Source of the DNA: a virus
Direction: 5' to 3' (one strand)
Virus record (IMG/VR): IMGVR_UViG_3300018890_000001
Span: 135,764-199,763 of that record
Length of the DNA stretch: 64,000 nucleotides
Shown here: positions 1 to 64,000 of the stretch, one piece after another
How the letters are laid out: the number at the start of each line of letters is the position of its first letter
Numbering within the stretch: position 1 is the first letter of the stretch
Notes under the pieces: model-generated
Told to the model about the DNA's origin: nothing
The model's input: the letters and a program-made list of their open reading frames with translations, nothing else
Database searches by the model: none
Made by a program: the position numbers and the translations under genes

Positions 1-249
1 ATATGCCAGAGATTATGCGCTCAGGTTTTCTCGCTAACGATGGAAATGAATTCACCGTCATTGTGGCTCCCAATATTGAGGGGATTATTAACGACGTATG
101 GCAGCGGGCGATCGAATCTGATTCGATTGATAACGATAGTTTTGCGGAACGAGCCAAAGTAGATCCGCCAGTGTTGTTGAATTGCTAAGCGGGTGATCGG
201 ACACAAAAAAGCCCAAGAGCAAAAGTTCTTGGGCTTTTTTATTGGTAGT

Positions 250-657
250 TTACAGTGGATCTGAACCGCTAGCGACAATGGTGTGTCGCTCGACGCCTAA
301 TTCTTGGGCGATCGATTCCATCATTGGTTTTATTTGTTTGAACCTCATTTTAGGATCTGGACTCCATTGGATGATAGGCTCAAAAGATATTTGTGCTTTT
401 TCAAACGCAGTCACAATCGCTTCGGCACGTATAAAACTTCGACTGGTTGTTGCTAGTTTGATGTTGTACTTTGCGTCTATTATCACAAGCCAGCATAAGT
501 AACTATTGTCATTCCTGTTTTTACATACTTCCATCTGAATGACTTGATTGCCGTCACTTAAATCAATAAGTACGTTAAAAGATGTTTGCACGTCATCAAC
601 ATAGAATTCATGTCGATTCACGTTGTTGAATTCGCGTTCTTTGAATTTAACGTTCAT
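250..657 (-). CDS. Hypothetical protein, tandem paralog family member 1
   Basis: 135-aa ORF sharing the LID..QVI.MEV..YLCW and AF..A.ISFE..MESIA..LGVER pattern with the next three ORFs. Confidence 0.75.
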   Translation of the reverse strand: MNVKFKEREFNNVNRHEFYVDDVQTSFNVLIDLSDGNQVIQMEVCKNRNDNSYLCWLVIIDAKYNIKLATTSRSFIRAEAIVTAFEKAQISFEPIIQWSPDPKMRFKQIKPMMESIAQELGVERHTIVASGSDPL

Positions 658-752
658 GTGATTGTGGAGCTATTTAAACTACATCTAAATTTTATCATAA
701 AAACACCCCTTATACAAATGAATAGTCTGTATAAGGGGTGTTGATTTAATTG

Positions 753-1178
753 CTAAATACGATAAATGGGGTGCGCGCCAGCTTGGATAAGTCTGGGACG
801 TTTCACGCCAATCTCGTTACCGATCGCCTCTAAGATATTTTCGATATCAGTAGAAGCCAGCGGATGTTTAATCGATTCGCCTTTCTGGTATTCCCATGAA
901 ATCCCCATATTTGCAAACGCAGCACGCACTGCTTCACCAACCGAGGCACTGGCTGTATTACCACCTCTGGCATTGCTTTGCAAATATACATCACTTAATT
1001 CAATCTTTACGGTTATGGCACAGTAATAATCTGTTCGACCTTGAAATACTTCTAGTCTAATCGCTTCAATTTCTTGAGAGCAGTCAAACCAGATTATCGT
1101 GGTCAACAATTTGTCACTAACTCTACCGTTTTTTGAATTTGTGAACAAACCTTGACGGTGTTGTAACGAAGCTTTCAT
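753..1178 (-). CDS. Hypothetical protein, tandem paralog family member 2
   Basis: 141 aa with FDCSQEIEAIRLEV..YYCAI, AFANMGISWE and IGVKRP. Confidence 0.75.
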   Translation of the reverse strand: MKASLQHRQGLFTNSKNGRVSDKLLTTIIWFDCSQEIEAIRLEVFQGRTDYYCAITVKIELSDVYLQSNARGGNTASASVGEAVRAAFANMGISWEYQKGESIKHPLASTDIENILEAIGNEIGVKRPRLIQAGAHPIYRI

Positions 1179-1179
1179 G

Positions 1180-1252
1180 TAATTGATTTATCGAAACTAC
1201 ATATTTAGTTTATCATTAATGTATTTGTAAGTCACGTAATTTAACACAAAAA
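1180..1252 (-). repeat. Promoter/leader direct repeat (second copy ~1686-1759)
   Basis: Near-identical ~70-bp blocks (ATTGATTTATC..ACTACA..TTTATCATT.ATGTATT.GTAAGTCACG.AATTTAACACAAAA) lie upstream of paralogs 2 and 3. Confidence 0.85.
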
Positions 1253-1293
1253 ATAACCCCACACGAGAATAGTTTATGCGTGTGGGGTTCTTT

Positions 1294-1683
1294 TTAGCGG
1301 TTCGCGTCTACGCTATGTATGTACCACCTTTCTACTTCTGTGGCGCTTGCCATTGCGTTAATAGCGGGTTTGATTGATTCAAGCATTCGATAATCATAAT
1401 CTGGTTCTGGAGGTAAACTGTCAAAACGTATATTCGCGTTAGCCAATGCTTGGCAAAAAGCGTCAAAGCGGCTATCTCCCTTACCACTGGTAGTCAAATC
1501 CATTACACCATCCTCAATCCAGATACAGCAGTAATACACAGCTCCTTTTTTGTAAAGGTCTAGACGTATTAACTGCTCTTGTTTGTCGCAATCAATGACA
1601 ACGCATTGTCCGATCAGACTATTGTCCGGTCTGTGTGCAGATTTAAGTGAACGTGCAAACTTGTTGACGTACTCGACTTTCAT
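1294..1683 (-). CDS. Hypothetical protein, tandem paralog family member 3
   Basis: 129 aa with IDCDKQEQLIRLDLYKKG.YYCCIWI and SGKGDSRF. Confidence 0.8.
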   Translation of the reverse strand: MKVEYVNKFARSLKSAHRPDNSLIGQCVVIDCDKQEQLIRLDLYKKGAVYYCCIWIEDGVMDLTTSGKGDSRFDAFCQALANANIRFDSLPPEPDYDYRMLESIKPAINAMASATEVERWYIHSVDANR

Positions 1684-1800
1684 GAGATTGATTTATCTGA
1701 GACTACACATTTATTTTATCATTGATGTATTCGTAAGTCACGCAATTTAACACAAAAAAAAGAACCTACATAAACTAATGTGGGTTCTTTTTTACTTATT

Positions 1801-2211
1801 TTAATTGGAGCGCATACAGTGATGTATGTAAGGTCTTTCTGCTCCCGCAGCTTCAGCAATTGCCGTGAAGACGTATTCTAGTTTATCCCAAACCTGAATG
1901 TCGAAATTACTTCCGAGTTCGGGCAACGGGTGCTCGAAAGAGATGTCTGCGCTGTCTAGTGCAGCATAAACAGCACCAAAACGACTGTTAGCTTTGCCAC
2001 TACCAGTTATATCGACTTCCTGTTTGTCTGCCCAGCCTCTGATCCAAATACAGCAGTAATAACTTTTTTCCCCTTTCTTGTAAAGATCTACACGAACAGG
2101 TTCTTTTTTACGATCACAGTCGATCGCCACTAATTGTCCTGCTAAGTGCGCATGGTGGATATGGCTGGAATTGATTTCTCTGTGAATACAACTTGCAAAA
2201 GATGCTTTCAT
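1801..2211 (-). CDS. Hypothetical protein, tandem paralog family member 4
   Basis: 136 aa with IDCDRKKEPVRVDLYKKGEKSYYCCIWI and SGKANSRF. Confidence 0.8.
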   Translation of the reverse strand: MKASFASCIHREINSSHIHHAHLAGQLVAIDCDRKKEPVRVDLYKKGEKSYYCCIWIRGWADKQEVDITGSGKANSRFGAVYAALDSADISFEHPLPELGSNFDIQVWDKLEYVFTAIAEAAGAERPYIHHCMRSN

Positions 2212-2241
2212 ACAATTGATTTGTCTGAGACTACTTCTTTA

Positions 2242-2691
2242 TTATACTATTAAAGCAATCTCTTGTCTCTCATTTCGATCGCCCGTCAGCTTAAATTTTC
2301 CACCTATTCGAGGAGTGAGCCAAGGTACATTAAGTCTGTAAGTTGAATAACTCCCTTTTACTACACCAGTATGCGCGGATGGGATACCTTCATCTTTGGC
2401 CTCCGACTCAATATCTCGTGTACTAGAGCCGTAAGATTGCAGCAGTGTTTGTACTAATTGACCATAGCAAAAGCAAAAGTGCGGATCCATTTCAGTTAGG
2501 TACGTCGCGATTGCTTCGCAGTCGAGACAGGTGTAGTGGCGATCGAAATACCCTTCAATTAACGTTGTTACGCGGTGCATCATCGTACCTTTAGGCATCA
2601 GCTCTTTGCACTCCACACATTTGTGGGGTGATCTTATTTTTACCAGCTTTTTAATATGGATATCAGTCGATACAAAGTCACAGTCACACAT
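2242..2691 (-). CDS. Zn-binding phage hypothetical protein
   Basis: HKCVEC and CLDC cysteine pairs. Confidence 0.7.
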   Translation of the reverse strand: MCDCDFVSTDIHIKKLVKIRSPHKCVECKELMPKGTMMHRVTTLIEGYFDRHYTCLDCEAIATYLTEMDPHFCFCYGQLVQTLLQSYGSSTRDIESEAKDEGIPSAHTGVVKGSYSTYRLNVPWLTPRIGGKFKLTGDRNERQEIALIV

Positions 2692-2797
2692 TTTAGTTGT
2701 CCTTGAGGTGGTAGATTTTTATTGTATACCCTAACGTTTATGTTTACATTACACCGCTTATGTTTTATTATATAAGTGTAGTTTATTTGCTCAGAAT

Positions 2798-3478
2798 ATG
2801 AAACGCGAATTATTTCAAGTCCCTGTTAATCGTCAAGATGCAGAACGTCAAGACAAAACTTATTTCTCATATGTTGATATCGTCGGTGCGGATCTTTCTT
2901 GGTTGAAATTAGCCGGAAAGGAATTCCGTGGTTCAGACCTCAGACAAGTTTCATTTGTTGGGACTTGGTTGCAAGAATGTTCGTTTGCTGGTGCTAATTT
3001 AAGTGGTGCCGATTTGCACTGTTCCTGCCTGCGAAAAGCTTCTTTCATGAAAGCTAACTTGCAAGGTGCTAATTTACGAGCAACAGATCTGCGAGATGTT
3101 GATTTTTATCTTGCAGATATGCGAGGTGCTGATCTAACTAATGCCGACCTAAGAGGTGCTGACCTCGGTTGCGCGGACTTGACTGGCGCGAACTTGAAAG
3201 GGGCGATCGGATTGGGAACCAAGCAAGGTGAAATGGAATTTGCTGCTAACTTGGTTGCTCAACTAGACGCAGAACAGGATTCCCGAATCAAACAAGAATG
3301 GCGAAACAATCCAAGTTACGTGATGTGTGTTTACCCCAAAGAGTTTGATTACAATCCTGGGAGAGAGCGTTCTCTCCTGTATCCGACACTTGCCAAGTTT
3401 TTCCACGGTCGTGGTGATGAAGCGTTAATTGCGCTTCGTAAAATTGCGACTGGTGAACTTTCGGTATTCAACGACTAA
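2798..3478 (+). CDS. Pentapeptide repeat protein
   Basis: Many A(D/N)LxG / ADL pentapeptides. Confidence 0.9.
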   Translation: MKRELFQVPVNRQDAERQDKTYFSYVDIVGADLSWLKLAGKEFRGSDLRQVSFVGTWLQECSFAGANLSGADLHCSCLRKASFMKANLQGANLRATDLRDVDFYLADMRGADLTNADLRGADLGCADLTGANLKGAIGLGTKQGEMEFAANLVAQLDAEQDSRIKQEWRNNPSYVMCVYPKEFDYNPGRERSLLYPTLAKFFHGRGDEALIALRKIATGELSVFND

Positions 3479-3526
3479 ACTTTTAATACAAAGCAGTTTC
3501 CTAGAATTTAGGAAGCTGCTTTTTTA

Positions 3527-4027
3527 TTAAAAATTAAAATCAGGTTGCGTCACTGGCGTCTGAATATTTTGTAAAATAGTCGGCTGTACTGGCGGAATAT
3601 ATTCTAAATTCTCATCTGGTTGTGCAACAGTGTCCCCACTAGCTGTTGAAGCGTTTATTAGTTTCAATTCGTGGTAAATACTGACGCCTCGGTGTGTATA
3701 TTCGTTTTTGTGTTCAACTTGATAAAGTTCTCCGCTATAGGAAATTCGCACGTTTGGACCCAAGTCCGCAATTTTAAAATCTTTACTGGAAACACGGGCA
3801 ACTTGATTTGTGGCGATCGCCCGAATAATTCCAGTCTCCGTTGGGATTGCGCTTTTTTGTTCGATAACGTGTCCGCGCAATTTTTTCTTGGTGTAGCTGA
3901 TTCCTTTAGGAAACCCTAATTCAAGAACCGCAGATTGAGTTTGTGTTGGCGTACACAGTTCAATGTTATGACCTAGTTCTTCAGAAAGAAACAAGAAGTC
4001 GTCAGGAGTGATAGCGTAATTGACCAT
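3527..4027 (-). CDS. Hypothetical protein, possibly head-closure type virion protein
   Basis: ATG at 4027 preferred over the longer ORF start. The beta-rich RISYSGELYQVE pattern resembles head-closure proteins (weak). Confidence 0.45.
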   Translation of the reverse strand: MVNYAITPDDFLFLSEELGHNIELCTPTQTQSAVLELGFPKGISYTKKKLRGHVIEQKSAIPTETGIIRAIATNQVARVSSKDFKIADLGPNVRISYSGELYQVEHKNEYTHRGVSIYHELKLINASTASGDTVAQPDENLEYIPPVQPTILQNIQTPVTQPDFNF

Positions 4028-4122
4028 TATTCTATAAATAAGGTATAATAGTAGCAGGCAGTAAAAGACTGCTGTTCTTACAATAACCTTTTTCAACCGC
4101 CTCTAAACGGGGCGGTTTTACT

Positions 4123-4566
4123 ATGTTTAAAAAATTAGATTTTGACAAGTATGTCGGACAGAGAGTTCACGTTTATCGAAACTTGCACCACAAAGAAGAT
4201 GGTAAATTTTCTGTGCAAGTACATGGAAAAGTTGTTGGGTATACCGATCGCCTGCTAATTCGCGACGTTCAATTTTACGTCTCGCAAAGCACGAGAGCGC
4301 GGGCTCTTAGTAGTGGGAAGAATGGTCGTAGAACTGTCCATGCGTGGGCGATTGGGTATCTCATCGCCCAGGACTTCGATTTAGATTCTATTCCTGGCGC
4401 TATCGAAATCCGTTATAACTACAAAGAGCATTCCTCTTTTGTGGTTGTAGCGACAAATGAATCTGTGTACGATAGTGAGTTCTTTGCTGTACATGATGGC
4501 AAAGCTTTTATTACGCGGGCGATCGATTCGACACAACACCCACGACAACTATCATTGTTTGGATAG
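4123..4566 (+). CDS. Conserved phage hypothetical protein (VYRNLH...VHAW family)
   Basis: VHVYRNLH, GKVVG and RRTVHAWAIG motifs typical of a widespread phage family. Confidence 0.7.
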   Translation: MFKKLDFDKYVGQRVHVYRNLHHKEDGKFSVQVHGKVVGYTDRLLIRDVQFYVSQSTRARALSSGKNGRRTVHAWAIGYLIAQDFDLDSIPGAIEIRYNYKEHSSFVVVATNESVYDSEFFAVHDGKAFITRAIDSTQHPRQLSLFG

Positions 4567-4665
4567 TATTAAAACCTCTAGAGTTTTCTGGAGGTTTTTT
4601 TGTGTTTGACTTGTTTGTATAGAAATATTATGCGATAATAATTACATCCAATCAATAGAAATATC

Positions 4666-5070
4666 ATGTCATTAACAGACAAAGAATTAGCATTTTGTCG
4701 CGATGTATTGGGAATTGACGCAGACTTGCTCTTTTTCCCTAGATTTATGTTTAACGTACATCGTTATGGTGAACGCTTTGCGGTGTATGTCCAGAGTCAT
4801 TATCATGGTCGCACAGTTTCAGAAATTCGTGGTGATTTTTCTGGAGTTGTAGAAGACTTCAAGAAAGAGTTCAAAGGGGAATATGGATCTTGCGAAGAAC
4901 TCGTAAAAGACAAGCTTAGTCAACAAGGTTTTGAGGGTTATCTAAAGGCTAGTCACTTAGATTGGGGTTGTCTCAACTTTGAACGTATAGTTGATGACTG
5001 GTGTACCGTCGGTGGCTTGTATAGTCGCATTACATTAAACGGACGTATTTACCTGTTTGAACAGATTTGA
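4666..5070 (+). CDS. ArdA-like antirestriction protein (C-terminal half)
   Basis: DFKKEFKGEYGSCEELV..LNFERIVDDW..NGRIYLF resembles the ArdA C-terminal consensus. Confidence 0.45.
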   Translation: MSLTDKELAFCRDVLGIDADLLFFPRFMFNVHRYGERFAVYVQSHYHGRTVSEIRGDFSGVVEDFKKEFKGEYGSCEELVKDKLSQQGFEGYLKASHLDWGCLNFERIVDDWCTVGGLYSRITLNGRIYLFEQI

Positions 5071-5128
5071 TAAAAACAAAAGCCACGGTAATCAGTAATT
5101 GATTACCGTGGCTTTTGTTTTGCTTAGG

Positions 5129-5539
5129 TTATTTACCTAATTTCACGCTTCTAGTTTGGACATGAACTGGTTGCGTGAATTGAGAAATTTCTTCCCCAAG
5201 GTCTTGAACTTCGCCATTTTCATTGTAGTATTGTGACGCATCTGAGGCATATTGACGAATATAATATGTCGTCAATTTCTGGTATACCGTCGTGGAATCA
5301 CGAAAGACAAAGAAATGTCCTTTGGTTAGTTCTTTGAAATTTATTAACTCAGGTAATTGGTAGTCTGCGCCCAAGTCTTCGACTTTTTCATTTTTGAGGT
5401 ATTTGTGTACGCCCAGACCGCGCGCGTATCTAATCTCACATTCTGCAACTTTTTGGTAGATTACACCGTTATCACTACCGTCAGTATGTTTCCAAAGAAA
5501 TCTAAAATAATTACCAACAGCGATGTTTTTGAATTTCAT
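5129..5539 (-). CDS. Hypothetical protein with two internal repeats
   Basis: FKNIAVGNYFRF..IYQK..NEKVEDLG is repeated as FKELTKGHFFVF..VYQK..NGEVQDLG. Confidence 0.75.
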   Translation of the reverse strand: MKFKNIAVGNYFRFLWKHTDGSDNGVIYQKVAECEIRYARGLGVHKYLKNEKVEDLGADYQLPELINFKELTKGHFFVFRDSTTVYQKLTTYYIRQYASDASQYYNENGEVQDLGEEISQFTQPVHVQTRSVKLGK

Positions 5540-5638
5540 AAAGTTTGATTTGTGACTACATCGTCAATAGTATATTTTAGTGTGACTAAAGTCAAGCATT
5601 ATGATACAATTTGTGTGTTGTGTTCTTTGAGGTTATAT

Positions 5639-6199
5639 ATGTCGGGTGAAATCAAGAATGAAGTATTGTTGTCAGACTTGATGAATTTGTTCAATCCGTT
5701 GAAAGTTGAGCAAACACCAAACCAACCGATCGCCAATGCGAACGATCGCCTGAATGAACCACTTATCCGCCAGATTGCGGACGACATTCAACAGCAGATA
5801 GCTGCGTTGTCAGGCACAACACAAGTATTCGCGGATGATGCTCAGTTGTTGCGACTGATAACGAGTACGGGTGGTCACAAGAAGACTCTGTACATACTGC
5901 TCCACGATACGTTTTTGCACTCGCAAGGGGGATTTCCTGTTTCGCTACGGGCGATCGGTATAGCTCGGGGAAACTTGAAGGATACTATGAATCGCTCTGT
6001 AGACGCGAACAAGTGGTCGTTGCTTGCTAAAGTACACCGCTATCCATACGGTAATTATTTTGAGTTACCTGAACACAAGGTGCTACCGATATGGAGTATT
6101 TTAAGGTATGAAGATCCTGATGCTGAATGGTATCGTGTTCATCCGCTGTTAGTCGAGACATCTAATTTTAAGGAGGCGCTTGAAGTCTTTGTAAAATAG
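5639..6199 (+). CDS. Hypothetical protein resembling the C-terminal (lid/wHTH) part of cyanobacterial AAA ATPases
   Basis: TGGH and WYRVHPLL motifs; no P-loop. Confidence 0.5.
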   Translation: MSGEIKNEVLLSDLMNLFNPLKVEQTPNQPIANANDRLNEPLIRQIADDIQQQIAALSGTTQVFADDAQLLRLITSTGGHKKTLYILLHDTFLHSQGGFPVSLRAIGIARGNLKDTMNRSVDANKWSLLAKVHRYPYGNYFELPEHKVLPIWSILRYEDPDAEWYRVHPLLVETSNFKEALEVFVK

Positions 6200-6369
6200 G
6201 TAAACAACAAAAACCCGGACAATCTATAACAGGTTGTCCGGGTTTTTCTATGACTACCCGACTTTCGAGCGTTTGAAATGCGACGCTGTTTTGTTAGGAT
6301 TGGTGTTAATGGCGATCGACGGAACCGATCACCCTTAACTAAACACACAGCTCTGAAGAGGAGAGTCAT

Positions 6370-6846
6370 ATGTCTACAGCAATGGTATCATTTTTCGATC
6401 AGTTCCCAGAATTTGACGGGCGGGTGATCGAAATTCGCAAGAAGGATGGGTATTTTTCGGCAAGCGACATGAGTGTAGTTTTGAAGAAACGACTTACTGA
6501 TTGGCGCAAGACTGATTTTGCAAAGAGATTACTTGCGAGATTGAGTGAGAAGTCTGGAATGCCTATAGAGCAACGGTTTAATGGCACTCTGGGGGAAAAG
6601 TCCCAGAGTGCATCTGCCTTAATTCAATATGATTTGAAGGGAGATCAGAAAGTGTGGCTTCATCCTTACGTCGCAATGTCTTATGCGATGTCTAATCCTG
6701 AGTTTCAAGCTGAAATGAATATTTGGATAGTTGATCTCATGACGTTGGGTACTGTGAACCCACACTATCTTAAGTGGACTCAAGCAGAAATTGAGCGCGG
6801 GCGACAGTTCAACCAGGATGATATCAAAGAACTTTATGGAGAGTAG
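6370..6846 (+). CDS. KilA-N domain protein
   Basis: DGYFSASDM..KKRLTDW and VWLHPYVA..A..NPEF motifs. Confidence 0.8.
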   Translation: MSTAMVSFFDQFPEFDGRVIEIRKKDGYFSASDMSVVLKKRLTDWRKTDFAKRLLARLSEKSGMPIEQRFNGTLGEKSQSASALIQYDLKGDQKVWLHPYVAMSYAMSNPEFQAEMNIWIVDLMTLGTVNPHYLKWTQAEIERGRQFNQDDIKELYGE

Positions 6847-7002
6847 AAGCGTGTATTGAAGATCGCCAGCTATAACTTCCTAAACTAAAAGAGCGATACC
6901 TCGAATCTGAGGCATCGCTCTAAAACAAAAAAAGCCCAGGCAATTAACGTCTGGGCTTTTGCTTGTTTTTGCTTGTGCTGTGAACGATCACCCGCTAATT
7001 TA

Positions 7003-7347
7003 TCAGTCCTTCAGGATTTCTTCAAGTGCTGAGTAGCACCTTTTGAATTTGTATGAGGTGATGATACGTTCGTCAAGTAGGTCAACAAGTCTCTCTTTGT
7101 AGCTAAAATGATCTTTTTGGATCTGCAATGTTTTCGGACAAAACAAATATCGGTAGGTGCGTTTTTTAGAAACTTGTTTTCCGGTCTGGCGATCGAATTT
7201 CAAGCTTGGATATCGCTCTACTTGAATATACTTGGCTGTGACCGAAATAACTTTAGACAGGCTGTCATCTTCAGTAATGCAACCTTCGATGACAGCGACT
7301 TGATCACCAAGTTTTAAGGATTGAATAAATTCTAAATGTTCGCTCAT
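7003..7347 (-). CDS. Hypothetical protein (SH3-like)
   Basis: LKLGDQVAV..KFDRQTG; has its own GTAGT-type leader. Confidence 0.7.
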   Translation of the reverse strand: MSEHLEFIQSLKLGDQVAVIEGCITEDDSLSKVISVTAKYIQVERYPSLKFDRQTGKQVSKKRTYRYLFCPKTLQIQKDHFSYKERLVDLLDERIITSYKFKRCYSALEEILKD

Positions 7348-7511
7348 TGGATTCGATGTATCTAAACTACATATTTATAATACCAAAAATTATCAAACAG
7401 TGCAATTGATTTACGTATTAATATAAAGCAATGCTAGTTAGCTACATTAATGCTTGTCTTATTTATACAAATTGCATACAATAAAGAAGTAGTCGCAACC
7501 AAGATGCTGTT

Positions 7512-7940
7512 ATGGTTCCCAAAGAAAGACGTTCTACTCTAAAAACAAGAATTGATAGAAGAGACTTGACGATGGAATATTTAGTTCCTTTGTTTGAGAA
7601 TCCTTGGCGAGAAAACATTCCGTATTGGGTAGCTAGATCGCACAGTGATCATAGTCCGACAATTTCTATTACTGGCTCCTTCGATCCGAAAGAAGTTTGG
7701 CAACGTCAAATTCTTGAAAACTCTCGAATGTTCAAGTTTGTCGTGGTTGGAATTGATGGTAAATTCTGGTATGACAAGGGTGATCCAGTTAGAATAATTT
7801 TGCTGTGTGCCGACGGTTACGATCGCCAAGTTGTAGAGAGATTTGAAAGTTACACAGGTACACCAGAAGAGTGTGCCGACAAAATGCAGAAGTGGTTGAA
7901 ACAATGTATCAACAACCCGCAGCAGCCAAATTTTAACTAG
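7512..7940 (+). CDS. Hypothetical protein
   Basis: 142-aa ORF preceded by TACAAT..GTAGT and followed by a terminator. Confidence 0.7.
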   Translation: MVPKERRSTLKTRIDRRDLTMEYLVPLFENPWRENIPYWVARSHSDHSPTISITGSFDPKEVWQRQILENSRMFKFVVVGIDGKFWYDKGDPVRIILLCADGYDRQVVERFESYTGTPEECADKMQKWLKQCINNPQQPNFN

Positions 7941-7956
7941 AGACTGATTGTCTACA

Positions 7957-7994
7957 AAAAAGCCCCGTTACTGAATTCAGTAACGGGGCTTTTT
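7957..7994. terminator. Perfect 38-bp palindromic bidirectional terminator
   Basis: AAAAAGCCCCGTTACTGAATTCAGTAACGGGGCTTTTT between convergent genes. Confidence 0.85.
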
Positions 7995-7995
7995 A

Positions 7996-10158
7996 TTATT
8001 GTGGTCTAAACTCGATTTGAGTTATAGGCGCTAACTTTTTCTCCTCAAGGATCGATCGCCCGATCCAAATCCGCAACCGCTCTGCGATCTTAGATAGATC
8101 ATCAGGTAGGTCACTGCGGAGCTTGTCTGTAATTGCTTTGATTTCGATGCCTTGAAGCTTTGCTTCTTTTTCGACATCGACTAGCGCGGCGTTGTAACCG
8201 CGATAGTATTCGCGATTGAGACTTGCTTGCCAGAGAATCCGTAACATCGGGATTTCGTGAAATAGCAAGTCCTCGGACAATATGTCCACGATGCTTTCGT
8301 TTGCTTCGGCTAATTCGTCAGCCAAATCAGCCAACATGAAAACGTATTCATTGAAATCAGTACGTGATTTCGATTTAGCGTGTTCGAGCTTCGCTTTTGC
8401 GAATCCATCTGGCGTTGCCAGACGGTAGATGTCTCGAATCGTGTCCGCGACCGGACACTTGTCTTCAGGGAAAACCCTGAAATCTTGATAATCTCTCACG
8501 AAGCTTGCGACTTCGGAGATGATATCGACTTCCTCGACTTCCTCCCCTGGTTCGGGGATTGGTTCTGCTTGGGCGATCGGATTGATTTCGATCGCCCGAC
8601 ACTCGAAAGTGCCATTGGTGTCAAGCACTTCTTGGACGAGTGCGTCCGGCAGTGCTTGCTGTTCTTTTTTGAAGCTAATGAAATGCGGCTCGTGTAGCAC
8701 GCCGATACCAGCTTCTGTTTTGTCGTCGCTGAGGCGACACATCTCTGTGTCGCTGGTTGGCAGCGCTAACCTGAATCTCGAATCGAGATTTTCGATAATC
8801 TCTGCAAGTGCAACAGCACTCACGTAGATTTTGTACGGCGTGGTGTCGTACCCTTTGTTTTTTGGGCGTAACCTTACCTCACCGTCTTTGCCTTGAAAGA
8901 TCAAAGCATCTTCTCCCCACCAAATCCGACAGTAGCTGTCGGTTGGATTTCTCCAATTCAACCACCGTGTAACCTGTGACAAAGCTTGTAAAAACTCGTC
9001 CCGGTTAAATTCTGCGGGTACTTCCCGGCTAATTGGCAATTCATGCCAATCGCTTGGGTATTCGTTGACATCCATTAGTTCACCGCGCAGTGCGGCGCTT
9101 TCTGATGTCAGTACGAATTCGTTGTTTTCCTTGAAGTACAAGGAAATCATTTTGTCGTCATCCGATTGGATTCGACAGAACTCGTCGATTCCACTTTGTG
9201 GAACCAAAAATCTTCCTGGGTTGTCCGATCGCCCAAGCTCAGCGCTATAAACACTGATACCTGAGAATCCTTTGATTCGGGTAGCTCCGGTATGGATTTC
9301 TACCCCAGCTAAGGCGTGATCAGATTGTGACCTGCGTGGCAGGCTTGCAACAACCTTGGTTGCGAACTTCATTTTTTTCCACTCTTCGGGAGTGAAGTTA
9401 ATTCTGGCGATCGTCGGAATGAGGGTTTGTACCTCTTTATCGAATGCGACTAGATCACCGTTGTGATGAACGATTCGTAGGCGATCGTCAGGCATCAAGC
9501 AAACTGAGATTTCCCAGTCTTTTTCTAGACAAACTTCAATATCTTGTTGAGGGATATTGATAGTCTTGACTGTACCGTTTTTCTTTGTGACTTTGGTCGT
9601 CACTTCAGCGACTTTTTTTGTCGCTTTTAAAAGGTAGTTATCTTTCTCTAGAATGTCTTTCTGCGCCAACCTTTTTAGGTCCGGGCGATCGAGATAGAAC
9701 ACTTTGAACTGCTCTATTCTTTCTATGATACCCTCAACTTCGACGTATTCGTGGGCATAGCCCATCGCTACAAGTTCGCCATCGTCGTCGTAGCAAACGT
9801 CGTCATCTTCGTTGTCGGATTCAAGTTGTATTTGTAGCACTTGAATTTTTTTTGGTGCTTCCGGGAGTAATGGCGTTTCTTTTGTTTCAGCCATTTTGTC
9901 TACTACTTGGAGAGTCACTTCCGCACAAGGGTATTCAGCGGGATTTAGCGCTGTTAGCGCTGCTAGTAATTCTTCCTGACATACAGTGATTCTGAAAACC
10001 TGCGTTTTGGTTGTCCCGATTGCAGGTAAGGCGATTGTGTATTCACCTTTTGCTGTAAGCTTTTTTCCGCTAAGAATAACAGAGTTATATGCCCAATCAA
10101 TGGTGACTGTTTTTGCGTTTAACTTGGTTATCGCGTTGACTAGCTTTTGAATTTTCAT
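7996..10158 (-). CDS. Divergent DNA polymerase III beta-clamp-like protein with extensions
   Basis: HALAGVEI, LRGELMDVNEYPSDW, FNRDEFLQALSQV and VSAVALAEIIENL resemble DnaN domains II/III. Confidence 0.5.
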   Translation of the reverse strand: MKIQKLVNAITKLNAKTVTIDWAYNSVILSGKKLTAKGEYTIALPAIGTTKTQVFRITVCQEELLAALTALNPAEYPCAEVTLQVVDKMAETKETPLLPEAPKKIQVLQIQLESDNEDDDVCYDDDGELVAMGYAHEYVEVEGIIERIEQFKVFYLDRPDLKRLAQKDILEKDNYLLKATKKVAEVTTKVTKKNGTVKTINIPQQDIEVCLEKDWEISVCLMPDDRLRIVHHNGDLVAFDKEVQTLIPTIARINFTPEEWKKMKFATKVVASLPRRSQSDHALAGVEIHTGATRIKGFSGISVYSAELGRSDNPGRFLVPQSGIDEFCRIQSDDDKMISLYFKENNEFVLTSESAALRGELMDVNEYPSDWHELPISREVPAEFNRDEFLQALSQVTRWLNWRNPTDSYCRIWWGEDALIFQGKDGEVRLRPKNKGYDTTPYKIYVSAVALAEIIENLDSRFRLALPTSDTEMCRLSDDKTEAGIGVLHEPHFISFKKEQQALPDALVQEVLDTNGTFECRAIEINPIAQAEPIPEPGEEVEEVDIISEVASFVRDYQDFRVFPEDKCPVADTIRDIYRLATPDGFAKAKLEHAKSKSRTDFNEYVFMLADLADELAEANESIVDILSEDLLFHEIPMLRILWQASLNREYYRGYNAALVDVEKEAKLQGIEIKAITDKLRSDLPDDLSKIAERLRIWIGRSILEEKKLAPITQIEFRPQ

Positions 10159-10170
10159 GTTCGTATTAAG

Positions 10171-10233
10171 AAAGACTACTCTATTATTATACTATATATA
10201 ATGTATCTGTAGTATAATAATAGAGTAGTCTTT
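10171..10233. promoter_or_regulatory. Symmetric bidirectional promoter (24-bp perfect inverted repeat)
   Basis: AAAGACTACTCTATTATTATACTA-15 nt-TAGTATAATAATAGAGTAGTCTTT; each arm carries TATAAT followed by GTAGT. Confidence 0.85.
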
Positions 10234-10245
10234 TAAGGATCGATC

Positions 10246-12204
10246 ATGACATTTATCAATGTGAAAACCTTCAAAACCGCAATCTCGCTGATTGCCAAAA
10301 TAAGTGATCAATATACAGCACTTCACTTGTCGAAAGATAGTGAGCTGTCATTCAGGACATGGTTTGGAAGCAATGGTTGGGTTAGTCTCCCAGTCGAGTC
10401 AAGTACGATTAAAGAAAGATCGAAAACAGCAAGTAAGTCAGTTACTGTTTCAACAGCATTGCTTGCTAAAATAGTGCGACAACTTCCAATCTTATTAGAA
10501 GAAATTGAAATTGAATTCGCACCGCCAGGATTAATAATTTCTGGCGAGTACGGTACGAAAGGGAAAGATCAACCGTTGTACTCGTACAGATACGAATTGG
10601 GGAATTGTTCATATTTCCCCGATGGTGAATGCGATATGACTGAAGAAAAGGTCATCGAATTTCAGGTAGGTGCAGAAATTGCTATCGTCCTGAGCAATGC
10701 AGCTACGCTTGCACAAAAATCTTCATATTCGATGTGGGACAATGTGTTTCTAGCTTGCAAAGAAGATGAAATTCTCATCACAGGAACAGACGGGCATCAA
10801 CTGATGCAAAAATACGTCTATACCAAAGAGATGTTGACTCAAAATATAGATTTTGTAGTCAGTTCGGAATTAGGGCTGGCGATCGGAAAGTTCGCTTTCG
10901 AGATCGCCCACTTTGATATTTACCAAAACTTTGTCAAGGTAACACTTGATGATTCCATCGAAATATTCGCGGTTCGCCCATTAACGCCAGAAAAATTCCC
11001 TGACTTTGAGAAATGGGACGATAAGGCGCATCACACTACGCTTGTAGTTGATATTAATGAACTGAAGTCCCGGTTAAACAAGCTTGGGAAGGATGTTTGG
11101 ATATGGCTATACGTAGAAAATGATGGAAGGCTGGCGATCGAATGCTTTGAAGGTGATAGCGTTGGAGTCTCATGGATAAAAAATACCTTAAAGACACCAC
11201 CAGCGCTAATAGTCCTCAACAGCAAACGGTTGTTGCAGACATTGAAAACAGCCAAAAAAACAACAACTCAAATACGATTAATGCTACCTAAATTAGTAGC
11301 AGAATCCGAGTTTGACGATTTCCTTAACGGAATTAATGACGACCGACGCAATGTAGCGTTCCTTGAGTTCGACAAGAATTCTCACCTCATTGCCGGACAC
11401 AAAAAAGAAAAATTGCGGACACCTCCAGGTATTCGTAATTGGCTGATCGCTCAAGGGTGGTCAATCTTGCCAGAGAGTAAACCCGTATCGACTGCTGCGA
11501 AATCAGTAGTTAAGATCCTTAGCGATCGCTGGACGGGTAAGGGTTGGGAAAAACCCGAACTCGTAGCCTGTGGTTGCGGGACGATTCATGACGAATCCGA
11601 CCTAAAACCGCAACTCAAAAAAGTAAAAGGTTATTGCGACCACTGCGAAGATTATCGCGAAATCGCACTATATCAAATCGACTATCGCTGCATAAATCCA
11701 ACGTGTAATACATTGAATCGCGCAATGGTCGATCGCCCACTACCTGTTCCGATCTGCATGAACTGCGGAAAGGATGAGTTCACAACGCAGCATCATTTTG
11801 AGTGCTGTGACTGTGAAAGACCTGTAACGGTCAATAATTGCAAGGTCTGTCCTTGTGACACGATCTTAGAAGAAGACGCGGCAATGTGGCAATGTAGTGT
11901 TTGTGAATCTACTTTCTTCGTGGACGATATCTGTGACGAAGAAGATTTGCAGTACATTCAAGAAACCGAAGCTGATGACGCTATTTTTGTCGGATGCCCG
12001 TGCTGTGAACGATTTGATGTTGAGCTGACTAGCTCACAAATGCACTCGTGTCACGAGTGCGGTTCTATAACGCACGATTCTTTTTACGTTCCGGCGATCG
12101 AAGCGCCTTCGCTTCCCTGTCCGGACTGTAATGAAGACCTAAGTGACGTACCACCACAAAAGATTAACGATCCATTTGTGGTTGGTAGCGTGACACGGTT
12201 CTAA
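10246..12204 (+). CDS. Beta-clamp-like protein fused to a Cys-rich multi-zinc-ribbon C-terminus
   Basis: ITGTDGHQL (compare ATDGHRL), KFPDF and LNSKRLLQTL; about ten CxxC-type pairs in the last ~210 aa. Confidence 0.65.
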   Translation: MTFINVKTFKTAISLIAKISDQYTALHLSKDSELSFRTWFGSNGWVSLPVESSTIKERSKTASKSVTVSTALLAKIVRQLPILLEEIEIEFAPPGLIISGEYGTKGKDQPLYSYRYELGNCSYFPDGECDMTEEKVIEFQVGAEIAIVLSNAATLAQKSSYSMWDNVFLACKEDEILITGTDGHQLMQKYVYTKEMLTQNIDFVVSSELGLAIGKFAFEIAHFDIYQNFVKVTLDDSIEIFAVRPLTPEKFPDFEKWDDKAHHTTLVVDINELKSRLNKLGKDVWIWLYVENDGRLAIECFEGDSVGVSWIKNTLKTPPALIVLNSKRLLQTLKTAKKTTTQIRLMLPKLVAESEFDDFLNGINDDRRNVAFLEFDKNSHLIAGHKKEKLRTPPGIRNWLIAQGWSILPESKPVSTAAKSVVKILSDRWTGKGWEKPELVACGCGTIHDESDLKPQLKKVKGYCDHCEDYREIALYQIDYRCINPTCNTLNRAMVDRPLPVPICMNCGKDEFTTQHHFECCDCERPVTVNNCKVCPCDTILEEDAAMWQCSVCESTFFVDDICDEEDLQYIQETEADDAIFVGCPCCERFDVELTSSQMHSCHECGSITHDSFYVPAIEAPSLPCPDCNEDLSDVPPQKINDPFVVGSVTRF

Positions 12205-12302
12205 AACAAAAACCCAGAGATCGTCTTATCTCTGGGTTTTTTGATGTTAAATATATTTGATTTTCTGGTATAATAATAGAGTAAAGTTATAGAAACAAAT
12301 TC

Positions 12303-12581
12303 ATGACAACTACAACTAAGAAAACCACCTTTCAATTGCTTGAAAGCTTGAATTGGTGTTCGCGGACTGAGTTCGCGATCACCGCGATCGTTTGGATAGT
12401 TAAGTACGGTATGTCGCTCAATGAGCCAGATATTCAGTCACAGAATTTTGTCTTAGTAATGTTCGGATGCTTCGCTTGGAGTGTTCCGTTTCTGATACTT
12501 CAAAGATGGGTCAAGAAAATTCCGAAAGGAATTGCATGGCTCTGGATCAAATTGATTCAGAAACTTAAACTTGACACGTAA
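12303..12581 (+). CDS. Small membrane protein
   Basis: 92 aa with two hydrophobic segments. Confidence 0.6.
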   Translation: MTTTTKKTTFQLLESLNWCSRTEFAITAIVWIVKYGMSLNEPDIQSQNFVLVMFGCFAWSVPFLILQRWVKKIPKGIAWLWIKLIQKLKLDT

Positions 12582-12666
12582 ACAATTAAACAAAAAGCCC
12601 CGCAGGGTATTAATCCTGCGGGGCTTCTTTGTGTTTTCAATCAATTACTCAGTATCTTACAAATAG

Positions 12667-13014
12667 TTAGCGGTTTACGTTTTCTTGCCAATTTTGCCAA
12701 AAGAGAAAACGACTTATATTGTCATTCCCACATAGCCAACAAGTTTCTTTAGATATATTTCTTGATGGAATTGAGAGAAGCCAACCGTCTTCTTCTAATT
12801 CGTTCAATACTGACTCTGTTGCGACGTGCGTATCCCCTATTTTCTTAGCAATCGTCAGCATTGTGCTGTCGTCATCTTCGATAAAAGCTTTTAAGACTTT
12901 TCGCTTTATCTCGCTAAGCTCTCCGAACCGGATACTGAGTAGTATTACTTCGCTGTGTTTGTCTAGATATTTATTTGTAAGTTCTTTATCTATGTGTTTT
13001 AGTTTTTTGTTCAT
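12667..13014 (-). CDS. Winged-HTH protein
   Basis: STMLTIAKKIG..TESVLNELEEDGWL. Confidence 0.6.
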   Translation of the reverse strand: MNKKLKHIDKELTNKYLDKHSEVILLSIRFGELSEIKRKVLKAFIEDDDSTMLTIAKKIGDTHVATESVLNELEEDGWLLSIPSRNISKETCWLCGNDNISRFLFWQNWQENVNR

Positions 13015-13109
13015 GTTTTTGGGTTGTACCGTCTGTTTCTATCTTAGTGGGTGATCAGAGTCTTTAGTATAAAAAGCCCCGCAGGATTAATACCCTGCGG
13101 GGCTTTTTA

Positions 13110-14354
13110 TTATTTAACTTTAGGTTTGGTAACGGGTAGTTCTAGTTTTTCGACTAAGTAGTCAAAAATGCGCTCATCTGCACCAGAAGTTATTACCTTC
13201 CCCTGCGTGTTCAGTACGCCAATGCCACCAACTTCAAGCCAATCAGCATTGGCTTTAGTCCAGTCTATTAATGAAAGTTTTTGCAAAATGGCAAGTTTAC
13301 CTTCACCTAAAGGTTCTGTGGTCGGCATAAACACACTTTCCAACTTACCGATCGCCTTGACAGTAATTGCGTGTGTGGCGATCGTCTCCCGTCTGACTAT
13401 GACAGGATCTTGTTCCCAGTCTTTCATGACTTGAGAAATAGCGCGCCAATACTGACGAACTACTCGTTTTTGTTCGTCTATGGGGCTGTGCTTAATGTGT
13501 TTGCGAGAGAACTCGATCGCCTCCTGCAATGTTTTGTACGGGAAAATCTTTTCGCTTTTCCCAGTTATTGATGGTTTGCCGTATTCAATGCAATCTTGAG
13601 AAAATACGGAAATGCGATCGTCGTGATCTTGAGCGATAATGTGGGACACGAGGTGCGTCCCCGGATTGCGGTGATCCATCGATTTCGATAGACCTGTTGA
13701 AACCCGCGTTTGCTCTTCATTGATATCGCGAAACGCTTGTCTGCGGGCAATCACGCCGTCAATCTTGTAAAGTGTAGCCGTGATATATTCATCAGCTAGC
13801 GTCGGGTCTTCTCGCAAAGCGAGATTTAGACCAAGCAGGCGATGTTGTCCATCTAGAGGAAACAGTTTTGTTCCCTCGTGTAAGCAAAGTTCACCGTATC
13901 GTCCACCAACTTCAAAGAAGTCAAATCCGCCTTGAATCACAATTGTGACTGCGGGAAGAATATGCGATGTCCTGTTTGCTAACAAGTAAACAGAGAGTTT
14001 TTTGACTTTCGGTCCTTTAACCTCACGTTGAATACGCTCCGGTTGCGGAACATTTTTTTCTGCAAATGTCAGTAGTTCTGAAAGATCACCAATTTTTAGC
14101 TGAACTGCATAAAATTCGCGGTCTGCCTGGATGCCTTTTAGTGCATCAAACTTTATCCAACATGGTTGGCTGGCGATCGGTTCGATCTGCTCTTCACCTA
14201 TTATGGGTTTAGCAAATTCGACTGGTGTTTCCTCTTGAGAGGCATCTAACTGCTTTTGAGCTTCTGCTAGAGACTTCAACACGCCTGGTTTGGAGGAGGG
14301 CGAAGCTTTACTCGCGGGAGTCACCGATTTACTAGAACTTTTTTTGATTGACAT
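13110..14354 (-). CDS. DGQHR domain (DndB-like) protein
   Basis: IQR, LDGQHR and QAFRDIN motifs. Confidence 0.85.
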   Translation of the reverse strand: MSIKKSSSKSVTPASKASPSSKPGVLKSLAEAQKQLDASQEETPVEFAKPIIGEEQIEPIASQPCWIKFDALKGIQADREFYAVQLKIGDLSELLTFAEKNVPQPERIQREVKGPKVKKLSVYLLANRTSHILPAVTIVIQGGFDFFEVGGRYGELCLHEGTKLFPLDGQHRLLGLNLALREDPTLADEYITATLYKIDGVIARRQAFRDINEEQTRVSTGLSKSMDHRNPGTHLVSHIIAQDHDDRISVFSQDCIEYGKPSITGKSEKIFPYKTLQEAIEFSRKHIKHSPIDEQKRVVRQYWRAISQVMKDWEQDPVIVRRETIATHAITVKAIGKLESVFMPTTEPLGEGKLAILQKLSLIDWTKANADWLEVGGIGVLNTQGKVITSGADERIFDYLVEKLELPVTKPKVK

Positions 14355-14465
14355 AAATGGAACTTATTGATCGACTACATTTATATTTATATTATTAGGT
14401 GGATATATTCAAGCAAAAAGAAACCCACCAAACCAATTAATTTAATTGGTTTGGTGGGTTTCTTT

Positions 14466-14798
14466 TTACCATTCGTCTCTAGTTATTTTTAGGATTGACG
14501 TGGTGTAGTTGTTGTTTTCAAACAGCCAAGACTCAATCTTATCCCAAGCGTGACTCGGTGACTCACATAGAACAGGTAATTTTTGTCCGTCAGATAACTC
14601 GACTAGATGTACCGCCAGATCTTCAGTCCAGTAGTCCTCGTATTCGTCGTTATCTTCGACTTCTGTTTGTATAAACCAAGGGCTTTGTCTTTCTTGAGAC
14701 ATCAAATGTTCGACAATTGATACCGCTGTAGTGATTGCGTTACGTAGTGTAGCAGCAAAAGAAGCGATAGCTGTCAGTTGATTGATGAAGTAAATCAT
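14466..14798 (-). CDS. Hypothetical protein
   Basis: ATG 14798 with an AGGAG Shine-Dalgarno sequence; acidic C-terminal half. Confidence 0.65.
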   Translation of the reverse strand: MIYFINQLTAIASFAATLRNAITTAVSIVEHLMSQERQSPWFIQTEVEDNDEYEDYWTEDLAVHLVELSDGQKLPVLCESPSHAWDKIESWLFENNNYTTSILKITRDEW

Positions 14799-15007
14799 TT
14801 GCTTGACTCCTGGTTTTGTGTATTGAGAAGGTTCTCTTCTCTTGTATGTACTAATTATACTATGTATAAAGAATAAAAGCAATAGTTGCGTTCTCATAAG
14901 CTATATAAAGCGGGCGATCGACCAACTTAATTCAATCACCCGTTTGTTTTACTTGTTTTGATAATATTGCTATCGTACAATTAAAATGTACATCAATAGG
15001 AGTTATC

Positions 15008-15231
15008 ATGACTAACTGGGAAACAGTGTCTGACGAAATATTCTTGCAAGCACTAAGAAATCACTGTGTCAAAACTTGGGTAGCGTTCCTGATGCACCAG
15101 AAACAGAATCCGAAAAACATACGGTAATCAGTAATGGTAAAAACTTCTACGACACATATTCTGATTGGGTAGAAGAACTAGAAGAAGAAATTGCCAAATT
15201 GCAAAGCAATCCACTAAGGGTGATCGTTTAA
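15008..15231 (+). pseudogene. Frameshifted small gene
   Basis: AGGAG-preceded ATG (MTNWETVSDE..) continues sensibly only in another frame (..PETESEKH..WVEELEEEIAKL..). Confidence 0.5.
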
Positions 15232-15268
15232 GTCGATCGTCAGTAATTTTAATTAAGAAGAAAACAAA

Positions 15269-15508
15269 GTGAACCAACCTGAGAGCAAGCGTATGATTAG
15301 TTTAAAGCGCGCAGTCCACTTGGAAATTGGTAACGTAGTCGCGTTACCTGAAGGCACAGGCATTGTTGAAGCTGTTCGTCAAGAGCCACCTTTCTTTGGT
15401 AATGACAATGTTATTCGTGTAGGCTGGGCTGATGGCATGGGGTCGGTACTGCGTAATTATTTTTTACTTTCTGAAGCAGTACAAGTCGTAAACGCGGGCG
15501 ATATCTAG
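15269..15508 (+). CDS. Hypothetical protein
   Basis: 79-aa GTG-start ORF, LEIGNVV..GIVEAV. Confidence 0.55.
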   Translation: MNQPESKRMISLKRAVHLEIGNVVALPEGTGIVEAVRQEPPFFGNDNVIRVGWADGMGSVLRNYFLLSEAVQVVNAGDI

Positions 15509-15615
15509 GTAGGGTGTTGTGATCACTCATTTGAAATAAACCTCACAATAAAAAACAGACCTCTTTCAAGAGTTAACTTGAAAGAGGTCTGTTTTTTATT
15601 GGCAGGCGATCGCCC

Positions 15616-16458
15616 TTAGTCTGTGAAGTGAATTCTTGCTGGGCGTATCCGAGCTATGGCGACGGCATCTTCGTGAGGTATTGCACCGTCGAAATCCATC
15701 GCTTCAATTACGCGATCTTCCGCTCGTTCAATTACTCTCAAGACGTTTTCCGACAGATAATCGCGTGTTGGTGGGATATTACCAGGTTTGAGGTTGAAGT
15801 GCTTGCGGATATCGACAGCGGTGACACCCCAAAGCGCTTGGTAAATTTGGTTGGTGCACTGGGCATAGACTAGGGAGAAGTCTAGCGGGCGATCGGTTTC
15901 ATTTGTTTCTAGCCAGCCTTTGATGGCATCGGTCAATCCGCGTCGAACAACTTTCCCGGCAAGTCTTGCTTTGGTGCGTGCTTCGGCTTCCCCTGTTTTA
16001 TACACTCGACCAAACTTGTCATCAATGATGATGTCGAGTGTCGTTGACACCAGAGCGGTTACGATTCGACTCGCTAGTTCATTGTCTTGCTTGTCATGGT
16101 AGCGGTAATACTTGGCTGCGCTAATAGTGTCCCAGAGGTTGACTTTAGACCAAGCATTTTTAGAGTTCTTGTATCTCCCAGGACGATCAAAAACGATGTA
16201 TTCTTTTTCTGATTTTACCTCCGCACGTAGAGAGCTTTGCAACGTGGTGGAACTGCTTTCTAGTAAGTCTTTTAGCTCTTTGGGTAGTCGATTTTGCAAC
16301 GTGGTTTAGCGGTGTAATCCGATACTTTCGGCAAGCTGTCCTCCCGATAGGTAATTGATGAATTTGCCCGTAGTTGAGGAGACTTCGTTTGCTGTGTATG
16401 CGTCGATCGTGATTTTACCAATCGTAATTTCTGTTTTGAAAACAGTTAAAATTTCCAT
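15616..16458 (-). pseudogene. Antirepressor-like (P63C-type N-terminus) gene with in-frame TAA
   Basis: ATG 16458 (MEILTVFKTEITIG..) is in frame with the 15616 ORF but interrupted by TAA at 16306-16308. Its C-terminus is paralogous to 35912-36676. Confidence 0.65.
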
Positions 16459-16986
16459 AGTTGATCTGTGATAGAGGTTGGCTCATGCACCAGAAGTTTG
16501 CGCTTCGTGGTGCTATTTATATTTTACTAGAATTTGACGCTGTTTGAGTCTTGACGGGACGAGTGGTGAAACGCGCTAACTACAAGACTTTCAGTATACA
16601 TACAACGATTTTAAGACGGGTGGTTGCGTCTGATTTTTGCAAAGTGGTGGAAGTCTTGTCGGAGAAGGCTCTAGCGATTAAACTTATTGTTTTTGCAAAA
16701 TTGTTCGATCACCTGTTATTACAACGCATTATGTATAGTGGTGGATTCTTTTCGAGGCAAAGGTTTTGGAGTTTTAGATGGTGTTTTATGTATAGTGGTT
16801 AGATCTCCCATAAAAACCATCAGGACGTGTCGCAAAACCCTTATCCGATCGCCCATCACACCCTTCAATCCCACCTACTAGATCGCCCAAAAGGTACAGA
16901 TTTGGGCAAGCTGAGCGAGAATGAAGGGGACAACTAAATTTTCGCCCCACCTTCACCCAGGCAGCGCCATTACCGGCGCTTTTTTT

Positions 16987-19900
16987 ATGTCCGACCAGTA
17001 CGGCTTAGAGTCGAATTTTAAATTTGCTGCCTCCAGCAACTCGTTTTCACAGATGGATCGCGTGATCGCGCTGTTGGAAGGAATAGAGAAAGCGACCAAA
17101 GACACTGCCCAGACGATCGCCAACACGAGTCTGGGGAAAGACTTGATGAAGTCGCTCAATGCTGATGGAGTGAAGCGGGAAGGGAAAGAGATCCAGGGTG
17201 CTGTCAAGCAGATCGGTAACGCGCTAAGTCCTTTGAAAGCTGAGTTCCGCGCTTTGCGCGCTGAGTCTCGGAATATTGACTTTGGCGACATGACCGACAC
17301 ACATCAGTTTAAGCAAGCCGCCAGTGAAGTCGATCGTTACATCAAAAAACTGAAAGAGCTAGAAAACCAGATTAGTGGGGATTCTCCGGGCGATCGAGAA
17401 TTCAAAGCTGGACTGCAATCGCAGCAGCGAGCGGCTGGCAACAAAGTGCAAATGGCGAAAGCGAACCGAGATGCGGCGCTGGCGACCGAACGATTAAGTT
17501 TTTCGCAAGCAGTTCAAGGTGCTGGACAAGGAGTGATAGATACTTTCTCCGATCCCTTAGCGGCAGCAATGGAATTGCAACAAAGCCTGGGTGGTGTCAA
17601 AAAATTAGCAGATGATTTGAGCGCGGCTGGAGCACAAACTTTACAAAATCAAGTATTTAACTTATCGGCCAGACTTGGCATCGAAGATACTAAAGTTGCT
17701 TCCATTTTTGAAGACTTGGCTGGTTCTGGTAAAAAGTTTGGGGATGAGATGGGTGGTGTTGGCTCTCGAATTGCCGAAGTTGAACAGATCTTAAAAAACC
17801 AACAAGCACTTGATATTAGTGAAGGTGCAGCTACGCAGTTAGATGTGACGTTGGGTTCAATTTATAAAAATTTAGTATCTAAAGATCCGAATGCAATTGT
17901 TGAACTGAACGCTAGAGTCGCCTCTAGTGTTAACGAGCTTGCTGATAAATTAAGCGATGTAAGGATTTCGGCAGAAGATGTTATCCCAGTGATGAACGTC
18001 GTCATGAATACTGTCGGTGACGCAGCCAACTTCCCTATTGATCAAATCGCAGCTTATTCTGCGGCGATCGCCTCGCTAGGAACAATTGAGCCGGAAGCAG
18101 CGGGTTCGTTCTTTAACCGTTTGAGCGCCAAGATGTCTGAGAATACTGCGGCATTCGCTGGTGCCTTAAACATAAGCTCTGAGGAGTTTGAACGCAAACT
18201 AAATACCGATAAGTTAGGTGTAGTTACTGATTTAGCAGAAGCATATAAAAATGTTCAAGGTGGGGAACTAAAACAAGGCTCTTTCTTTGCGTCAATCGGT
18301 ATTGGTTCGGTGCAAGATCAAAAGTTATTACAAGGTTTATCTAACAATCTAGATACCTTGAGATCGGCTGCTGTCGTGTCCAAGGCTGGATTCATGGGTA
18401 AAGAAGTACATGAAACAATTGACGCTACTGGCAAAAAGGTAATGAGTTTAGGTGAAAATCTTAAACAATTATCGATAGACAAAGAAGTCGCGAATAGATT
18501 GCAGCAGGCTGATTTCCAATCTAAGCGATTTGAAACATCTCTGAAAGCGCTTAAAGACACATTGGGATCTGCGGTGGTGTCTGTACTCACGCCGTTAATG
18601 TCTATAGCTTCAGATATTATTGGTGCTTTTATATCGCTAACACAGATTGCTCCTGGGCTAACAAAGGTTGTTGCTTCACTTACTTTTGGTGCTGGTGCAT
18701 TAGCTGTAGCAATAGGTGGTGCTGGTGTTGCACTGTTTACTTTCCAACAAGCACAGGCTGTCGCCACAACGGCCGCGATCACGATGCAAAGTAGCTTAAT
18801 ACCGCTGACTGGATTTTTTCAAACTTCGATGAACGCATTCAAGGGTACATTCCCTTGGACGAACGCATTTAAACAGTCAACCGTAGTTGCGGAAGAGTTT
18901 GGGGTTGCTGCCAATGGTGCGAAAGGATTAATTGCAGGAGAACTGCAAACAGCATTTATCGGATTGCGCGCTCAAGTAATGATGACCAGTCAAGCTGCAC
19001 TAGGGATGGGCAGAGCATTTATGCTGTCACCACTTGGTATCGCTGTTGGCTCATTCTTGCTGCTCGACCAACTGCTGCAAAGAGCAAACCCTCAAGTGCG
19101 ACTGCTCGGTACTTTGTTTAGCGTGTTCAGTTCCGTCGCTGGTTTTGCATTCGGAATTTTGGAAGGCTTCGTCGGTGCGTTTCTTAAACTGCTGAAAGTA
19201 CCTGCCGGAGTTGCCGGAGGATTGCTTGCGTCACCGTTCACAGCGATCGCCCAAGCTTTAGAGTTTGCGATGGAAAGCTTCAAAAACTGGGAGCGCTCCG
19301 GGAAACACATAGGTGAAAGCATTTTCAATATTTTGGCGAATCCGTTTATCTTTGCTGCCAGTGCGACCGCTGGCGCGTGGGATAAAACAATCAGCTTTAT
19401 TGCAGGATTGTTGAAGCCGTTGGCTGACCTCGCAGCTTACATCGGTCACTTTATCCAAGGTTCTTTGTCTGAGGCGTCACCCGGACCTTCTTTGATGACG
19501 CGCAAGAATTGGGCGTTTACCGCAGCTTCAATGGTCGGTAGTTTCCTGTTAATGCAAGTCTCGTCAATAGTTACAGGTACAGCAATCCGAAAAGCTATGG
19601 GTGCAGCAGCAGCTTGGGTTGTAACAAACTGGCAAACAGCGGTTACAAACGTTAACAGTTTCTTCTCAGGATTGACGCTGCCCGACACACTCACCAACTT
19701 CGCTACCGAGATCGGTAACGCCTGGAACAATACTTTCGGGATGATGGCAAGTGGCTGGACTAATTTTGTCAATGTTTTCACATCCACAACGCCTGACTTT
19801 GGTGGTCTGGCATTCGCTGGTATGGCAGCGATGAAACCATTACTTGCCTGGGGTTTGCCCGACATCGTTTCAGAGAATTTCGACAAAATAACCCAACCTC

Positions 19901-22900
19901 GATCGCCCGCAGTATCGCCCGCAACCGCACCGCAAATACAACAGCCCCCAACAGTAACGCAACCAGAACCTATACTTCAGATCTCAGAACAAGTTCAGGA
20001 AACGCAAACAATCTGGCAGCAGATGTGGACTAGGATTGGTGACTTGACTCAGCAAGGGATCGATCGAGTTCGTCGGGCGATCGAAACGAATCTCGGTGCC
20101 GGAGTGCTTGCTTTTGTCGATAAACTTGGGGTAATCGTCACTACCTTTGTTCAACATTACATCACGATTGCAGACGCTTTTAAGGGACAAGGCGGAAATA
20201 ACTTTGCTGCACCTTTTGTTGGAGCCGCTTTAATTATATGGGAAACCGCTAAAGCTGCTGGTGCGCTTAGTAAAGAGTTTATGCACTTTGAAGAAGGCTT
20301 TCTTCACAAGGTGATTGATAACTTTAACCTTCTGGGATTTACTGCATTAATGCTGTCATCAATGTTGATGAATTTAGTGACAGTACCTTTTGAATCTTTG
20401 AGAGCGTTACCAGGACTTCTTGGTCTAATTACTGGTGGAGTCTTGTCATTTTTTGGGCTAGGTAGTCAAAAGCTTTTAGAAGAAGGTGCGAGTAAATATG
20501 TTAGTTTCCTCAAGGTGTTCGATCGCCCAGGGATTGGAACGGCAATCGCTAAAGGCTTGCCAGGTATTGTGGCAATACTGATGGGAATGAACGTATTTGA
20601 GGATTTAACCCAGCAATGGACAGCAACTTTAATTGGATGGTCTAATACCTTACCTCAGATAGTAGAGGGTGCCGTAGTCGGTCTTGAAAGCGTTTTCAAT
20701 CTTGTCGAGCCGTTACTTCGCTCTGTTTACCCAGAAGGTATCAATATATTTCCAGCAGAAGAAGTGCGCGGTCAAATCTATGCAACTCTTGGCGAAGTAG
20801 GTGCTATTTTTGCAACTTTTTGGCAAAACATTGCAACTTCGGCAGGTAAGGTCGGTGACGCTATTAAGCCAATCTTTGAGGCGATCGCCACAGTCAAACT
20901 AATGACCGTCCCGCAGTTATTCGCAAACTACATGGGTTTTGGCGATGCAGTACAACCAGTCACCAACTTCATTCACAGTCTACCGCTGTTGGGAATGCCG
21001 ATTGCTGAACTTACGGTAATCGAAGCGGCGATCGGCGCTATTTTTGATTTGCTCAGGAGTCCTACGCTTAAAGGGTTTGTTGGGTTTTTGACTGGTCCGC
21101 TGTTTAATTCGCTAGTGGTGATCGGAAAAACTTTCTTCACGCTTGGCAGCACTATCGCTATTGCATTTTTGGGAATTCCTATTTTTATAGCCAAGAATGC
21201 CTTAGAGAAAGCAAGGATTGCTGGAGAGGCAACCAAAAAGGGATTGTTAGCTCCGCTAGTAAAAGGTGCTACGGTCGCAAAGCAAGCCGTAATAGATCAA
21301 CTTAGACTTCTGCCTGGAATGATTTCTGGGTTGTTGCGGAAGATTCCAATCATAGGAACTTTCGTTGCAAGTGCTTTTGATATTGCGATGCGCGGAATTG
21401 GAAAAGTATTCGTACTTGCGCAAGAAGCGCTTCCCGGATATTTAGATGCAATGCGTAGTCAGTTGGGTGTACTGAAAACTGCTTTCGTAGGCTTAGGAGT
21501 TGCGCTTCAGGCTGTTGGTATGAGTTTGGTGGGGGCCGCTAAATACATCATCAACGAAGCTTTGATACCTCTCGCTGAGGCGATCGGATTTTTGAATCCG
21601 TTCAAACTTATAGCGTTGTACGCCCAAACAAAAGGTTTGCAAGGCGTGACTAAAGGTGTTAACCCGATCGACTTGGCTGTAACCGGAATTGATGATGCGT
21701 TCGTTGCTATAAGCACAAAACTTGGTGCGTTTGGAAAACTAGAAGGGGAAGCACTGAAAACAGCTCAGGGTGCTTTTAGACCGTTGAGTAATCTTTTGTC
21801 AGCCTCAGTGTCAACAACAGCCAAAAACATTGCCGATCAAGCTAAGAATGTGGCAGGTGCGGTGGCTGGAGGCACAGGTGAAGCAATAGATAGAGCGTTC
21901 CCGATTCGAGTGTTGAGTGCGAAGTTGCTGGCGGTTCGCAAGACTTATTTAAGCACTAAAGCAGCGCTAGCCTACGACAAAGCTTATGTTATGGGATTTA
22001 ACTTAGGTCCGGTAACAGAAGGCTTTGTTTTGATGCGGGCCGTATTTGTTCCGATGCTGCAAATAGTTGCTCGTGCAGCGTTTTCTTGGATGACCTATTA
22101 CACGGTACTAGAAGCGATTACTCCTGCGTTGTTAAATACCGTTGATGCTTTTGCAAGAGCGCATACTGAATTGGGATTTTTCTCGAAAATCATACTTGGC
22201 ACTACCTTCATCCTCCGAGTGCTGCGTTTTGCGGTAGTAGATACGACTAATGCAGTAATAAAATTTAGTACAACCTTCTTTAAGACATTTCAAGTCCTTG
22301 CACCCATCGTCGGAAAAACTGCTGGAATTATTGCTTACGGAATCGGATTAATTATCAAAGGTGCAACTCTAGGTGTTCAAACTCTGATGACGGTCATGTT
22401 ACTACCTGTGGTGGCTGTCAGTAAAGTCATGCAGGGAATTCTGATTGCCGTTAAATATGTTACGCAGCAAATAGCAGCAGAAGTTGCTTCATTCGGACAA
22501 CTGTTTGGAAACTTGTTATCAGCAATTACTAGAGGTGATGTTGTTGGTAGTATAGTCGCACTTGGCCGCTTGATTCCTACACTTATTCAGTTCGGAATGG
22601 CGATCGGCTTTTTTAAACTGAGTCGTTTTGTGACTGCGGGGGTAATTTTTCTTGCTGGTGCGGCTGTGCGGACAGCTAAAGATGGTATTACATTATTTGT
22701 AACTTCTATTGTTCCTTATACGTTTAATCTTGCTAGACGTGTGGGAATGGCGATTACGCACGGAATTGTCGTTGGAGCAAAGCAGGGTGCTTCTACTTTG
22801 TTTTTCATTTTTGCAGCGTTAGATCGTGCGATTACTAGAACTGGAAATTACGTTGCTAACGCCGTAGGTATTGTAGGTGAAAACTTAGCGCAAATGCGGG

Positions 22901-25900
22901 CTTGGGCGGCGGTTGGTTTAGCTACATTAGGTGCGATTGGTGCTGCGATATATATTGTTGGAAGTCATTTTAATGTCGTTGCGCGCTCAATCCAATTTTT
23001 TGGGTTACTGGGTGGGTCGATGAGTCTACCGATGATTGCTGGCTTAAGTGCGATCATCTTTTTGTTTTTGCAAACCCAGGATGGTTTCAGAGAACTCAAC
23101 GCCATGATTGATGCGCTCAACCATCCTGTGAAATGGTTGCAAGACAGCATGGCAAACATCGCGAAAACGTTTTCAGGTGGAATTAATACCGACTGGATCG
23201 CCTTCTTTGTCGAAAAACTAATCCGCGTCATCCCGATCGTGCTTGGTGGTATCTTCTTACTCGGCTTCGCAGTCAAAAAGCACATCTTCGGTGGTTTCAT
23301 GCTGGTTTGGGATGTTGTCAAAGGAATTGCCAATAGCTTGATTAATGTCGTGCGATCTGCGAAGGCGATTCCAGGTGCAGTTATGGGGATTGGTACGGAA
23401 GGACGGATCTTAGAAGGTGTCCACAAAACCAGGTCTACCCTGGGACTGTACAAAAATCCGCAATCCAAAGACGCGCGTGGAAATGAATTTAAACTCGCCA
23501 AAGAATCCGCAATGCTCAGGGAAAAAGTAATTGGAAATTCCCAAGCACAGATTGTTACATTGGCGCAGCAGCAAAAAACAGATTACGGTCATCTCGCTCG
23601 CGAAGTTGAAGTTACAAAAGGTGGCTTTCTTGGCGTCGGTGCGCGCAAGCAAAAAGAATGGCAATTGACTGGCGCAGGTGAAGAATTTCAACAGAAGCGG
23701 TTGGCTGAAACTCTTGAGGCTAAGACTGGTGTTTTTGGGAATAACGCTTTAAGAGATGTCGCTAAAGAAATCTCTCCTGCGCGTTTGGGAATGATGCAAG
23801 GTGATGAACTGCGGGCGATCTTCATTAAAGATCGACCGGATTTAGCAGCATTAGGTCGTGCTCTCGAAACAATCAAGACGCAGAACGTTTCAGTGATGAA
23901 CGTTGCCAGAATGAACAGTGGTAGTGGTAATGGCACAGGTAATCAAAGTATTGAAAATATTAAATACGGTAGAGCGGAATTAGAGCGGTTAAATGTCAGA
24001 GGGCTAGAAGGTGGTCAAGACAGTTTCGCGTCAACTGAACTCGGTGCTGCTCAAATAACGAAAGCGCTTAAGAATCTGAATGTTCCAGCAGAACAACTAA
24101 CGGACAACTATACAAACCTCAGTTCTACAACCCAAAACACGAGAAAGTTCATTGAGCGATTACTGCAATATCAACTCGCAGCAGCAAGCGGAAAAATAGA
24201 CAACAAAGCTGCCCAAGGTGTCGCAAGTGCCACGCACTTACAAAATCAATTCAAGCTCGATACTGTGGACAGGAGCAAGATTGGAGATCCTGCGCAATTC
24301 CATGAGTTGATGAAGGATAAGGTTGCTGTATTGCAAGCCGCAATACGTAACGGGAGTCATGCCGCGCTAAAGGATTTCAATTTTGATGATGTTGCAAATC
24401 AGTTGAAAGGTGCAACTAGCGAGGAAGATTATCAGTTGCGATTAAAAGGTGCGATCCAAAACATGATGGGGCATCAGCTAAAAACTGTAGAGAACACGTT
24501 TAACCAGACACCTACTATTTTTGAGACAGAAGCTTCTAAATTGAGAAGCATTGCAGGGGAAACGCCAGACAAGATTTCACACGGATTGAAGGGGATCTTT
24601 TCGGATGTTATGGGCGGCATTGGTCAAGCATTTACCAATGCAGCAAAAAAACTTCCCGGTCGCAGAGAGGGATTGTCGAATGAGGCTTTGCGGGCGATCG
24701 ATCGCCAGATTGCGGGCGTTGCACCGTTACCAGATCAAAGAGCGCAGGATTCGCGACGCTCAAAGCTCGAAGCAGCTCAGCGTCAGTTACGCGAAGGTCA
24801 GTTGAATTCCGAGAAGCAACAGCAAGTCTTGCAGAATATTGCAAATTTGATCCAGCGCGACGTTTACGAGCTAACACATCCGACAATGAATCCGGAACAA
24901 CTTCGAGCGCGCGTAGATCGGGCAAAAACCGAGCGCGAAAGACTGTTTAACGGAATGCGCGGAGGCAACAAAGCTCTGGAACAATGGATTACTCAATTTA
25001 CGGCAGAAGAACAGCGGGCGATTTCTCAACAGATTAAGGAAGGTCGATTCCGAGGTGGTGCTTTAACCACTAGAGGAGAAGACCGAACAATAACGGAAGG
25101 AACACAACGGAGAATTGTCGCTACTTATAACAATAACGAGGCGAGCTTAGCTCGCGCGCTAGGCTACGAAAATATCAAACAAGTAGAACAGGCTTTTTCT
25201 ACTGATGAGGTACTGAAGAATGCTAAGCAAGGTTGGGGTGCACAACTGAGAAGTCTCATCGGTATTAACGAAGATGCGAACGCATACAACAAGCAAATTG
25301 ATGCTCTTCGGACTCAAATAGACCAGCGCGTAGCAAGACAGACATCTGGATTTGCAGAACGCGAAGCTCGACGGAATGCTGCGATGGCAAACCGTGAATC
25401 GGGTTTCCTTGCACAACTAAATCAAGTTGGTAGAAGTCGTGCAGATTTTACCGCACGACTTAATGCCACGCAGCAAAAGGCATTTGATGATTTCCTGAAA
25501 ACCGGAAAACTACAATCGACAAGACCCGACGAGCAGTTTAAGGGAATGGCTAAACAGTTGGGGTTTGGAGAAGATGACGTATCAGTACAAGCGTTCAAAG
25601 ATTTTCAGGCTGCATTGGGCAAGTCAGAAAATAAAAATATTGCTGAATATTTTAAAAATGCCTTGAACAACGATCCAGAGAAGCTCAGGGGTACAGGATC
25701 TCCTTTTGTTGCCGCAGATGGCACTCAAATAGACAATCCAAACGAACGAATAAAAGAATTGATCCGAAATGCTGTTCCGCCAGAACGACGCGCTGCGGCA
25801 TGGGATCAGTTAGAACGAATGAGTGCTAATCGACGACGGAGTAGTCAAAATCCTGATGCACTACAAGCTTGGGAACACGCAATTGATTATCTTGCAACAG

Positions 25901-28900
25901 GTCGAGATACTACTGATTTGACTGTTGATCAAATTGCAGAAATTGGTCGTGCAATGGAATTGCAAGGTGATAACGAATCTGTTGCAATGCAGTTGCGCTC
26001 GATCGCCAACCAAAGAAATACGGGATTTGGATCTATCACTGACAGCATCAAGAGTTTCTTGAAGAATATTGAAACTGATGCGGAAAGCGTAGAAGAATAC
26101 ATCCACAACCGATTGACGGACATGAGTTCGTTTAGCGTATTCGGCGTTCATCCGTTTGCTACGCTCAGTGATGTTTTGCGAAACGTACTGTTCGAGCCGA
26201 TAGTATCCCTAGTAAAAGGAACTTGGAAATGGCTAGCAAATGCGATCGGCAATATTGGTACAAATGCTGCTGCGCTAAAGGCAAGAGCTACTGGAATGTT
26301 GGCTTCCCTGCCTGGTGTTCGGACTTTTGCACAAGCCCGCCAGCGACGCGAAACAGATCGCCAAAGCAGCTTGCAGAGTTTGAGTGCAAAAATGGGTTAC
26401 GAGAACCAAGAGAAATTTGCAGAAGAATTTAAAAAAGCCTTGGCTTCTAGAGGAATTACCGAAGGTCGTCTACAGAACAAAGCTTTGCAGGCAATTCTCA
26501 ACAGCAGGCGATCGAAAGGTGTGGCAGAAACACTGAACACCAGTCGCTTTCAGGAAATTCAAGACAATAGTGGCAAAATTGGTGAAGCTTTGGCTGCAAC
26601 TCTTGGACTTAACGGCAGTCCCGAAGAAATCGCGAAGCTTTTGGCACCGGGTGGATTTACAACTAGAGCTGTATCACCGCTGAGAAACTATTTCCTTAAA
26701 GCTGTAGTTCCGGCGATTGTTGATGTGGGTTTAGCTCCGCTGAAATTAATGTGGAAGATTGTCAGGAATCCAGGTTTGTCGTTGACAGCAATAAAAACTA
26801 AAACAGGTCAGATTGCAGATGCTGTTGCTGACTTCATGGTTTCGTCCTACACGACGATCCGCAGAACGTTTTCGTATGCAGCGACGCAGCTTGGTAAGGT
26901 TCCGCTGTTCGGTAAGATATGGGGCGCGGTTTCTGGCTTCTTCGGTAAGATTGCGTCGAGAATTCAAGGGATGGCAGCACCAGCAACTACGCAGCGACTA
27001 CGAGAAGAACAAGCTCGTAGACGATCGCCCGAAGTTAACTTGTCTCGCGCTCGTGGAGGTACATTCCCAGTAGAAAATCTACCGGATGCACCGCAAGCTG
27101 AAATCCAAAGATTGAACAATACGATCGCCAGCTTGTCTCAGTTCCGCGCTCAAGAAATTTCGCGTTTGAATCCGTTCAAGCGACTGCTTGTTTTTGCAAC
27201 AACAGCCGCTAGGGGGGCGAAAGAGGCTTGGAGGCAAACAGCAGAAGAAATTTCAGCAGGTGGCTGGCGCGGATTGGTCGCAAGATTCAAGCGCATCGGG
27301 TACTTACTGAAACGCAATATCTCAGAAGGATCTCCCGGACCTTCTGCCGACACTCGCGCTAACTGGGAACACACCCAGCAATCTGTTAGTGCAAACATGG
27401 GTGAGATGGCTGCGAGTGCACAAGTCGCGGGTCAACAAATTCAAGGTGATATGCAGCGGACGGCTCGACGCTCTGCCGGATTCCTGGGAGCATTACATGG
27501 TGCGGTTGCTGGTGCCGGGAAAGCAGGTATGGCGGTCGGTGGTGCAATTACGGCGATCGGTTTTGCCGCGCAAACTGCCAGCTACTCGCTTGTTAATATG
27601 GGGCTTTTAGATGAAGCTAGTGCAGCGAACCTCAATAAATTCCTCGAAATCTTCACTCTCGTTGGCGCGGTCGGTGGATTGATGGCTCCTGTGATGGGTG
27701 CGATCGTCTCCAGCGTCATGGCGATCGGATCTGCGTTTGCTTTAATCTTCAATCCCGTCACGCTGACAATGGCTGCGATCACTGGTGGCATTCTTCTAGC
27801 TAACGAAGGATTGAAGCGGTTTGCCGGCATCGACTTGCTCGGTCCACTATTTACCAATGTGCAGGAACCGATTCAGGGGACGATCGCCTTCATTCAAGGA
27901 AAAATTGACGAAGTGTTTCTGTGGATGACCGACAAATTCGGTACGCAACTTAGTCCAATCCTCGAACCAATGGGCGCTGCTGTCGCGACAATTCAGGGCG
28001 CGTGGCAGGGATTTGTTGATTGGTTTACTGCGATGCCTTTGGTGCAGACGGCGATCGACATCGGTATGGGACTCATTAACGCTCTCAACCATAACCCGAC
28101 GGTTCAGATTCCGCTGGCGTGGGAAGGGGCGATCGAAAACATCAAGGGAATGCTGTTCAATTTGCCATTTGTCGGTGACTTGATCGCTGGCTTAATGAAG
28201 GATTCGCTTGACCCTACAAAAATCCTTGGTAATTTATTCCAAGGATTCCACAATATGCTGGATCAACTAGAGAGCAGCGGTCTTGCCAGATTTGGTGGCG
28301 GTAAAATGCTCGATGGTTTGCGCGGATTCCTGGGTGGCTTTGGCAAGAAGAAAGCTGAAGTGGCAACCGAAATCCCAGTCGAAGCCGGTGTCAAATTGAA
28401 TTACAAAGAATCGCTGGAAGCCGCTATCCGACAAGCTGATTTCGACGCACGTTCTGGTTCCGCGACTGCCCAGGCAGCATCAGCAAACTTGCAGTATCAA
28501 ATGCAAACTACAGGTGGGCAAATGGACGCCAACCAACTTGGCGCTGCCTATCAAGGTGCGGGTGGAGAATTCTTACAAAAGGCAATTTCCAAAGAAAATA
28601 ATCGTCTTTTCTTAGATCAAGGTGCAGCAGCTAAAGAAAAGCGCGCATCAATTGAGCAAGAATTGCAGACTATCAACCAAAAAGAAGTTGCGCTGCAAGC
28701 GAGTTATGTACAGGCTATCGAAAAAGTCCAGGTAGCCGCAGCAGCTCCGGCACCAACTAATTTCATTCAAAAGTTACTGGGGGGTGGCGACCAGGTAGCT
28801 AAGTTTACGGCTCAAGCTGAAGCGGTTTCTCAGACGATGGTTGCTTTGAAGGAACAGAAGGTGGCGATCGAAAAACAAGTTGCTGCTAGCAGTGTCGTAT

Positions 28901-31518
28901 TTGACGCCGGCACGGATCGGATGCTCAAAAATATGGGTATCGATCCAGATGGTTTGATTGTTGCCGTAGCCGAAGCCAAAACTGCAATCTCGACAGGTAT
29001 AAAAGAAGTTGGTTACGCGGTATCCGATCGCTGGCGTTACTTAGAAAGAAGCAATGGTGGAAATCTCAGTGCAATGATGACGACTGATCTTAAGAAAGCT
29101 GGTGGCGCGTTCCGTATTCTCAAGGGAGATGTCGCTGATTTTGCCAAGCGCGCCGGAACTTCTCTCAGTCAGATGGATTGGGTGGGTTTCAAAGCCGCTG
29201 CTGGAGATTTTTGGACTAACCTTAAATTCGGATTAGGTCAAATTACTTCTGGATTTGGCGGTGCTGGATTGAGCGCGTTGCTGTTCTACGTCCACCTATC
29301 ACCGCTGGCATTTGTTTTAGGTGGGATCGCTTTAGCAGGTTTGGCAATCGCCACCAACTTCTTGGGATTGAGATCTATTCTCATGGGATTGATTCGCTCC
29401 TTTACCGGATTCACGCAAGTCGCTGTATCGAGCGTGATGATGATAATCAACGTTGTTCGCGGTTTGGTGAAGATTTTTGGTGGTATCCCCGACGCCTTGC
29501 GCGGTGACTTTACCAGATTAGGAGAAGGAGTTGAAATCGTTTGGACTGGTATTAAAGACGGTGCTCGCGGTTTGCTCCGAGGACTCGGGAACATCTTTGG
29601 TGGTGGGATTGAAGTTTTAGGGGGAATATTTGAAGGGCTGCGCCAAACAATTAACGTCGTATTCGGACCTGCGCTAATTAATTCAGCGCGTGAAGCTGTA
29701 ACCGCGATCAAGCAATTGTTTGAGTCTGCTGGCGAGACGATTACCTCAGCGCTTAAAAAGCCAGGTCAACTTCTAGACGGCATCGCCAACCGCTTCCGCA
29801 AAGGAAAAGAGCAAGTTACGGATTCACCAATTGGTAGAACGGTGGGGGCGATCGCTGAGGTTGCCAGCGGTAATGCACCAAATATGGATGCTGCCAGAGT
29901 CGCCCACGACTTCGATATGCGAATGCGTGGGAAAGATCCGGATGCAGAACTAACTGCTGGCGATCGGGCGCGCCTCGCTCAAAGTCAGATGGAAAACGTA
30001 CTATCTACTGGATTTGACACTTCGCGACATTTAGGGGTTGATGTTATTCGTCCGACAAGCAATCAAAACGTCTTGAGCGATATCGACGATGAATTGCGGA
30101 GAGCCGAAGCTGGATTGGGAAGTATGAGAGATCGCAGCGTGTCCGCGGCCGGCGCAGCAAACGACGCTTTATCTTCGCTGGGTGTTGCACTCAGTTCGTT
30201 TGCACCGGCACTGGCAGCGCCACTATTTATGGTGGGCGATCTATTGAGTGGATTTACCGGGATGTCGTTGGCTCTACCGCAACTGAGTGCGATGTTCCCA
30301 GGCGTATCCGCAGCAATTGGCGGATTTACTACTGCTTTGTCGGCCGGTGGCTTAACGGCGACTGGCATTATTGCCGGATTGGGTACAGTATTTACCGGCA
30401 CGATGGCGGCAATTAGTTCCGCAGCTTCGATCGCCTGGGTAGCAATTAGTGGACCGATGCTACCGCTGTTTATATTGGTTGCTGGATTAGTTGCTGCGTT
30501 CGTGTTATTCAAAACCAACTTCCTTGGCTTTGGTGACATCGTTTCTGGAGTCTTCACAGGTATCCAAGATGCTTTCGGTGGAATTTGGCAGGTGATCGTC
30601 GACGGTATCCGCGACATTGGATCGACGATCGGTAAAATAGCGGGTTATTTAATCAAGCCACTCGAACCGCTGCTGCAACTATTTGGCATCAGTCCCGGAA
30701 ACCTTGGTAGTCAACTACAAACCGCGTTTGTGTCCAATGCGATCGCCACAATACTTCGACCAATTCAGACGATCGGCTTCGTCATCAAAACAACGCTCCA
30801 AATTGTATTTGCTGTTATCAAAGCGGTTCTGTGGCTCGGTGGATTGATTGTCAGAATTATTTTGACGCCGATCGCGCTTGTCACGAATGCTGTTGCCGGA
30901 ATTCTTCGCGGATTCCAAGCACTCGGCTCAATCCTTGGCTCTGTAATAATGACACCGTTCCAATTCTTGCAAGGTGTGGTGTCTTGGATTTGGAATAAGT
31001 TAATGCAATTGCCTGCACTTCTCGGACAGGCGATCGCCAACGTTCCGTTAATCGGACCTTTGCTTCAGAATTTAGGCAACACTATTTTCCAAGGTGGCGC
31101 GCAAACACCTGTACAGCAGTTCGCATCCGGTGGTGCGGTCGTCGGTCCTGGCTCCGGTACTGCTGACAGGATTCCAGCGTTACTGTCTAATGGTGAATTT
31201 GTAGTATCTGCAAAACCAGCCCAGGAAAATATGGGCTTGTTGACCGCACTCAATGAAGGTCGCAGCGTTGAAGTGATGCCAATGCCTGCACCGACGCGAA
31301 TTCCGCTGGCGATCGCCAGCAAAGGTGAAGCTGTGCAAGCGGATGCCGTACCAAAACAGATGCCACCTGTTGAAATTAATATCAATTTACAAGGTGACAT
31401 AGTATTGGCTGGTACTAATTCAGCAGCAGATGCACAAGAATTTCTCACAAAAATAGAACCTTATCTACAACAAGCTGTATGGGGAATGTTCCGAAATTGG
31501 GTTGATTTTAACCGCTAA
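16987..31518 (+). CDS. Giant tail tape measure protein (~4,843 aa)
   Basis: TP901-like core (AMELQQSLGGVKK..AAGSFFNRL), long amphipathic Ala/Gly repeats and C-terminal FASGG.V.GPGSGT.D.IPA.LSNGEFV motif. Confidence 0.9.
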   Translation: MSDQYGLESNFKFAASSNSFSQMDRVIALLEGIEKATKDTAQTIANTSLGKDLMKSLNADGVKREGKEIQGAVKQIGNALSPLKAEFRALRAESRNIDFGDMTDTHQFKQAASEVDRYIKKLKELENQISGDSPGDREFKAGLQSQQRAAGNKVQMAKANRDAALATERLSFSQAVQGAGQGVIDTFSDPLAAAMELQQSLGGVKKLADDLSAAGAQTLQNQVFNLSARLGIEDTKVASIFEDLAGSGKKFGDEMGGVGSRIAEVEQILKNQQALDISEGAATQLDVTLGSIYKNLVSKDPNAIVELNARVASSVNELADKLSDVRISAEDVIPVMNVVMNTVGDAANFPIDQIAAYSAAIASLGTIEPEAAGSFFNRLSAKMSENTAAFAGALNISSEEFERKLNTDKLGVVTDLAEAYKNVQGGELKQGSFFASIGIGSVQDQKLLQGLSNNLDTLRSAAVVSKAGFMGKEVHETIDATGKKVMSLGENLKQLSIDKEVANRLQQADFQSKRFETSLKALKDTLGSAVVSVLTPLMSIASDIIGAFISLTQIAPGLTKVVASLTFGAGALAVAIGGAGVALFTFQQAQAVATTAAITMQSSLIPLTGFFQTSMNAFKGTFPWTNAFKQSTVVAEEFGVAANGAKGLIAGELQTAFIGLRAQVMMTSQAALGMGRAFMLSPLGIAVGSFLLLDQLLQRANPQVRLLGTLFSVFSSVAGFAFGILEGFVGAFLKLLKVPAGVAGGLLASPFTAIAQALEFAMESFKNWERSGKHIGESIFNILANPFIFAASATAGAWDKTISFIAGLLKPLADLAAYIGHFIQGSLSEASPGPSLMTRKNWAFTAASMVGSFLLMQVSSIVTGTAIRKAMGAAAAWVVTNWQTAVTNVNSFFSGLTLPDTLTNFATEIGNAWNNTFGMMASGWTNFVNVFTSTTPDFGGLAFAGMAAMKPLLAWGLPDIVSENFDKITQPRSPAVSPATAPQIQQPPTVTQPEPILQISEQVQETQTIWQQMWTRIGDLTQQGIDRVRRAIETNLGAGVLAFVDKLGVIVTTFVQHYITIADAFKGQGGNNFAAPFVGAALIIWETAKAAGALSKEFMHFEEGFLHKVIDNFNLLGFTALMLSSMLMNLVTVPFESLRALPGLLGLITGGVLSFFGLGSQKLLEEGASKYVSFLKVFDRPGIGTAIAKGLPGIVAILMGMNVFEDLTQQWTATLIGWSNTLPQIVEGAVVGLESVFNLVEPLLRSVYPEGINIFPAEEVRGQIYATLGEVGAIFATFWQNIATSAGKVGDAIKPIFEAIATVKLMTVPQLFANYMGFGDAVQPVTNFIHSLPLLGMPIAELTVIEAAIGAIFDLLRSPTLKGFVGFLTGPLFNSLVVIGKTFFTLGSTIAIAFLGIPIFIAKNALEKARIAGEATKKGLLAPLVKGATVAKQAVIDQLRLLPGMISGLLRKIPIIGTFVASAFDIAMRGIGKVFVLAQEALPGYLDAMRSQLGVLKTAFVGLGVALQAVGMSLVGAAKYIINEALIPLAEAIGFLNPFKLIALYAQTKGLQGVTKGVNPIDLAVTGIDDAFVAISTKLGAFGKLEGEALKTAQGAFRPLSNLLSASVSTTAKNIADQAKNVAGAVAGGTGEAIDRAFPIRVLSAKLLAVRKTYLSTKAALAYDKAYVMGFNLGPVTEGFVLMRAVFVPMLQIVARAAFSWMTYYTVLEAITPALLNTVDAFARAHTELGFFSKIILGTTFILRVLRFAVVDTTNAVIKFSTTFFKTFQVLAPIVGKTAGIIAYGIGLIIKGATLGVQTLMTVMLLPVVAVSKVMQGILIAVKYVTQQIAAEVASFGQLFGNLLSAITRGDVVGSIVALGRLIPTLIQFGMAIGFFKLSRFVTAGVIFLAGAAVRTAKDGITLFVTSIVPYTFNLARRVGMAITHGIVVGAKQGASTLFFIFAALDRAITRTGNYVANAVGIVGENLAQMRAWAAVGLATLGAIGAAIYIVGSHFNVVARSIQFFGLLGGSMSLPMIAGLSAIIFLFLQTQDGFRELNAMIDALNHPVKWLQDSMANIAKTFSGGINTDWIAFFVEKLIRVIPIVLGGIFLLGFAVKKHIFGGFMLVWDVVKGIANSLINVVRSAKAIPGAVMGIGTEGRILEGVHKTRSTLGLYKNPQSKDARGNEFKLAKESAMLREKVIGNSQAQIVTLAQQQKTDYGHLAREVEVTKGGFLGVGARKQKEWQLTGAGEEFQQKRLAETLEAKTGVFGNNALRDVAKEISPARLGMMQGDELRAIFIKDRPDLAALGRALETIKTQNVSVMNVARMNSGSGNGTGNQSIENIKYGRAELERLNVRGLEGGQDSFASTELGAAQITKALKNLNVPAEQLTDNYTNLSSTTQNTRKFIERLLQYQLAAASGKIDNKAAQGVASATHLQNQFKLDTVDRSKIGDPAQFHELMKDKVAVLQAAIRNGSHAALKDFNFDDVANQLKGATSEEDYQLRLKGAIQNMMGHQLKTVENTFNQTPTIFETEASKLRSIAGETPDKISHGLKGIFSDVMGGIGQAFTNAAKKLPGRREGLSNEALRAIDRQIAGVAPLPDQRAQDSRRSKLEAAQRQLREGQLNSEKQQQVLQNIANLIQRDVYELTHPTMNPEQLRARVDRAKTERERLFNGMRGGNKALEQWITQFTAEEQRAISQQIKEGRFRGGALTTRGEDRTITEGTQRRIVATYNNNEASLARALGYENIKQVEQAFSTDEVLKNAKQGWGAQLRSLIGINEDANAYNKQIDALRTQIDQRVARQTSGFAEREARRNAAMANRESGFLAQLNQVGRSRADFTARLNATQQKAFDDFLKTGKLQSTRPDEQFKGMAKQLGFGEDDVSVQAFKDFQAALGKSENKNIAEYFKNALNNDPEKLRGTGSPFVAADGTQIDNPNERIKELIRNAVPPERRAAAWDQLERMSANRRRSSQNPDALQAWEHAIDYLATGRDTTDLTVDQIAEIGRAMELQGDNESVAMQLRSIANQRNTGFGSITDSIKSFLKNIETDAESVEEYIHNRLTDMSSFSVFGVHPFATLSDVLRNVLFEPIVSLVKGTWKWLANAIGNIGTNAAALKARATGMLASLPGVRTFAQARQRRETDRQSSLQSLSAKMGYENQEKFAEEFKKALASRGITEGRLQNKALQAILNSRRSKGVAETLNTSRFQEIQDNSGKIGEALAATLGLNGSPEEIAKLLAPGGFTTRAVSPLRNYFLKAVVPAIVDVGLAPLKLMWKIVRNPGLSLTAIKTKTGQIADAVADFMVSSYTTIRRTFSYAATQLGKVPLFGKIWGAVSGFFGKIASRIQGMAAPATTQRLREEQARRRSPEVNLSRARGGTFPVENLPDAPQAEIQRLNNTIASLSQFRAQEISRLNPFKRLLVFATTAARGAKEAWRQTAEEISAGGWRGLVARFKRIGYLLKRNISEGSPGPSADTRANWEHTQQSVSANMGEMAASAQVAGQQIQGDMQRTARRSAGFLGALHGAVAGAGKAGMAVGGAITAIGFAAQTASYSLVNMGLLDEASAANLNKFLEIFTLVGAVGGLMAPVMGAIVSSVMAIGSAFALIFNPVTLTMAAITGGILLANEGLKRFAGIDLLGPLFTNVQEPIQGTIAFIQGKIDEVFLWMTDKFGTQLSPILEPMGAAVATIQGAWQGFVDWFTAMPLVQTAIDIGMGLINALNHNPTVQIPLAWEGAIENIKGMLFNLPFVGDLIAGLMKDSLDPTKILGNLFQGFHNMLDQLESSGLARFGGGKMLDGLRGFLGGFGKKKAEVATEIPVEAGVKLNYKESLEAAIRQADFDARSGSATAQAASANLQYQMQTTGGQMDANQLGAAYQGAGGEFLQKAISKENNRLFLDQGAAAKEKRASIEQELQTINQKEVALQASYVQAIEKVQVAAAAPAPTNFIQKLLGGGDQVAKFTAQAEAVSQTMVALKEQKVAIEKQVAASSVVFDAGTDRMLKNMGIDPDGLIVAVAEAKTAISTGIKEVGYAVSDRWRYLERSNGGNLSAMMTTDLKKAGGAFRILKGDVADFAKRAGTSLSQMDWVGFKAAAGDFWTNLKFGLGQITSGFGGAGLSALLFYVHLSPLAFVLGGIALAGLAIATNFLGLRSILMGLIRSFTGFTQVAVSSVMMIINVVRGLVKIFGGIPDALRGDFTRLGEGVEIVWTGIKDGARGLLRGLGNIFGGGIEVLGGIFEGLRQTINVVFGPALINSAREAVTAIKQLFESAGETITSALKKPGQLLDGIANRFRKGKEQVTDSPIGRTVGAIAEVASGNAPNMDAARVAHDFDMRMRGKDPDAELTAGDRARLAQSQMENVLSTGFDTSRHLGVDVIRPTSNQNVLSDIDDELRRAEAGLGSMRDRSVSAAGAANDALSSLGVALSSFAPALAAPLFMVGDLLSGFTGMSLALPQLSAMFPGVSAAIGGFTTALSAGGLTATGIIAGLGTVFTGTMAAISSAASIAWVAISGPMLPLFILVAGLVAAFVLFKTNFLGFGDIVSGVFTGIQDAFGGIWQVIVDGIRDIGSTIGKIAGYLIKPLEPLLQLFGISPGNLGSQLQTAFVSNAIATILRPIQTIGFVIKTTLQIVFAVIKAVLWLGGLIVRIILTPIALVTNAVAGILRGFQALGSILGSVIMTPFQFLQGVVSWIWNKLMQLPALLGQAIANVPLIGPLLQNLGNTIFQGGAQTPVQQFASGGAVVGPGSGTADRIPALLSNGEFVVSAKPAQENMGLLTALNEGRSVEVMPMPAPTRIPLAIASKGEAVQADAVPKQMPPVEININLQGDIVLAGTNSAADAQEFLTKIEPYLQQAVWGMFRNWVDFNR

Positions 31519-31606
31519 CCGTAGTATAAAACTTGACTTTATACTACAATTGTAGTATTATTTTTATATGCCCAAATTCTATACATAAAACGGGCATATA
31601 AAAATC

Positions 31607-32470
31607 ATGCAATTAACAATGAATAACGACCAAGCCACAGTTTCTGCTGCAAAGGTGAACCGTTTCGGAAATTGGATAAGCGCAGTTACAAAGAAAGTAA
31701 CAAGCTTGTTCAAAAAAACCAAAAAAGAAACACCCAAGTTCACATTTTCTACGGTTACTGAAGGCATTAGTTTCATTGAATGGCGTACTTGGTACGACCA
31801 GCAAAGAATTGTAAAAACAGTTGAGACAATAGCAGCTACCAAAACTTATCCAGAGCTTTGTAAAGCATTAGGTATTCATTACCAAGCCTTACCCAAAGTA
31901 GCAACTAAGGTCGTCTTAACCGATAATAATTTCGATCGCCGGATGATAAAGCTTTTTAATTTTGAGGGGTTAAACCCACAGACCCAAGCTTTATTGCTTG
32001 GTGGTGAAACAAAAGCACAGAAACTGCCACGAACTCCTGAGTTCGAGAAAATGTTTCTACAAAATATCAGCACAAGGTCACAAGTAGTCAACAACTACGA
32101 AGGCTGGTGGTTGCGAGAGTTCGCTCTCGAACTGAACGCCATACAAGTGGCGATCGATGTGCCTGAAATTGAACAACCTGCTTTACTTGCATTACCAGCA
32201 ACCGAAGAGGTTATTGAAGTGTCATCTGTTACTGAATCTCAAAAAATAACTGAGCAACATATCAATGTTGAACCAGTCGAGACAGAAATAGTTACATTGA
32301 GTGAAGCTGAAAAGCTCGAAAAAACGATTAAAGGGTTACGAAAATTAAGCCTATCTGATTTAAAAACGTTTGCCAAAGCAAACGACATCCACATCAGAGG
32401 CAAAATGACCCAAATCACAAGCATAAGAGAAAAGATTATCCGAGAGTTACGCAAAAAAGCAGCTTCTTAG
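31607..32470 (+). CDS. Hypothetical protein with C-terminal Rho-N/HeH-like domain
   Basis: LRKLSLSDLKTFAKANDI..IREKIIREL; sigma70-like promoter TTGACT..TATTAT upstream. Confidence 0.65.
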   Translation: MQLTMNNDQATVSAAKVNRFGNWISAVTKKVTSLFKKTKKETPKFTFSTVTEGISFIEWRTWYDQQRIVKTVETIAATKTYPELCKALGIHYQALPKVATKVVLTDNNFDRRMIKLFNFEGLNPQTQALLLGGETKAQKLPRTPEFEKMFLQNISTRSQVVNNYEGWWLREFALELNAIQVAIDVPEIEQPALLALPATEEVIEVSSVTESQKITEQHINVEPVETEIVTLSEAEKLEKTIKGLRKLSLSDLKTFAKANDIHIRGKMTQITSIREKIIRELRKKAAS

Positions 32471-32486
32471 TCTTAGTATCAAACCC

Positions 32487-32563
32487 GTCCGCAACTCGTA
32501 AAACAAACGGAGTAATGAGGGTTGTATATTTCGCTGTAAACAGCACATATATAATTAGAGGAT
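32487..32563 (+). ncRNA. Putative 77-nt structured RNA, copy 1
   Basis: Second copy at 38179-38255 (-) has the same length and compensatory base changes. Confidence 0.65.
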
Positions 32564-32668
32564 AGCAAAAACGCCTAACTAACTAATAAATATATTATTT
32601 AGTTAGGCGTTTTCGTTGTATACGCGTATTGCTTGCGGTATATTGATTGTGTAGTTATTGAACATAGA

Positions 32669-33039
32669 TTTGGCATTCACAACAAAAATCGAAGAACCCA
32701 CAGAGTTTGGAGAGTTTTTAGCTTTGAAACGAGAAGCTATTATTTCCGATCTAATCGATCTTTAATCAGACATGAAGGAAATATCCACACGTGATGAGTT
32801 GTGATTGCGAACACAATGGGATGGATGTTCGGCTTATAGTTACTGATGGTAACTGGGAGTTACACACAGGTGATGTGCAATACGGAACACCACAACACAG
32901 TTTCTGGGGAAGTGGTCAGTTAGACTACGACCTTAAGGAATCTGAATTACAGGAACCTATGGAAAGTCTTGCTGATGACTTGATATCGCAAGTCTTAGAT
33001 GATGATACAGCGCAAGACCTAGATAGTTATTGGCAATAA
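32669..33039 (+). pseudogene. Decayed paralog of 33643-33996
   Basis: In-frame TAA at 32763-32765 and a frameshift near 32800; the DVRL..TGD..FWG.G.LDYD motif is retained. Confidence 0.65.
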
Positions 33040-33044
33040 CAAGC

Positions 33045-33093
33045 ATACAAAGCGGGCGATCGCATTAGATTAATGCGATCGCCCGCTTTGTAT
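33045..33093. terminator. HIP1-containing 23-bp-stem hairpin terminator
   Basis: ATACAAAGCGGGCGATCGCATTA-GAT-TAATGCGATCGCCCGCTTTGTAT. Confidence 0.8.
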
Positions 33094-33161
33094 TTAAATG
33101 ATCTATTTGTATGTGGCATACAATTCATGATATAATAAGCATAACTATTTAGCGAAACAAA

Positions 33162-33542
33162 ATGCAAGTAACAGTAAGATCAGCATCATTTTACGAATCT
33201 ATTCTTGGTAAAATAGAAATTGACGATCGACTTTACAGTATCGTCGGAACCTCTGAAGGCGAAGAATGCTTTAGAGATAATGACGCTGGTGGTCAAGAAT
33301 CATACAACCCTCGATCCTTCCATAAGAATAGATTGTGTAAAAGCGACGGGCAGCTCTATTGGGTTTATCGTCGAAGTAGCGGTAATTTGTACCGAGAGGC
33401 AACTACCAACACAGCAGGTGTTGGAAAGTGGGTAAGCAAACCTGAGACGGGAGAGTTTTACTTGGACGAAAGGTGCAGTCGTATTATCTGGAAAAGAGAA
33501 ATTAAAAAAGACGCACAAGGAGGTCTTTACATATTAGATTAA
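33162..33542 (+). CDS. Hypothetical protein
   Basis: 126-aa ORF with its own TATAAT promoter and terminator. Confidence 0.65.
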   Translation: MQVTVRSASFYESILGKIEIDDRLYSIVGTSEGEECFRDNDAGGQESYNPRSFHKNRLCKSDGQLYWVYRRSSGNLYREATTNTAGVGKWVSKPETGEFYLDERCSRIIWKREIKKDAQGGLYILD

Positions 33543-33642
33543 CAAATAAAGCAGGCGATTGAATCAATATTCGATCGCCAGTTTTTATTGTATACCTGTA
33601 TCAATTGTGGTATATTAATCATGTAGTCGTTCTAAGGATTTT

Positions 33643-33996
33643 ATGCTATACAACGAAGCGGGTATCAATATCGAAGAATTTCTGAATTCAGAGAAAGAAT
33701 CGATAGTTACCGATCTAGAAAATGAGTGGCTCCAAATGAAAAAAGTCCTTACCCGCGACGATCTTATTTGTGAAGATTCAGAAGATTTTAGTGGGCTGGA
33801 TGTCCGACTTAGGTTTCACGAGGGTTATCTAGAAATTTTGACTGGTGACAGCTCAATGGATACAGATTATCGTGGATTCTGGGGCTACGGTAGTCTCGAC
33901 TACGACATTGAACCAGAGGAGCTGACCGAGGCGATGACAACCTTGGCGACTGAACTCATTGAAGGCGTCTTAGAACAGGAAGCTATCTCTCGGTAG
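33643..33996 (+). CDS. Small highly acidic phage protein
   Basis: 117 aa, very D/E-rich; GTAGT leader. Confidence 0.75.
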   Translation: MLYNEAGINIEEFLNSEKESIVTDLENEWLQMKKVLTRDDLICEDSEDFSGLDVRLRFHEGYLEILTGDSSMDTDYRGFWGYGSLDYDIEPEELTEAMTTLATELIEGVLEQEAISR

Positions 33997-34094
33997 TGAT
34001 AAATAATAAAGCGGGCGATCGAATTAAATTAATTCGATCGCCCGCTTTTTTGATGATTTCCCCGAAATTTTGGTAATCCGGAGTCAAAAGTTAT

Positions 34095-35441
34095 CAAAAA
34101 CCTGGGTTGAAAACCCCGTCCTTTTAGGATGACTTTAATTAATTGTAAATTTTTGTTGCAATCCTACCTAATTTGTGCTGACTACGTTAGCACAAATGTG
34201 GAGGTAACGCAATGCTAGTTTTTGAGTTTAAATCTTACGGAAAATCAAACCAGTTTGAGGCAGTGGCTGAAGCAATTCGTACCGCTCAGTTTGTCCGCAA
34301 TAGTTGTTTACGCTATTGGATGGACAATCCTAAGAAAAACAAATACGACCTGAATAAATACTGTGCTGTGCTGGCAGCGACGTTTCCGTTTGCTGACGAA
34401 CTCAATTCAACCGCACGACAAGCCAGTGCCGAACGTGCGTGGGCTGCTATCTCCCGATTCTACGAAAACTGCAAGAAAAAACTTCCCGGTAAAAAAGGAT
34501 ATCCTCAATTCCAGAAAGACTGTCGTTCGGTTGAGTATAAGACTAGCGGTTGGAAGCTTGCTGATGACAGGAAGTCGATAACTTTCAAAGACAAGAAAGG
34601 AATTGGGCGATTAAAACTGAAAGGTACACGCGACCTACACTTTTATCAAATCAACCAAATAAAACGGGTTCGCTTGGTAAAACGTGCAGATGGCGTATAC
34701 GTTCAATTCTGTATTGACGTTGACCGGAAAGAGAACAGAGCCCCGACAGGCAATACCATTGGGTTAGACGTTGGGCTAAAAGAATACTATACCGATTCAA
34801 ACGGAGTCACCGTTGAAAATCCTAGATTCTTGAGAAAAGGTGGACGTGTTCTGAAGCTTAGTCAGCGGCGAGTGTCGCGGAAAGTTAAAGGTTCAAACAA
34901 TAGAGGCAAAGCTCGACAGATTCTTGGCAAGCGCCATCTCAAAATAAGCAGGCAACGTAAAGACCATGCCGTGAAATTGGCAAGGTGCGTGGTTCAGTCA
35001 AACGACTTGATAGCCTACGAAGATTTGAGAATTAAAAACATGGCGCAGAATCACTGTCTTGCTAAGTCTATCAACGACGCATCTTGGTATCAGTTCCGTG
35101 TTTGGCTTGAATATTTTGGAAAAGTATTTGAGCGTGTAACGGTTGCGGTAAATCCGCAGTATACCAGTCAAGAATGCTCTAGTTGCGGTGAAAACGTAAA
35201 AAAATCCCTGTCTACTAGAACTCACGCTTGTAAATGTGGATGTGTATTAGATAGGGATGAAAATGCAGCTAGAAATATCCTAAGTCGGGGATTGGGTACG
35301 GTAGGGCATACCGGAACTTTTGCACTAGATGCAAGCAACGCTTCGGGAGAATTGTCCTCTACTTTGGTTGGAGAAATCCAATTAGAGCAAGTCAGCTCGT
35401 AGATCGAAGAATCCCCGTGCGTTTACGCCGGGGAGTGTCAA
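34095..35441 (+). mobile_element. IS200/IS605-family (tnpB-only) element
   Basis: TTAT target, left end CAAAAACCTGGGTTGAAAACCCCGTCC.. and right end GAATCCCCG..CGGGGAGTGTCAA. Guide tetranucleotides AAAA/TTAT and GAAT/TCAA follow the IS608 pairing rule. Confidence 0.9.
34212..35402 (+). CDS. tnpB: RNA-guided endonuclease TnpB
   Basis: RuvC GLDVG / AYEDL / DRDENAA all intact; CSSC..CKC zinc ribbon. Confidence 0.95.
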   Translation: MLVFEFKSYGKSNQFEAVAEAIRTAQFVRNSCLRYWMDNPKKNKYDLNKYCAVLAATFPFADELNSTARQASAERAWAAISRFYENCKKKLPGKKGYPQFQKDCRSVEYKTSGWKLADDRKSITFKDKKGIGRLKLKGTRDLHFYQINQIKRVRLVKRADGVYVQFCIDVDRKENRAPTGNTIGLDVGLKEYYTDSNGVTVENPRFLRKGGRVLKLSQRRVSRKVKGSNNRGKARQILGKRHLKISRQRKDHAVKLARCVVQSNDLIAYEDLRIKNMAQNHCLAKSINDASWYQFRVWLEYFGKVFERVTVAVNPQYTSQECSSCGENVKKSLSTRTHACKCGCVLDRDENAARNILSRGLGTVGHTGTFALDASNASGELSSTLVGEIQLEQVSS

Positions 35442-35911
35442 TACACGTATGTCGTTACTCAAAATTTTTGTGTAGTGGGAAAACCTAAAAACTTGTGTAA
35501 TGGGTCACAAGACCGATCCGCATCAGATGAACACTGTGTAAGTGATTCAAGAATTTTGATCGGATGCGATCTGTGTGTAACGCGAAAAGTCTAAGAATCG
35601 CGATTACCGAAACCAGAGATACAATCCAAAAACGTATCAACTCAACCGTGATACGAAATATACGGATTGATACGAAAATACTTCACGGAAAATCTGCGAT
35701 TTTAGGATTTTTGCATGAAATCGTTTCACTGCCTGGGATTAAGAGTTTACACGATACCAATCCCGCGATACTTCGATACGTATGTGAATACCTAAAAAAT
35801 AGCAGTTTTGACAAAAATTAGTGCCTTTGATACTTTTTTGATACGTGTCAAAATAAAAGTGGGCGATCGATAATTCCGATCGCCCCCTTTTATTTTATTT
35901 CAACCTACTTT

Positions 35912-36676
35912 TCAACCACCGCGCAACACACGATTTTGAACTTGAATCAGTAACCGTTCACTTGTTTGAGCGACGGCATCGTCGGGATGTACATCTTGAA
36001 GATCAATTAACCGCACTGCCGTATCTTCAACCTCCCGGAGCAGCAACAATTCTTTGGAGGTGAGCGCGTCGCGCAAGCTGTCCGGATCTACTGACAAGTC
36101 TTCAGCAAGCTTTTTAGCTTTGCGACCAAACACGACTAACACTACTTGCTGGCTGGCATTGACGTACAACCATTTTTTGCTGTTTTCAGAAAGTTCGGGG
36201 TGGCGATCGATGTAACTTTTGATAGCATCGGTCAGTTCGCGACGCGCTTCCTTACCTTCAAGTCGAGCGGTTTGCCACGCGCTCAACGCTTTTGTCTCTG
36301 GTGGCTTCCAGCCTGTAATTCCTTGAATCCAGGTAAGCATACCCAAATCAGCAAATTTTTCAAGACTGTATTCTGCGACTTCGTTTCCTTCAAAAGCGTA
36401 GTGTTTAACTGTCGCAGTACAGAAATCAGAGCGAAGGATTTTTACTTTACCGCCACGTTTTACGAAATCTTCCATGAGGTGTAAATCCTTACCTATCCAG
36501 GGTTTCAGGCGTTTTGGTGCCTTACCCTTTATGAGGTCACGAACCAGTGTAGATATCGCTGGTTGGGTAACTCCTGACAACCTTGCTAATCCGGAATAAC
36601 TCATTCCAGACTCACCAGTTTCAACAACGGTAAAAAATTCCACACCATCTTCTTCGACACGTATGATTTGAGACAT
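35912..36676 (-). CDS. Phage antirepressor-like DNA-binding protein
   Basis: TGESGMSYSGLARLSGV HTH; C-terminal ARLEGKEARRELTDAIK is shared with the 15616 gene. Confidence 0.7.
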   Translation of the reverse strand: MSQIIRVEEDGVEFFTVVETGESGMSYSGLARLSGVTQPAISTLVRDLIKGKAPKRLKPWIGKDLHLMEDFVKRGGKVKILRSDFCTATVKHYAFEGNEVAEYSLEKFADLGMLTWIQGITGWKPPETKALSAWQTARLEGKEARRELTDAIKSYIDRHPELSENSKKWLYVNASQQVVLVVFGRKAKKLAEDLSVDPDSLRDALTSKELLLLREVEDTAVRLIDLQDVHPDDAVAQTSERLLIQVQNRVLRGG

Positions 36677-36848
36677 AATGGTAGTGCTCCATTTGAATGT
36701 ATGGGACGAATGCCTGAGACACCGCTTCCGCAAGAATTAGTGTCTCCGGTATTTTATTGTGTTGGTTTGTGTCTATTATAGTATTTTATGCCATACTTAT
36801 TAGATGTTGCTTAGTAAACATTGAAAAGCTAAGGCTTAAACAAAAAAA

Positions 36849-37031
36849 ATGCGAATAAAAGGTAAGCCCAATACGGTGTACGACGAACTCAAGGCGCGGA
36901 TTACAGTCTCGATTACGCCTACCGCAGTCAACGGTATCGATGCGATCGCCACTCAGTTAGGGGTAGCGCGCTCTGAGGTTATTGAGCAGATCGGTCGCGG
37001 GATTCTGCAAGTGGTTTTTCCCGGACAGTAG
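36849..37031 (+). CDS. Ribbon-helix-helix/CopG-like protein
   Basis: ITVSITP..IDAIA..GVARSEVIEQIGRG. Confidence 0.75.
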   Translation: MRIKGKPNTVYDELKARITVSITPTAVNGIDAIATQLGVARSEVIEQIGRGILQVVFPGQ

Positions 37032-37106
37032 CGTTTGCAGATTGCTGTCACAATAAAAAGGGGGCGATCGGATTAATGTCCGATCGCCCCCTTTTTATTT
37101 TTATTA

Positions 37107-37436
37107 CTACTCTCCTGGTATCCAGGGAATTCCAAATACTTGAGCCGTATAACAAGCTCTAGCTACTTCTGGATACCCAGAATCTTGAAAAAGCTGTGCT
37201 ATTTTGTGTATATAAGGTCGATTACCAGGAGAACCGACTATCGTTAGTTTTAACACAGCATACACTTGGTTCGTTATCTCAACTTGTTTCTCGCCTAGTA
37301 GCGACTTGAATTTTTCGATTAAATCTAAATCTTGGTTGTTTAGCGTAAAGAATGATATGAGCCACCTTAGATAGCTACGTAATATAGTATACCATATAAC
37401 GACAGCAGTGTTATTGTTATTACAAATGTTAAGCAC
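37107..37436 (-). CDS. Hypothetical protein (start uncertain)
   Basis: ORF converges on a terminator. Confidence 0.4.
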   Translation of the reverse strand: MLNICNNNNTAVVIWYTILRSYLRWLISFFTLNNQDLDLIEKFKSLLGEKQVEITNQVYAVLKLTIVGSPGNRPYIHKIAQLFQDSGYPEVARACYTAQVFGIPWIPGE

Positions 37437-37457
37437 TACAATTATCGGTGACTATCT

Positions 37458-38138
37458 ATGTATTACGCACCATGCCCATCATACACGCTCACGCACAACA
37501 GTGAATTGTTTAATTTGTTGCTTCGTTTAGACGCATTGTTGCTCGATCGCCCAACCAACCGCATCAAGTTACAACCAGCATCCGCGTATTCAGAAATTGC
37601 GCGTCAGGAACTCCAAACCTGGATGCAATACCGCAATCGGTACGTCTTACCAACAGTTGAACTTGTGGACTGGTTGAAAACGAAGCTTGACGGGCGTCGG
37701 GCGATCGAGATTGGCGCAGACCACAGCGATTTAGCTTATCATCTGGGGATTCGGGCGATCGGTAGCCATGCTATGTCGTACACAAGCGGACACGCAGTAC
37801 CTTTGTTTCCCGGTCAAATACCGACGCTCGTTGTATCTTCTGACGTACATCAGATAGATGTTATGCAAGCGATCGTTGAACTCCGACCAGAAGTGGCGAT
37901 CGGTGCTTGGATTCCAAATAAGTTTGCCGATAAATTTGGAGGTAGACCTAAGTACGCACCTAACGAAGATCAAATTATTCAGAATGTCGAGTACATACAT
38001 ATTGGTTGCGAAAGTATTCACGGGCGATCGGCGCTTCTAGGATTTCCGCATGAAATCTTTAAACCTATAGGCATAATGTCACGGACAAACGCAAATCCGC
38101 CAGATGACGTTATTCATGTTTGGAAAAAATTACAATAA
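37458..38138 (+). CDS. SAM-methyltransferase-fold-like phage protein
   Basis: PTVELVDWL..AIEIGAD resembles motif I, but the glycine loop is degenerate. Confidence 0.45.
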   Translation: MYYAPCPSYTLTHNSELFNLLLRLDALLLDRPTNRIKLQPASAYSEIARQELQTWMQYRNRYVLPTVELVDWLKTKLDGRRAIEIGADHSDLAYHLGIRAIGSHAMSYTSGHAVPLFPGQIPTLVVSSDVHQIDVMQAIVELRPEVAIGAWIPNKFADKFGGRPKYAPNEDQIIQNVEYIHIGCESIHGRSALLGFPHEIFKPIGIMSRTNANPPDDVIHVWKKLQ

Positions 38139-38178
38139 AAAAGACCCATCGATCAACTTGATCGATGGGTCTTTTTAT

Positions 38179-38255
38179 GCCCTCTAGTTAAATAAGTGGT
38201 CTTTAAACCAAAATATTTAACCCTCGTTACTCCGTTTGTTTTACGAGTTGCGGAC
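38179..38255 (-). ncRNA. Putative 77-nt structured RNA, copy 2
   Basis: Matches copy 1; lies between the stop codon of 38284-38817 and a terminator. Confidence 0.65.
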
Positions 38256-38283
38256 TGTTGTGTTTCGTTCAGGATGATATGGT

Positions 38284-38817
38284 TTACAAACCACCCAAAC
38301 GTTGTATAAATCCAATAGCGAATGCTACAGCGAAATATATTGTGTATGTGAACATTACATACAAAAAGTAGTAACTGTGTCTTTGATTACGTGTTAAGCT
38401 TGCGTAAGCTTGTACGAGTTTATCGAAGATGCAGCAAAGTATTTCAAATATTGCTTTGAACAATACGAGATACTCGAAGGTGGTGACACCACTCTCAGGT
38501 AACGTCATAAACCCGATCGCTATAAAATTCACAATCACTGCTACTTCTAGCAGCCACCGTGGAACGGTGCGCAGCGCGAATATTACGGCATAGAGCATAA
38601 CAAAACTGATGTATACTAGATTGACTCCTACCGCGTAAGCGGAAGCGCTAATCAAAGCTAGACTTACCAGTTTGTTAGGTACACTCCCTGGCAGGATAGC
38701 TTGTTTTTTAATATTAAGTACAGCAGTTTCGATTGCGGTTACTACCTTCGTAGCACCTGTAATCAGTGTCGAAGTGATAGAAACGGCGATAGATGCTGTG
38801 CTATTAATTAAGTTCAT
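38284..38817 (-). CDS. Multi-pass membrane protein
   Basis: ATG 38817; 4-5 hydrophobic segments; TTGACT..TATATT promoter. Confidence 0.7.
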   Translation of the reverse strand: MNLINSTASIAVSITSTLITGATKVVTAIETAVLNIKKQAILPGSVPNKLVSLALISASAYAVGVNLVYISFVMLYAVIFALRTVPRWLLEVAVIVNFIAIGFMTLPESGVTTFEYLVLFKAIFEILCCIFDKLVQAYASLTRNQRHSYYFLYVMFTYTIYFAVAFAIGFIQRLGGL

Positions 38818-38989
38818 TTGTTTGTTAAACACCTTGGTTGTTATTTGAATTTTGGGTGTTTTTCTCCTTACATATAATATACCAGTATTTATACTTAAAG
38901 TCAAGTAAATATAGGTGTACAAAGGATTTAAAGTATAAATAGACAATAAAAAACGAGGTGTTTGAACAAACACCTCGTTTTTTTTAGAT

Positions 38990-39442
38990 TTAAGCTTGTG
39001 CTTCAAACCATTGTTTCATCACTGTGATAAATTGAGGTCGCAACTTACGGTACTCTAGTTGTATTTCAGCTAGTGCTTTTGCAGTTGCTAAATCTAGATT
39101 ATCTTCTTGCTTGTCTTTCAACAACCAACGCGATTGCTCGATCACCCGCTCGACTGTATAAATGACTCGAATCGCTTCAACGTTGTCAATCGTTGTGACG
39201 GCAGTACGAAACAAATCTTGTAGCACAGACATTGTTATTTGTGCGTAATCACTGAAATACCAGTGCCCAAACCCTTCCGCATCAAACATATAGTCTAGTG
39301 TGTCAATGGCTACCGCATATTGCTGTGTTTGTGATAGCTGATCATAAATTTCAGTCAGCGTACAGAGATAATTGGTGCATTTACGCACATGATTCATTTG
39401 TTGGTACGCATTTGCTTTGCATTCAATGTATTTTAGGTGCAT
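38990..39442 (-). CDS. Hypothetical protein (DUF4375/DMP19-like motif possible)
   Basis: LDYMFDAEGFGHWYFSDY resembles the V.NGGF.QYF.N motif (weak). Confidence 0.55.
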   Translation of the reverse strand: MHLKYIECKANAYQQMNHVRKCTNYLCTLTEIYDQLSQTQQYAVAIDTLDYMFDAEGFGHWYFSDYAQITMSVLQDLFRTAVTTIDNVEAIRVIYTVERVIEQSRWLLKDKQEDNLDLATAKALAEIQLEYRKLRPQFITVMKQWFEAQA

Positions 39443-39555
39443 TTGAATCCGAAATTGACTACACGCCTATTTTACTAACAATTTTGTTGAAAAGCAACCA
39501 TAGTTATATCTAAAACAGAACCCTTAGAATTTACAAATTCTAAGGGTTCTGTTTT

Positions 39556-39990
39556 TCATTCGATTATTATTCCAAGCTCTATCACAAATGCTAAGATCGA
39601 TCGACGCACGTCAGAACTTAATCCGTATTTGTCGTAATATGCAAATTTTCGCTGATCTACTAATCTAGTCGCGATGCGGTACAATGGGTCGTCACCATAC
39701 ATTTGCACCAAATTAGCTTGTTGCCAACAGTAATCAAGCGTTGTGTCAGATTGTGGCAAAGCCTTTAATTTTTGAAGGGCTTTTAATTTGTGTTTTGCCC
39801 AACATCTTTCGTTTTCTTCAAACACGAGCATTTTGTTCCGCACAAGTAACGGCAATAAGCTGTAAGCCTCATCAACAATACTCCAGTTAGCTGAAAAAAG
39901 TGAGGTTTCGTATGTTGACCCAAATGGAAGGTGAAGAAGTTTGAAGATTTTTGTGTTGGTTGCATTGTTTCGACAAGCTATAATTTTCAT
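39556..39990 (-). CDS. Hypothetical protein
   Basis: 144-aa ORF. Confidence 0.6.
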   Translation of the reverse strand: MKIIACRNNATNTKIFKLLHLPFGSTYETSLFSANWSIVDEAYSLLPLLVRNKMLVFEENERCWAKHKLKALQKLKALPQSDTTLDYCWQQANLVQMYGDDPLYRIATRLVDQRKFAYYDKYGLSSDVRRSILAFVIELGIIIE

Positions 39991-40066
39991 ATTTCGCGAT
40001 GTATGATACGACTTGTTGTATCATAACATACGTGTTAAATTATATTATTGCACTTTATGTATACAT

Positions 40067-41149
40067 ATGAATTCACAAATAACGCTATATAACGATCGAT
40101 CGCCAGCAACGATTCCGACTCGATCGCCAGCTTCAATCAAATTCAAAGCGAAACCGATCGAGTATCGCGAAGGGTTTTTAAATGGTGGGATTGTCAAACG
40201 CCGACAATGTGAACGTTACGGTATAGTTCGGTTTCGATCGGACAAGATACTCGTGTCTTGGGATGATGGTGAGAAAACAACACATCCGTCGCTAGAAGTT
40301 GCAAAAAACTGGGATTTAATAGAATCGGTTCCTTGGTTTATACCAGGACAGACGGTTGTTATACTTCCGTTAGCTGATGGATCGATCGCACCCGAATGCG
40401 AATACCGAGTCATATCGGTAAACGATGACTGGGTTGAAGTCCGGCAATTGATGGGCGATCGGATCGAGAAGTATCCGATTGGTGCGTTACCTGGATTTCC
40501 TTTTCGGAACGATGTGGTCATCAAAGAACGACCACTTCTGCCAATTCCTCCGCGGCATCAACTGATGTTTGCTGCTGGAAAGTATATTTGGGGCAAACCG
40601 CTCGTAGAATTGATTGGTAAAAAAAATGAGCTGTATCTGATTTTTAGACAGGAGCAGTCTCACTGGAGTGAGTCTGAAGAGGATTTTGTTTGGGCGTGGG
40701 AAAAAGAGTGGGATCAGTTTGTGAACCGACAAGCTCACGACTTCGGTCACAGAGGCAAAAAAATCGGCACAAGCCTTTATATACAGGCGTCGATTGAACG
40801 ACTTGCTGACTTTGATACCAAGAGCTTCGAGTTTATCACTGATCGCGATCGACGCATTCCGCTATTACAGCTTTATTTGTATCCGGAGCTGGCGATCGAC
40901 ATAGTTGCCCCTAATTTTTACATCTTGAGTGCGGGTGATTTCATGGAAGCGCGCATTGGGTTTAACAACAAACAGAAAGCCAAAAAACATGAAATCTTGA
41001 TTAAGCGCGTCTCTGGTTGTAAAGAGCCAAAATTAGTTACAGGTGCTTACACAAACTGCAATTATGAATGGGTTGTTGTAAATCCATTCAAAAAGGTGGC
41101 GACGTTTCTGACGCATCTAACACAATTAGCAAAAACCCTTCCCAGATAA
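40067..41149 (+). CDS. Hypothetical protein
   Basis: ~360-aa ORF with SH3-like N-terminal segments. Confidence 0.7.
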   Translation: MNSQITLYNDRSPATIPTRSPASIKFKAKPIEYREGFLNGGIVKRRQCERYGIVRFRSDKILVSWDDGEKTTHPSLEVAKNWDLIESVPWFIPGQTVVILPLADGSIAPECEYRVISVNDDWVEVRQLMGDRIEKYPIGALPGFPFRNDVVIKERPLLPIPPRHQLMFAAGKYIWGKPLVELIGKKNELYLIFRQEQSHWSESEEDFVWAWEKEWDQFVNRQAHDFGHRGKKIGTSLYIQASIERLADFDTKSFEFITDRDRRIPLLQLYLYPELAIDIVAPNFYILSAGDFMEARIGFNNKQKAKKHEILIKRVSGCKEPKLVTGAYTNCNYEWVVVNPFKKVATFLTHLTQLAKTLPR

Positions 41150-41243
41150 ACAAAACCCGTAGTGTGATTGTATACTACGGGTTTTGTTTGTTTAGTGCAA
41201 CGTTACGTGTTACACTCTTTGTGTAGTGGTTGACGCAAATATC

Positions 41244-42407
41244 ATGAAATTTACAATCAATCAATCAGTATTGAGTGAAGTATTGGTTCAAGTAAGCAAA
41301 GCCGTTCCCGTCAAAGCAACACATCCCGTGCTGACCTGCTTTCGGATTGAAGCCGAAGCTAGTCAAGGTGCGTTAGCTGTAACGGGATTTGATTTGGCTA
41401 TGGGCGTAAAAACCGAGCTTAGTGCAAACGTTATTCGCGGTGGAACTGCGGCAATTCCGGCAAAACTACTGTTGGACATCGTTTCTCGCTTGCCACAGGG
41501 TGAGTTAACACTTGAAACCGACAGCGAGTTCCTTAGCGTGCTAACCAGTTCGTCTGGTAGCTATGAAGTGCGCGGGATGAATCCTAAAGAGTATCCTGAT
41601 CTTCCTGAAATTTCTGCGACTCAACAAATAAAGTTTGATCCACAAACGCTTGTTGACGGGATTAAAAATACGTTATTTGCCGTATCGCCTGACGAGGCGA
41701 AGCAAGTGCTCCACGGAGTGCATTTCAAGATTCAAGGTAAGATTTTAGATCTTGCAGCGACTGACGGACACAGGTTGAGCGTGGTTTCGATCGCCTCCGA
41801 AGATTTAACTGAAGATAGCGTATTTTCAGCGACAATACCGCTGCGCGTGATGCGGGAATTGGAAAAGCTACTTCAGCGACGCACCGAGCCAGTAGCAATC
41901 CACTTTTCAAGCGAACAGGTATTTGTTGAAATCAAAAACGAAGATCGCAAGACGCGGTTAACGGGTCGTACATTGTCAGGTGAATACCCCAGATACCGAG
42001 AGCTGATTCCCCCAGTGTTTAAGTTAAAGCTTATAGTCGATCGCAAATCTTTATTGGGCAGTATCGAACGCATCAGTGTTTTTGCTGCGGACAAAAAAGA
42101 TTTTGCCTGTGTATTTGCAGTGTCCGAGGCAGATCAGCGTATCGCCCTCTCTACCGAAACTCAAGAAATTGGGCACGGACGTGAGGCAATCGACGTACAA
42201 GTCGTCGGTACTGACACGACTTTTGCCTTTAATATCCGATATCTACTTGATATTTTGCGGACGGCGCAATCTAACGAGATAGTGTTACACGCCAACAATC
42301 CGCTTTCTCCTGTAGTATTCAGACCAGTGGGGGCGGATGGTACTATTTTCTTGATGATGCCAAAACAATTAAGCGGCGGAAATAACGAATCCACTAAAGC
42401 AAACTAA
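41244..42407 (+). CDS. dnaN: DNA polymerase III beta sliding clamp
   Basis: MKFTI, THPVL, GFDL, YPDLP, ATDGHRL, GEYPRY, FNIRYLLDIL and LMMP; cyanobacterial-type DnaN. Confidence 0.95.
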   Translation: MKFTINQSVLSEVLVQVSKAVPVKATHPVLTCFRIEAEASQGALAVTGFDLAMGVKTELSANVIRGGTAAIPAKLLLDIVSRLPQGELTLETDSEFLSVLTSSSGSYEVRGMNPKEYPDLPEISATQQIKFDPQTLVDGIKNTLFAVSPDEAKQVLHGVHFKIQGKILDLAATDGHRLSVVSIASEDLTEDSVFSATIPLRVMRELEKLLQRRTEPVAIHFSSEQVFVEIKNEDRKTRLTGRTLSGEYPRYRELIPPVFKLKLIVDRKSLLGSIERISVFAADKKDFACVFAVSEADQRIALSTETQEIGHGREAIDVQVVGTDTTFAFNIRYLLDILRTAQSNEIVLHANNPLSPVVFRPVGADGTIFLMMPKQLSGGNNESTKAN

Positions 42408-42434
42408 ATCGATCGCCCGCTAAAACAAAAACCG

Positions 42435-43118
42435 CTAGGACCCCACCTGGTGGTTTTTTATTGTACCTAAGTCACGCTGCGTTTTTAATCCGGCAAATTC
42501 ATCTTCTATCCAAGGCAGGGTATTCTTGAAAATTTGAACAAGTTGATCGCCCATTGCAAATCGATCTCGATTCCGTTTTAAGCTTTGTTGGATATCACCG
42601 TCAGCGTGGCGTTTTGTTGCAGCAACCCAGTCGATCAGCATTTCCACCACATCGAACAAATTCATTTCGTTAATCGAGCTGGTGTATTCTAACTGCTGCC
42701 GTTTCAGATAGTCTATCAGCCTGTGACAGCCAGTTATCGTTTTTTCGTCCAAGTCTGGCGATCGCATAAGTCGCGCGATTGTTGCGATGCTGTCGTTGAT
42801 TTCTTCTTTTTCTTGGCGTTGCGTTTCAAAAAATTCGGGATGGTGGCGGTTGTGGTGGTAGTGATGTCCTAGCGCTTGTGAGAGCATCTCTTTTCTACAA
42901 GCTTCATACGCAGGCGAACCGTAAGTCAAGTCTTTTAACTTGTGGGTGACTTCTGCAAACATTTCGACTTCAGGTGATACCAGTTTCGAGCGATCGTGGG
43001 TCGCTGCGCGTCGCATCAGCTCGATCGTCGCGCTCATCAGATACCTAGAAACCAAGTCTATATGCTTTGTGGTGTCGATATAGGCTTCAAAAGCTCTGTC
43101 AGGTTCGTTAGCTGCCAT
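42435..43118 (-). CDS. DUF5662-like HD-domain protein
   Basis: THDRSKL, HHYHHNRHHPEF and EMLIDWVAA. Confidence 0.75.
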   Translation of the reverse strand: MAANEPDRAFEAYIDTTKHIDLVSRYLMSATIELMRRAATHDRSKLVSPEVEMFAEVTHKLKDLTYGSPAYEACRKEMLSQALGHHYHHNRHHPEFFETQRQEKEEINDSIATIARLMRSPDLDEKTITGCHRLIDYLKRQQLEYTSSINEMNLFDVVEMLIDWVAATKRHADGDIQQSLKRNRDRFAMGDQLVQIFKNTLPWIEDEFAGLKTQRDLGTIKNHQVGS

Positions 43119-43185
43119 AATTAAAAAACTGGTATTTACAAAAAGCGAAACACTGTTTATTATAGGCGTAACAACTAATAACTTT

Positions 43186-43416
43186 ATGGGTCTACAAGAA
43201 CTGTCAAATCGCGCGTCTGCTTTCGCAGTCTCCCAATGGGGAGTCTCCTTGCCTAGAGAGAGTATCCGCCGTTTACCGTACAAACCACCATTAACTAAGT
43301 TTTTAGAAGATAATGGCGCTAAAGATCCCTTGGATATTCAAGGCTTCTTGTGGTTAAATAAAACTACGGCGTTTACACTAGAAACAGGAACCCTAGTTAA
43401 AATCATTACAGATTAA
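43186..43416 (+). CDS. Small hypothetical protein upstream of the head operon
   Basis: 76-aa ORF, divergent from the DUF5662-like gene. Confidence 0.5.
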   Translation: MGLQELSNRASAFAVSQWGVSLPRESIRRLPYKPPLTKFLEDNGAKDPLDIQGFLWLNKTTAFTLETGTLVKIITD

Positions 43417-43504
43417 ACAGCTTAAATAATAACAATTACCGTCCAAGACCAACCCTAGCCAAGAGGTCGAGCCAAAAGCTCGGCCTCTTTTTTTGTGGAT
43501 TTTT

Positions 43505-45247
43505 ATGGATACTTCAATCGAAGCAGTAGGCGCAGTCCTCTCTCAGAAAAATACATCGACCGTTAAAAATGCGTGGCAAGCGCTCACTGAGCTGTTGCTA
43601 GCATCTGGGAATTTGTCTTTTTCAGACATCCCCAAAGAACTAATTAGCGCTCAAAGCGTTTACGACGCTCAGAAAAAAGACATCAGTGCGGCCGGAACGC
43701 TTTCTGAAATGGTGACGGTACAAACCTGGCACCAAAGCTTACGCACGGTCATGGAATATTTTCAGTCCATGTTCTACGACGTTGTGTGCAGTGAGAACCC
43801 GGAAAAAGACGCTCGAATCACAGAGTTGACTTCTGATTTTTTGGCAATTGTTCGTGATTTAGCGAAAAATCCGCCAAGGATGACTCAAGGCGGGCAAAAA
43901 ATTTATGCGGGCGATCGCCAAAAGGAAGCTACCAGTTCCGAAGTTCCGGCAGTTGAACAACCAACACCGGACAACTCCGAACTAGCGTCAGCGCCTGAAG
44001 TTGAACCCGCACCAGAAGCACCGCCAAAACCTGAAAGTGAAGTAGTCAGCGATTTGGAGCGCTTGCTTCAAGCGTCCTTAGCTTTAGAAGAACCAACCGC
44101 AGTGCAGGCGGCCAGTCAAGATTTGTCATTTTCAGCACTTGAAGAAGACAATCCTTTGGTACTCCAAATCGAAGCAAAAGCACGTATTGAGCTTTCTGCT
44201 ACGAACGAGAGATCTGTCGAAGGAATCCTCTTCAAAATCGATCACCCAAGCGAAGCAATTCCAAGCGTCGGACCTGGACTACCCTTATATATTCCTCGTA
44301 GCGTAGCATCTGAGGCTTTAGCTTGCTTGGACTTTAGTAGACCGAAACCGATTGACGCACACGACTCACTCTCGAAACACGCTTCGACTGAAATTGTTGG
44401 AGCAATGACGAGCGCGCGAATCGACGGTGACGACTTCTGGGTAACAGGCGTTCTGTGGGATTACAACCAACCACACAAAGTTGAAGCAATTTCTGCGTCC
44501 CAAGACCACTTGGGTATGAGCGTGAACGCGACAGCGGAGGGTCATCCCGCAGAGGTGCACGGGCGATCGGTGTGGCAGATCGATCGCCTGCGGATTTTGG
44601 GAGCTAATATCCTTTTCTCCGAAAAGGCAACTTTCAAAAAGACCCGAACCAATGTATTAGCCAGTTCCGCGTCCGGAGATTTAATTCCGGTACTGGCATC
44701 TGCCGACGATTTTGAACTAGAAAACAACACTCCTGACATTTCCGAAACTGAAATTACTGAAACTATGGACACCTCTAATATTTCCACTCAAATCCGTGAA
44801 CTCAGTGAAGGCGTCGCGGCAATGCACGCTGAAGTCAAAAACCGATTGAACGCGCTTGAGCCGACCGTGAAAGAGCTGACCTCGCAGATGGGCGAGATTC
44901 AGGCTGCCGCACGAGAAGCCAAGAATCAAGAAGTGCAAGCGGCTGCAATGCAAGCTGAGCAAGAAAAGCAAGCGCAACTACTCCAGTCTATGACTCAAGT
45001 ATTTGAAGAAAAATTGGCATCCCTCGCTCCTAGAACAGGTCCGAAGTATCCCAGCCGTGTTCTGCCTTTAGCTGCGTCCGGAGCGGCACCCGCGTCAGGA
45101 GCTACCGCCGTTCAACTAGAGCTTGCGTCGCTCAATGGTCAAATCATGGCAATGGAGCAAAACCCCTACTCAGACTCAGCCAAAATATTTGAGCTAATGG
45201 ATCGCAAGAAAACCCTGGAAGGTCAAATCGGTCAAGCCCGCGAATAA
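43505..45247 (+). CDS. Prohead protease-scaffold fusion
   Basis: Central protease-like block (H..IVG..VTGVLWD..LGMSVNA) and C-terminal coiled coil; directly upstream of the capsid gene. Confidence 0.7.
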   Translation: MDTSIEAVGAVLSQKNTSTVKNAWQALTELLLASGNLSFSDIPKELISAQSVYDAQKKDISAAGTLSEMVTVQTWHQSLRTVMEYFQSMFYDVVCSENPEKDARITELTSDFLAIVRDLAKNPPRMTQGGQKIYAGDRQKEATSSEVPAVEQPTPDNSELASAPEVEPAPEAPPKPESEVVSDLERLLQASLALEEPTAVQAASQDLSFSALEEDNPLVLQIEAKARIELSATNERSVEGILFKIDHPSEAIPSVGPGLPLYIPRSVASEALACLDFSRPKPIDAHDSLSKHASTEIVGAMTSARIDGDDFWVTGVLWDYNQPHKVEAISASQDHLGMSVNATAEGHPAEVHGRSVWQIDRLRILGANILFSEKATFKKTRTNVLASSASGDLIPVLASADDFELENNTPDISETEITETMDTSNISTQIRELSEGVAAMHAEVKNRLNALEPTVKELTSQMGEIQAAAREAKNQEVQAAAMQAEQEKQAQLLQSMTQVFEEKLASLAPRTGPKYPSRVLPLAASGAAPASGATAVQLELASLNGQIMAMEQNPYSDSAKIFELMDRKKTLEGQIGQARE

Positions 45248-45283
45248 TTGCTTCTGCTCCCATTAGTAAATACAGAAAAGTCA

Positions 45284-46366
45284 ATGTCAACAGCCCCTCC
45301 AAATACTACTGTTTTCGGATTTCAGTCCGAACAAATTCAAGCAGAAGCGGTCGCCTACGACGGTTTTTACGTTCGCCAGGATTTCGATCCCGTTATCGGC
45401 AAATATCTCCGAAGCGCGGATGACATCATGCTGTGGCCGTTGCTCCGCAAACTACCAGCAGAATCCGACATAATCCGAGAAATGGTCGAGAATGACGATC
45501 CGGCTGTCGGGTTTATGCAGAAAAACACGTTGGTCGCGGTCGAAAACCCGACAACATATAACGCGCTTAAACCACTCGACGGTGGGCAGCAAATTAAAAG
45601 TTTGGGTGGTGTAATCAATATTGGTTACTATTCTCAATCACTTTGGGAACAGCAAGGTCGCCCTTTCGGTCCCCAGCTAGCGATGAAGACGGAAAAAGGC
45701 ATGAGCGCAACACTGAAGGCGCTGGAAAGATGCTTGTTTCGGGGGAACGCGACAACAAACCCCTTAGAATTCAACGGTCTCGAATCTTTGATCGCCCAAG
45801 CACATTCGTTTACTATCGATATCGCTGACGGCAAAAAAATCGCGTCTCTACTGCGGGCGGTTGTTCGTTTGGCAATTACCGACGAACAGATTTTGCGTGG
45901 GGTGACGCACATCTTTACTTCTGCGCTGGGTATCGAACTAATCGAAGAACAGACTGATTCGCAAATGCAATATATGAACTTGGAGCGCGTTACTCCGGGA
46001 TTGCGAGTGCCGTCGATCATCACTCAACGCGGTCAAACACCGTTATTGAGTTCACCTTTTATTCGAGACACTCCGGCAAATCCCGCAGAAGGTCGTGATT
46101 ACGACCTCGTTCACTACTGGTTGTTAGATCTGAATCAGTTGTCGTGGAGGGGTGTAATTCCGAAGGGTGGTACAGCCGATAACTTCAACCCTCAGATTTT
46201 TGATGTATCGAAGTACGCATATCACGCCGGACTAGAGCATTACATGGTTGACAAGCGGTTTATCTTGCAGTTCGGTACGTTATTCGCAGGAAATGGCGGC
46301 GAATCGATCTGGAAGCTTTCGCTTAAGGTTCCTGCCGGTACGATTGGCTCTATCGGAACTCTGTAA
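45284..46366 (+). CDS. Major capsid protein
   Basis: LERCLFRGNATTNPLEFNGLESLI, an HK97-fold motif; follows the scaffold gene. Confidence 0.8.
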   Translation: MSTAPPNTTVFGFQSEQIQAEAVAYDGFYVRQDFDPVIGKYLRSADDIMLWPLLRKLPAESDIIREMVENDDPAVGFMQKNTLVAVENPTTYNALKPLDGGQQIKSLGGVINIGYYSQSLWEQQGRPFGPQLAMKTEKGMSATLKALERCLFRGNATTNPLEFNGLESLIAQAHSFTIDIADGKKIASLLRAVVRLAITDEQILRGVTHIFTSALGIELIEEQTDSQMQYMNLERVTPGLRVPSIITQRGQTPLLSSPFIRDTPANPAEGRDYDLVHYWLLDLNQLSWRGVIPKGGTADNFNPQIFDVSKYAYHAGLEHYMVDKRFILQFGTLFAGNGGESIWKLSLKVPAGTIGSIGTL

Positions 46367-46367
46367 T

Positions 46368-46640
46368 ATGATCGTTCAACCTACAGATAAATGGATCAAC
46401 TCGATCGCCGTTCCGAACTGTGGAATTATTCGCAAACCGTTTAATTCCGACGTTGCCGATGTTTCAGATGCTGTCGGCAACTGGTTGATCGAAGCTGGTT
46501 TTGCGGTAGCGAAAAAAGAAACTGTGGCGATCGAACTGCCACACCTACAGATTGCGGAACCTTTGACACTACCCGAAAAACCAATCGAGTCTTTCAAATC
46601 AAAGAAAGCTTCCAAGTTATTCGTAAATCCCGAAAGCTAA
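46368..46640 (+). CDS. Small head-associated protein
   Basis: Starts 1 nt after the capsid stop codon; VSDAVGNWLIEAGFA. Confidence 0.6.
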   Translation: MIVQPTDKWINSIAVPNCGIIRKPFNSDVADVSDAVGNWLIEAGFAVAKKETVAIELPHLQIAEPLTLPEKPIESFKSKKASKLFVNPES

Positions 46641-46710
46641 TTGAACGGGGCTTTATTGCCCCATTTGACACGCCATTCCGATCGCCCACCCTCGCAGAAG
46701 AATTTGTGAA

Positions 46711-47277
46711 ATGGTTAATCCTTTACCAGTAGGTCTTGCTTTAAGCAAGATGGCGGATGAAATGAAGAATCACGCACCGATATCGGTCGTGAGTTCGTTT
46801 ATCAGACCCGCAAACACGACAGCTTACGCTATTGGTGATTTCGTCTATCCGGCAGTTCCTGCCGGTCCGCTGGTTCAAGTAAAAGCGCTGAAATTTGAAA
46901 ACGCACTACCTTTCGGTAGTTCCGGTTTTATCGTAGAAGCGCAATTGAAGATGCTCTCGACTCAAGGAACAAAGCTCAATGCAGACCTGTATTTGTTTAC
47001 AGCCCCCTTGGCGACCACACCCGTCGATAACGAACCGTTCGCGATCGGCGCGACTGACATGACAAACCATGTCAACACAATCTCGTTCCCGGATACAGCG
47101 GGGGAATCTTTAGGTGGTTTTACACGGTACGCGGTCGCACCGAGCAAAGTCGTGAGCGCAGCCAGCGGCTCCACGAGTTTGTACGGTATTTTGATTGCTA
47201 GAAATGCTTACGTGCCGATCGCCAGCGAAAGAATCGTCATCCAATTGGGCATCGTTCCCCGCATCGCCATTCCTTAA
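46711..47277 (+). CDS. Putative virion (decoration-type) protein
   Basis: RPANTTAYAIGD motif, beta-rich, head operon. Confidence 0.55.
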   Translation: MVNPLPVGLALSKMADEMKNHAPISVVSSFIRPANTTAYAIGDFVYPAVPAGPLVQVKALKFENALPFGSSGFIVEAQLKMLSTQGTKLNADLYLFTAPLATTPVDNEPFAIGATDMTNHVNTISFPDTAGESLGGFTRYAVAPSKVVSAASGSTSLYGILIARNAYVPIASERIVIQLGIVPRIAIP

Positions 47278-47281
47278 GCGT

Positions 47282-47923
47282 ATGTACATAACACCCCTCG
47301 AAGTGCGTAACCAACTAATCTCGATCGGAACTTACACGAGCGAGACGGCTCCTTCTTTGGAACAGTTGGCTTACGTACTCGAAGGAATAGAGGAACGTCT
47401 CGATATTTGGCTCGGTTATCATCCAGGCAAAAAAACTTACATCGAAGACTACCGAAGTTCGCGAACTGGTACGGTAACTCTCGTGCAATATCCGGTAATC
47501 CTGGTACGGCGGGTCGAGGTTTATAACCACAGCGATCCCTCTTGGCCTACCTTGTATGAAACTGAAAACATTATGTCGAGTTGGTTGCAAGGTTCTGTTT
47601 TAAAAGTAGGGTATCCCGAATGCGCTGTAAAAGTTGTTTATGATGCTGGCTACGATCCATTGCCGAAGCGGTTCCAGCGAGCCGCTTTTTCCTTGTTGCG
47701 AAAAAGCTTGGAGACAAGTGGACTTACTGGAGACTTGAGTTTTCTCGAAGAACCAATCCGCGATGTCAGTTCGATTTCGATACCAGGGATCTCCAAGTCG
47801 TTCCGGCTTGGGGATAGCAAAAAAGGCGCTGGCGGAAACGGTGCCGGGTCTGCGCTCGATCGCGAGCTGGCATCTCTACAGGAAGCGGGCGACCGTCGTA
47901 TGCACCTTTTTCCTAGAACTTAA
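47282..47923 (+). CDS. Head-tail adaptor protein
   Basis: MYITPLEV..IEERLDIWLG..QYPV..VKVVYDAGYDPLP. Confidence 0.7.
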   Translation: MYITPLEVRNQLISIGTYTSETAPSLEQLAYVLEGIEERLDIWLGYHPGKKTYIEDYRSSRTGTVTLVQYPVILVRRVEVYNHSDPSWPTLYETENIMSSWLQGSVLKVGYPECAVKVVYDAGYDPLPKRFQRAAFSLLRKSLETSGLTGDLSFLEEPIRDVSSISIPGISKSFRLGDSKKGAGGNGAGSALDRELASLQEAGDRRMHLFPRT

Positions 47924-47943
47924 CGCTTGATTGCAGGATTACC

Positions 47944-48153
47944 ATGCCTTACGCCAGCGCTTACGACGTTTTGAAAAGCGCTACCGCAACAGTTGCCGAG
48001 TGCGCTAACGCGATTGAGGAATTGGGGATTCAATACGGATATATAACGGCTGTTGTAGCTTTAGGAGTTAGAGAAAATGCTGATATTGATTTGGTTCGCA
48101 TAAAAGTGCTTATCAAGGCGCTAAAGTTTAAGATCGTCAAATTATCCAAATAA
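47944..48153 (+). CDS. Hypothetical protein
   Basis: 69-aa ORF in the operon. Confidence 0.55.
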   Translation: MPYASAYDVLKSATATVAECANAIEELGIQYGYITAVVALGVRENADIDLVRIKVLIKALKFKIVKLSK

Positions 48154-48157
48154 CTAT

Positions 48158-49555
48158 ATGTCATTAGAAGACCGTTACATAGAAACACAATTTAGTCTTT
48201 TGGGAATAACGCTTGCTCTTGCAGGTGAGGCACCCAAGCGTTCTGGTGACTTTGAAACAACCTATAAAAGCGAAAGTGGTAAAGAAGTTGCAGTTAAGCG
48301 ATCGCCCGACGGTAAGTTTGCTAATAAAAATGGGGGTGCTTCTGCGCAAAAGTCTACGGTAGCTACCGCTAGTGCTGGGGAAAGTTTTGGAAAAGCTATT
48401 GGTGGATTTGCAGACGAAATCGCAAAAATGCCAGCAAAAGTACAAGAGGTTGTGCGTAAGGCGATATTCGATAGTGAACTTAGTCGGGCGATCGACAAAG
48501 GTGCGGAGAAAATTATCAAAAGCGCTTACGATCCGAGTTTAGCGATTGGTTTTGAATTAGGTCAAAGCATTAAGGATGAACTCGCTAAAAAACCATTTTC
48601 TAAGTTCGCAGAAACAATCACCTCCAAATTTGAGGAATTTAGAAAAAGTTTGCCACAAAAAAGCGAGGACCTCAAAAAAGAAATTATCCGAATCGCAAAA
48701 GATCCAAATACATCATCGACAATTGCTGCTGGCGCTGTAATGGGACTTGCTGCATATTTTCACATTACTGGATTATTTAAGTTGCTTAGAGCTGGGGGAA
48801 TTGCATACGGATTGTTAAAAATACCTAAAAATGCTGCTGTAGAAATTGAAAAAGAATTTGCACAAAAAGCAGCAGCACTTCTTCCTGAGCTTAGCGAACA
48901 AGATGCTTTAAAATCAGTTGCAGGAATGGGGCAACAAGCAGTCAAGGCACTGAAACTAGCTGGCGCAATTGATATAGGATTGCATTTTATCGGTGCTAGT
49001 TTTAACAATATTGTTAGCAGTGTACTCACTTCCCAAGCTGGGCGCATCATTATGGATCGTGCAAAAACGAACGAACAAGTCGAGAACGATCGCCTGAAGC
49101 AAGAAATCTCTACCAAGAAGAAAGAAGATTCCGATGCTTTGTATCAGCAGCAATTAGATCGGCAAGCTAAAGATGCGAAGGCGCAACAGAGCTTAATCAA
49201 AGAACTTCAGAAAGATGCTCCAAAAACCCCAGAAGAGATAATTACGCCTGACGGAACACTAGCAGCACCAGTTTTTACGGTAAACCTGTCGGATGAAGAC
49301 GAGGCTTATGTCGCAGATCCCAAAAACTATGAAGCGGTCATGACCGAAGCCTATAAAGACGAGGAATTTCTTAAGTTAGGCTTTACATATACTGAAGCAC
49401 AAGCTCTAGAAGTGCTTGCTGTATTTACTGGATCACAATCTGAAGCAGATAAATTTCACGAAATAGGAGAGCAAGCGACGGAAGCAATGAAAAATCGTTT
49501 GACTGTAGTAATCAAAGAAGAAATCAAACGGCAGCGCGCGATTGCGCGACCTTGA
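48158..49555 (+). CDS. RSPDGKF-tag protein 1 (putative capsid-internal/ejected protein)
   Basis: Shared N-terminal module; hydrophobic helices in the central region. Confidence 0.6.
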   Translation: MSLEDRYIETQFSLLGITLALAGEAPKRSGDFETTYKSESGKEVAVKRSPDGKFANKNGGASAQKSTVATASAGESFGKAIGGFADEIAKMPAKVQEVVRKAIFDSELSRAIDKGAEKIIKSAYDPSLAIGFELGQSIKDELAKKPFSKFAETITSKFEEFRKSLPQKSEDLKKEIIRIAKDPNTSSTIAAGAVMGLAAYFHITGLFKLLRAGGIAYGLLKIPKNAAVEIEKEFAQKAAALLPELSEQDALKSVAGMGQQAVKALKLAGAIDIGLHFIGASFNNIVSSVLTSQAGRIIMDRAKTNEQVENDRLKQEISTKKKEDSDALYQQQLDRQAKDAKAQQSLIKELQKDAPKTPEEIITPDGTLAAPVFTVNLSDEDEAYVADPKNYEAVMTEAYKDEEFLKLGFTYTEAQALEVLAVFTGSQSEADKFHEIGEQATEAMKNRLTVVIKEEIKRQRAIARP

Positions 49556-49594
49556 TCTATTAGTAGATTCACAACCCATCTTGATTTTATTAAC

Positions 49595-50671
49595 ATGAAC
49601 ACCAACACCACGATCGATGATTTTCACATTTTTCAAATACAATCAAGTTTATTAGCATTACACTTGCAACTTGCAGAAGATTCCGCAAAAAGAAGTGGTG
49701 ACTTTAAAACTACTTATAAGAACGAATCCGGCAAAGAAATTGAGGTTTCGCGTTCACCCGACGGAAAGTTCGCAAGTAAAGGCGGTGGGAGTGGAGCTGT
49801 CCGAACTTCAGAGTCGAAAAAACAAGAGACTCCAGAAGAAGACAAACCTGCGCCTGGAAGCGGGGCAGAAATGATGAAAAACTTATTAAACGGAGATATC
49901 GGTAAACAGCTTAAGCAAAGCATCATATCTGCTATCGACAAGAATAGTACGGTTAAAAATGTAGGTGCGAAAATCGGAGAAGCAATAAACGAAGCAAATA
50001 TCAAGATTGGTGTGCAGCAAGCACAGTTTTCTGAAATACTCGGCAATGGTAGTGATGTGATCGGAAATGCTCAAAAGTATATAAAGAGTCAATTTGACGA
50101 CATCGCTAGAGGAGCGTCTGATAGTGAGACGTGCCAAAATATTGGGAAAACATTGGTTGCTGGTATAGTGGCTGGCGCTTGTGCTGGGGCGATTATCGCA
50201 GCTACCGGAGGCACTGCAGGAGCTATTACCACGGCTGCTGTAAGCGCATATGGGATAACACTCGTTCTTGGGGCCGTACAGGACAGTGTGCGAATAGGCA
50301 AAAGGAATGCCTATAACTTTGAACATCGATTTGAAATTGCAGCAAAAAAGGATGCCGATGCTAAGTTTGCGGCAATGATCAAAAAGTTTGATGATGAACG
50401 CGCACAAAAACAGCTATTTGAAGATATCAAAACAGTTGCTGAAGTAAAACGCGCAGAAGTCAAACCGTCCAAACCTGGTGAAAAACCTAAACCTATATTT
50501 GAGTCAACAAAAGACCTCGACGCGAGGGTGAAAGATTTAGAAAAAAGAGCGGAGGCTGCTAACAAAGCAATGGAAGAATTTGATAAATTAGACGTAAATA
50601 AACTAAAACGAGGAGAGAAACACACCTTATATGACGATGGAAATAGGAAGTATTCTGTGACCGCTCAATAA
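49595..50671 (+). CDS. RSPDGKF-tag protein 2
   Basis: Shared N-terminal module; long Gly/Ala hydrophobic hairpin. Confidence 0.6.
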   Translation: MNTNTTIDDFHIFQIQSSLLALHLQLAEDSAKRSGDFKTTYKNESGKEIEVSRSPDGKFASKGGGSGAVRTSESKKQETPEEDKPAPGSGAEMMKNLLNGDIGKQLKQSIISAIDKNSTVKNVGAKIGEAINEANIKIGVQQAQFSEILGNGSDVIGNAQKYIKSQFDDIARGASDSETCQNIGKTLVAGIVAGACAGAIIAATGGTAGAITTAAVSAYGITLVLGAVQDSVRIGKRNAYNFEHRFEIAAKKDADAKFAAMIKKFDDERAQKQLFEDIKTVAEVKRAEVKPSKPGEKPKPIFESTKDLDARVKDLEKRAEAANKAMEEFDKLDVNKLKRGEKHTLYDDGNRKYSVTAQ

Positions 50672-50762
50672 AGTTAATGCGTCCAGACTGGTTTTCATGA
50701 GTGGTTGACCCAAAGAATATCGCATAGTTACCATAGAAGTTTATATGAATCGGTAGAAATAA

Positions 50763-51563
50763 ATGCAAAACTCGAATTTTCTCTTCTTTAAAATGCAGGC
50801 TCAAATGGTTGGATTGAATTTGCAATTGGCAGAAGTCGAAGAGAAACCGAAACGTTCTGGCGATTTTGAAACAGCTTACAAAAAAGAAAACGGCAAAGAA
50901 ATCGTAGTTAAACGATCACCCGACGGAAAATTTACCAACAAAAACGGTAACTCGACTACAAGTATTACAAACAATCAAGATACTGATGAAAAATCACAAA
51001 AAACCTCGACTCCGCCGTTAATAGAACCCGAAGCAGATAAAGCAATCCGGCAAGTGCTTACAGGGATTGGGAATGCCACGTTGCAAAAAAGTTTAATTAA
51101 TGACGCATCACAGCCCCCAGGGGTTATTGAAGGTATTAAGAATACAAAAATTGAAGCCGTTATAAAAGGGAGTAGTGATGCGTTTTCTAATGCCGTAGCG
51201 TTCATGCGCAGTAAGATAGACGAGGCTGCGACCGTTGTTTCTGAAAACAAAAAAGAAATTGCAATAGGTGCTGCGGTCGTCGCGTTCGCTGTCGCGTTCG
51301 CTGTCGCTTCCGCAGGCGCGACCGCAGTGCTTAACGCCGTCGCGATTCGTGCCGGACTTACAACTGTATTAGGCTTGCTTAGAGGGTCTAGTTTTCCCGA
51401 CGCGCTGATACTTGGCTTGAAGAGTGCTACGCCAGAAAAAATAAAAGCGCTAGTGTCACAGAAAATATATGCTTTAGCTATTGGATACCGACTAGGTATC
51501 ATAGCATATCAAGAAATCAACAAACAAGTAGAAGCTGTTAAACTTGCCAAAAGCGGTGGTTGA
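50763..51563 (+). CDS. RSPDGKF-tag protein 3
   Basis: Shared N-terminal module; Ala/Val hydrophobic segment. Confidence 0.6.
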   Translation: MQNSNFLFFKMQAQMVGLNLQLAEVEEKPKRSGDFETAYKKENGKEIVVKRSPDGKFTNKNGNSTTSITNNQDTDEKSQKTSTPPLIEPEADKAIRQVLTGIGNATLQKSLINDASQPPGVIEGIKNTKIEAVIKGSSDAFSNAVAFMRSKIDEAATVVSENKKEIAIGAAVVAFAVAFAVASAGATAVLNAVAIRAGLTTVLGLLRGSSFPDALILGLKSATPEKIKALVSQKIYALAIGYRLGIIAYQEINKQVEAVKLAKSGG

Positions 51564-51654
51564 AGTTAAACCCACTTTCCGCGACCGACAGATTACTCAA
51601 CAAAAAATAAAGCGGGCGATCGGAATTAATCGATCGCCCGCTTTGGTTGTAAGT

Positions 51655-52029
51655 CTATTGAAATTTCAGCACGTAAAGCTGCAAAACATCTTCCCATTCC
51701 TTAAGCGAGATTGTCCAGTTTATAAAACTGTCAAACTTAAAATCCTCCCAAAAGTAAAATTTCGCAGCTATCTCTGTACATTCGGGAATCTGCGCACTTA
51801 GTTCTTGAGCTTTTCCGATTCCAAACCCTTGATAATTGGTACACAACCAAACGGACACTCCAATATTATTCACAAGGCAGCGAACCTCAAGAGCAGGTAT
51901 TACTAAATTGTCGTTTTTGATATAGTCAATCCCTTTTATTTCATTGTGTGTCGCGATTCCACAAGGATCGGGTGTACCATAAGTATCAATCATTCGCCAA
52001 AATAATTTTTCATCACGAGTGTGTGGCAT
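51655..52029 (-). CDS. Hypothetical protein
   Basis: 124-aa ORF with GTAGT leader. Confidence 0.65.
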   Translation of the reverse strand: MPHTRDEKLFWRMIDTYGTPDPCGIATHNEIKGIDYIKNDNLVIPALEVRCLVNNIGVSVWLCTNYQGFGIGKAQELSAQIPECTEIAAKFYFWEDFKFDSFINWTISLKEWEDVLQLYVLKFQ

Positions 52030-52091
52030 TGATTTTTAAGATAAACTACATTTTCATAGTAACATATTGTAAGCCGTAAAATATCAAAAAA

Positions 52092-53621
52092 ATGCAATAC
52101 AGCCCGGTGTGTAAACCAAATCAACTGATTTGTGGAGAAGGTCGAATTGTGATCGTAAGTGGTTGGACACAAGCTAAATTTATAGAACAACAACTCGATC
52201 GCACGGACTACGCCGCAATCGGTCAATTATATTCACCTACTCGCGGGATTAGCTTTTTGTTCCGAAACTTGCTAGTGAATCCGCACGTATACGCAATCGT
52301 AGGTATCAATGCGACCAGTGCCGATACTAATGCCGGATCGGTTAAAGCATTAGTCGATTTTTTCAACAACGGTTTTGAGCGAGGTCAGTCAGACACAGGA
52401 CGCGAATGCTGGGTTATAAAGTCCGAAAAGGTCGGTTACATCGATATAGAGATTCCTGAATCAGCGTTAGAGTTACTGCGAAAATCGATCTCTTGCGGAG
52501 AAGTTTTTTCTGTCAGTGAGGCGATCGAGTACATAAAACTGTTAGTTGCTTCGATCGCCAGCGCTGAAAAATTCTCTGACGGTACTGCCATGAAACCGTG
52601 GGCCGAACCGATGACTTTCCCGATTCCTGAAATTGAATCAATCGTATTTCCGGGGCAGCGGTACGGTCACAGAATTGAAGGCGCAACTATCGCGGAAACC
52701 TGGGTAAAGTTGCTACACCGCATCAGAACGACAGGAACCTTACGACCGACTGGCTATGACGGGCAGTGGCAGGAATTAATTGATTTGATGGCGATCGTTA
52801 CCGACGAACCGCCAGATTTTTACTTTCCGGAACCCAACTTTTTACCACTAGATCGCCCGTTCCTTGAGAGTTACATCCCCCAGATCCTCGACGACGCTGA
52901 TTATCGAGAGGGTGTGAAATACACCTACGGTCAGCGAATGCGGTCTTGGTTTGGGAACGATCAAATCGAAGAAGCGATCGCAAAGCTCATTAAAGAAATT
53001 GATGCTGCTAGCGCGGTAATAAATCTTTGGGATTCTGGTGGAAACTGGAAGCGGCGCACTGATGGTTCATCAGATCACCAACACGATGGTAGTCCGTGCC
53101 TAAATCACATCTGGTTCCGAGTCGTAGACGGGGAGCTGTCGATGACCGCAACTTTCCGCAGCAACGATATGTTTGCGGCGTGGCCATCAAACGCGATGGG
53201 GTTGCGCGCTTTACAGCAGCACGTTCGAGATACGATCGCCCAACGATCAAAATATGATTTGACTATGGGTCCGCTAATCACGATTAGTCAGTCTGCCCAC
53301 ATCTACGACGATACCTTCGAGAACGTCGATATGCTCATCCAGCAACAGTACGCAAAAATCGCTAAAGTCCAAAATTTCAGAGATCTTGTAGGTAACTTCT
53401 TAATTGAAGTTGAGGGCGACCGCATTCAGGTTTCGCGGACAACTCCTGGCAGTGGTGAAATTGTTGGGTGTTATTCAGGCAAGCATCCACTAGCTTTAGT
53501 TCGCCAAATCTGTGCGGATGCTCCGGCGATCGATCCAGAACACATCGGTTATCTCGGAATTGAGTTGGAAAAAGCGCATCGGGCGATCGTGGCTAGTACG
53601 ACATACGTTCAAGATAAATGA
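52092..53621 (+). CDS. thyA: Thymidylate synthase (cyanobacterial long form with extra N- and C-terminal domains)
   Basis: YTYGQR, SPCL, FRSNDM..AWPSN and SAHIY. Confidence 0.85.
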   Translation: MQYSPVCKPNQLICGEGRIVIVSGWTQAKFIEQQLDRTDYAAIGQLYSPTRGISFLFRNLLVNPHVYAIVGINATSADTNAGSVKALVDFFNNGFERGQSDTGRECWVIKSEKVGYIDIEIPESALELLRKSISCGEVFSVSEAIEYIKLLVASIASAEKFSDGTAMKPWAEPMTFPIPEIESIVFPGQRYGHRIEGATIAETWVKLLHRIRTTGTLRPTGYDGQWQELIDLMAIVTDEPPDFYFPEPNFLPLDRPFLESYIPQILDDADYREGVKYTYGQRMRSWFGNDQIEEAIAKLIKEIDAASAVINLWDSGGNWKRRTDGSSDHQHDGSPCLNHIWFRVVDGELSMTATFRSNDMFAAWPSNAMGLRALQQHVRDTIAQRSKYDLTMGPLITISQSAHIYDDTFENVDMLIQQQYAKIAKVQNFRDLVGNFLIEVEGDRIQVSRTTPGSGEIVGCYSGKHPLALVRQICADAPAIDPEHIGYLGIELEKAHRAIVASTTYVQDK

Positions 53622-53635
53622 TGCTACAATTTAAT

Positions 53636-53836
53636 CAAAATCTACTCGGTTGAGCGAGAAGTCGTTCAATAATTCCGATAGTACCTATAACAGACAAAGA
53701 TGTTGCAGCAGCACAAGTAGTTTTAACTAGCGGGCTTGCAGCCGTAGGGTATACGGTCAAGATGCTTGGTGAGGGTAAATTCGTTGGAATCCCTGTGAAC
53801 CAAGAATCCTCGTACCTGATAGTCGAGGAGTGTCAA
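53636..53836 (+). mobile_element. Non-autonomous IS200/IS605 derivative (tnpB 3' remnant / omegaRNA scaffold)
   Basis: Encodes DKDVAAAQVVL..GLAAVGYTVKML (TnpB C-terminus) and ends GAATCCTCG..CGAGGAGTGTCAA. The left boundary is approximate. Confidence 0.75.
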
Positions 53837-53848
53837 GTTAAATATGGG

Positions 53849-53922
53849 GCCAGTCGAGGAGATGCTTTGGTTTGCTCAGCGCTTGCGCAGGCGTGAAGCT
53901 GGTTCGATTCCAGCCCTTGGCG
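53849..53922 (+). tRNA. Degenerate tRNA / pseudo-tRNA (anticodon unassignable)
   Basis: Perfect T-arm GCTGG-TTCGATT-CCAGC, tRNA-like length, 5 of 7 acceptor pairs; D and anticodon arms are irregular. Confidence 0.5.
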
Positions 53923-53996
53923 TACAAATAAAAAAGCGGGAGATCGGATTAAATTTAATCCGATCGCCCACTTTGATCGTTTAGTCTCCGTTTTGA

Positions 53997-54482
53997 TTAT
54001 TCAACATTTCTGTACAGTTCGCTCACATCATCTGAGTTGAACTGTCGCCCACGGATAACGTCTGTCTCGGACCATTCAGTGTAGTGAATATTGACTTCAC
54101 CATAAGTCAACAAATGACGCACTTGGCGACTTACCCACAAGGCAAAACTAGGACTACACCATTGAGCAAACTGAATTGCAATATCCGGATGCGCAAAAGT
54201 TCCTTGCGCCGCAAGGGTTTCAGCCCGATACCTCAGATCCGAGGTATCGGTGTTGCCCCCTTTTATTGTGTAAAAAGCTTTTGCTCCGTTGTAAGAACGA
54301 TCTACACTGAACGCTTCAAATAATTCCTTAGTTGTCTTGAGTCGCATCCAGTTATCAAGCCTTTTTCCAAAAGGTCTTGCAATATCATTCAGTCGAACGT
54401 AAGCGCCCGATCGCAAGAACTCAACGCTACCAAGTTGGTGTAGCGCTGTTATTTGTTCAGACTTTCCTGTTAAATTAGTCAT
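53997..54482 (-). CDS. KilA-N domain protein
   Basis: YVRLNDIARPFGKRLDNW and GTFAHPDIAIQFAQWCSPSFALWV. Confidence 0.9.
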   Translation of the reverse strand: MTNLTGKSEQITALHQLGSVEFLRSGAYVRLNDIARPFGKRLDNWMRLKTTKELFEAFSVDRSYNGAKAFYTIKGGNTDTSDLRYRAETLAAQGTFAHPDIAIQFAQWCSPSFALWVSRQVRHLLTYGEVNIHYTEWSETDVIRGRQFNSDDVSELYRNVE

Positions 54483-54578
54483 GTGCCTTCGCTATTAAGG
54501 TACACCTCTTGGGTTGCTCGGTATTTCCAGTACCACAACCACGAAGAGGATTTTAATATTTTAGCGCAAGCCGACACC

Positions 54579-55112
54579 TTACACTGCGTTAAACAATTCA
54601 TCCATAAATCGCGCTAATTCTTTTTTGGCATCGGATTGCGCTTGTTTGACTGATTGACTCCAAAAGTTGCGTCCCGGTATTACGATATGCGTAGTCTCGG
54701 CTCTTAAGAAAATTCCAAAGTTAGCGGCCATAAAACCGCGCATCTTATCGGTAACAGGAATCACCGCACCTTCATCTTGAACTTTGGCGATCGTAGTCGC
54801 CTTCCCTTCAGGGATACCGACACCAGCAACAAACGCATTCCCTTCGTGCCGGAAATACTGTTCTAGTGTGTTGTGAATTCCGCTACCGTCAGGTTCTCCC
54901 GCAATTTCGTAAATCTGCTTCGTCATTTCCGATAGCGGTGGAGTTGCGCTGCCGCGTCCTTGACTCTGTAAGTGCTGGCGAATTAGATCATCTAGTCGAT
55001 TGGCAGATACCATCACCCACTGCGCGCCCTTGGCATTGACACGCGCCTTGGCATTCTTGAGTTTCGCGAGAAGTATCCCGTAGCTACTACTATTTTTTAA
55101 ATCGACTTCCAT
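54579..55112 (-). CDS. Phage virion morphogenesis (neck/tail-completion) protein
   Basis: IAKVQDEG..IPVTDKMR..HIVIPGRNFW; GGAGG Shine-Dalgarno. Confidence 0.65.
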   Translation of the reverse strand: MEVDLKNSSSYGILLAKLKNAKARVNAKGAQWVMVSANRLDDLIRQHLQSQGRGSATPPLSEMTKQIYEIAGEPDGSGIHNTLEQYFRHEGNAFVAGVGIPEGKATTIAKVQDEGAVIPVTDKMRGFMAANFGIFLRAETTHIVIPGRNFWSQSVKQAQSDAKKELARFMDELFNAV

Positions 55113-55141
55113 TGTTCACCTCCTGTGTTAATATCAATACT

Positions 55142-55335
55142 AACTACAAACCGGGGCAGTACCGGCGGTGGGTTCGCCCAGTGAAATCTCGTGCAAGAGA
55201 TAGTAGTAAAGTTCGACTGGTGTCAGCACCGCGTAGGAGCGGCTGGGGGATGTTGGGATTTGCAGACCCAACTACCGATAGGGTGTCAGGAGCACTCATC
55301 GCTCGTTCGATTCGAGCGGAACTCGTTACCAACAC
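55142..55335 (+). ncRNA. Putative structured RNA with tRNA-like T-arm 3' end
   Basis: GC-rich multi-hairpin intergenic segment with CGCTCG-TTCGATT-CGAGCG; extended -10 upstream and terminator downstream. Confidence 0.55.
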
Positions 55336-55430
55336 AAAAAAGAAGCCTCTGGCGATCTAATTGCCGGAGGCTTTGTTTTACAATTGACGAATACGCTAGA
55401 TCGTATACCTGTACTTACAAACCAAAACTA

Positions 55431-56030
55431 ATGCGTGAAATTAAAGTCGTATTAAACATAAGTCCTGTTTCTAACCCAGAAACTTTTCACCGCGCACTCA
55501 ATCAAATCACTGAAAGAGTTAGTCAACAGTTCGAGGACCGCGTTCGTGCGCTACTTCACCCAACAACGCCCAAAAATACATTTGACAAGTGCGGGGACTG
55601 CGTATGGTTCCATAAAAAAACTAGATTCTGTGCGGTTGCACCCCAAAACTTAACCAGCTTTGAGTGTGGTGATCGCCAGCTCCCTGAATTGTCCACTAAG
55701 CTTAATCATCTTGAGATGCGCTCACCAGAAAGGATTACTCTAGTTCAAAAGCTAGCAGAAAAATTAGAAATAAATGCGGACGAACTAGAAAGACGCTTGT
55801 ATGAAGGTTGGGTAAAATACCCGGAAGATTTTAGATTGACGACACGAGGTTTATTGAGTGAAATCGAAAAATACGGTGGATACTCGATCACTCAAATGGA
55901 ATTAATAGGCGATGTAATTCGATTAAATAATGACGCTGTTTCGTGCATGATAGCCAGCGCTATTAGAAGAAAGATTTTAGCTGGGCAAACGTTTGATGCG
56001 ATTATGGCTTGGTTACTTTCGGTATCATAG
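55431..56030 (+). CDS. Hypothetical protein with Cys cluster
   Basis: CGDCVWF..FCAVAP..C; TTGACG promoter upstream. Confidence 0.65.
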   Translation: MREIKVVLNISPVSNPETFHRALNQITERVSQQFEDRVRALLHPTTPKNTFDKCGDCVWFHKKTRFCAVAPQNLTSFECGDRQLPELSTKLNHLEMRSPERITLVQKLAEKLEINADELERRLYEGWVKYPEDFRLTTRGLLSEIEKYGGYSITQMELIGDVIRLNNDAVSCMIASAIRRKILAGQTFDAIMAWLLSVS

Positions 56031-56097
56031 ATCAATCTTGTTGTGCATAAGTAATCTAAATGTTACGATATAAATATAGTCGTTAACAGTTAAGATC

Positions 56098-56589
56098 ATG
56101 CCACATAACGTAGTGTCAATTAGACCACTATCCACAATTCTTCAGCTTTATTTTCATTCACCCGGATATACGGGAACCTTTTGGACGACCGCAGAAGATC
56201 TTGAAGATGCTTACCGCATTTGTCGAAAGCATGGTCGTAAAATACTGTGGATCTCAGATGATCCTTGTGGTTTAAAAGGTGAAACATTGAGTGCACCTGA
56301 AGATCGCGGATTAACTTGGGAGCCCAATTTAACGCGAGAACAAGTCAAAGATATTTATGGCTCCTCACGCGCATTTTGTGATTTTTTATCAGGAAACGAG
56401 AACCCTGCGCGACCTAAAAATTTAGAGGAGCTAATGGAATTTGGCATAATGTTTGGCGGTTGGGTTATGCTTGCTCCGTCCATCAAAAAGAAGTTAGCTA
56501 ATAACGAGGAACTTCTTTTCACAAATCACGGTGGGTTCGCGGTGTTACTCGACCGCCAACTAGCTCAAGAGTACGTAGCTGGCTGGTAG
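56098..56589 (+). CDS. Hypothetical protein
   Basis: 163-aa ORF. Confidence 0.65.
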   Translation: MPHNVVSIRPLSTILQLYFHSPGYTGTFWTTAEDLEDAYRICRKHGRKILWISDDPCGLKGETLSAPEDRGLTWEPNLTREQVKDIYGSSRAFCDFLSGNENPARPKNLEELMEFGIMFGGWVMLAPSIKKKLANNEELLFTNHGGFAVLLDRQLAQEYVAGW

Positions 56590-56640
56590 TCGCAATCAAA
56601 AGTCCCGGTAGAATTGAATTGATTCTACTGGGACTTTTTC

Positions 56641-58689
56641 ATGCGTCGCCAACAACGCCTCACCGCTGCAAATCACAAAAGTATCGCCAAAAGTAGAGAT
56701 CCGGCAGGGTTAATCGGTCGCCAGTCTTTTTCAGAACAAACGCAAGCGCAGAAACAAAATGCGATCGCCCGCTTCTGGTACGGTGACGGGCATCTCTACT
56801 GCCAAGAATGGATTGCTGAAAATTACAGAACTCACGCAGGATTACCGCTGCGCTGGGATGAACCTTTCTTTTCCGGGTTTGTATCTGCAATGGCAAACCC
56901 CTGGTTACTGCGGGTAACGGTGATCAAAGGTGCTCAGATGGGTTTTTCGGAAATGCTGATCGCCCTTGTTGCCTTTTGCTTAGTAGAACTTCGCAGTTCT
57001 ACGATTTACTGCGTAGACGAAAAACTCAAGTTAATGGACATTGTAGGTCCGCGAGTGCAGCCGGCGTTCGACAGTATTAAACCGATTCAACTACTGCGAC
57101 AGCTATCAATAAAAATGCGTGGTCGTAAAGATACTGACACAAAACAGCGCAACGTTGATGTGGGCGGGGTTCCGGTTTACTTTGCGTTTGCAGGCAAAGC
57201 CGGTAACGGCAGTCAAGGGCGACAAGTTTCAAGTTCACTTAGTTCGGTTCCAATTGAAGCCTATACGATCGCCGATGAAGTTGAAGCCTTCCCACCAGGG
57301 GCACTCAATATTCTATTAGAACGAACTTCAGCGTCAACGTTACCGACTTGTCCGCTTCGGTGCGGATCGACTCCCGGAGCAGAAGGGGGCGTCGTAGATG
57401 TTGAGGTTAAAACATCCAAGTATTTTTTTGACTGGTACGTGGTTTGTCCGCATTGCGAAGCTGGGCAGTTTTTATCACCCAAAGGCAATTTATTTAAACC
57501 ATTAGAAATTGAAGGGCGATCGGATCTTCAGTATTTTGATACTGTCGGCAATCCGCTCGATTGGTTTTGCACAGATTCGAGCAGTCTTGAAAAAAGAATT
57601 GGGACCGCGTATCTCGGGTGTCGGCACTGCGCCGGCGAACTATCCCAAGAGATGATTGCCCAAGGTTATTACCGCTGCCATCACACCGGGGAAATCCTGA
57701 GCGAATTTACCGACAGAACCCAACAAGCTAAAAAGCCAGTGCGCGACGGTGTTGCATTGCGACTACCAAGACTTGCGTCAAAACTGTTCAATCTGCAAGA
57801 GCGATTGGGACGGTTAACTCAAGCCCGCAATATCAGCGACAGAGCTGATTCGCTTCAGCAGGGTTTTGGTGAAGTTAGCTCTTTTGGTGCCGGTCGGATT
57901 GATAAATCACTGCTACTCGAATGTATCGGTAAACCGTTACCTGCAACTTGCACGGTTCCAGATTTAATTGTTGTTGGTGCTGACCAAGGTCTTGGACATC
58001 AAATATCGGTGGTGACTTACTGGTATTGGGGAGAAGGTAAAGACGAGCGCGAGAAATGGGAAACCGCGCACGTCGAAGTGAAGTGGTTCGGTTCCGTGTA
58101 TCGCATGGACGGGATCGAGGAGCTTGCCGCCACATGGAAAGCTGATTTTGTAGGGATCGACATGAATCCAGAAGCTTATTCTGCTGGGCAGTTCGCAACC
58201 AAATTCCGACCGGAGCGAGAAACTAAGGGGACACGGGCGATCGAACTCAGTCGCGGTCGAAATGTCGATCGCCCGCAAAATCATTTCGAGCAAACTGGCG
58301 TTGTTTTCATGTTTTATCAAACCGCGCTCAAAGGTGAGGAATTTAGGCATTCGACACGTAACGTGCAAGGTGAAGATTATCCAGCATTCGCGCTCGATCG
58401 CACGTTCGGACTGGATTCAGTTTTAGAACTGGTGCATTCCGGGCGACTGCATTTGCCGGGAGACTGGGTTTACGATCCTCGCGACAAAGAATCGTTTCTC
58501 TATCAGATGTTGACTTCGGAGCGCACAGCTAAAGCGCAATGGATCGAAGGTACAGAACCAGATCACGCATTTCACGCGCTTAACTTTGCCGCAATGACCG
58601 CCGTATGTTGGCCAGATCTATTGTTATCGAAGCCGACACCATTTGTATTTGGTGGCGTTGGAAAACCTAAGCCTATACCTTATTTTTAG
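56641..58689 (+). CDS. Terminase large subunit, lambda gpA-type
   Basis: KGAQMGFSE Walker A, IADEVE Walker B, GSTP, CPHC, GADQG and PDHAFHA. Confidence 0.9.
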   Translation: MRRQQRLTAANHKSIAKSRDPAGLIGRQSFSEQTQAQKQNAIARFWYGDGHLYCQEWIAENYRTHAGLPLRWDEPFFSGFVSAMANPWLLRVTVIKGAQMGFSEMLIALVAFCLVELRSSTIYCVDEKLKLMDIVGPRVQPAFDSIKPIQLLRQLSIKMRGRKDTDTKQRNVDVGGVPVYFAFAGKAGNGSQGRQVSSSLSSVPIEAYTIADEVEAFPPGALNILLERTSASTLPTCPLRCGSTPGAEGGVVDVEVKTSKYFFDWYVVCPHCEAGQFLSPKGNLFKPLEIEGRSDLQYFDTVGNPLDWFCTDSSSLEKRIGTAYLGCRHCAGELSQEMIAQGYYRCHHTGEILSEFTDRTQQAKKPVRDGVALRLPRLASKLFNLQERLGRLTQARNISDRADSLQQGFGEVSSFGAGRIDKSLLLECIGKPLPATCTVPDLIVVGADQGLGHQISVVTYWYWGEGKDEREKWETAHVEVKWFGSVYRMDGIEELAATWKADFVGIDMNPEAYSAGQFATKFRPERETKGTRAIELSRGRNVDRPQNHFEQTGVVFMFYQTALKGEEFRHSTRNVQGEDYPAFALDRTFGLDSVLELVHSGRLHLPGDWVYDPRDKESFLYQMLTSERTAKAQWIEGTEPDHAFHALNFAAMTAVCWPDLLLSKPTPFVFGGVGKPKPIPYF

Positions 58690-59483
58690 CTCGGTTTAAA
58701 CGATTGCTCGATCTCTCGGAGCTTTGATGCTCTAACCGTCTCAGACAGTTTTACATTTCTCTCCTCTATCAATCCGAGGATTTCTTTTCTGTGCTTAGCT
58801 CTTTGCTTTCGCACTTCCTCTTCGGGACTTCGCAATACACAGCCAATGCTAACTAATAAATATGCAATGCTTTTATTTGTGCGATCGAAATACTGAGCAA
58901 TCTCTGCTAAAGTATGTCCCTGCTCGTACAGAGATTTGTACTGCAAAGCCCTTGCCTTAACATCAGAGATCATTCGTGGACTTGGCTTACCCTGGGGTCG
59001 TGTTTCTACGTTGTTCTTTATTAGCGCGCTTAACACGGTCGAGACGGTCGTTTTTTCATGCACGGCAATTTCTGTGAGTGACAGCCCCCAATCTTGGTAA
59101 AGGGTACACCATTTATCTTTATCAGAACCCCGATAAGAACAGAGTCGCTCCAACGAAATAGTTATATCGATGCCAGAGGCAGTTAAGAATTTTTGAACGT
59201 TGCTAGGTGATACGCGCATTTTTTGGGAAATCTCAAAGATGGTATACCCATCATTAAATAGTAAAGCTGCGCGATTCACGTTCTCTTCAGTTACGACAAA
59301 CTTACTCAGTCTGTAACAGCCGCACGAAACAATTTTTCCTGATTTCAAATAATCTGCGCGCACTTCTGTCTCTTGACCGCAATCGCAGACATACAGCCAG
59401 GTGACGTTGTTACCTTTCTTCCCTGACTTGGTTTTTACAGTCAGTTGACCGTACCGATTACCGATGTCGATTCTTTCAGTCAT
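58686..59483 (-). CDS. Homing-endonuclease-type N-terminal Cys module plus tandem HTH repeats
   Basis: GNRYGQLTV..W..CDCG..SG..SCGC followed by three Y..G.(S/T)L.EIA repeats. Confidence 0.65.
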   Translation of the reverse strand: MTERIDIGNRYGQLTVKTKSGKKGNNVTWLYVCDCGQETEVRADYLKSGKIVSCGCYRLSKFVVTEENVNRAALLFNDGYTIFEISQKMRVSPSNVQKFLTASGIDITISLERLCSYRGSDKDKWCTLYQDWGLSLTEIAVHEKTTVSTVLSALIKNNVETRPQGKPSPRMISDVKARALQYKSLYEQGHTLAEIAQYFDRTNKSIAYLLVSIGCVLRSPEEEVRKQRAKHRKEILGLIEERNVKLSETVRASKLREIEQSFKPS

Positions 59484-59560
59484 ATGAACCTCTCAATAGT
59501 TGGTACAAAAGAAAGTGCGAACAAAGTTTTTGTCCGCACTCTAAGGGTGATCCTATTCAG

Positions 59561-60166
59561 TTAGTTGAGTTTCACGATGATTTCGTCAAGCAGCGATTTA
59601 AAAGCGAATTCGATCGCCCGTTGCTTGCTAGTCGCTTCAATGCACTCCAATATTTCACCAAAGTCGCTATCGTAACCAAACGAAATTACTTCGTCTACTC
59701 TTTTATACGCCCAATCAGGGATACTTCTGTCCGCTTCTAATGACTCATCCTCTGACGCGAGATAAGCTTTCGCAATATCGGAGAAGCCGATATTGAAACC
59801 GCGCCACGTATCAGCACTTGTCCAGTCGTCAACTTCTGAAGAAAAATCGTAGTTGTCGGGAAACAAAGTTTCGATAGGCACTATCCTCCAAGAAATTGAT
59901 TCTGCCCAAGGATTCCACGCAGTGTTTTCTTTACGGTATAGCGAACCGTCTACAACATCCGCATAGTACGAATATCTCAAATTAGCTGGAGGACTTGTTT
60001 CTACAGCAGCGCTAGCTACTTCCCAGCGAAAAGCTTCTTTTTGGGAAACACGGAGATGTATTTTTCCGCGTTCCATGTCGGAACGCAGTAATTAAATTGT
60101 TGCTTCCGCATTGCGTTTTAATTCGCGAATGCGGGAAAGTTCAGATCGTAATGCTGTGTTATTCAT
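59561..60166 (-). pseudogene. Acidic hypothetical protein with in-frame TAA
   Basis: ATG 60166 is in frame with the 59561-60076 ORF; TAA at 60092-60094. Confidence 0.55.
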
Positions 60167-60332
60167 GTGTTTGAATGCCCGTTGTTGGCGGCGACCCAAA
60201 TTTAGTACACCAATATATTTACACATTTGCTTTAATACGTCAAGATAATTCGTATATAACATTTATTTATTAAAACAATAAAGCGCTGAATGTTTATTTT
60301 TAAACGTTCAGCGCTTTATTGCTTTAATTCAT

Positions 60333-60812
60333 TTACGTTAGCAGACAATGCCAATAATGGGTATCTGTCTCGGTTTGCTTCCAGTACCCATTGCTTGCGG
60401 CAAGGATTTTACCTGTCTCGACGACTTGTACGGAAGCTCCATACAGTTCGTGATATTTGTATGCAAATTCCTCTTGCGCATAAGCAATTGCTTTTTCTAC
60501 AGAAACAAATTCACCACAGTCAAAAATTCCGTGGTCATTACCTATGTCGGCTCCGACAATAAGTTTGTACGTTACAACTTTAAAAAAGCCACATTCCGGT
60601 TTACCGTCAGGAAGAATTCCGGGCGATCGAATCGCCATTTCATTCATAACTGCATACCAAATATTGCGTTCCATGTCAGCGAACATAGGTGTCCCCCATG
60701 TGTAGTAACCGTCACTCCCAAGCTGCTCAGTGCAGTAATGGTTCACATCAACAGCATTCTTGCTTGCATTTACACGAGCGAATACGCAAGATTTACAACC
60801 ATGAAATTGCAT
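60333..60812 (-). CDS. Hypothetical protein
   Basis: 159 aa with N-terminal CKSC; TTGCAT..TATTAT promoter upstream. Confidence 0.65.
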   Translation of the reverse strand: MQFHGCKSCVFARVNASKNAVDVNHYCTEQLGSDGYYTWGTPMFADMERNIWYAVMNEMAIRSPGILPDGKPECGFFKVVTYKLIVGADIGNDHGIFDCGEFVSVEKAIAYAQEEFAYKYHELYGASVQVVETGKILAASNGYWKQTETDTHYWHCLLT

Positions 60813-60934
60813 AATAGATACTTTTTTTAAATATATTTATTATAATACACTTAATCCAACTAATGCAATAGTCGCATACGGTATTAAATAAAAACAAAGT
60901 CCCCAGCAATTAGTTTTAGTAAATGTTGGGGACT

Positions 60935-61377
60935 TTGTTTGACGATTCTCACTGCCTTGTCAGTGAAGGTGGTCAACCTGAAGCCTGAAAATATCAACGC
61001 GCATTGCCCGGAGGGATCGACTTCTATCCCTGAATCCTGCCGATTTTTAGTAAATGCCGTGCAGTCCCCTACGATTCATGGGTTGCTTTCGCAACTTTCT
61101 TCGGATCTCATGGTTGATAACACTTATCCCGGCTTCGCTATACCATTTCTGGTTGATGGTTGTCACACGCTTGCTTTCTCTGATTCGGTCAGATATCCTA
61201 GTCCAATTACTTGACCACAACAACTTGATACTTGTTGTGCGCTCCTCTACCATTTCTACTGCCTGCCCGTTCTTTCAATCAATGGGACACCCGCCAAAAT
61301 CACAGACGGTTCTTAATGCAGTAGTAAGCTCTTCGGCAATTAGCTAGTAATAGCTAATACAAAAAACTTGTTTTACT
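60935..61377 (-). ncRNA. Putative large structured ncRNA (~440 nt)
   Basis: TTGACA-17-GATACT promoter (61412-61384), dense hairpins including GTTGC-GAAA-GCAAC, terminator at ~60894-60936, no convincing ORF. Confidence 0.6.
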
Positions 61378-61470
61378 ATTAATAGTATCCCATAAAATAA
61401 TATAAATGTCAACTATAGTGTACGTTTTATTAGATAATAGAGCCAGTGTATCTCTAATAGGAGTTAATTA

Positions 61471-61614
61471 TGTCTACAGCAAATTCCAATGTGCGTTGGA
61501 TCGAAATGTACGATCAAAGCGGTCAAATTATAGCACGACCGGATACAACGATGCCACCACAGCCTGCGGAATCAAATCCAACACCGTCTAGCACGACTGA
61601 TAAAGCTAAGTAGG
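61471..61614 (+). CDS. Small 47-aa protein (coordinates approximate)
   Basis: AGGAG Shine-Dalgarno, MSTANSNVRWIEMYDQSG.., followed by a terminator. Confidence 0.5.
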
Positions 61615-61667
61615 TATTTAACTGCAATTCAAAAGCCCTGCACTTAATCAAGATGCAGGGCTTTTTT

Positions 61668-61947
61668 ACTGTCTTGTCAACCAGTTCGGAGGAGATTCCT
61701 TGAGGAATACACGAGATCGATTGGTGACGATGGTTTAGGAGTGCGTATTATAGTACAGCAAAACACCGGACAATATTATGAATAAACGTTTAGATTTTCG
61801 GATTCAGGAATCGGAATTTAAGATTCTTGAAGAACATTGCCAAGCTGTAGGTAGGACTAAAACTGATGTACTCAGAGAGCTAATCAGAAGCCTCAAGGTT
61901 GAGGAAAAGCCGTCCTAGAAGGACGGGGCTTCAGACCCAATTTTTTG
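61668..61947 (-). mobile_element. Non-autonomous IS200/IS605 derivative
   Basis: Minus strand reads TCAC|CAAAAAATTGGGTCTGAAGCCCCGTCC (guide GAAG matches TCAC); the right-end-like GAATCTCC hairpin is incomplete. Confidence 0.65.
61778..61918 (+). CDS. RHH/CopG protein carried by the IS605 derivative
   Basis: MNKRLDFRIQESEFKILEEHCQAVGRTKTDVLRELIRSL. Confidence 0.75.
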   Translation: MNKRLDFRIQESEFKILEEHCQAVGRTKTDVLRELIRSLKVEEKPS

Positions 61948-62040
61948 GTGATGGGTGGGCGACGAATCGTCAAGCATCTTCGGAAATAAATCGAGTAACA
62001 AGGTATAATATATTAAGTTGCTCTCAGGTACGATCGTTGA

Positions 62041-62155
62041 TATAGCAGTTCTCAACTTTCGTGAGGTACTTGTAAGTTAATTACCAATTCCCCACTTCTT
62101 CAATCCTTTAATCTAAAATCTAAATTTGTACCTCACTCACTTGAGAATTGCTATA
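62041..62155. repeat. Host MITE/REP-like inverted-repeat element
   Basis: TATAGCAGTTCTCAA..GTGAGGTAC pairs with GTACCTCAC..TTGAGAATTGCTATA. Confidence 0.7.
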
Positions 62156-62250
62156 CACATCTAGACAGCCCTTTGAGGAAACATACTTGACATCTCTCCA
62201 GCCCTTTCATAGACGGGGAAATGTCGCCTTCAATCCTTTGGCAAAATTGA

Positions 62251-62280
62251 GAATGGGAAATGGGAAATGGGGAATTGGGA
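62251..62280 (+). repeat. STRR-type heptamer tandem repeat
   Basis: About four (AATGGGA)-like units, typical of filamentous cyanobacteria. Confidence 0.75.
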
Positions 62281-62336
62281 AAATTTTCTCCCCATCTCCT
62301 TAATCCCCAGTTTAGGATATTACTTTCTTTTCTCAA

Positions 62337-63914
62337 TTAAACTAAGGATTTGAGATTTAAAGCCGCTTTGTTAAGTGTTTGAGTGCCAACTCGACTTTGG
62401 GTAATACCGCTGGCTGTTTCCGCTGCTCCTTTATTCAGAACATTCATCGCATCTACCACTTGCTCAATAGCGATCGCCTGCTGTTTGGTATTCAGATAAA
62501 TTTGCTGACTGCTCATAACAACACTGTTAATTGCATTAGCAACATTGTTAAAAGTCTCCGCCGTACCTTCAGTCAATTTCAGGCTATTATCTAAAGTTTT
62601 ATTACCCTCATCTGTTACCATCACTGTCTTATTAATGGCATTCTTAATATCGTTTATCAAATCATTAATCTGAGCCGACGATTTCTTGCTTTCATCTGCG
62701 AGTCGGCGAATTTCCCTCGCCACCACCCCAAACCCCTTTCCTTGTTCTCCGCTGCGTACTGCTTCCACTGTGGCGTTAATTGCCAGCATATTAGTTTGAT
62801 TAGCCAAATCGCTGACTAAATTGGTAATATTAGCAATCTGATTGGTTTGCTGGCTCAAATGTAAAACTTGCTCGGCGATCGCTCCGACTTTTTCCGTCAA
62901 AGTCAACATTCCCTGCTGGGTTGTCTGCACTACTTTACTGCCTTCTGCTGCCATGTTTAAGACATGACTGGCATTCTCAAGGGCTGACTCGGCTTGCATA
63001 GCTGATTGCCTCGATGATGCGCCCAATTCATCCATTGTGCTAGTTGTTTGATTAACAGAAGCAGCTTGTTGTACAGCAATACGTTCCTGTTGCTCAATTG
63101 TAGCAGCGATCTCGGTAGAAGAACTGACAATCATATTAATAATACCTTTCAGTGCTTTATCTAAAGGTTTGGCGATAGCTATACTTAAAGCTATTCCTAA
63201 ACTAATCGCTGTTAGCGGTCCAATAGTCATCCCCAGTAATACAAATAGTTGACTTTTTGTACTATCATTTTGTGCTTTTTTATAAGCGTAATCAGCTTGC
63301 TTTCTGTTGGATTCAACCACTGCTAAAGTTGAGTTTTCTGCATTTATAAACTTAACACGAATTAATCTAGCTTGCTGCCTAAGTTTATCCAAAAGGTTAC
63401 TAGCTGTCTTGGCTATTGCCATTTCGGGCGACTTACTTTTACCCTGATTAACTAGGTTTAGCTGCAAACCCAAAGGATTCAAAATTCCCAAATTTTCAAA
63501 TTCTTGATTAATTCGCAGGAGTTCTTTATCTTCCTGCTTCCACTCCTCCCAATACTTAAGCATTTGTTTATATAGTGCATCTTCCTCTGCGGTACGTGGA
63601 GTGGCTTCGTATGCTTTAAAGCCATCTTTAATCTGCTGCCAAGCCTTGTCCATTCTGTTTAAGGCATCTTGCCTTTCGGCTGGACTGAGTGCCGGATTAA
63701 TTAGCGCTCTCTCTGATGACTCAATTTGGGTTTGTCCCTCGTTAATTTTCAATAAAGCTTCAATACTCGGTAAGTTATTTTTACCTATAGTATCTATGTG
63801 TTGACTGAGATTAGATGTTGAACTCCATCCTACCCAAGCTACTAAAAATACTAAAAGTCCCATCATCAGAAAGGCGCCGATCAGTCTGGTTTGTAAATTC
63901 AGGTTTCTCAACAT
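62337..63914 (-). CDS. Methyl-accepting chemotaxis protein (host)
   Basis: Two TM helices, four-helix-bundle sensor and QTNMLAINATVEAVRSGEQGKGFGVVAREIRRLA signalling motif. The start may be 63965. Confidence 0.95.
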   Translation of the reverse strand: MLRNLNLQTRLIGAFLMMGLLVFLVAWVGWSSTSNLSQHIDTIGKNNLPSIEALLKINEGQTQIESSERALINPALSPAERQDALNRMDKAWQQIKDGFKAYEATPRTAEEDALYKQMLKYWEEWKQEDKELLRINQEFENLGILNPLGLQLNLVNQGKSKSPEMAIAKTASNLLDKLRQQARLIRVKFINAENSTLAVVESNRKQADYAYKKAQNDSTKSQLFVLLGMTIGPLTAISLGIALSIAIAKPLDKALKGIINMIVSSSTEIAATIEQQERIAVQQAASVNQTTSTMDELGASSRQSAMQAESALENASHVLNMAAEGSKVVQTTQQGMLTLTEKVGAIAEQVLHLSQQTNQIANITNLVSDLANQTNMLAINATVEAVRSGEQGKGFGVVAREIRRLADESKKSSAQINDLINDIKNAINKTVMVTDEGNKTLDNSLKLTEGTAETFNNVANAINSVVMSSQQIYLNTKQQAIAIEQVVDAMNVLNKGAAETASGITQSRVGTQTLNKAALNLKSLV

Positions 63915-64000
63915 AATATTTTTCCTTCCTTCTACTACAGCGCTCCTCGCTGGAGTCATGAACACATATTGTATAGTATAGCCTTGCTCAGGTAGATGAG

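Follow-up and report, generated by a model that had tools for sequence, protein, structure and literature searches.

The window, a stretch of 64,000 nucleotides (64 kb) from a virus record, carries two genes on opposite strands whose mRNAs end in copies of the same 77-nt folded RNA, a new family. An earlier note on this DNA had spoken of a prophage, but the record is a free phage genome of ~200 kb, and direct terminal repeats are found in a relative. The same note had placed the two copies at 32487-32563 on the plus strand and 38179-38255 on the minus strand, and positions and strands were both correct when the window was read again. The features of the two transcription units are as follows, P1, P2 and P3 denoting the three helices of the motif.

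31533 to 31600, plus strand: 5' end of transcript A, with promoter TTGACT-17-TATTAT at 31533-31561 and 5'-terminal hairpin at 31565-31600
31607 to 32470, plus strand: gene A, 287 aa, of a family with a C-terminal SAP/Rho_N-type helix-extended-helix domain
32487 to 32563, plus strand: motif copy A, 77 nt (model R1, 75.7 bits, E 7e-19)
32487 to 32490 with 32560 to 32563, plus strand: P1 of copy A
32495 to 32499 with 32515 to 32519, plus strand: P2 of copy A, near-invariant loop at 32500-32514
32521 to 32555, plus strand: P3 of copy A
About 32567 to 32613, plus strand: intrinsic terminator, 3 nt past copy A, folding apart from the motif
38138 to 38176, minus strand: intrinsic terminator, 2 nt past copy B, bidirectional and common to the convergent gene 37458-38138
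38179 to 38255, minus strand: motif copy B, 77 nt, with the same three-helix layout (93.5 bits, E 6e-24)
38284 to 38817, minus strand: gene B, 177 aa from the ATG at 38817, a membrane protein with ~4 hydrophobic segments
38827 to 38904, minus strand: 5' end of transcript B, with promoter TTGACT-17-TATATT at 38904-38876 and 5' hairpin at 38861-38827

Copy A starts 16 nt past the TAG stop of the open reading frame 31607-32470, and a new promoter with a GTAGT-type start comes after its terminator. Copy B starts 28 nt past the TAA stop of the minus-strand gene ending at 38284; on its 3' side there is solely the antisense strand of the convergent gene, with no sense genes downstream. The location between a stop codon and a terminator, first noticed for these two copies, holds for every copy of the family, at 9-28 nt past the stop and 1-8 nt ahead of a strong intrinsic terminator. 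Within their first 37 nt the two copies show a single difference, T in A and C in B at position 30, as had been reported.

The two host genes are unrelated, as was claimed before, one belonging to the SAP/Rho_N-tailed family and the other encoding the protein with four hydrophobic segments. The TTGACTTT promoters described at that time are real (31533-31561 on the plus strand, 38904-38876 on the minus strand), and 5' hairpins with A/C-rich loops are present on both transcripts. The promoter spacer of transcript A contains the palindrome TACTACAATTGTAGTA, and the leader of transcript B is A/C-rich and without a Shine-Dalgarno sequence. Both mRNAs are single-gene units with near-consensus promoters. 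They also form a pair with a promoter type and 5' hairpin of their own, as the earlier note had proposed, since no other promoter-like site leads into such a hairpin: TTGAC-type promoter matches number 28 genome-wide, and a similar CCC...GGG 5' hairpin follows only two of them, those of A and B. A divergent relative retains the promoter, the 5' hairpin, the SAP-tail gene, the motif and the terminator. No promoter-like site was found just 5' of the motif at either window copy.

In searches of phage and cyanobacterial sequences, a total of 20 distinct copies came to light, spread over at least 10 phage contigs, one divergent relative included, so that the covariance-model scan proposed in the earlier note did bring out further covarying homologs. 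The carriers are a Microcoleus phage with a genome of ~200 kb, together with its relatives, and each of the two complete genomes contains exactly two copies. Within the 64-kb window, the 29-nt core occurs exactly twice, compared with no occurrence in 100 shuffles. Covariance models R1 and R2 were run on 5 Microcoleus, 144 same-family and 151 same-order genomes, and no chromosomal copy was found in these ~300 cyanobacterial genomes; the one real match was located on a phage-like contig, and four other matches were attributed to chance, two lying within coding DNA and two being without the stop-codon and terminator context. Rfam 15 gave no matches at gathering thresholds in the whole window, and when E values up to 10 were admitted, the two window copies and the divergent copy produced terminator-driven matches only, far below threshold. 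No tRNA or tmRNA genes were found, a megablast search of 50,697 deposited phages gave no match, and a pattern search of the prokaryote genome collection gave none either. Searches anchored on proteins (a 226-aa neighbour and a conserved 360-aa protein) led to the same clade only, or to short fragments without the locus. A literature search, with the tables of the 2023 IMG/VR structured-RNA survey outside its scope, found no paper on the 77-nt RNA.

The 5' half of the element (positions 1-35) is 93-98% identical between genomes, and the corresponding values are ~44% for the adjoining CDS ends, 60% for P3 and 57-63% for the terminators; the sequence 5' of the copies is unconserved across genomes. 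Some 35 bases that are nearly fixed next to genes of ~44% nucleotide identity suggest that something specific reads the 77-nt RNA. A small open reading frame within the motif was considered and rejected, the AUG at 29-31 of A-type copies being ACG in B-type copies and the frames not being conserved.

The element is very probably structured at the RNA level. It consists of P1, a closing helix of 4 bp, P2, which is 5 bp long and has a nearly invariant loop of 15 nt at its tip, and P3, a long hairpin that covaries freely and ends in a UAAA(A) loop, joined by the conserved junction strands GCAA, G and UAGA. The covarying three-way junction proposed from the two window copies was confirmed in the enlarged set, where compensatory changes occur in all three helices, and the pairings given for it are all present (GTTGTATA/TATATAAT versus GTTAAATA/TATTTAAC, GCTG-TAAA-CAGC versus GGTT-TAAA-GACC, and GTCC/GGAT versus GTCC/GGGC). 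Among the 20 copies, both-sided changes were observed in 15 of the 22 pairs, which none of 500 shuffles reached. Paired cells make up 85.7% in the real alignment and 31-44% in slid controls, and a gap-free alignment of 13 copies supports the fold as well. G-U or U-G pairs outnumber A-C or C-A combinations by 18 to 1, which implies that the folded molecule is the mRNA-sense RNA. The P2 helix is fixed by pair 10:32, which shows a double change from U-A to G-C in two copies; pair 12:30 is A-U, G-C or G-U in 19 of the 20, and pair 13:29 is U-A or G-C wherever it is paired. An alternative P2 pairing of C9-C11 with G24-G26 is excluded by CGC/GCG variants. The C6-G72 pair predicted by RNAalifold was also rejected, being broken in one copy and missing in another; a 22:72 pair is compatible, with one single change in its support. 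In the 13 copies, the motif and its terminator form two separate folds at a variable distance of 1-8 nt, and a conserved alternative pairing between the two was not found.

The P2 loop appears to fit the loop-E, or bulged-G, consensus, with AGUA opposite GAA. In the predicted module, R14-A15-A16 would lie opposite A25-G26-U27-A28, and the predicted C18-G23 pair would then close a variable end loop of 4-6 nt. None of the 20 copies departs from A25-G26-U27-A28 or from A15-A16, either G or A stands at position 14, and the module is flanked by P2 and the invariant C18-G23 pair. The stretches AAAC and GGAGUA are likewise unchanged in all 20 copies, and variation in the P2 loop is confined to the helix base and the predicted end loop. 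In loop E of 5S rRNA and the sarcin-ricin loop of 23S rRNA, A-G-U-A similarly faces R-A-A between Watson-Crick flanks, but the module, here read from the consensus alone, is a local building block and defines neither a family nor a function. Loop-E modules are common docking sites for proteins and RNA, and the predicted module together with the junction would form a recognition surface.

Our best guess, which we hold tentatively, is that the motif may be a protein-recognised cis element for the stability or processing of the two mRNAs. A trans-acting protein, from phage or host, would bind the recognition surface on mRNAs A and B, and the bound protein and the matching 5'-terminal hairpins would together set the lifetime or processing of both mRNAs, possibly by covering the 3' end or by directing cleavage at a set time, with loss of the protective terminator. 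No L7Ae, RRM or RegA-type protein was recognisable among the phage gene products. The SAP/Rho_N-type tail of gene A itself is a candidate partner, because the motif is accompanied by this domain even in the distant relative. The single-gene mRNAs, the unique shared 5' hairpins and the lack of a promoter directly 5' of the window copies all suggest a cis role. On the other side, the matching 5' hairpins would also fit plain high expression of a trans-acting RNA, and the sequence is conserved beyond the needs of a passive stabiliser, to a degree that a ligand pocket or a catalytic core would explain just as well. The stabilising 3'-UTR stem-loops of plastids and cyanobacteria are comparable in being folded mRNA 3' ends with a plausible effect on stability or protein binding, but they are simple hairpins with little sequence constraint, whereas the motif has a junction fold and ~35 near-invariant bases. 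Scores of the plastid 3'-UTR models of Rfam stayed far below threshold and came from the terminator hairpin only.

It is possible, though on balance doubtful, that the two genes are mere expression platforms, and that a motif-plus-terminator RNA of ~125 nt is freed from both 3' UTRs to act in trans, for instance titrating, as a decoy or sponge, either an RNA-binding host protein or a defence ribonuclease. The same RNA stands behind two unrelated genes with near-consensus promoters, and in every copy it shares the terminator of the mRNA, a trait of known 3'-derived sRNAs. Copies A and B of each genome show concerted evolution in the outer part of P3 (G0 and L126 carrying type I; G1, G2 and M18 carrying type II), as if matching one partner; however, one gene-conversion event can account for this. 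Further points against a freed RNA are that no promoter-like site lies directly 5' of the window copies, that neither conserved sequence nor an obvious processing signal precedes the copies across genomes, that complementary sites (10-mers) in the phage genome are no commoner than chance, and that 5' hairpins in common would be unneeded. An antisense seed was rejected, as the longest complementary match, 13 nt at window positions 14940-14952, is probably due to chance. The enterobacterial 3'-UTR sRNAs of the CpxQ, SroC and DapZ type likewise lie between the stop codon and the terminator of an mRNA, from where processing could free an RNA, but they act through a short single-stranded seed and Hfq, whereas the conserved bases of the motif are inside a compact fold, no target is enriched in the phage, and the host is a cyanobacterium.

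Control of termination, by a ligand aptamer or by a put-like RNA that alters RNA polymerase and gives conditional read-through of the downstream terminator, seems improbable. Freely varying stems with conserved junction and loop bases are typical of aptamers, the terminator is directly 3' of the element, and two diverged copies per phage recall putL and putR of HK022. However, motif and terminator fold separately, transcription restarts at a new promoter after copy A, copy B precedes antisense only (G1 and M18 being without a minus-strand gene between the copies), and no riboswitch family was matched even at E up to 10; on the first three of these grounds a terminating riboswitch was rejected. 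The putL and putR sites of HK022 are cis-acting antitermination RNAs of two stem-loops near the promoter, upstream of the genes that are reached. Compared by description, they are likewise two diverged folded RNAs of ~70 nt per genome in oppositely oriented units, with stems kept by compensatory changes, and they act within their own transcript; the motif, in contrast, forms a three-way junction 3' of the coding region, and reading on from copy B would lead to nothing sensible. We know of no sequence likeness between the motif and the put RNAs, and membership of the put class was rejected because the motif is 3' of the coding region and not promoter-proximal, with no sense genes downstream of copy B. 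The glutamine (glnA) riboswitch, a small three-stem junction with an E-loop-like element from cyanobacteria and cyanophages, is a lead only; such riboswitches are found upstream of genes, in contrast to the 77-nt motif, which comes after them, and the Rfam glnA and Downstream-peptide models gave no match even at E up to 10.

We give marginally less credence to a ribozyme reading, in which the motif would be a small self-cleaving RNA of a new kind whose cut detaches the terminator and so sets off the decay of both mRNAs. Small ribozymes are common in phages, the motif is compact, has a junction and contains near-invariant unpaired bases, and the 3'-UTR position would suit mRNA destabilisation. 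However, it matches none of the hammerhead, twister, twister-sister, pistol, hatchet and HDV-like models, the core consensus sequences of those ribozymes appear to be absent, and a setting of 5' hairpin and strong terminator looks built for stability and not for decay.

At the DNA level, the inverted copies could be inversion sites, transposon ends or recombination anchors for a variable island, which we consider very improbable. They do flank a segment of 2.4 to 5.8 kb whose gene content differs between relatives, and the B-type bases at 12-22 of copy A in G0, together with the outer P3 types that match within each genome, point to exchange between the copies. However, the bias of G-U over A-C and the hairpin covariation are properties of one-strand RNA, there are no flanking direct repeats, and the conserved core is not a dyad. 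The inversion that the earlier note had offered as an alternative finds no support in the orientation of the island, which is the same in all genomes compared. No recombinase domains were found in the open reading frames between or beside the copies, and a TnpB insertion between them is unique to G0, with otherwise no recombinase or transposase there. A Gin/Hin-type inversion system was rejected on the missing recombinase beside the copies, the single orientation and the strand-specific bias. Least credible is a k-turn or k-junction with tandem sheared G-A pairs and a bound L7Ae-type protein, to which the purine-rich junction strands GAGGG and UAGAGG had pointed: GAG at 31-33 is Watson-Crick paired with C9-C11 in P2, whose covariation at 10:32, 12:30 and 13:29 speaks against it, no strand of the motif contains a helix followed by a 3-nt bulge and GA opposite GA, and PF01248, positive in 7 of 14 reference genomes used as control, is absent from two of the phages and from a Microcoleus genome.

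To our knowledge, folded RNAs after bacterial or phage genes have been little studied, and almost none show such covariation together with such sequence constraint. Exactly two mRNAs are marked by the motif, with a 5' hairpin in common, and this makes for a small and experimentally tractable post-transcriptional regulon. It is unlikely that the motif represents a new RNA class, either a self-cleaving ribozyme or a ligand- or protein-triggered 3'-UTR switch, that times the decay of two end-protected mRNAs; if true, such timed mRNA destruction would be a 3'-end control device undescribed in phages or cyanobacteria. A partner that proved to be a nuclease, a defence protein, a metabolite or the RNA itself would likewise mean a new mechanism of 3'-end control, and the 77-nt motif would give the databases a new RNA family.

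The two 77-nt motif copies that the earlier note had placed on opposite strands, copy A at 32487-32563 (+) and copy B at 38179-38255 (-), were found exactly there and align without gaps, with position 30 as the sole difference in the first 37 nt. The window, which forms the final 64 kb of the 199,763-bp phage record, contains the 29-nt core two times and no more; 100 shuffles never produced it. Model scans of the whole record, and of a relative whose complete 188-kb genome has direct terminal repeats, identified exactly two copies per genome and no weaker ones. In total, 20 distinct copies were obtained by combining pattern searches in viral and metagenome sequence, contigs from independent assemblies encoding homologs of gene A (31607-32470, +, upstream of copy A) and a model scan of cyanobacterial genomes. 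Nineteen belong to a single phage clade. The remaining copy is divergent and comes from G053:C319, a contig of 19.7 kb that was binned with a Microcoleaceae genome; the proteins of this contig are 40-75% identical to those of the window phage, and it is therefore a more distant relative. No copy was found in 50,697 deposited phages, a pattern scan of 185,579 prokaryote species genomes gave none, and 5 Microcoleus, 144 same-family and 151 same-order genomes yielded none beyond the G053:C319 contig. Four other host-genome matches were regarded as chance because each either falls within a coding sequence or is not set between a stop codon and a terminator.

RNAalifold and explicit pair counts showed that the motif folds into a three-way junction of helices P1, P2 and P3. 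In the 20-copy alignment, which was fitted to the model, 85.7% of cells pair and both sides change in 15 of 22 pairs; the observed pair counts were reached by none of 500 shuffles, and sliding the partners reduced pairing to 31-44%. An ungapped MAFFT alignment of 13 copies gave the same picture (95% paired, double changes in 8 of 17 pairs, 0/500 shuffles). P1 includes G-C, G-U, A-U, U-A, U-G and C-G pairs, and P3 shows double changes in 9 of its 13 pairs. P2 is fixed as 9-13 with 29-33 because two copies, L127 and L131, carry CGC...GCG versus CUC...GAG elsewhere (the upstream GGAG being unchanged), while 12:30 is A-U, G-C or G-U in 19 of the 20 copies and 13:29 is U-A or G-C wherever paired. 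G-U/U-G pairs outnumber A-C/C-A pairs by 18 to 1, so the fold is a property of the mRNA-sense RNA and not of duplex DNA or the other strand.

The proposed k-turn does not agree with this fold. It requires GAG 31-33 to be free for sheared pairs with AGA 71-73, whereas GAG 31-33 is Watson-Crick paired, and no strand has a helix leading through a 3-nt bulge to GA facing GA. L7Ae, the suggested partner, is likewise not borne out, as no L7Ae-family gene was detected in two complete phages or one Microcoleus genome, while control genomes were positive. In the P2 hairpin, A25-G26-U27-A28 stands opposite R14-A15-A16, after which C18-G23 closes a short end loop (six bases in the divergent copy); variation is confined to the helix base (12-14 and 29-30) and the end loop (19, 20 and 22). 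From the consensus of such modules, we infer that the invariant loop bases fit a loop-E/bulged-G module.

The genes upstream of the two copies are unrelated, as previously claimed. The gene A family has a C-terminal SAP/Rho_N-type domain (SAP matched by four of nine members and Rho_N by three, all weakly), while gene B (38284-38817, -) encodes 177 aa with about four hydrophobic segments. What the protein encoded ahead of the divergent copy has in common with the gene A family is exactly the C-terminal 42-residue domain (hhalign probability 96.8%, E 2e-10). Genes A and B are both single-gene units, and the matching promoters and 5' hairpins described for them hold up: a near-consensus promoter is followed by a hairpin at the very 5' end, with a stem ending CCC/GGG and related A/C/U-rich loops, then by an A/C-rich leader that lacks a Shine-Dalgarno sequence and, in turn, by the gene, the motif and a terminator. 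The whole promoter-to-terminator arrangement is kept in the divergent relative. The 200-kb genome has 28 matches to a TTGAC-type promoter, and such a 5' hairpin follows only the two at genes A and B, which form a two-member transcript class. The spacer of the gene A promoter is filled by a perfect palindrome, TACTACAATTGTAGTA (31542-31557, +), which is conserved in relatives, is also found in contig L020 around 6240-6300, and in one relative is accompanied by another copy immediately upstream. The palindrome includes GTAGT, the word marking the other promoter class of the phage, and resembles an operator recognized by a dimeric repressor.

Each copy starts 9-28 nt past a stop codon, either TAA or TAG, and its end lies 1-8 nt ahead of a long, perfect terminator. 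Identity between genomes is 93-98% at positions 1-35 and 85-92% at positions 70-77; it is 44-45% over the final 270 nt of the upstream genes, 60-62% for P3 and 57-63% for the terminators. Copies A and B evolve in concert within genomes. In the window genome (G0) and the related L126, both copies have one type of outer P3 hairpin; in the relatives G1, G2 and M18, both have another, and copy A of G0 has B-type bases at positions 12-22. This suggests that the inverted copies undergo gene conversion or that they have a partner in common. The surrounding synteny is also kept, in the order giant ORF, gene A, copy A with its terminator, an island that varies from 2.4 to 5.8 kb, a 226-aa gene and a shared terminator; beyond this come copy B and then gene B, both on the other strand and transcribed toward the shared terminator, with gene B upstream of copy B. 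The features are:

16921-31518 (+), giant single ORF of 4865 aa, ending 88 nt ahead of gene A
32564-38178, variable island between the copies (L005 8765-12625, L018 1675-5225 and L126 8934-11242 in relatives), differing in gene content between close relatives
33046-33092, 34008-34048, 35861-35885 and 37052-37099, island terminators built on GCGATCGC-type palindromes
34212-35402 (+), TnpB gene with OrfB_IS605 and Cas12f1-like TNB domains, between the motif copies in the window genome only
35912-36733 (-), 273-aa protein matching the phage transcriptional-regulator family phrog_2657 (E 5e-15), inside the island
37458-38138 (+), conserved 226-aa gene, convergent on gene B with a common terminator

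The C-terminal part of the giant ORF is 76-94% identical in relatives, and its length is about 4820-4830 aa in two other assemblies. Within the island, only a small duplicated gene family (32791-33039 and 33643-33996) and the 226-aa gene are common to relatives; the 273-aa protein is common only to the window genome and contig L020. The 226-aa protein matched no Pfam family and contains an EIGAGxGDL stretch resembling methyltransferase motif I. Three contigs from independent assemblies (L128, L129 and L130) end 30-31 nt past copy A, within the terminator, probably marking an assembly break at the start of the island. Many chromosomal TnpB copies, in Microcoleus and in further filamentous cyanobacteria, show 90-92% identity to this TnpB gene, which indicates a recent insertion from the host and, given the identity to the Microcoleus copies, makes Microcoleus the probable host. 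The GCGATCGC word is highly iterated in cyanobacterial genomes, and the terminator palindromes would fit a cyanobacterial host.

The reading that we tentatively prefer is a cis-acting site recognized by a protein. Control of the gene A and gene B mRNAs is favored because exactly these two mRNAs carry the motif together with a matching 5' element, and recognition by a protein because a bulged-G module adjoining a conserved junction is the kind of surface on which proteins typically dock. Both mRNA ends would be protected, by the 5' hairpin and the terminator, and a factor bound at the motif would either reinforce the 3' end or make a single cut exposing the mRNA to decay. The SAP-type tail of gene A itself is a candidate partner, since this domain and the motif are the sole parts in common with the distant relative. 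A trans-acting RNA released from the mRNA is a more doubtful alternative, and no antisense seed with phage targets stands out. Control of termination, or by a ligand, is improbable. Termination control is unlikely as a role common to both copies, as a new promoter follows copy A, only the antisense of the convergent gene follows copy B, and two relatives have no minus-strand gene between the copies; moreover, the motif and the terminator are independent folding units, no alternative pairing is conserved, and the terminator is not in competition with the motif. A ribozyme is likewise improbable; an RNA with its own chemistry or ligand is the third reading left, beside the protein-recognized cis site and the released trans-acting RNA. 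A primary role as a DNA site, including the inversion raised in the earlier note, is unlikely: the bias is strand-specific, no recombinase was found in the ORFs between or beside the copies, there are no target duplications, and the island orientation is constant in the genomes compared.

No known RNA family matches the motif, and no paper describing this RNA was found. Thousands of structured RNAs were predicted in the same virus collection by a 2023 survey (PMC10690425), and this element may be among them. Judged against the known families and the literature covered, it represents a new RNA family; its general kind, that of structured untranslated elements in phage mRNAs, is known, and it stands out by its 3' position, its two-gene distribution and an unusually strong sequence constraint.

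Follow-up and report, generated by a model that had tools for sequence, protein, structure and literature searches.

A probable large structured RNA gene of cyanobacterial prophages outside the described RNA families

Introduction

The stretch of DNA analyzed here (the window), which makes up the final 64 kb of an IMG/VR virus record of 199,763 bp, carries on its minus strand a locus that is almost certainly a structured RNA gene. Our preferred reading as a whole, to which we assign a probability of about 0.65, is that the locus constitutes an independent gene and that its product, a large structured non-coding RNA, belongs to no family described so far. Taken by itself, the proposition that the RNA forms a new family, absent from Rfam, is very probable. 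Few bacterial or phage RNAs are both large (>350 nt) and conserved in a complex fold, and RNase P, group I/II introns, OLE, GOLLD, ROOL, raiA and HEARO each revealed unusual biochemistry or architecture.

Eight relatives of the RNA were found, namely three DNA homologs (L017, L018 and L019), three contigs from sequencing runs (X8, X12 and X13) and two tandem copies in a cyanobacterial genome, G081 (G081a and G081b). Seven of the nine known sequences are at least 88% identical.

Results

Promoter, terminator and predicted transcript

The signals and the sense reading frame of the locus are as follows.

61384 to 61412, minus strand: sigma-70-type promoter, with TTGACA at 61412-61407 and a GATACT, TG-extended, at 61389-61384, spaced by 17 nt
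60886 to 60938, minus strand: intrinsic terminator, in which 60938-60927 pairs with 60905-60894 as a 12-bp stem ahead of a U-tract at 60893-60886
60886 to 61377, minus strand: predicted primary transcript of about 490 nt, from the promoter and terminator positions, the RNA contigs and the L017 homology block
61047 to 61253, minus strand: 68-aa ORF within the RNA, unconserved, with stops in L017, L018, L019, X8, X12 and X13

The initial annotation had described a near-consensus minus-strand promoter pointing into a segment that ends at an intrinsic terminator, and both signals were borne out. Among eight promoter-like sites in the 2.9 kb scanned, TTGACA-17-GATACT ranked first (10 of 12 matches, TG present), and the pattern TTGACA-17-TGn(T/G)ATA(C/T)T also lies upstream of the RNA in L017, L018 and L019. 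Transcription is predicted to start at about A61377. The terminator was omitted by a simple terminator scan because its loop exceeds the length allowed by the scan. Its hairpin is present in all homologs with a varying stem sequence, and the stem in L018 is built on the cyanobacterial HIP1 palindrome. The homology block shared by the window and L017 spans 60889-61691. The structured core of the RNA occupies 61378-60980, with a 3' hairpin and then the terminator beyond it.

The 68-aa ORF, which had been noticed from the start, is the sole sense ORF between promoter and terminator; two antisense ORFs of 91 and 97 aa are present too. The MFE z-scores are modest and alike on both strands (-2.9 minus, -3.5 plus), and because the folding energy is modest, the case rests on comparative evidence.

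Close relatives and contigs in sequencing libraries

L017, which came from a metagenome scan, is a related phage with the whole cassette. The query of that scan was one 20-mer that is variable in L018 and L019, so the family is under-sampled by it. L018 and L019 were recovered using a spurious antisense ORF as a protein query, and the same approach yielded L020, whose RNA is identical. Protein searches with the antisense ORFs and with a neighbouring 47-aa gene product found nothing beyond L018, L019, L020 and the window.

A search of public sequencing runs indicated many runs that contain a small part of the window. We examined four of them, and three held diverged copies, all of which are true homologs. 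Sixteen other runs with a small share of the window, from freshwater, farm, soil, wastewater and other sources, were left out of the evidence on habitat and distribution. X12 is a 372-nt contig from a biocrust metatranscriptome covering 61315-60952, X8 a 390-nt contig from a rhizosphere metatranscriptome covering 61354-60988, and X13 a 242-nt contig from a DNA run. Each is 90-96% identical to the window and consists of the RNA sequence alone; in X8, a sequencing adapter sits directly at one end (60988), upstream of the terminator. The three sequences were reconstructed from lists of differences in which changes close to the contig ends are missing, and are slightly incomplete for this reason, and the parts of 60600-61700 uncovered in X8 and X12 were not read as silence. 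As to the transcript predicted by the initial annotation, the 372- and 390-nt contigs in two metatranscriptomes are consistent with a discrete and abundant natural RNA, while assembled contigs as such cannot prove transcription, strand or ends.

Further searches returned little. BLASTN of the locus had no match among INPHARED phages and PLSDB plasmids, and scans of IMG/VR DNA for the invariant stretches and the core motif returned nothing besides the window's own, excluded record. With the window RNA as a query, BLASTN over cyanobacterial genomes (401 at order, 144 at family and 401 at phylum level) gave only chance matches of 23-40 nt. The sole positive was G081, reached by three routes: a covariance model of P2-P4 (R1) over 151 order-level genomes, BLASTN with a G081 copy over 401 genomes and the core motif over 350 genomes. 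R1 gave no true match over the 144 family-level genomes. The RNA family is rare in assembled genomes, a statement that holds for the genome sets searched, which are samples.

Predicted fold

The structure model was derived with RNAalifold and a search for covarying column pairs, and was then tested; across its 119 pairs, 98.9% of cells are paired. Its elements are listed from 5' to 3' along the RNA, apart from the two strands of P1, which are given together.

61334 to 61378, minus strand: 5' strand of P1, P1a at 61378-61372 and P1b at 61338-61334, with the inserts H1 (61371-61359) and H2 (61358-61339)
61048 to 61059, minus strand: 3' strand of P1, CGGCA at 61059-61055 and UUUACUA at 61054-61048
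61256 to 61324, minus strand: P2 three-way junction, with P2 (CUACUGC/GCAGUAG), P2a (CCGUC/GGCGG) and P2b with a 16-nt loop
61155 to 61254, minus strand: P3 domain, with outer helix GAUGGU/ACCAUC, GCGC/GCGU and three inner hairpins
61142 to 61153, minus strand: P4 hairpin ACCA-GAAA-UGGU, with a GNRA loop in close homologs
61061 to 61129, minus strand: P5 (61129-61103), P6 (GNRA hairpin, 61095-61082) and P7 (61072-61061)
60980 to 61044, minus strand: 3' pseudoknot domain, with P8 (61044-61039 with 60998-60993) and P9 (AGGGAU/AUCCCU, 61031-61012)
60939 to 60976, minus strand: 3' hairpin UUGAC..UCACUG/CAGUGA..GUCAA, with three double changes in L017 and L018

In the model, the 5' end of the RNA pairs about 320 nt downstream through P1, which closes a 330-nt 5' domain holding the small hairpins H1 and H2 and the six arms P2-P7. 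The closing stem read at first from the window, ATTGCC/GGCAAT, had to be abandoned, as it is mismatched in L017, L018 and L019; UGCCG/CGGCA and UAGUAAA/UUUACUA pair instead. All 12 pairs of P1 hold in four close homologs, and 11 of 12 in G081a with four double changes. Within P1b, a G-C pair is A-U in L019, and G081 contributes two more double changes. H1 has an A-U to G-C change in L019 and a distinct stem in G081a and G081b, and H2 occurs in five sequence versions with 8 bp in each.

Double changes affect five of the seven pairs of P2 across six sequences, with 100% of cells paired, and P2a shows G-C to A-U and U.G to C-G changes. The 16-nt loop of P2b is invariant in seven of seven close sequences and unconserved in the G081 copies. 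The outer helix of P3 reads CUGGC/GCCAG in G081a and CUAGU/ACUAG in G081b, and its inner hairpins number three in the window and one in the G081 copies. P4 appears as GUCA-GCAA-UGAC in X12 and as ACUA-GAAA-UAGU in L019, which amounts to three covarying pairs. Where the initial annotation had placed ACCAT/ATGGT there is indeed pairing, which actually divides into the local hairpin of P4 and the long-range GAUGGU/ACCAUC. The linkers around P5-P7 are conserved and purine-rich (CGAAG..GGAUAAG, GAGAUCCG and CGUAGGnGAC). The inner stem of P5 changes from GUG/CAY to GCA/UGY in G081, and P6 has two covarying pairs in X12 and reads GGC-GNRA-GCC in G081. The helix GATAA/TTATC proposed earlier was replaced by GGAU..GUG/CAY..AUCC. 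Most of the other helices drawn from the window alone were upheld by covariation or invariance (CTACTGC/GCAGTAG, CCGTC/GGCGG, CACAAC/GTTGTG, TCTGA/TCAGA, GTTGC-GAAA-GCAAC, AGGGAT/ATCCCT and the final TTGAC..TCACTG/CAGTGA..GTCAA hairpin); TGTCC/GGGCA was upheld approximately. P8, P3a and P7 are among the helices that either never vary or are mismatched in G081.

In the 3' domain, the P9 loop GAAGUC (61024-61019) pairs with GGCUUC (60985-60980) in the window. The same pseudoknot is AAAGCC/GGCUUU in L017, GAAGUC/GACUUC in L018, L019 and X12, UGUAAC/GUUACA in G081a and GGCAAC/GUUGCC in G081b. All six positions are thus paired in five sequence versions, three of them unrelated, with a G-C to A-U change in L017 and U.G to C-G or U-A changes elsewhere. 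The 3' domain also contains an element, (A/U)(C/U)GCGCGU, that is self-complementary in six of the six close sequences covering it, and this self-complementarity is a lead for a putative dimerisation.

Covariation, strand and selection

Covariation is clear in each of three tests. Alignment A3 contains 11 doubly changed pairs against 4.3±1.5 in shuffles, and slid partners give 0-1; A6 (P2-P4, six sequences) contains 13 against 6.0±1.7; A8 (P5-P9, six sequences) contains 10 against 3.0±1.3. None of 500 shuffles reached the observed number in any of them. The alignments A6 and A8 had been made to follow the structural model, a procedure that is biased towards that structure. The claim that the G-U pairs work on the minus strand only also found support, since with 37 G-U cells pairing stands at 98.9% on the minus strand against 91.0% on the plus strand.

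The window and L017 are 95.8% identical over the 330-nt 5' domain of the RNA, as compared with 82.8% for the promoter region, 66.7% for the adjacent 47-aa protein gene and about 62% for the two terminators. This sequence comparison points to strong purifying selection on the RNA.

The reading frames behave otherwise. Besides the stops in the 68-aa ORF, the antisense frames are interrupted: that of 97 aa lacks its start codon and has acquired a stop in L019 and contains two stops in X12, and that of 91 aa is broken in X12. Variable columns are spread 10/14/14 over the three codon positions without a third-position bias, and pairwise dN/dS across ORFs of the RNA segment ranges from 0.27 to 1.2. 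Homologs thus lack codon-type conservation and their ORFs are broken; with every ORF on either strand interrupted in some relatives, the RNA is, judged from its sequence, non-coding.

Distant tandem copies in G081

R1 matched a non-coding stretch of G081 with 25.7 bits, a score that would not be convincing taken alone. Upstream of this copy stands a TTTACA-17-TGTGTTATAAT promoter, and downstream of it a terminator. A second copy, 73-78% identical to it by BLAST, lies 1.9 kb upstream behind TTGACA-17-TGTTATAAT, so that TTTACA or TTGACA with TGnTATAAT precedes both copies. A second covariance model, R2, built only from P5-P9 of four close sequences and independent of R1, matches both copies directly 3' of the R1 matches (42.9 and 26.4 bits). 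The motif CGAANNNNGGATAAG-N13-GAGATCCG occurred in 350 genomes at the two G081 sites only, and its reversed control at none.

Nearly all stem sequences differ in the G081 copies and the architecture is kept, including P1a, P1b, H1, H2, P2, P2a, P3, P5, P6, P9 and the pseudoknot. What sets the copies apart is a smaller set of inner hairpins in P3, a long insertion in P2b in one of the two, and the absence of the 3' hairpin. These differences mark dispensable parts, and the 3' hairpin is therefore optional. The locus resembles a prophage and encodes a baseplate wedge protein, its remaining genes being orphans; the copies adjoin tail and baseplate genes, not terminase.

R1 matches of 20-27 bits in G498, G499, G506 and G500 proved false, as they lie inside a conserved 418-aa ORF where R2 is silent. 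A partial R1 match in G393 was set aside with these four as a presumed false positive.

Comparison with RNA family models

The window as a whole (64 kb) has no match in Rfam 15 at gathering thresholds, and at E up to 10 the locus gives only terminator-hairpin noise. L018, L019 and the G081 copies have no family match either, so the novelty suggested by the initial annotation persisted at gathering and permissive thresholds, in close and distant homologs alike. The GOLLD covariance model, which describes a conserved 3' domain, is unmatched by the window, L018, L019 and the G081 copies, and the ROOL model by the locus and its homologs. ARAGORN found no tRNA or tmRNA in the window, the 199,763-bp record or the 20-kb G081 locus. 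These results agree with the earlier remark that signatures of RNase P, tmRNA and group I/II introns are absent. We found no tandem repeats in 60800-61500.

Genomic context

61470 to 61665, plus strand: divergent gene of 47 aa, with AGGAG as a strong Shine-Dalgarno and a terminator of its own at 61631-61665

The 47-aa gene has a 49-aa homolog in L017, its start is present in L019, and an unrelated 84-aa gene replaces it in L018; it often adjoins the RNA, though not in every case, and is without any family match. Downstream of the terminator, the window continues with 78 nt and then a 159-aa orphan gene on the same strand. In L017, the next downstream gene is convergent and a BstA/HTH-like regulator lies near the RNA. 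A gpA-type large terminase is encoded at 56641-58689 in the window, and in the window and L017 a distance of 0.9-2.2 kb separates the RNA gene from that of the large terminase. Searches of neighbour ORFs within about 2.5 kb against Pfam, PHROGs and PADLOC found no reverse transcriptase, TnpB/IscB or known defence protein.

The closest phage relatives by neighbour proteins, L003 (terminase 77%) and L004 (159-aa gene 74% identical, found by an IMG/VR protein scan with that gene), are without the RNA, as an accessory cassette would behave. In L020, the phage sequence that reaches window position 61951 carries on at position 1 of the record, and window positions 61952-64000 bear a methyl-accepting chemotaxis gene. 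The cassette therefore lies about 0.6 kb from a phage/non-phage junction; such junctions are a typical place for accessory genes. Like a moron, the RNA gene has its own promoter and terminator, is patchy among related phages and has a variable neighbourhood.

Discussion

Host-type RNA polymerase signals immediately precede the RNA and an intrinsic terminator immediately follows it, and this cassette occupies differing gene neighbourhoods among prophages of filamentous cyanobacteria. In the model, P1 closes a wheel of the six arms P2-P7 set on highly conserved purine-rich linkers, and a 3' domain follows, in which a hairpin loop and a downstream segment form the 6-bp pseudoknot. The promoter type and the presence in bulk RNA libraries suggest that the RNA may be made constitutively from the prophage in lysogens. 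The conserved junction core and loops could bind a partner, whether a protein, another RNA or further copies of the same RNA. Such an RNA would be neither an mRNA nor a cis-leader and would presumably not act mainly by antisense pairing. We see an even chance that it works as a trans-acting particle, because antisense targets in the phage are at the level of chance and the neighbours argue against a cis-leader. By analogy with other moron cassettes, it probably serves in the conflict between phage and host or in maintaining the prophage.

Ornate RNAs such as GOLLD, ROOL and OLE form homo-oligomers by way of kissing loops and A-minor contacts. The pseudoknot pairing of the window RNA could likewise be intermolecular, given that the covarying 'tertiary' loop contact of ROOL proved to be so (PMC12286853) and that covariation cannot separate pairing within a molecule from pairing between molecules. 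On a more tentative note, and with rather low confidence, the RNA may be the founding member of a class of ornate phage RNAs that act without a dedicated protein, as a ribozyme based on the conserved six-arm junction or as a self-assembling multimer, made in the lysogen and engaged in phage-host conflict. A multimer could form through the loop/downstream pairing together with the (A/U)(C/U)GCGCGU element. If this reading were true, the RNA would change how such conflicts end in the cyanobacteria of soil crusts.

Could the purine-rich junction wheel be the catalytic core of a ribozyme, self-processing or trans-acting? We consider this unlikely. The multi-helix wheel with its near-invariant linkers, the GNRA hairpins and the very strong sequence constraint on the RNA would suit an enzyme, and the adapter end of X8 at 60988 could mark a processing site. 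However, no Rfam ribozyme model matched even at E up to 10, there is no obvious substrate, with no tRNAs in the 200-kb phage and no flanking exons, and the point at which an assembled contig stops says little about cleavage.

Somewhat less likely still is a base-pairing regulator or sponge, the conserved loops of which would pair with mRNAs or sRNAs of host or phage. Invariant single-stranded stretches, such as the P2b loop, are what one would look for in such an RNA, and a strong constitutive promoter in an accessory-gene position of a prophage fits as well. Yet complementarity to the 200-kb phage is at chance, with 13 12-mers against 11.6 expected and none of at least 14 nt; the G081 copies keep the architecture and not the P2b loop; and a length of about 490 nt with a closed multi-domain fold is atypical of seed-pairing RNAs.

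The order promoter, RNA, terminator, 78 nt and 159-aa gene on one strand of the window would also allow a cis-acting leader, similar to a riboswitch or an attenuator, gating read-through into the 159-aa gene. This is very improbable in view of the convergent next gene in L017, the homolog of the 159-aa gene in L004 without the RNA upstream, the tandem G081 copies with a promoter each, and terminators that differ in sequence and have no conserved alternative pairing with the core. That the locus codes for small proteins, one or several (the candidates being the sense ORF of 68 aa, a peptide of 12 aa and the antisense ORFs of 91 and 97 aa), and is structured only incidentally can be dismissed almost entirely, for although the ORFs exist in the window and gene callers annotated the antisense ones in L018, L019 and L020, each has stops or a lost start in some homologs, none has a family match, the codon-position and dN/dS values (up to 1.2) are those given above, and the G081 copies preserve the fold and lose the frames.

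As an independent gene for a large structured RNA, the locus offers a tractable system. The RNA is compact (370 nt in its shortest form) with a defined promoter and terminator, natural length variants reveal dispensable arms, the pseudoknot is backed by wholly different sequences, and discrete contigs of the RNA come from libraries of natural communities. The family lends itself to structure determination and to genetic experiments on the benefit that such RNAs bring to the prophage.

Several known systems share features with the RNA. Group I/II introns, RNase P RNA and tmRNA resemble it in size, the long-range closing helix, radiating arms, GNRA loops and a pseudoknot. A group I/II intron was rejected, as there is no Rfam match, exon, split gene or intron-encoded protein; the promoter directly upstream and the terminator directly downstream of the RNA leave no interrupted host gene. 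RNase P RNA and tmRNA were rejected for want of a covariance-model or ARAGORN match, a tag reading frame and a tRNA-like end. A type III antitoxin RNA is contradicted by the lack of tandem repeats, an unconserved downstream gene and neighbours without a PADLOC match, and a retron msr-msd or an omega RNA of IS200/IS605 or IscB by the lack of an adjoining RT, TnpB or IscB and by neighbours that differ between homologs.

The pRNA of phi29, an RNA of about 120-174 nt in phi29-like podoviruses, is likewise a structured phage RNA with its own promoter, and the window RNA lies near terminase in the window and L017; however, there is no model match and the G081 copies are not beside terminase, so the proximity is probably coincidental. 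OLE and raiA are encoded in the chromosomes of Firmicutes and Actinobacteria, where the genes associated with them are known. Like them, the window RNA is large and highly conserved in sequence and structure, and they are thought to act as folded particles; unlike them, it is a mobile prophage cassette, and it matches neither model. Prophage morons provide the closest parallel in organization as self-contained promoter-gene-terminator units, with the difference that the cargo here is a large structured RNA and not a protein.

We know of no protein partner or function for GOLLD and ROOL, the RNAs with which the initial annotation had compared the locus while allowing for a new class. That comparison was a fair one. 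The likeness lies in a length of hundreds of nucleotides, many helices, pseudoknots, GNRA loops and stand-alone genes in phages or prophages, and in covarying loop contacts, which may be intra- or intermolecular (PMC12286853). GOLLD and ROOL frequently adjoin tRNA genes or islands in phages (PMC12286853), a neighbourhood that is not shared here, neither in the phage record nor in the G081 locus. At about 370-490 nt, the family of the window RNA is smaller than ROOL (about 580 nt) and GOLLD (>800 nt), and its hosts are cyanobacteria, unlike those of GOLLD and ROOL. The RNA is comparable in kind to GOLLD and ROOL and a member of neither, and it adds cyanobacterial prophages, and a setting free of tRNA islands, to the range of the ornate phage RNAs.

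A self-complementary element in the 3′ domain of the RNA

The 3′ domain of the structured RNA carries a short element that can pair with itself:

Window 60998-61005, minus strand: self-complementary element AUGCGCGU

In its three DNA homologs L017-L019, the element reads ACGCGCGU, and this U-to-C change preserves the self-complementarity, which is found in all six close sequences covering the element. The element is a possible dimerisation site.

A divergent gene and other genes near the cassette

Three genes lie in the surroundings of the RNA cassette, two in the window and one in L017:

Window 61470-61665, plus strand: 47-aa gene preceded by a strong ribosome-binding site (AGGAG) and followed by a terminator of its own
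Window 58686-59483, minus strand: 265-aa ORF immediately following the terminase gene
L017 7027-7803, minus strand: gene for a 258-aa protein near the cassette

In the window, the 47-aa gene and the RNA promoter are divergently transcribed. L017 keeps the gene as a 49-aa version, with similarity in the N-terminal 30 residues, and its start is present in L019; L018 has another gene in its place. Family searches with the 47-aa gene returned no match. This gene may regulate the RNA or act as its partner. The 265-aa ORF matched non-catalytic parts of phage HNH and homing-endonuclease families as well as HTH domains. Because it is missing at the corresponding place in both L017 and the cassette-free phage relative L003, this ORF may be a mobile insertion. 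The 258-aa protein of L017 strongly matched the PADLOC 'HTH' model (E 3e-53) and, more weakly, the abortive-infection protein BstA; in L017, the cassette is surrounded by accessory genes of regulatory or defence type.

A probable prophage/host junction

In L020, a near-identical phage contig, about 460 nt (8630-9091) beyond the point corresponding to window 61951 lead to position 1 of the 199.8-kb record. The window instead runs into a methyl-accepting chemotaxis gene (62337-63965). Position 61951/61952 probably marks the boundary between prophage and host; alternatively, the end is variable. No att repeat was seen there.

Specificity of the covariance model

Matches of R1, the covariance model of P2-P4, in L027, L028, L029 and L031 (genomes G499, G498, G506 and G500) scored 20-27 bits and were rejected, as they fall within a conserved 418-aa ORF and reflect a fortuitous resemblance to the loops of P2a and P2b. 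Single-domain R1 matches below about 30 bits consequently require independent confirmation.

Tandem copies, promoters and terminators in cyanobacterial relatives

Distant copies and the L018 homolog showed the following features:

L023 7847-8270 and 9770-10190 (G081:C27): two paralogous RNA copies in tandem within one prophage
L022 ~1400-1446 and ~1880-1926: repeats of the promoter-containing block of copy G081a
L018 75-130 and 925-975: two terminators flanking the cassette, each based on a HIP1-containing palindrome

The tandem copies are spaced 1.9 kb apart. The block with the promoter (AAAAAGAGTATAAATACTT..ACATTTGTGTTAYAAT) precedes G081a and recurs ahead of the next protein gene. G081b, the copy lying upstream, is preceded by another promoter, TTGACA-17-TGTTATAAT. 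In L018, an almost identical palindrome with HIP1 (GGGGCGATCGGAT..ATCCGATCGCCCC) underlies both terminators. HIP1, a cyanobacterial hallmark, occurs at 61 sites in the window's own record.
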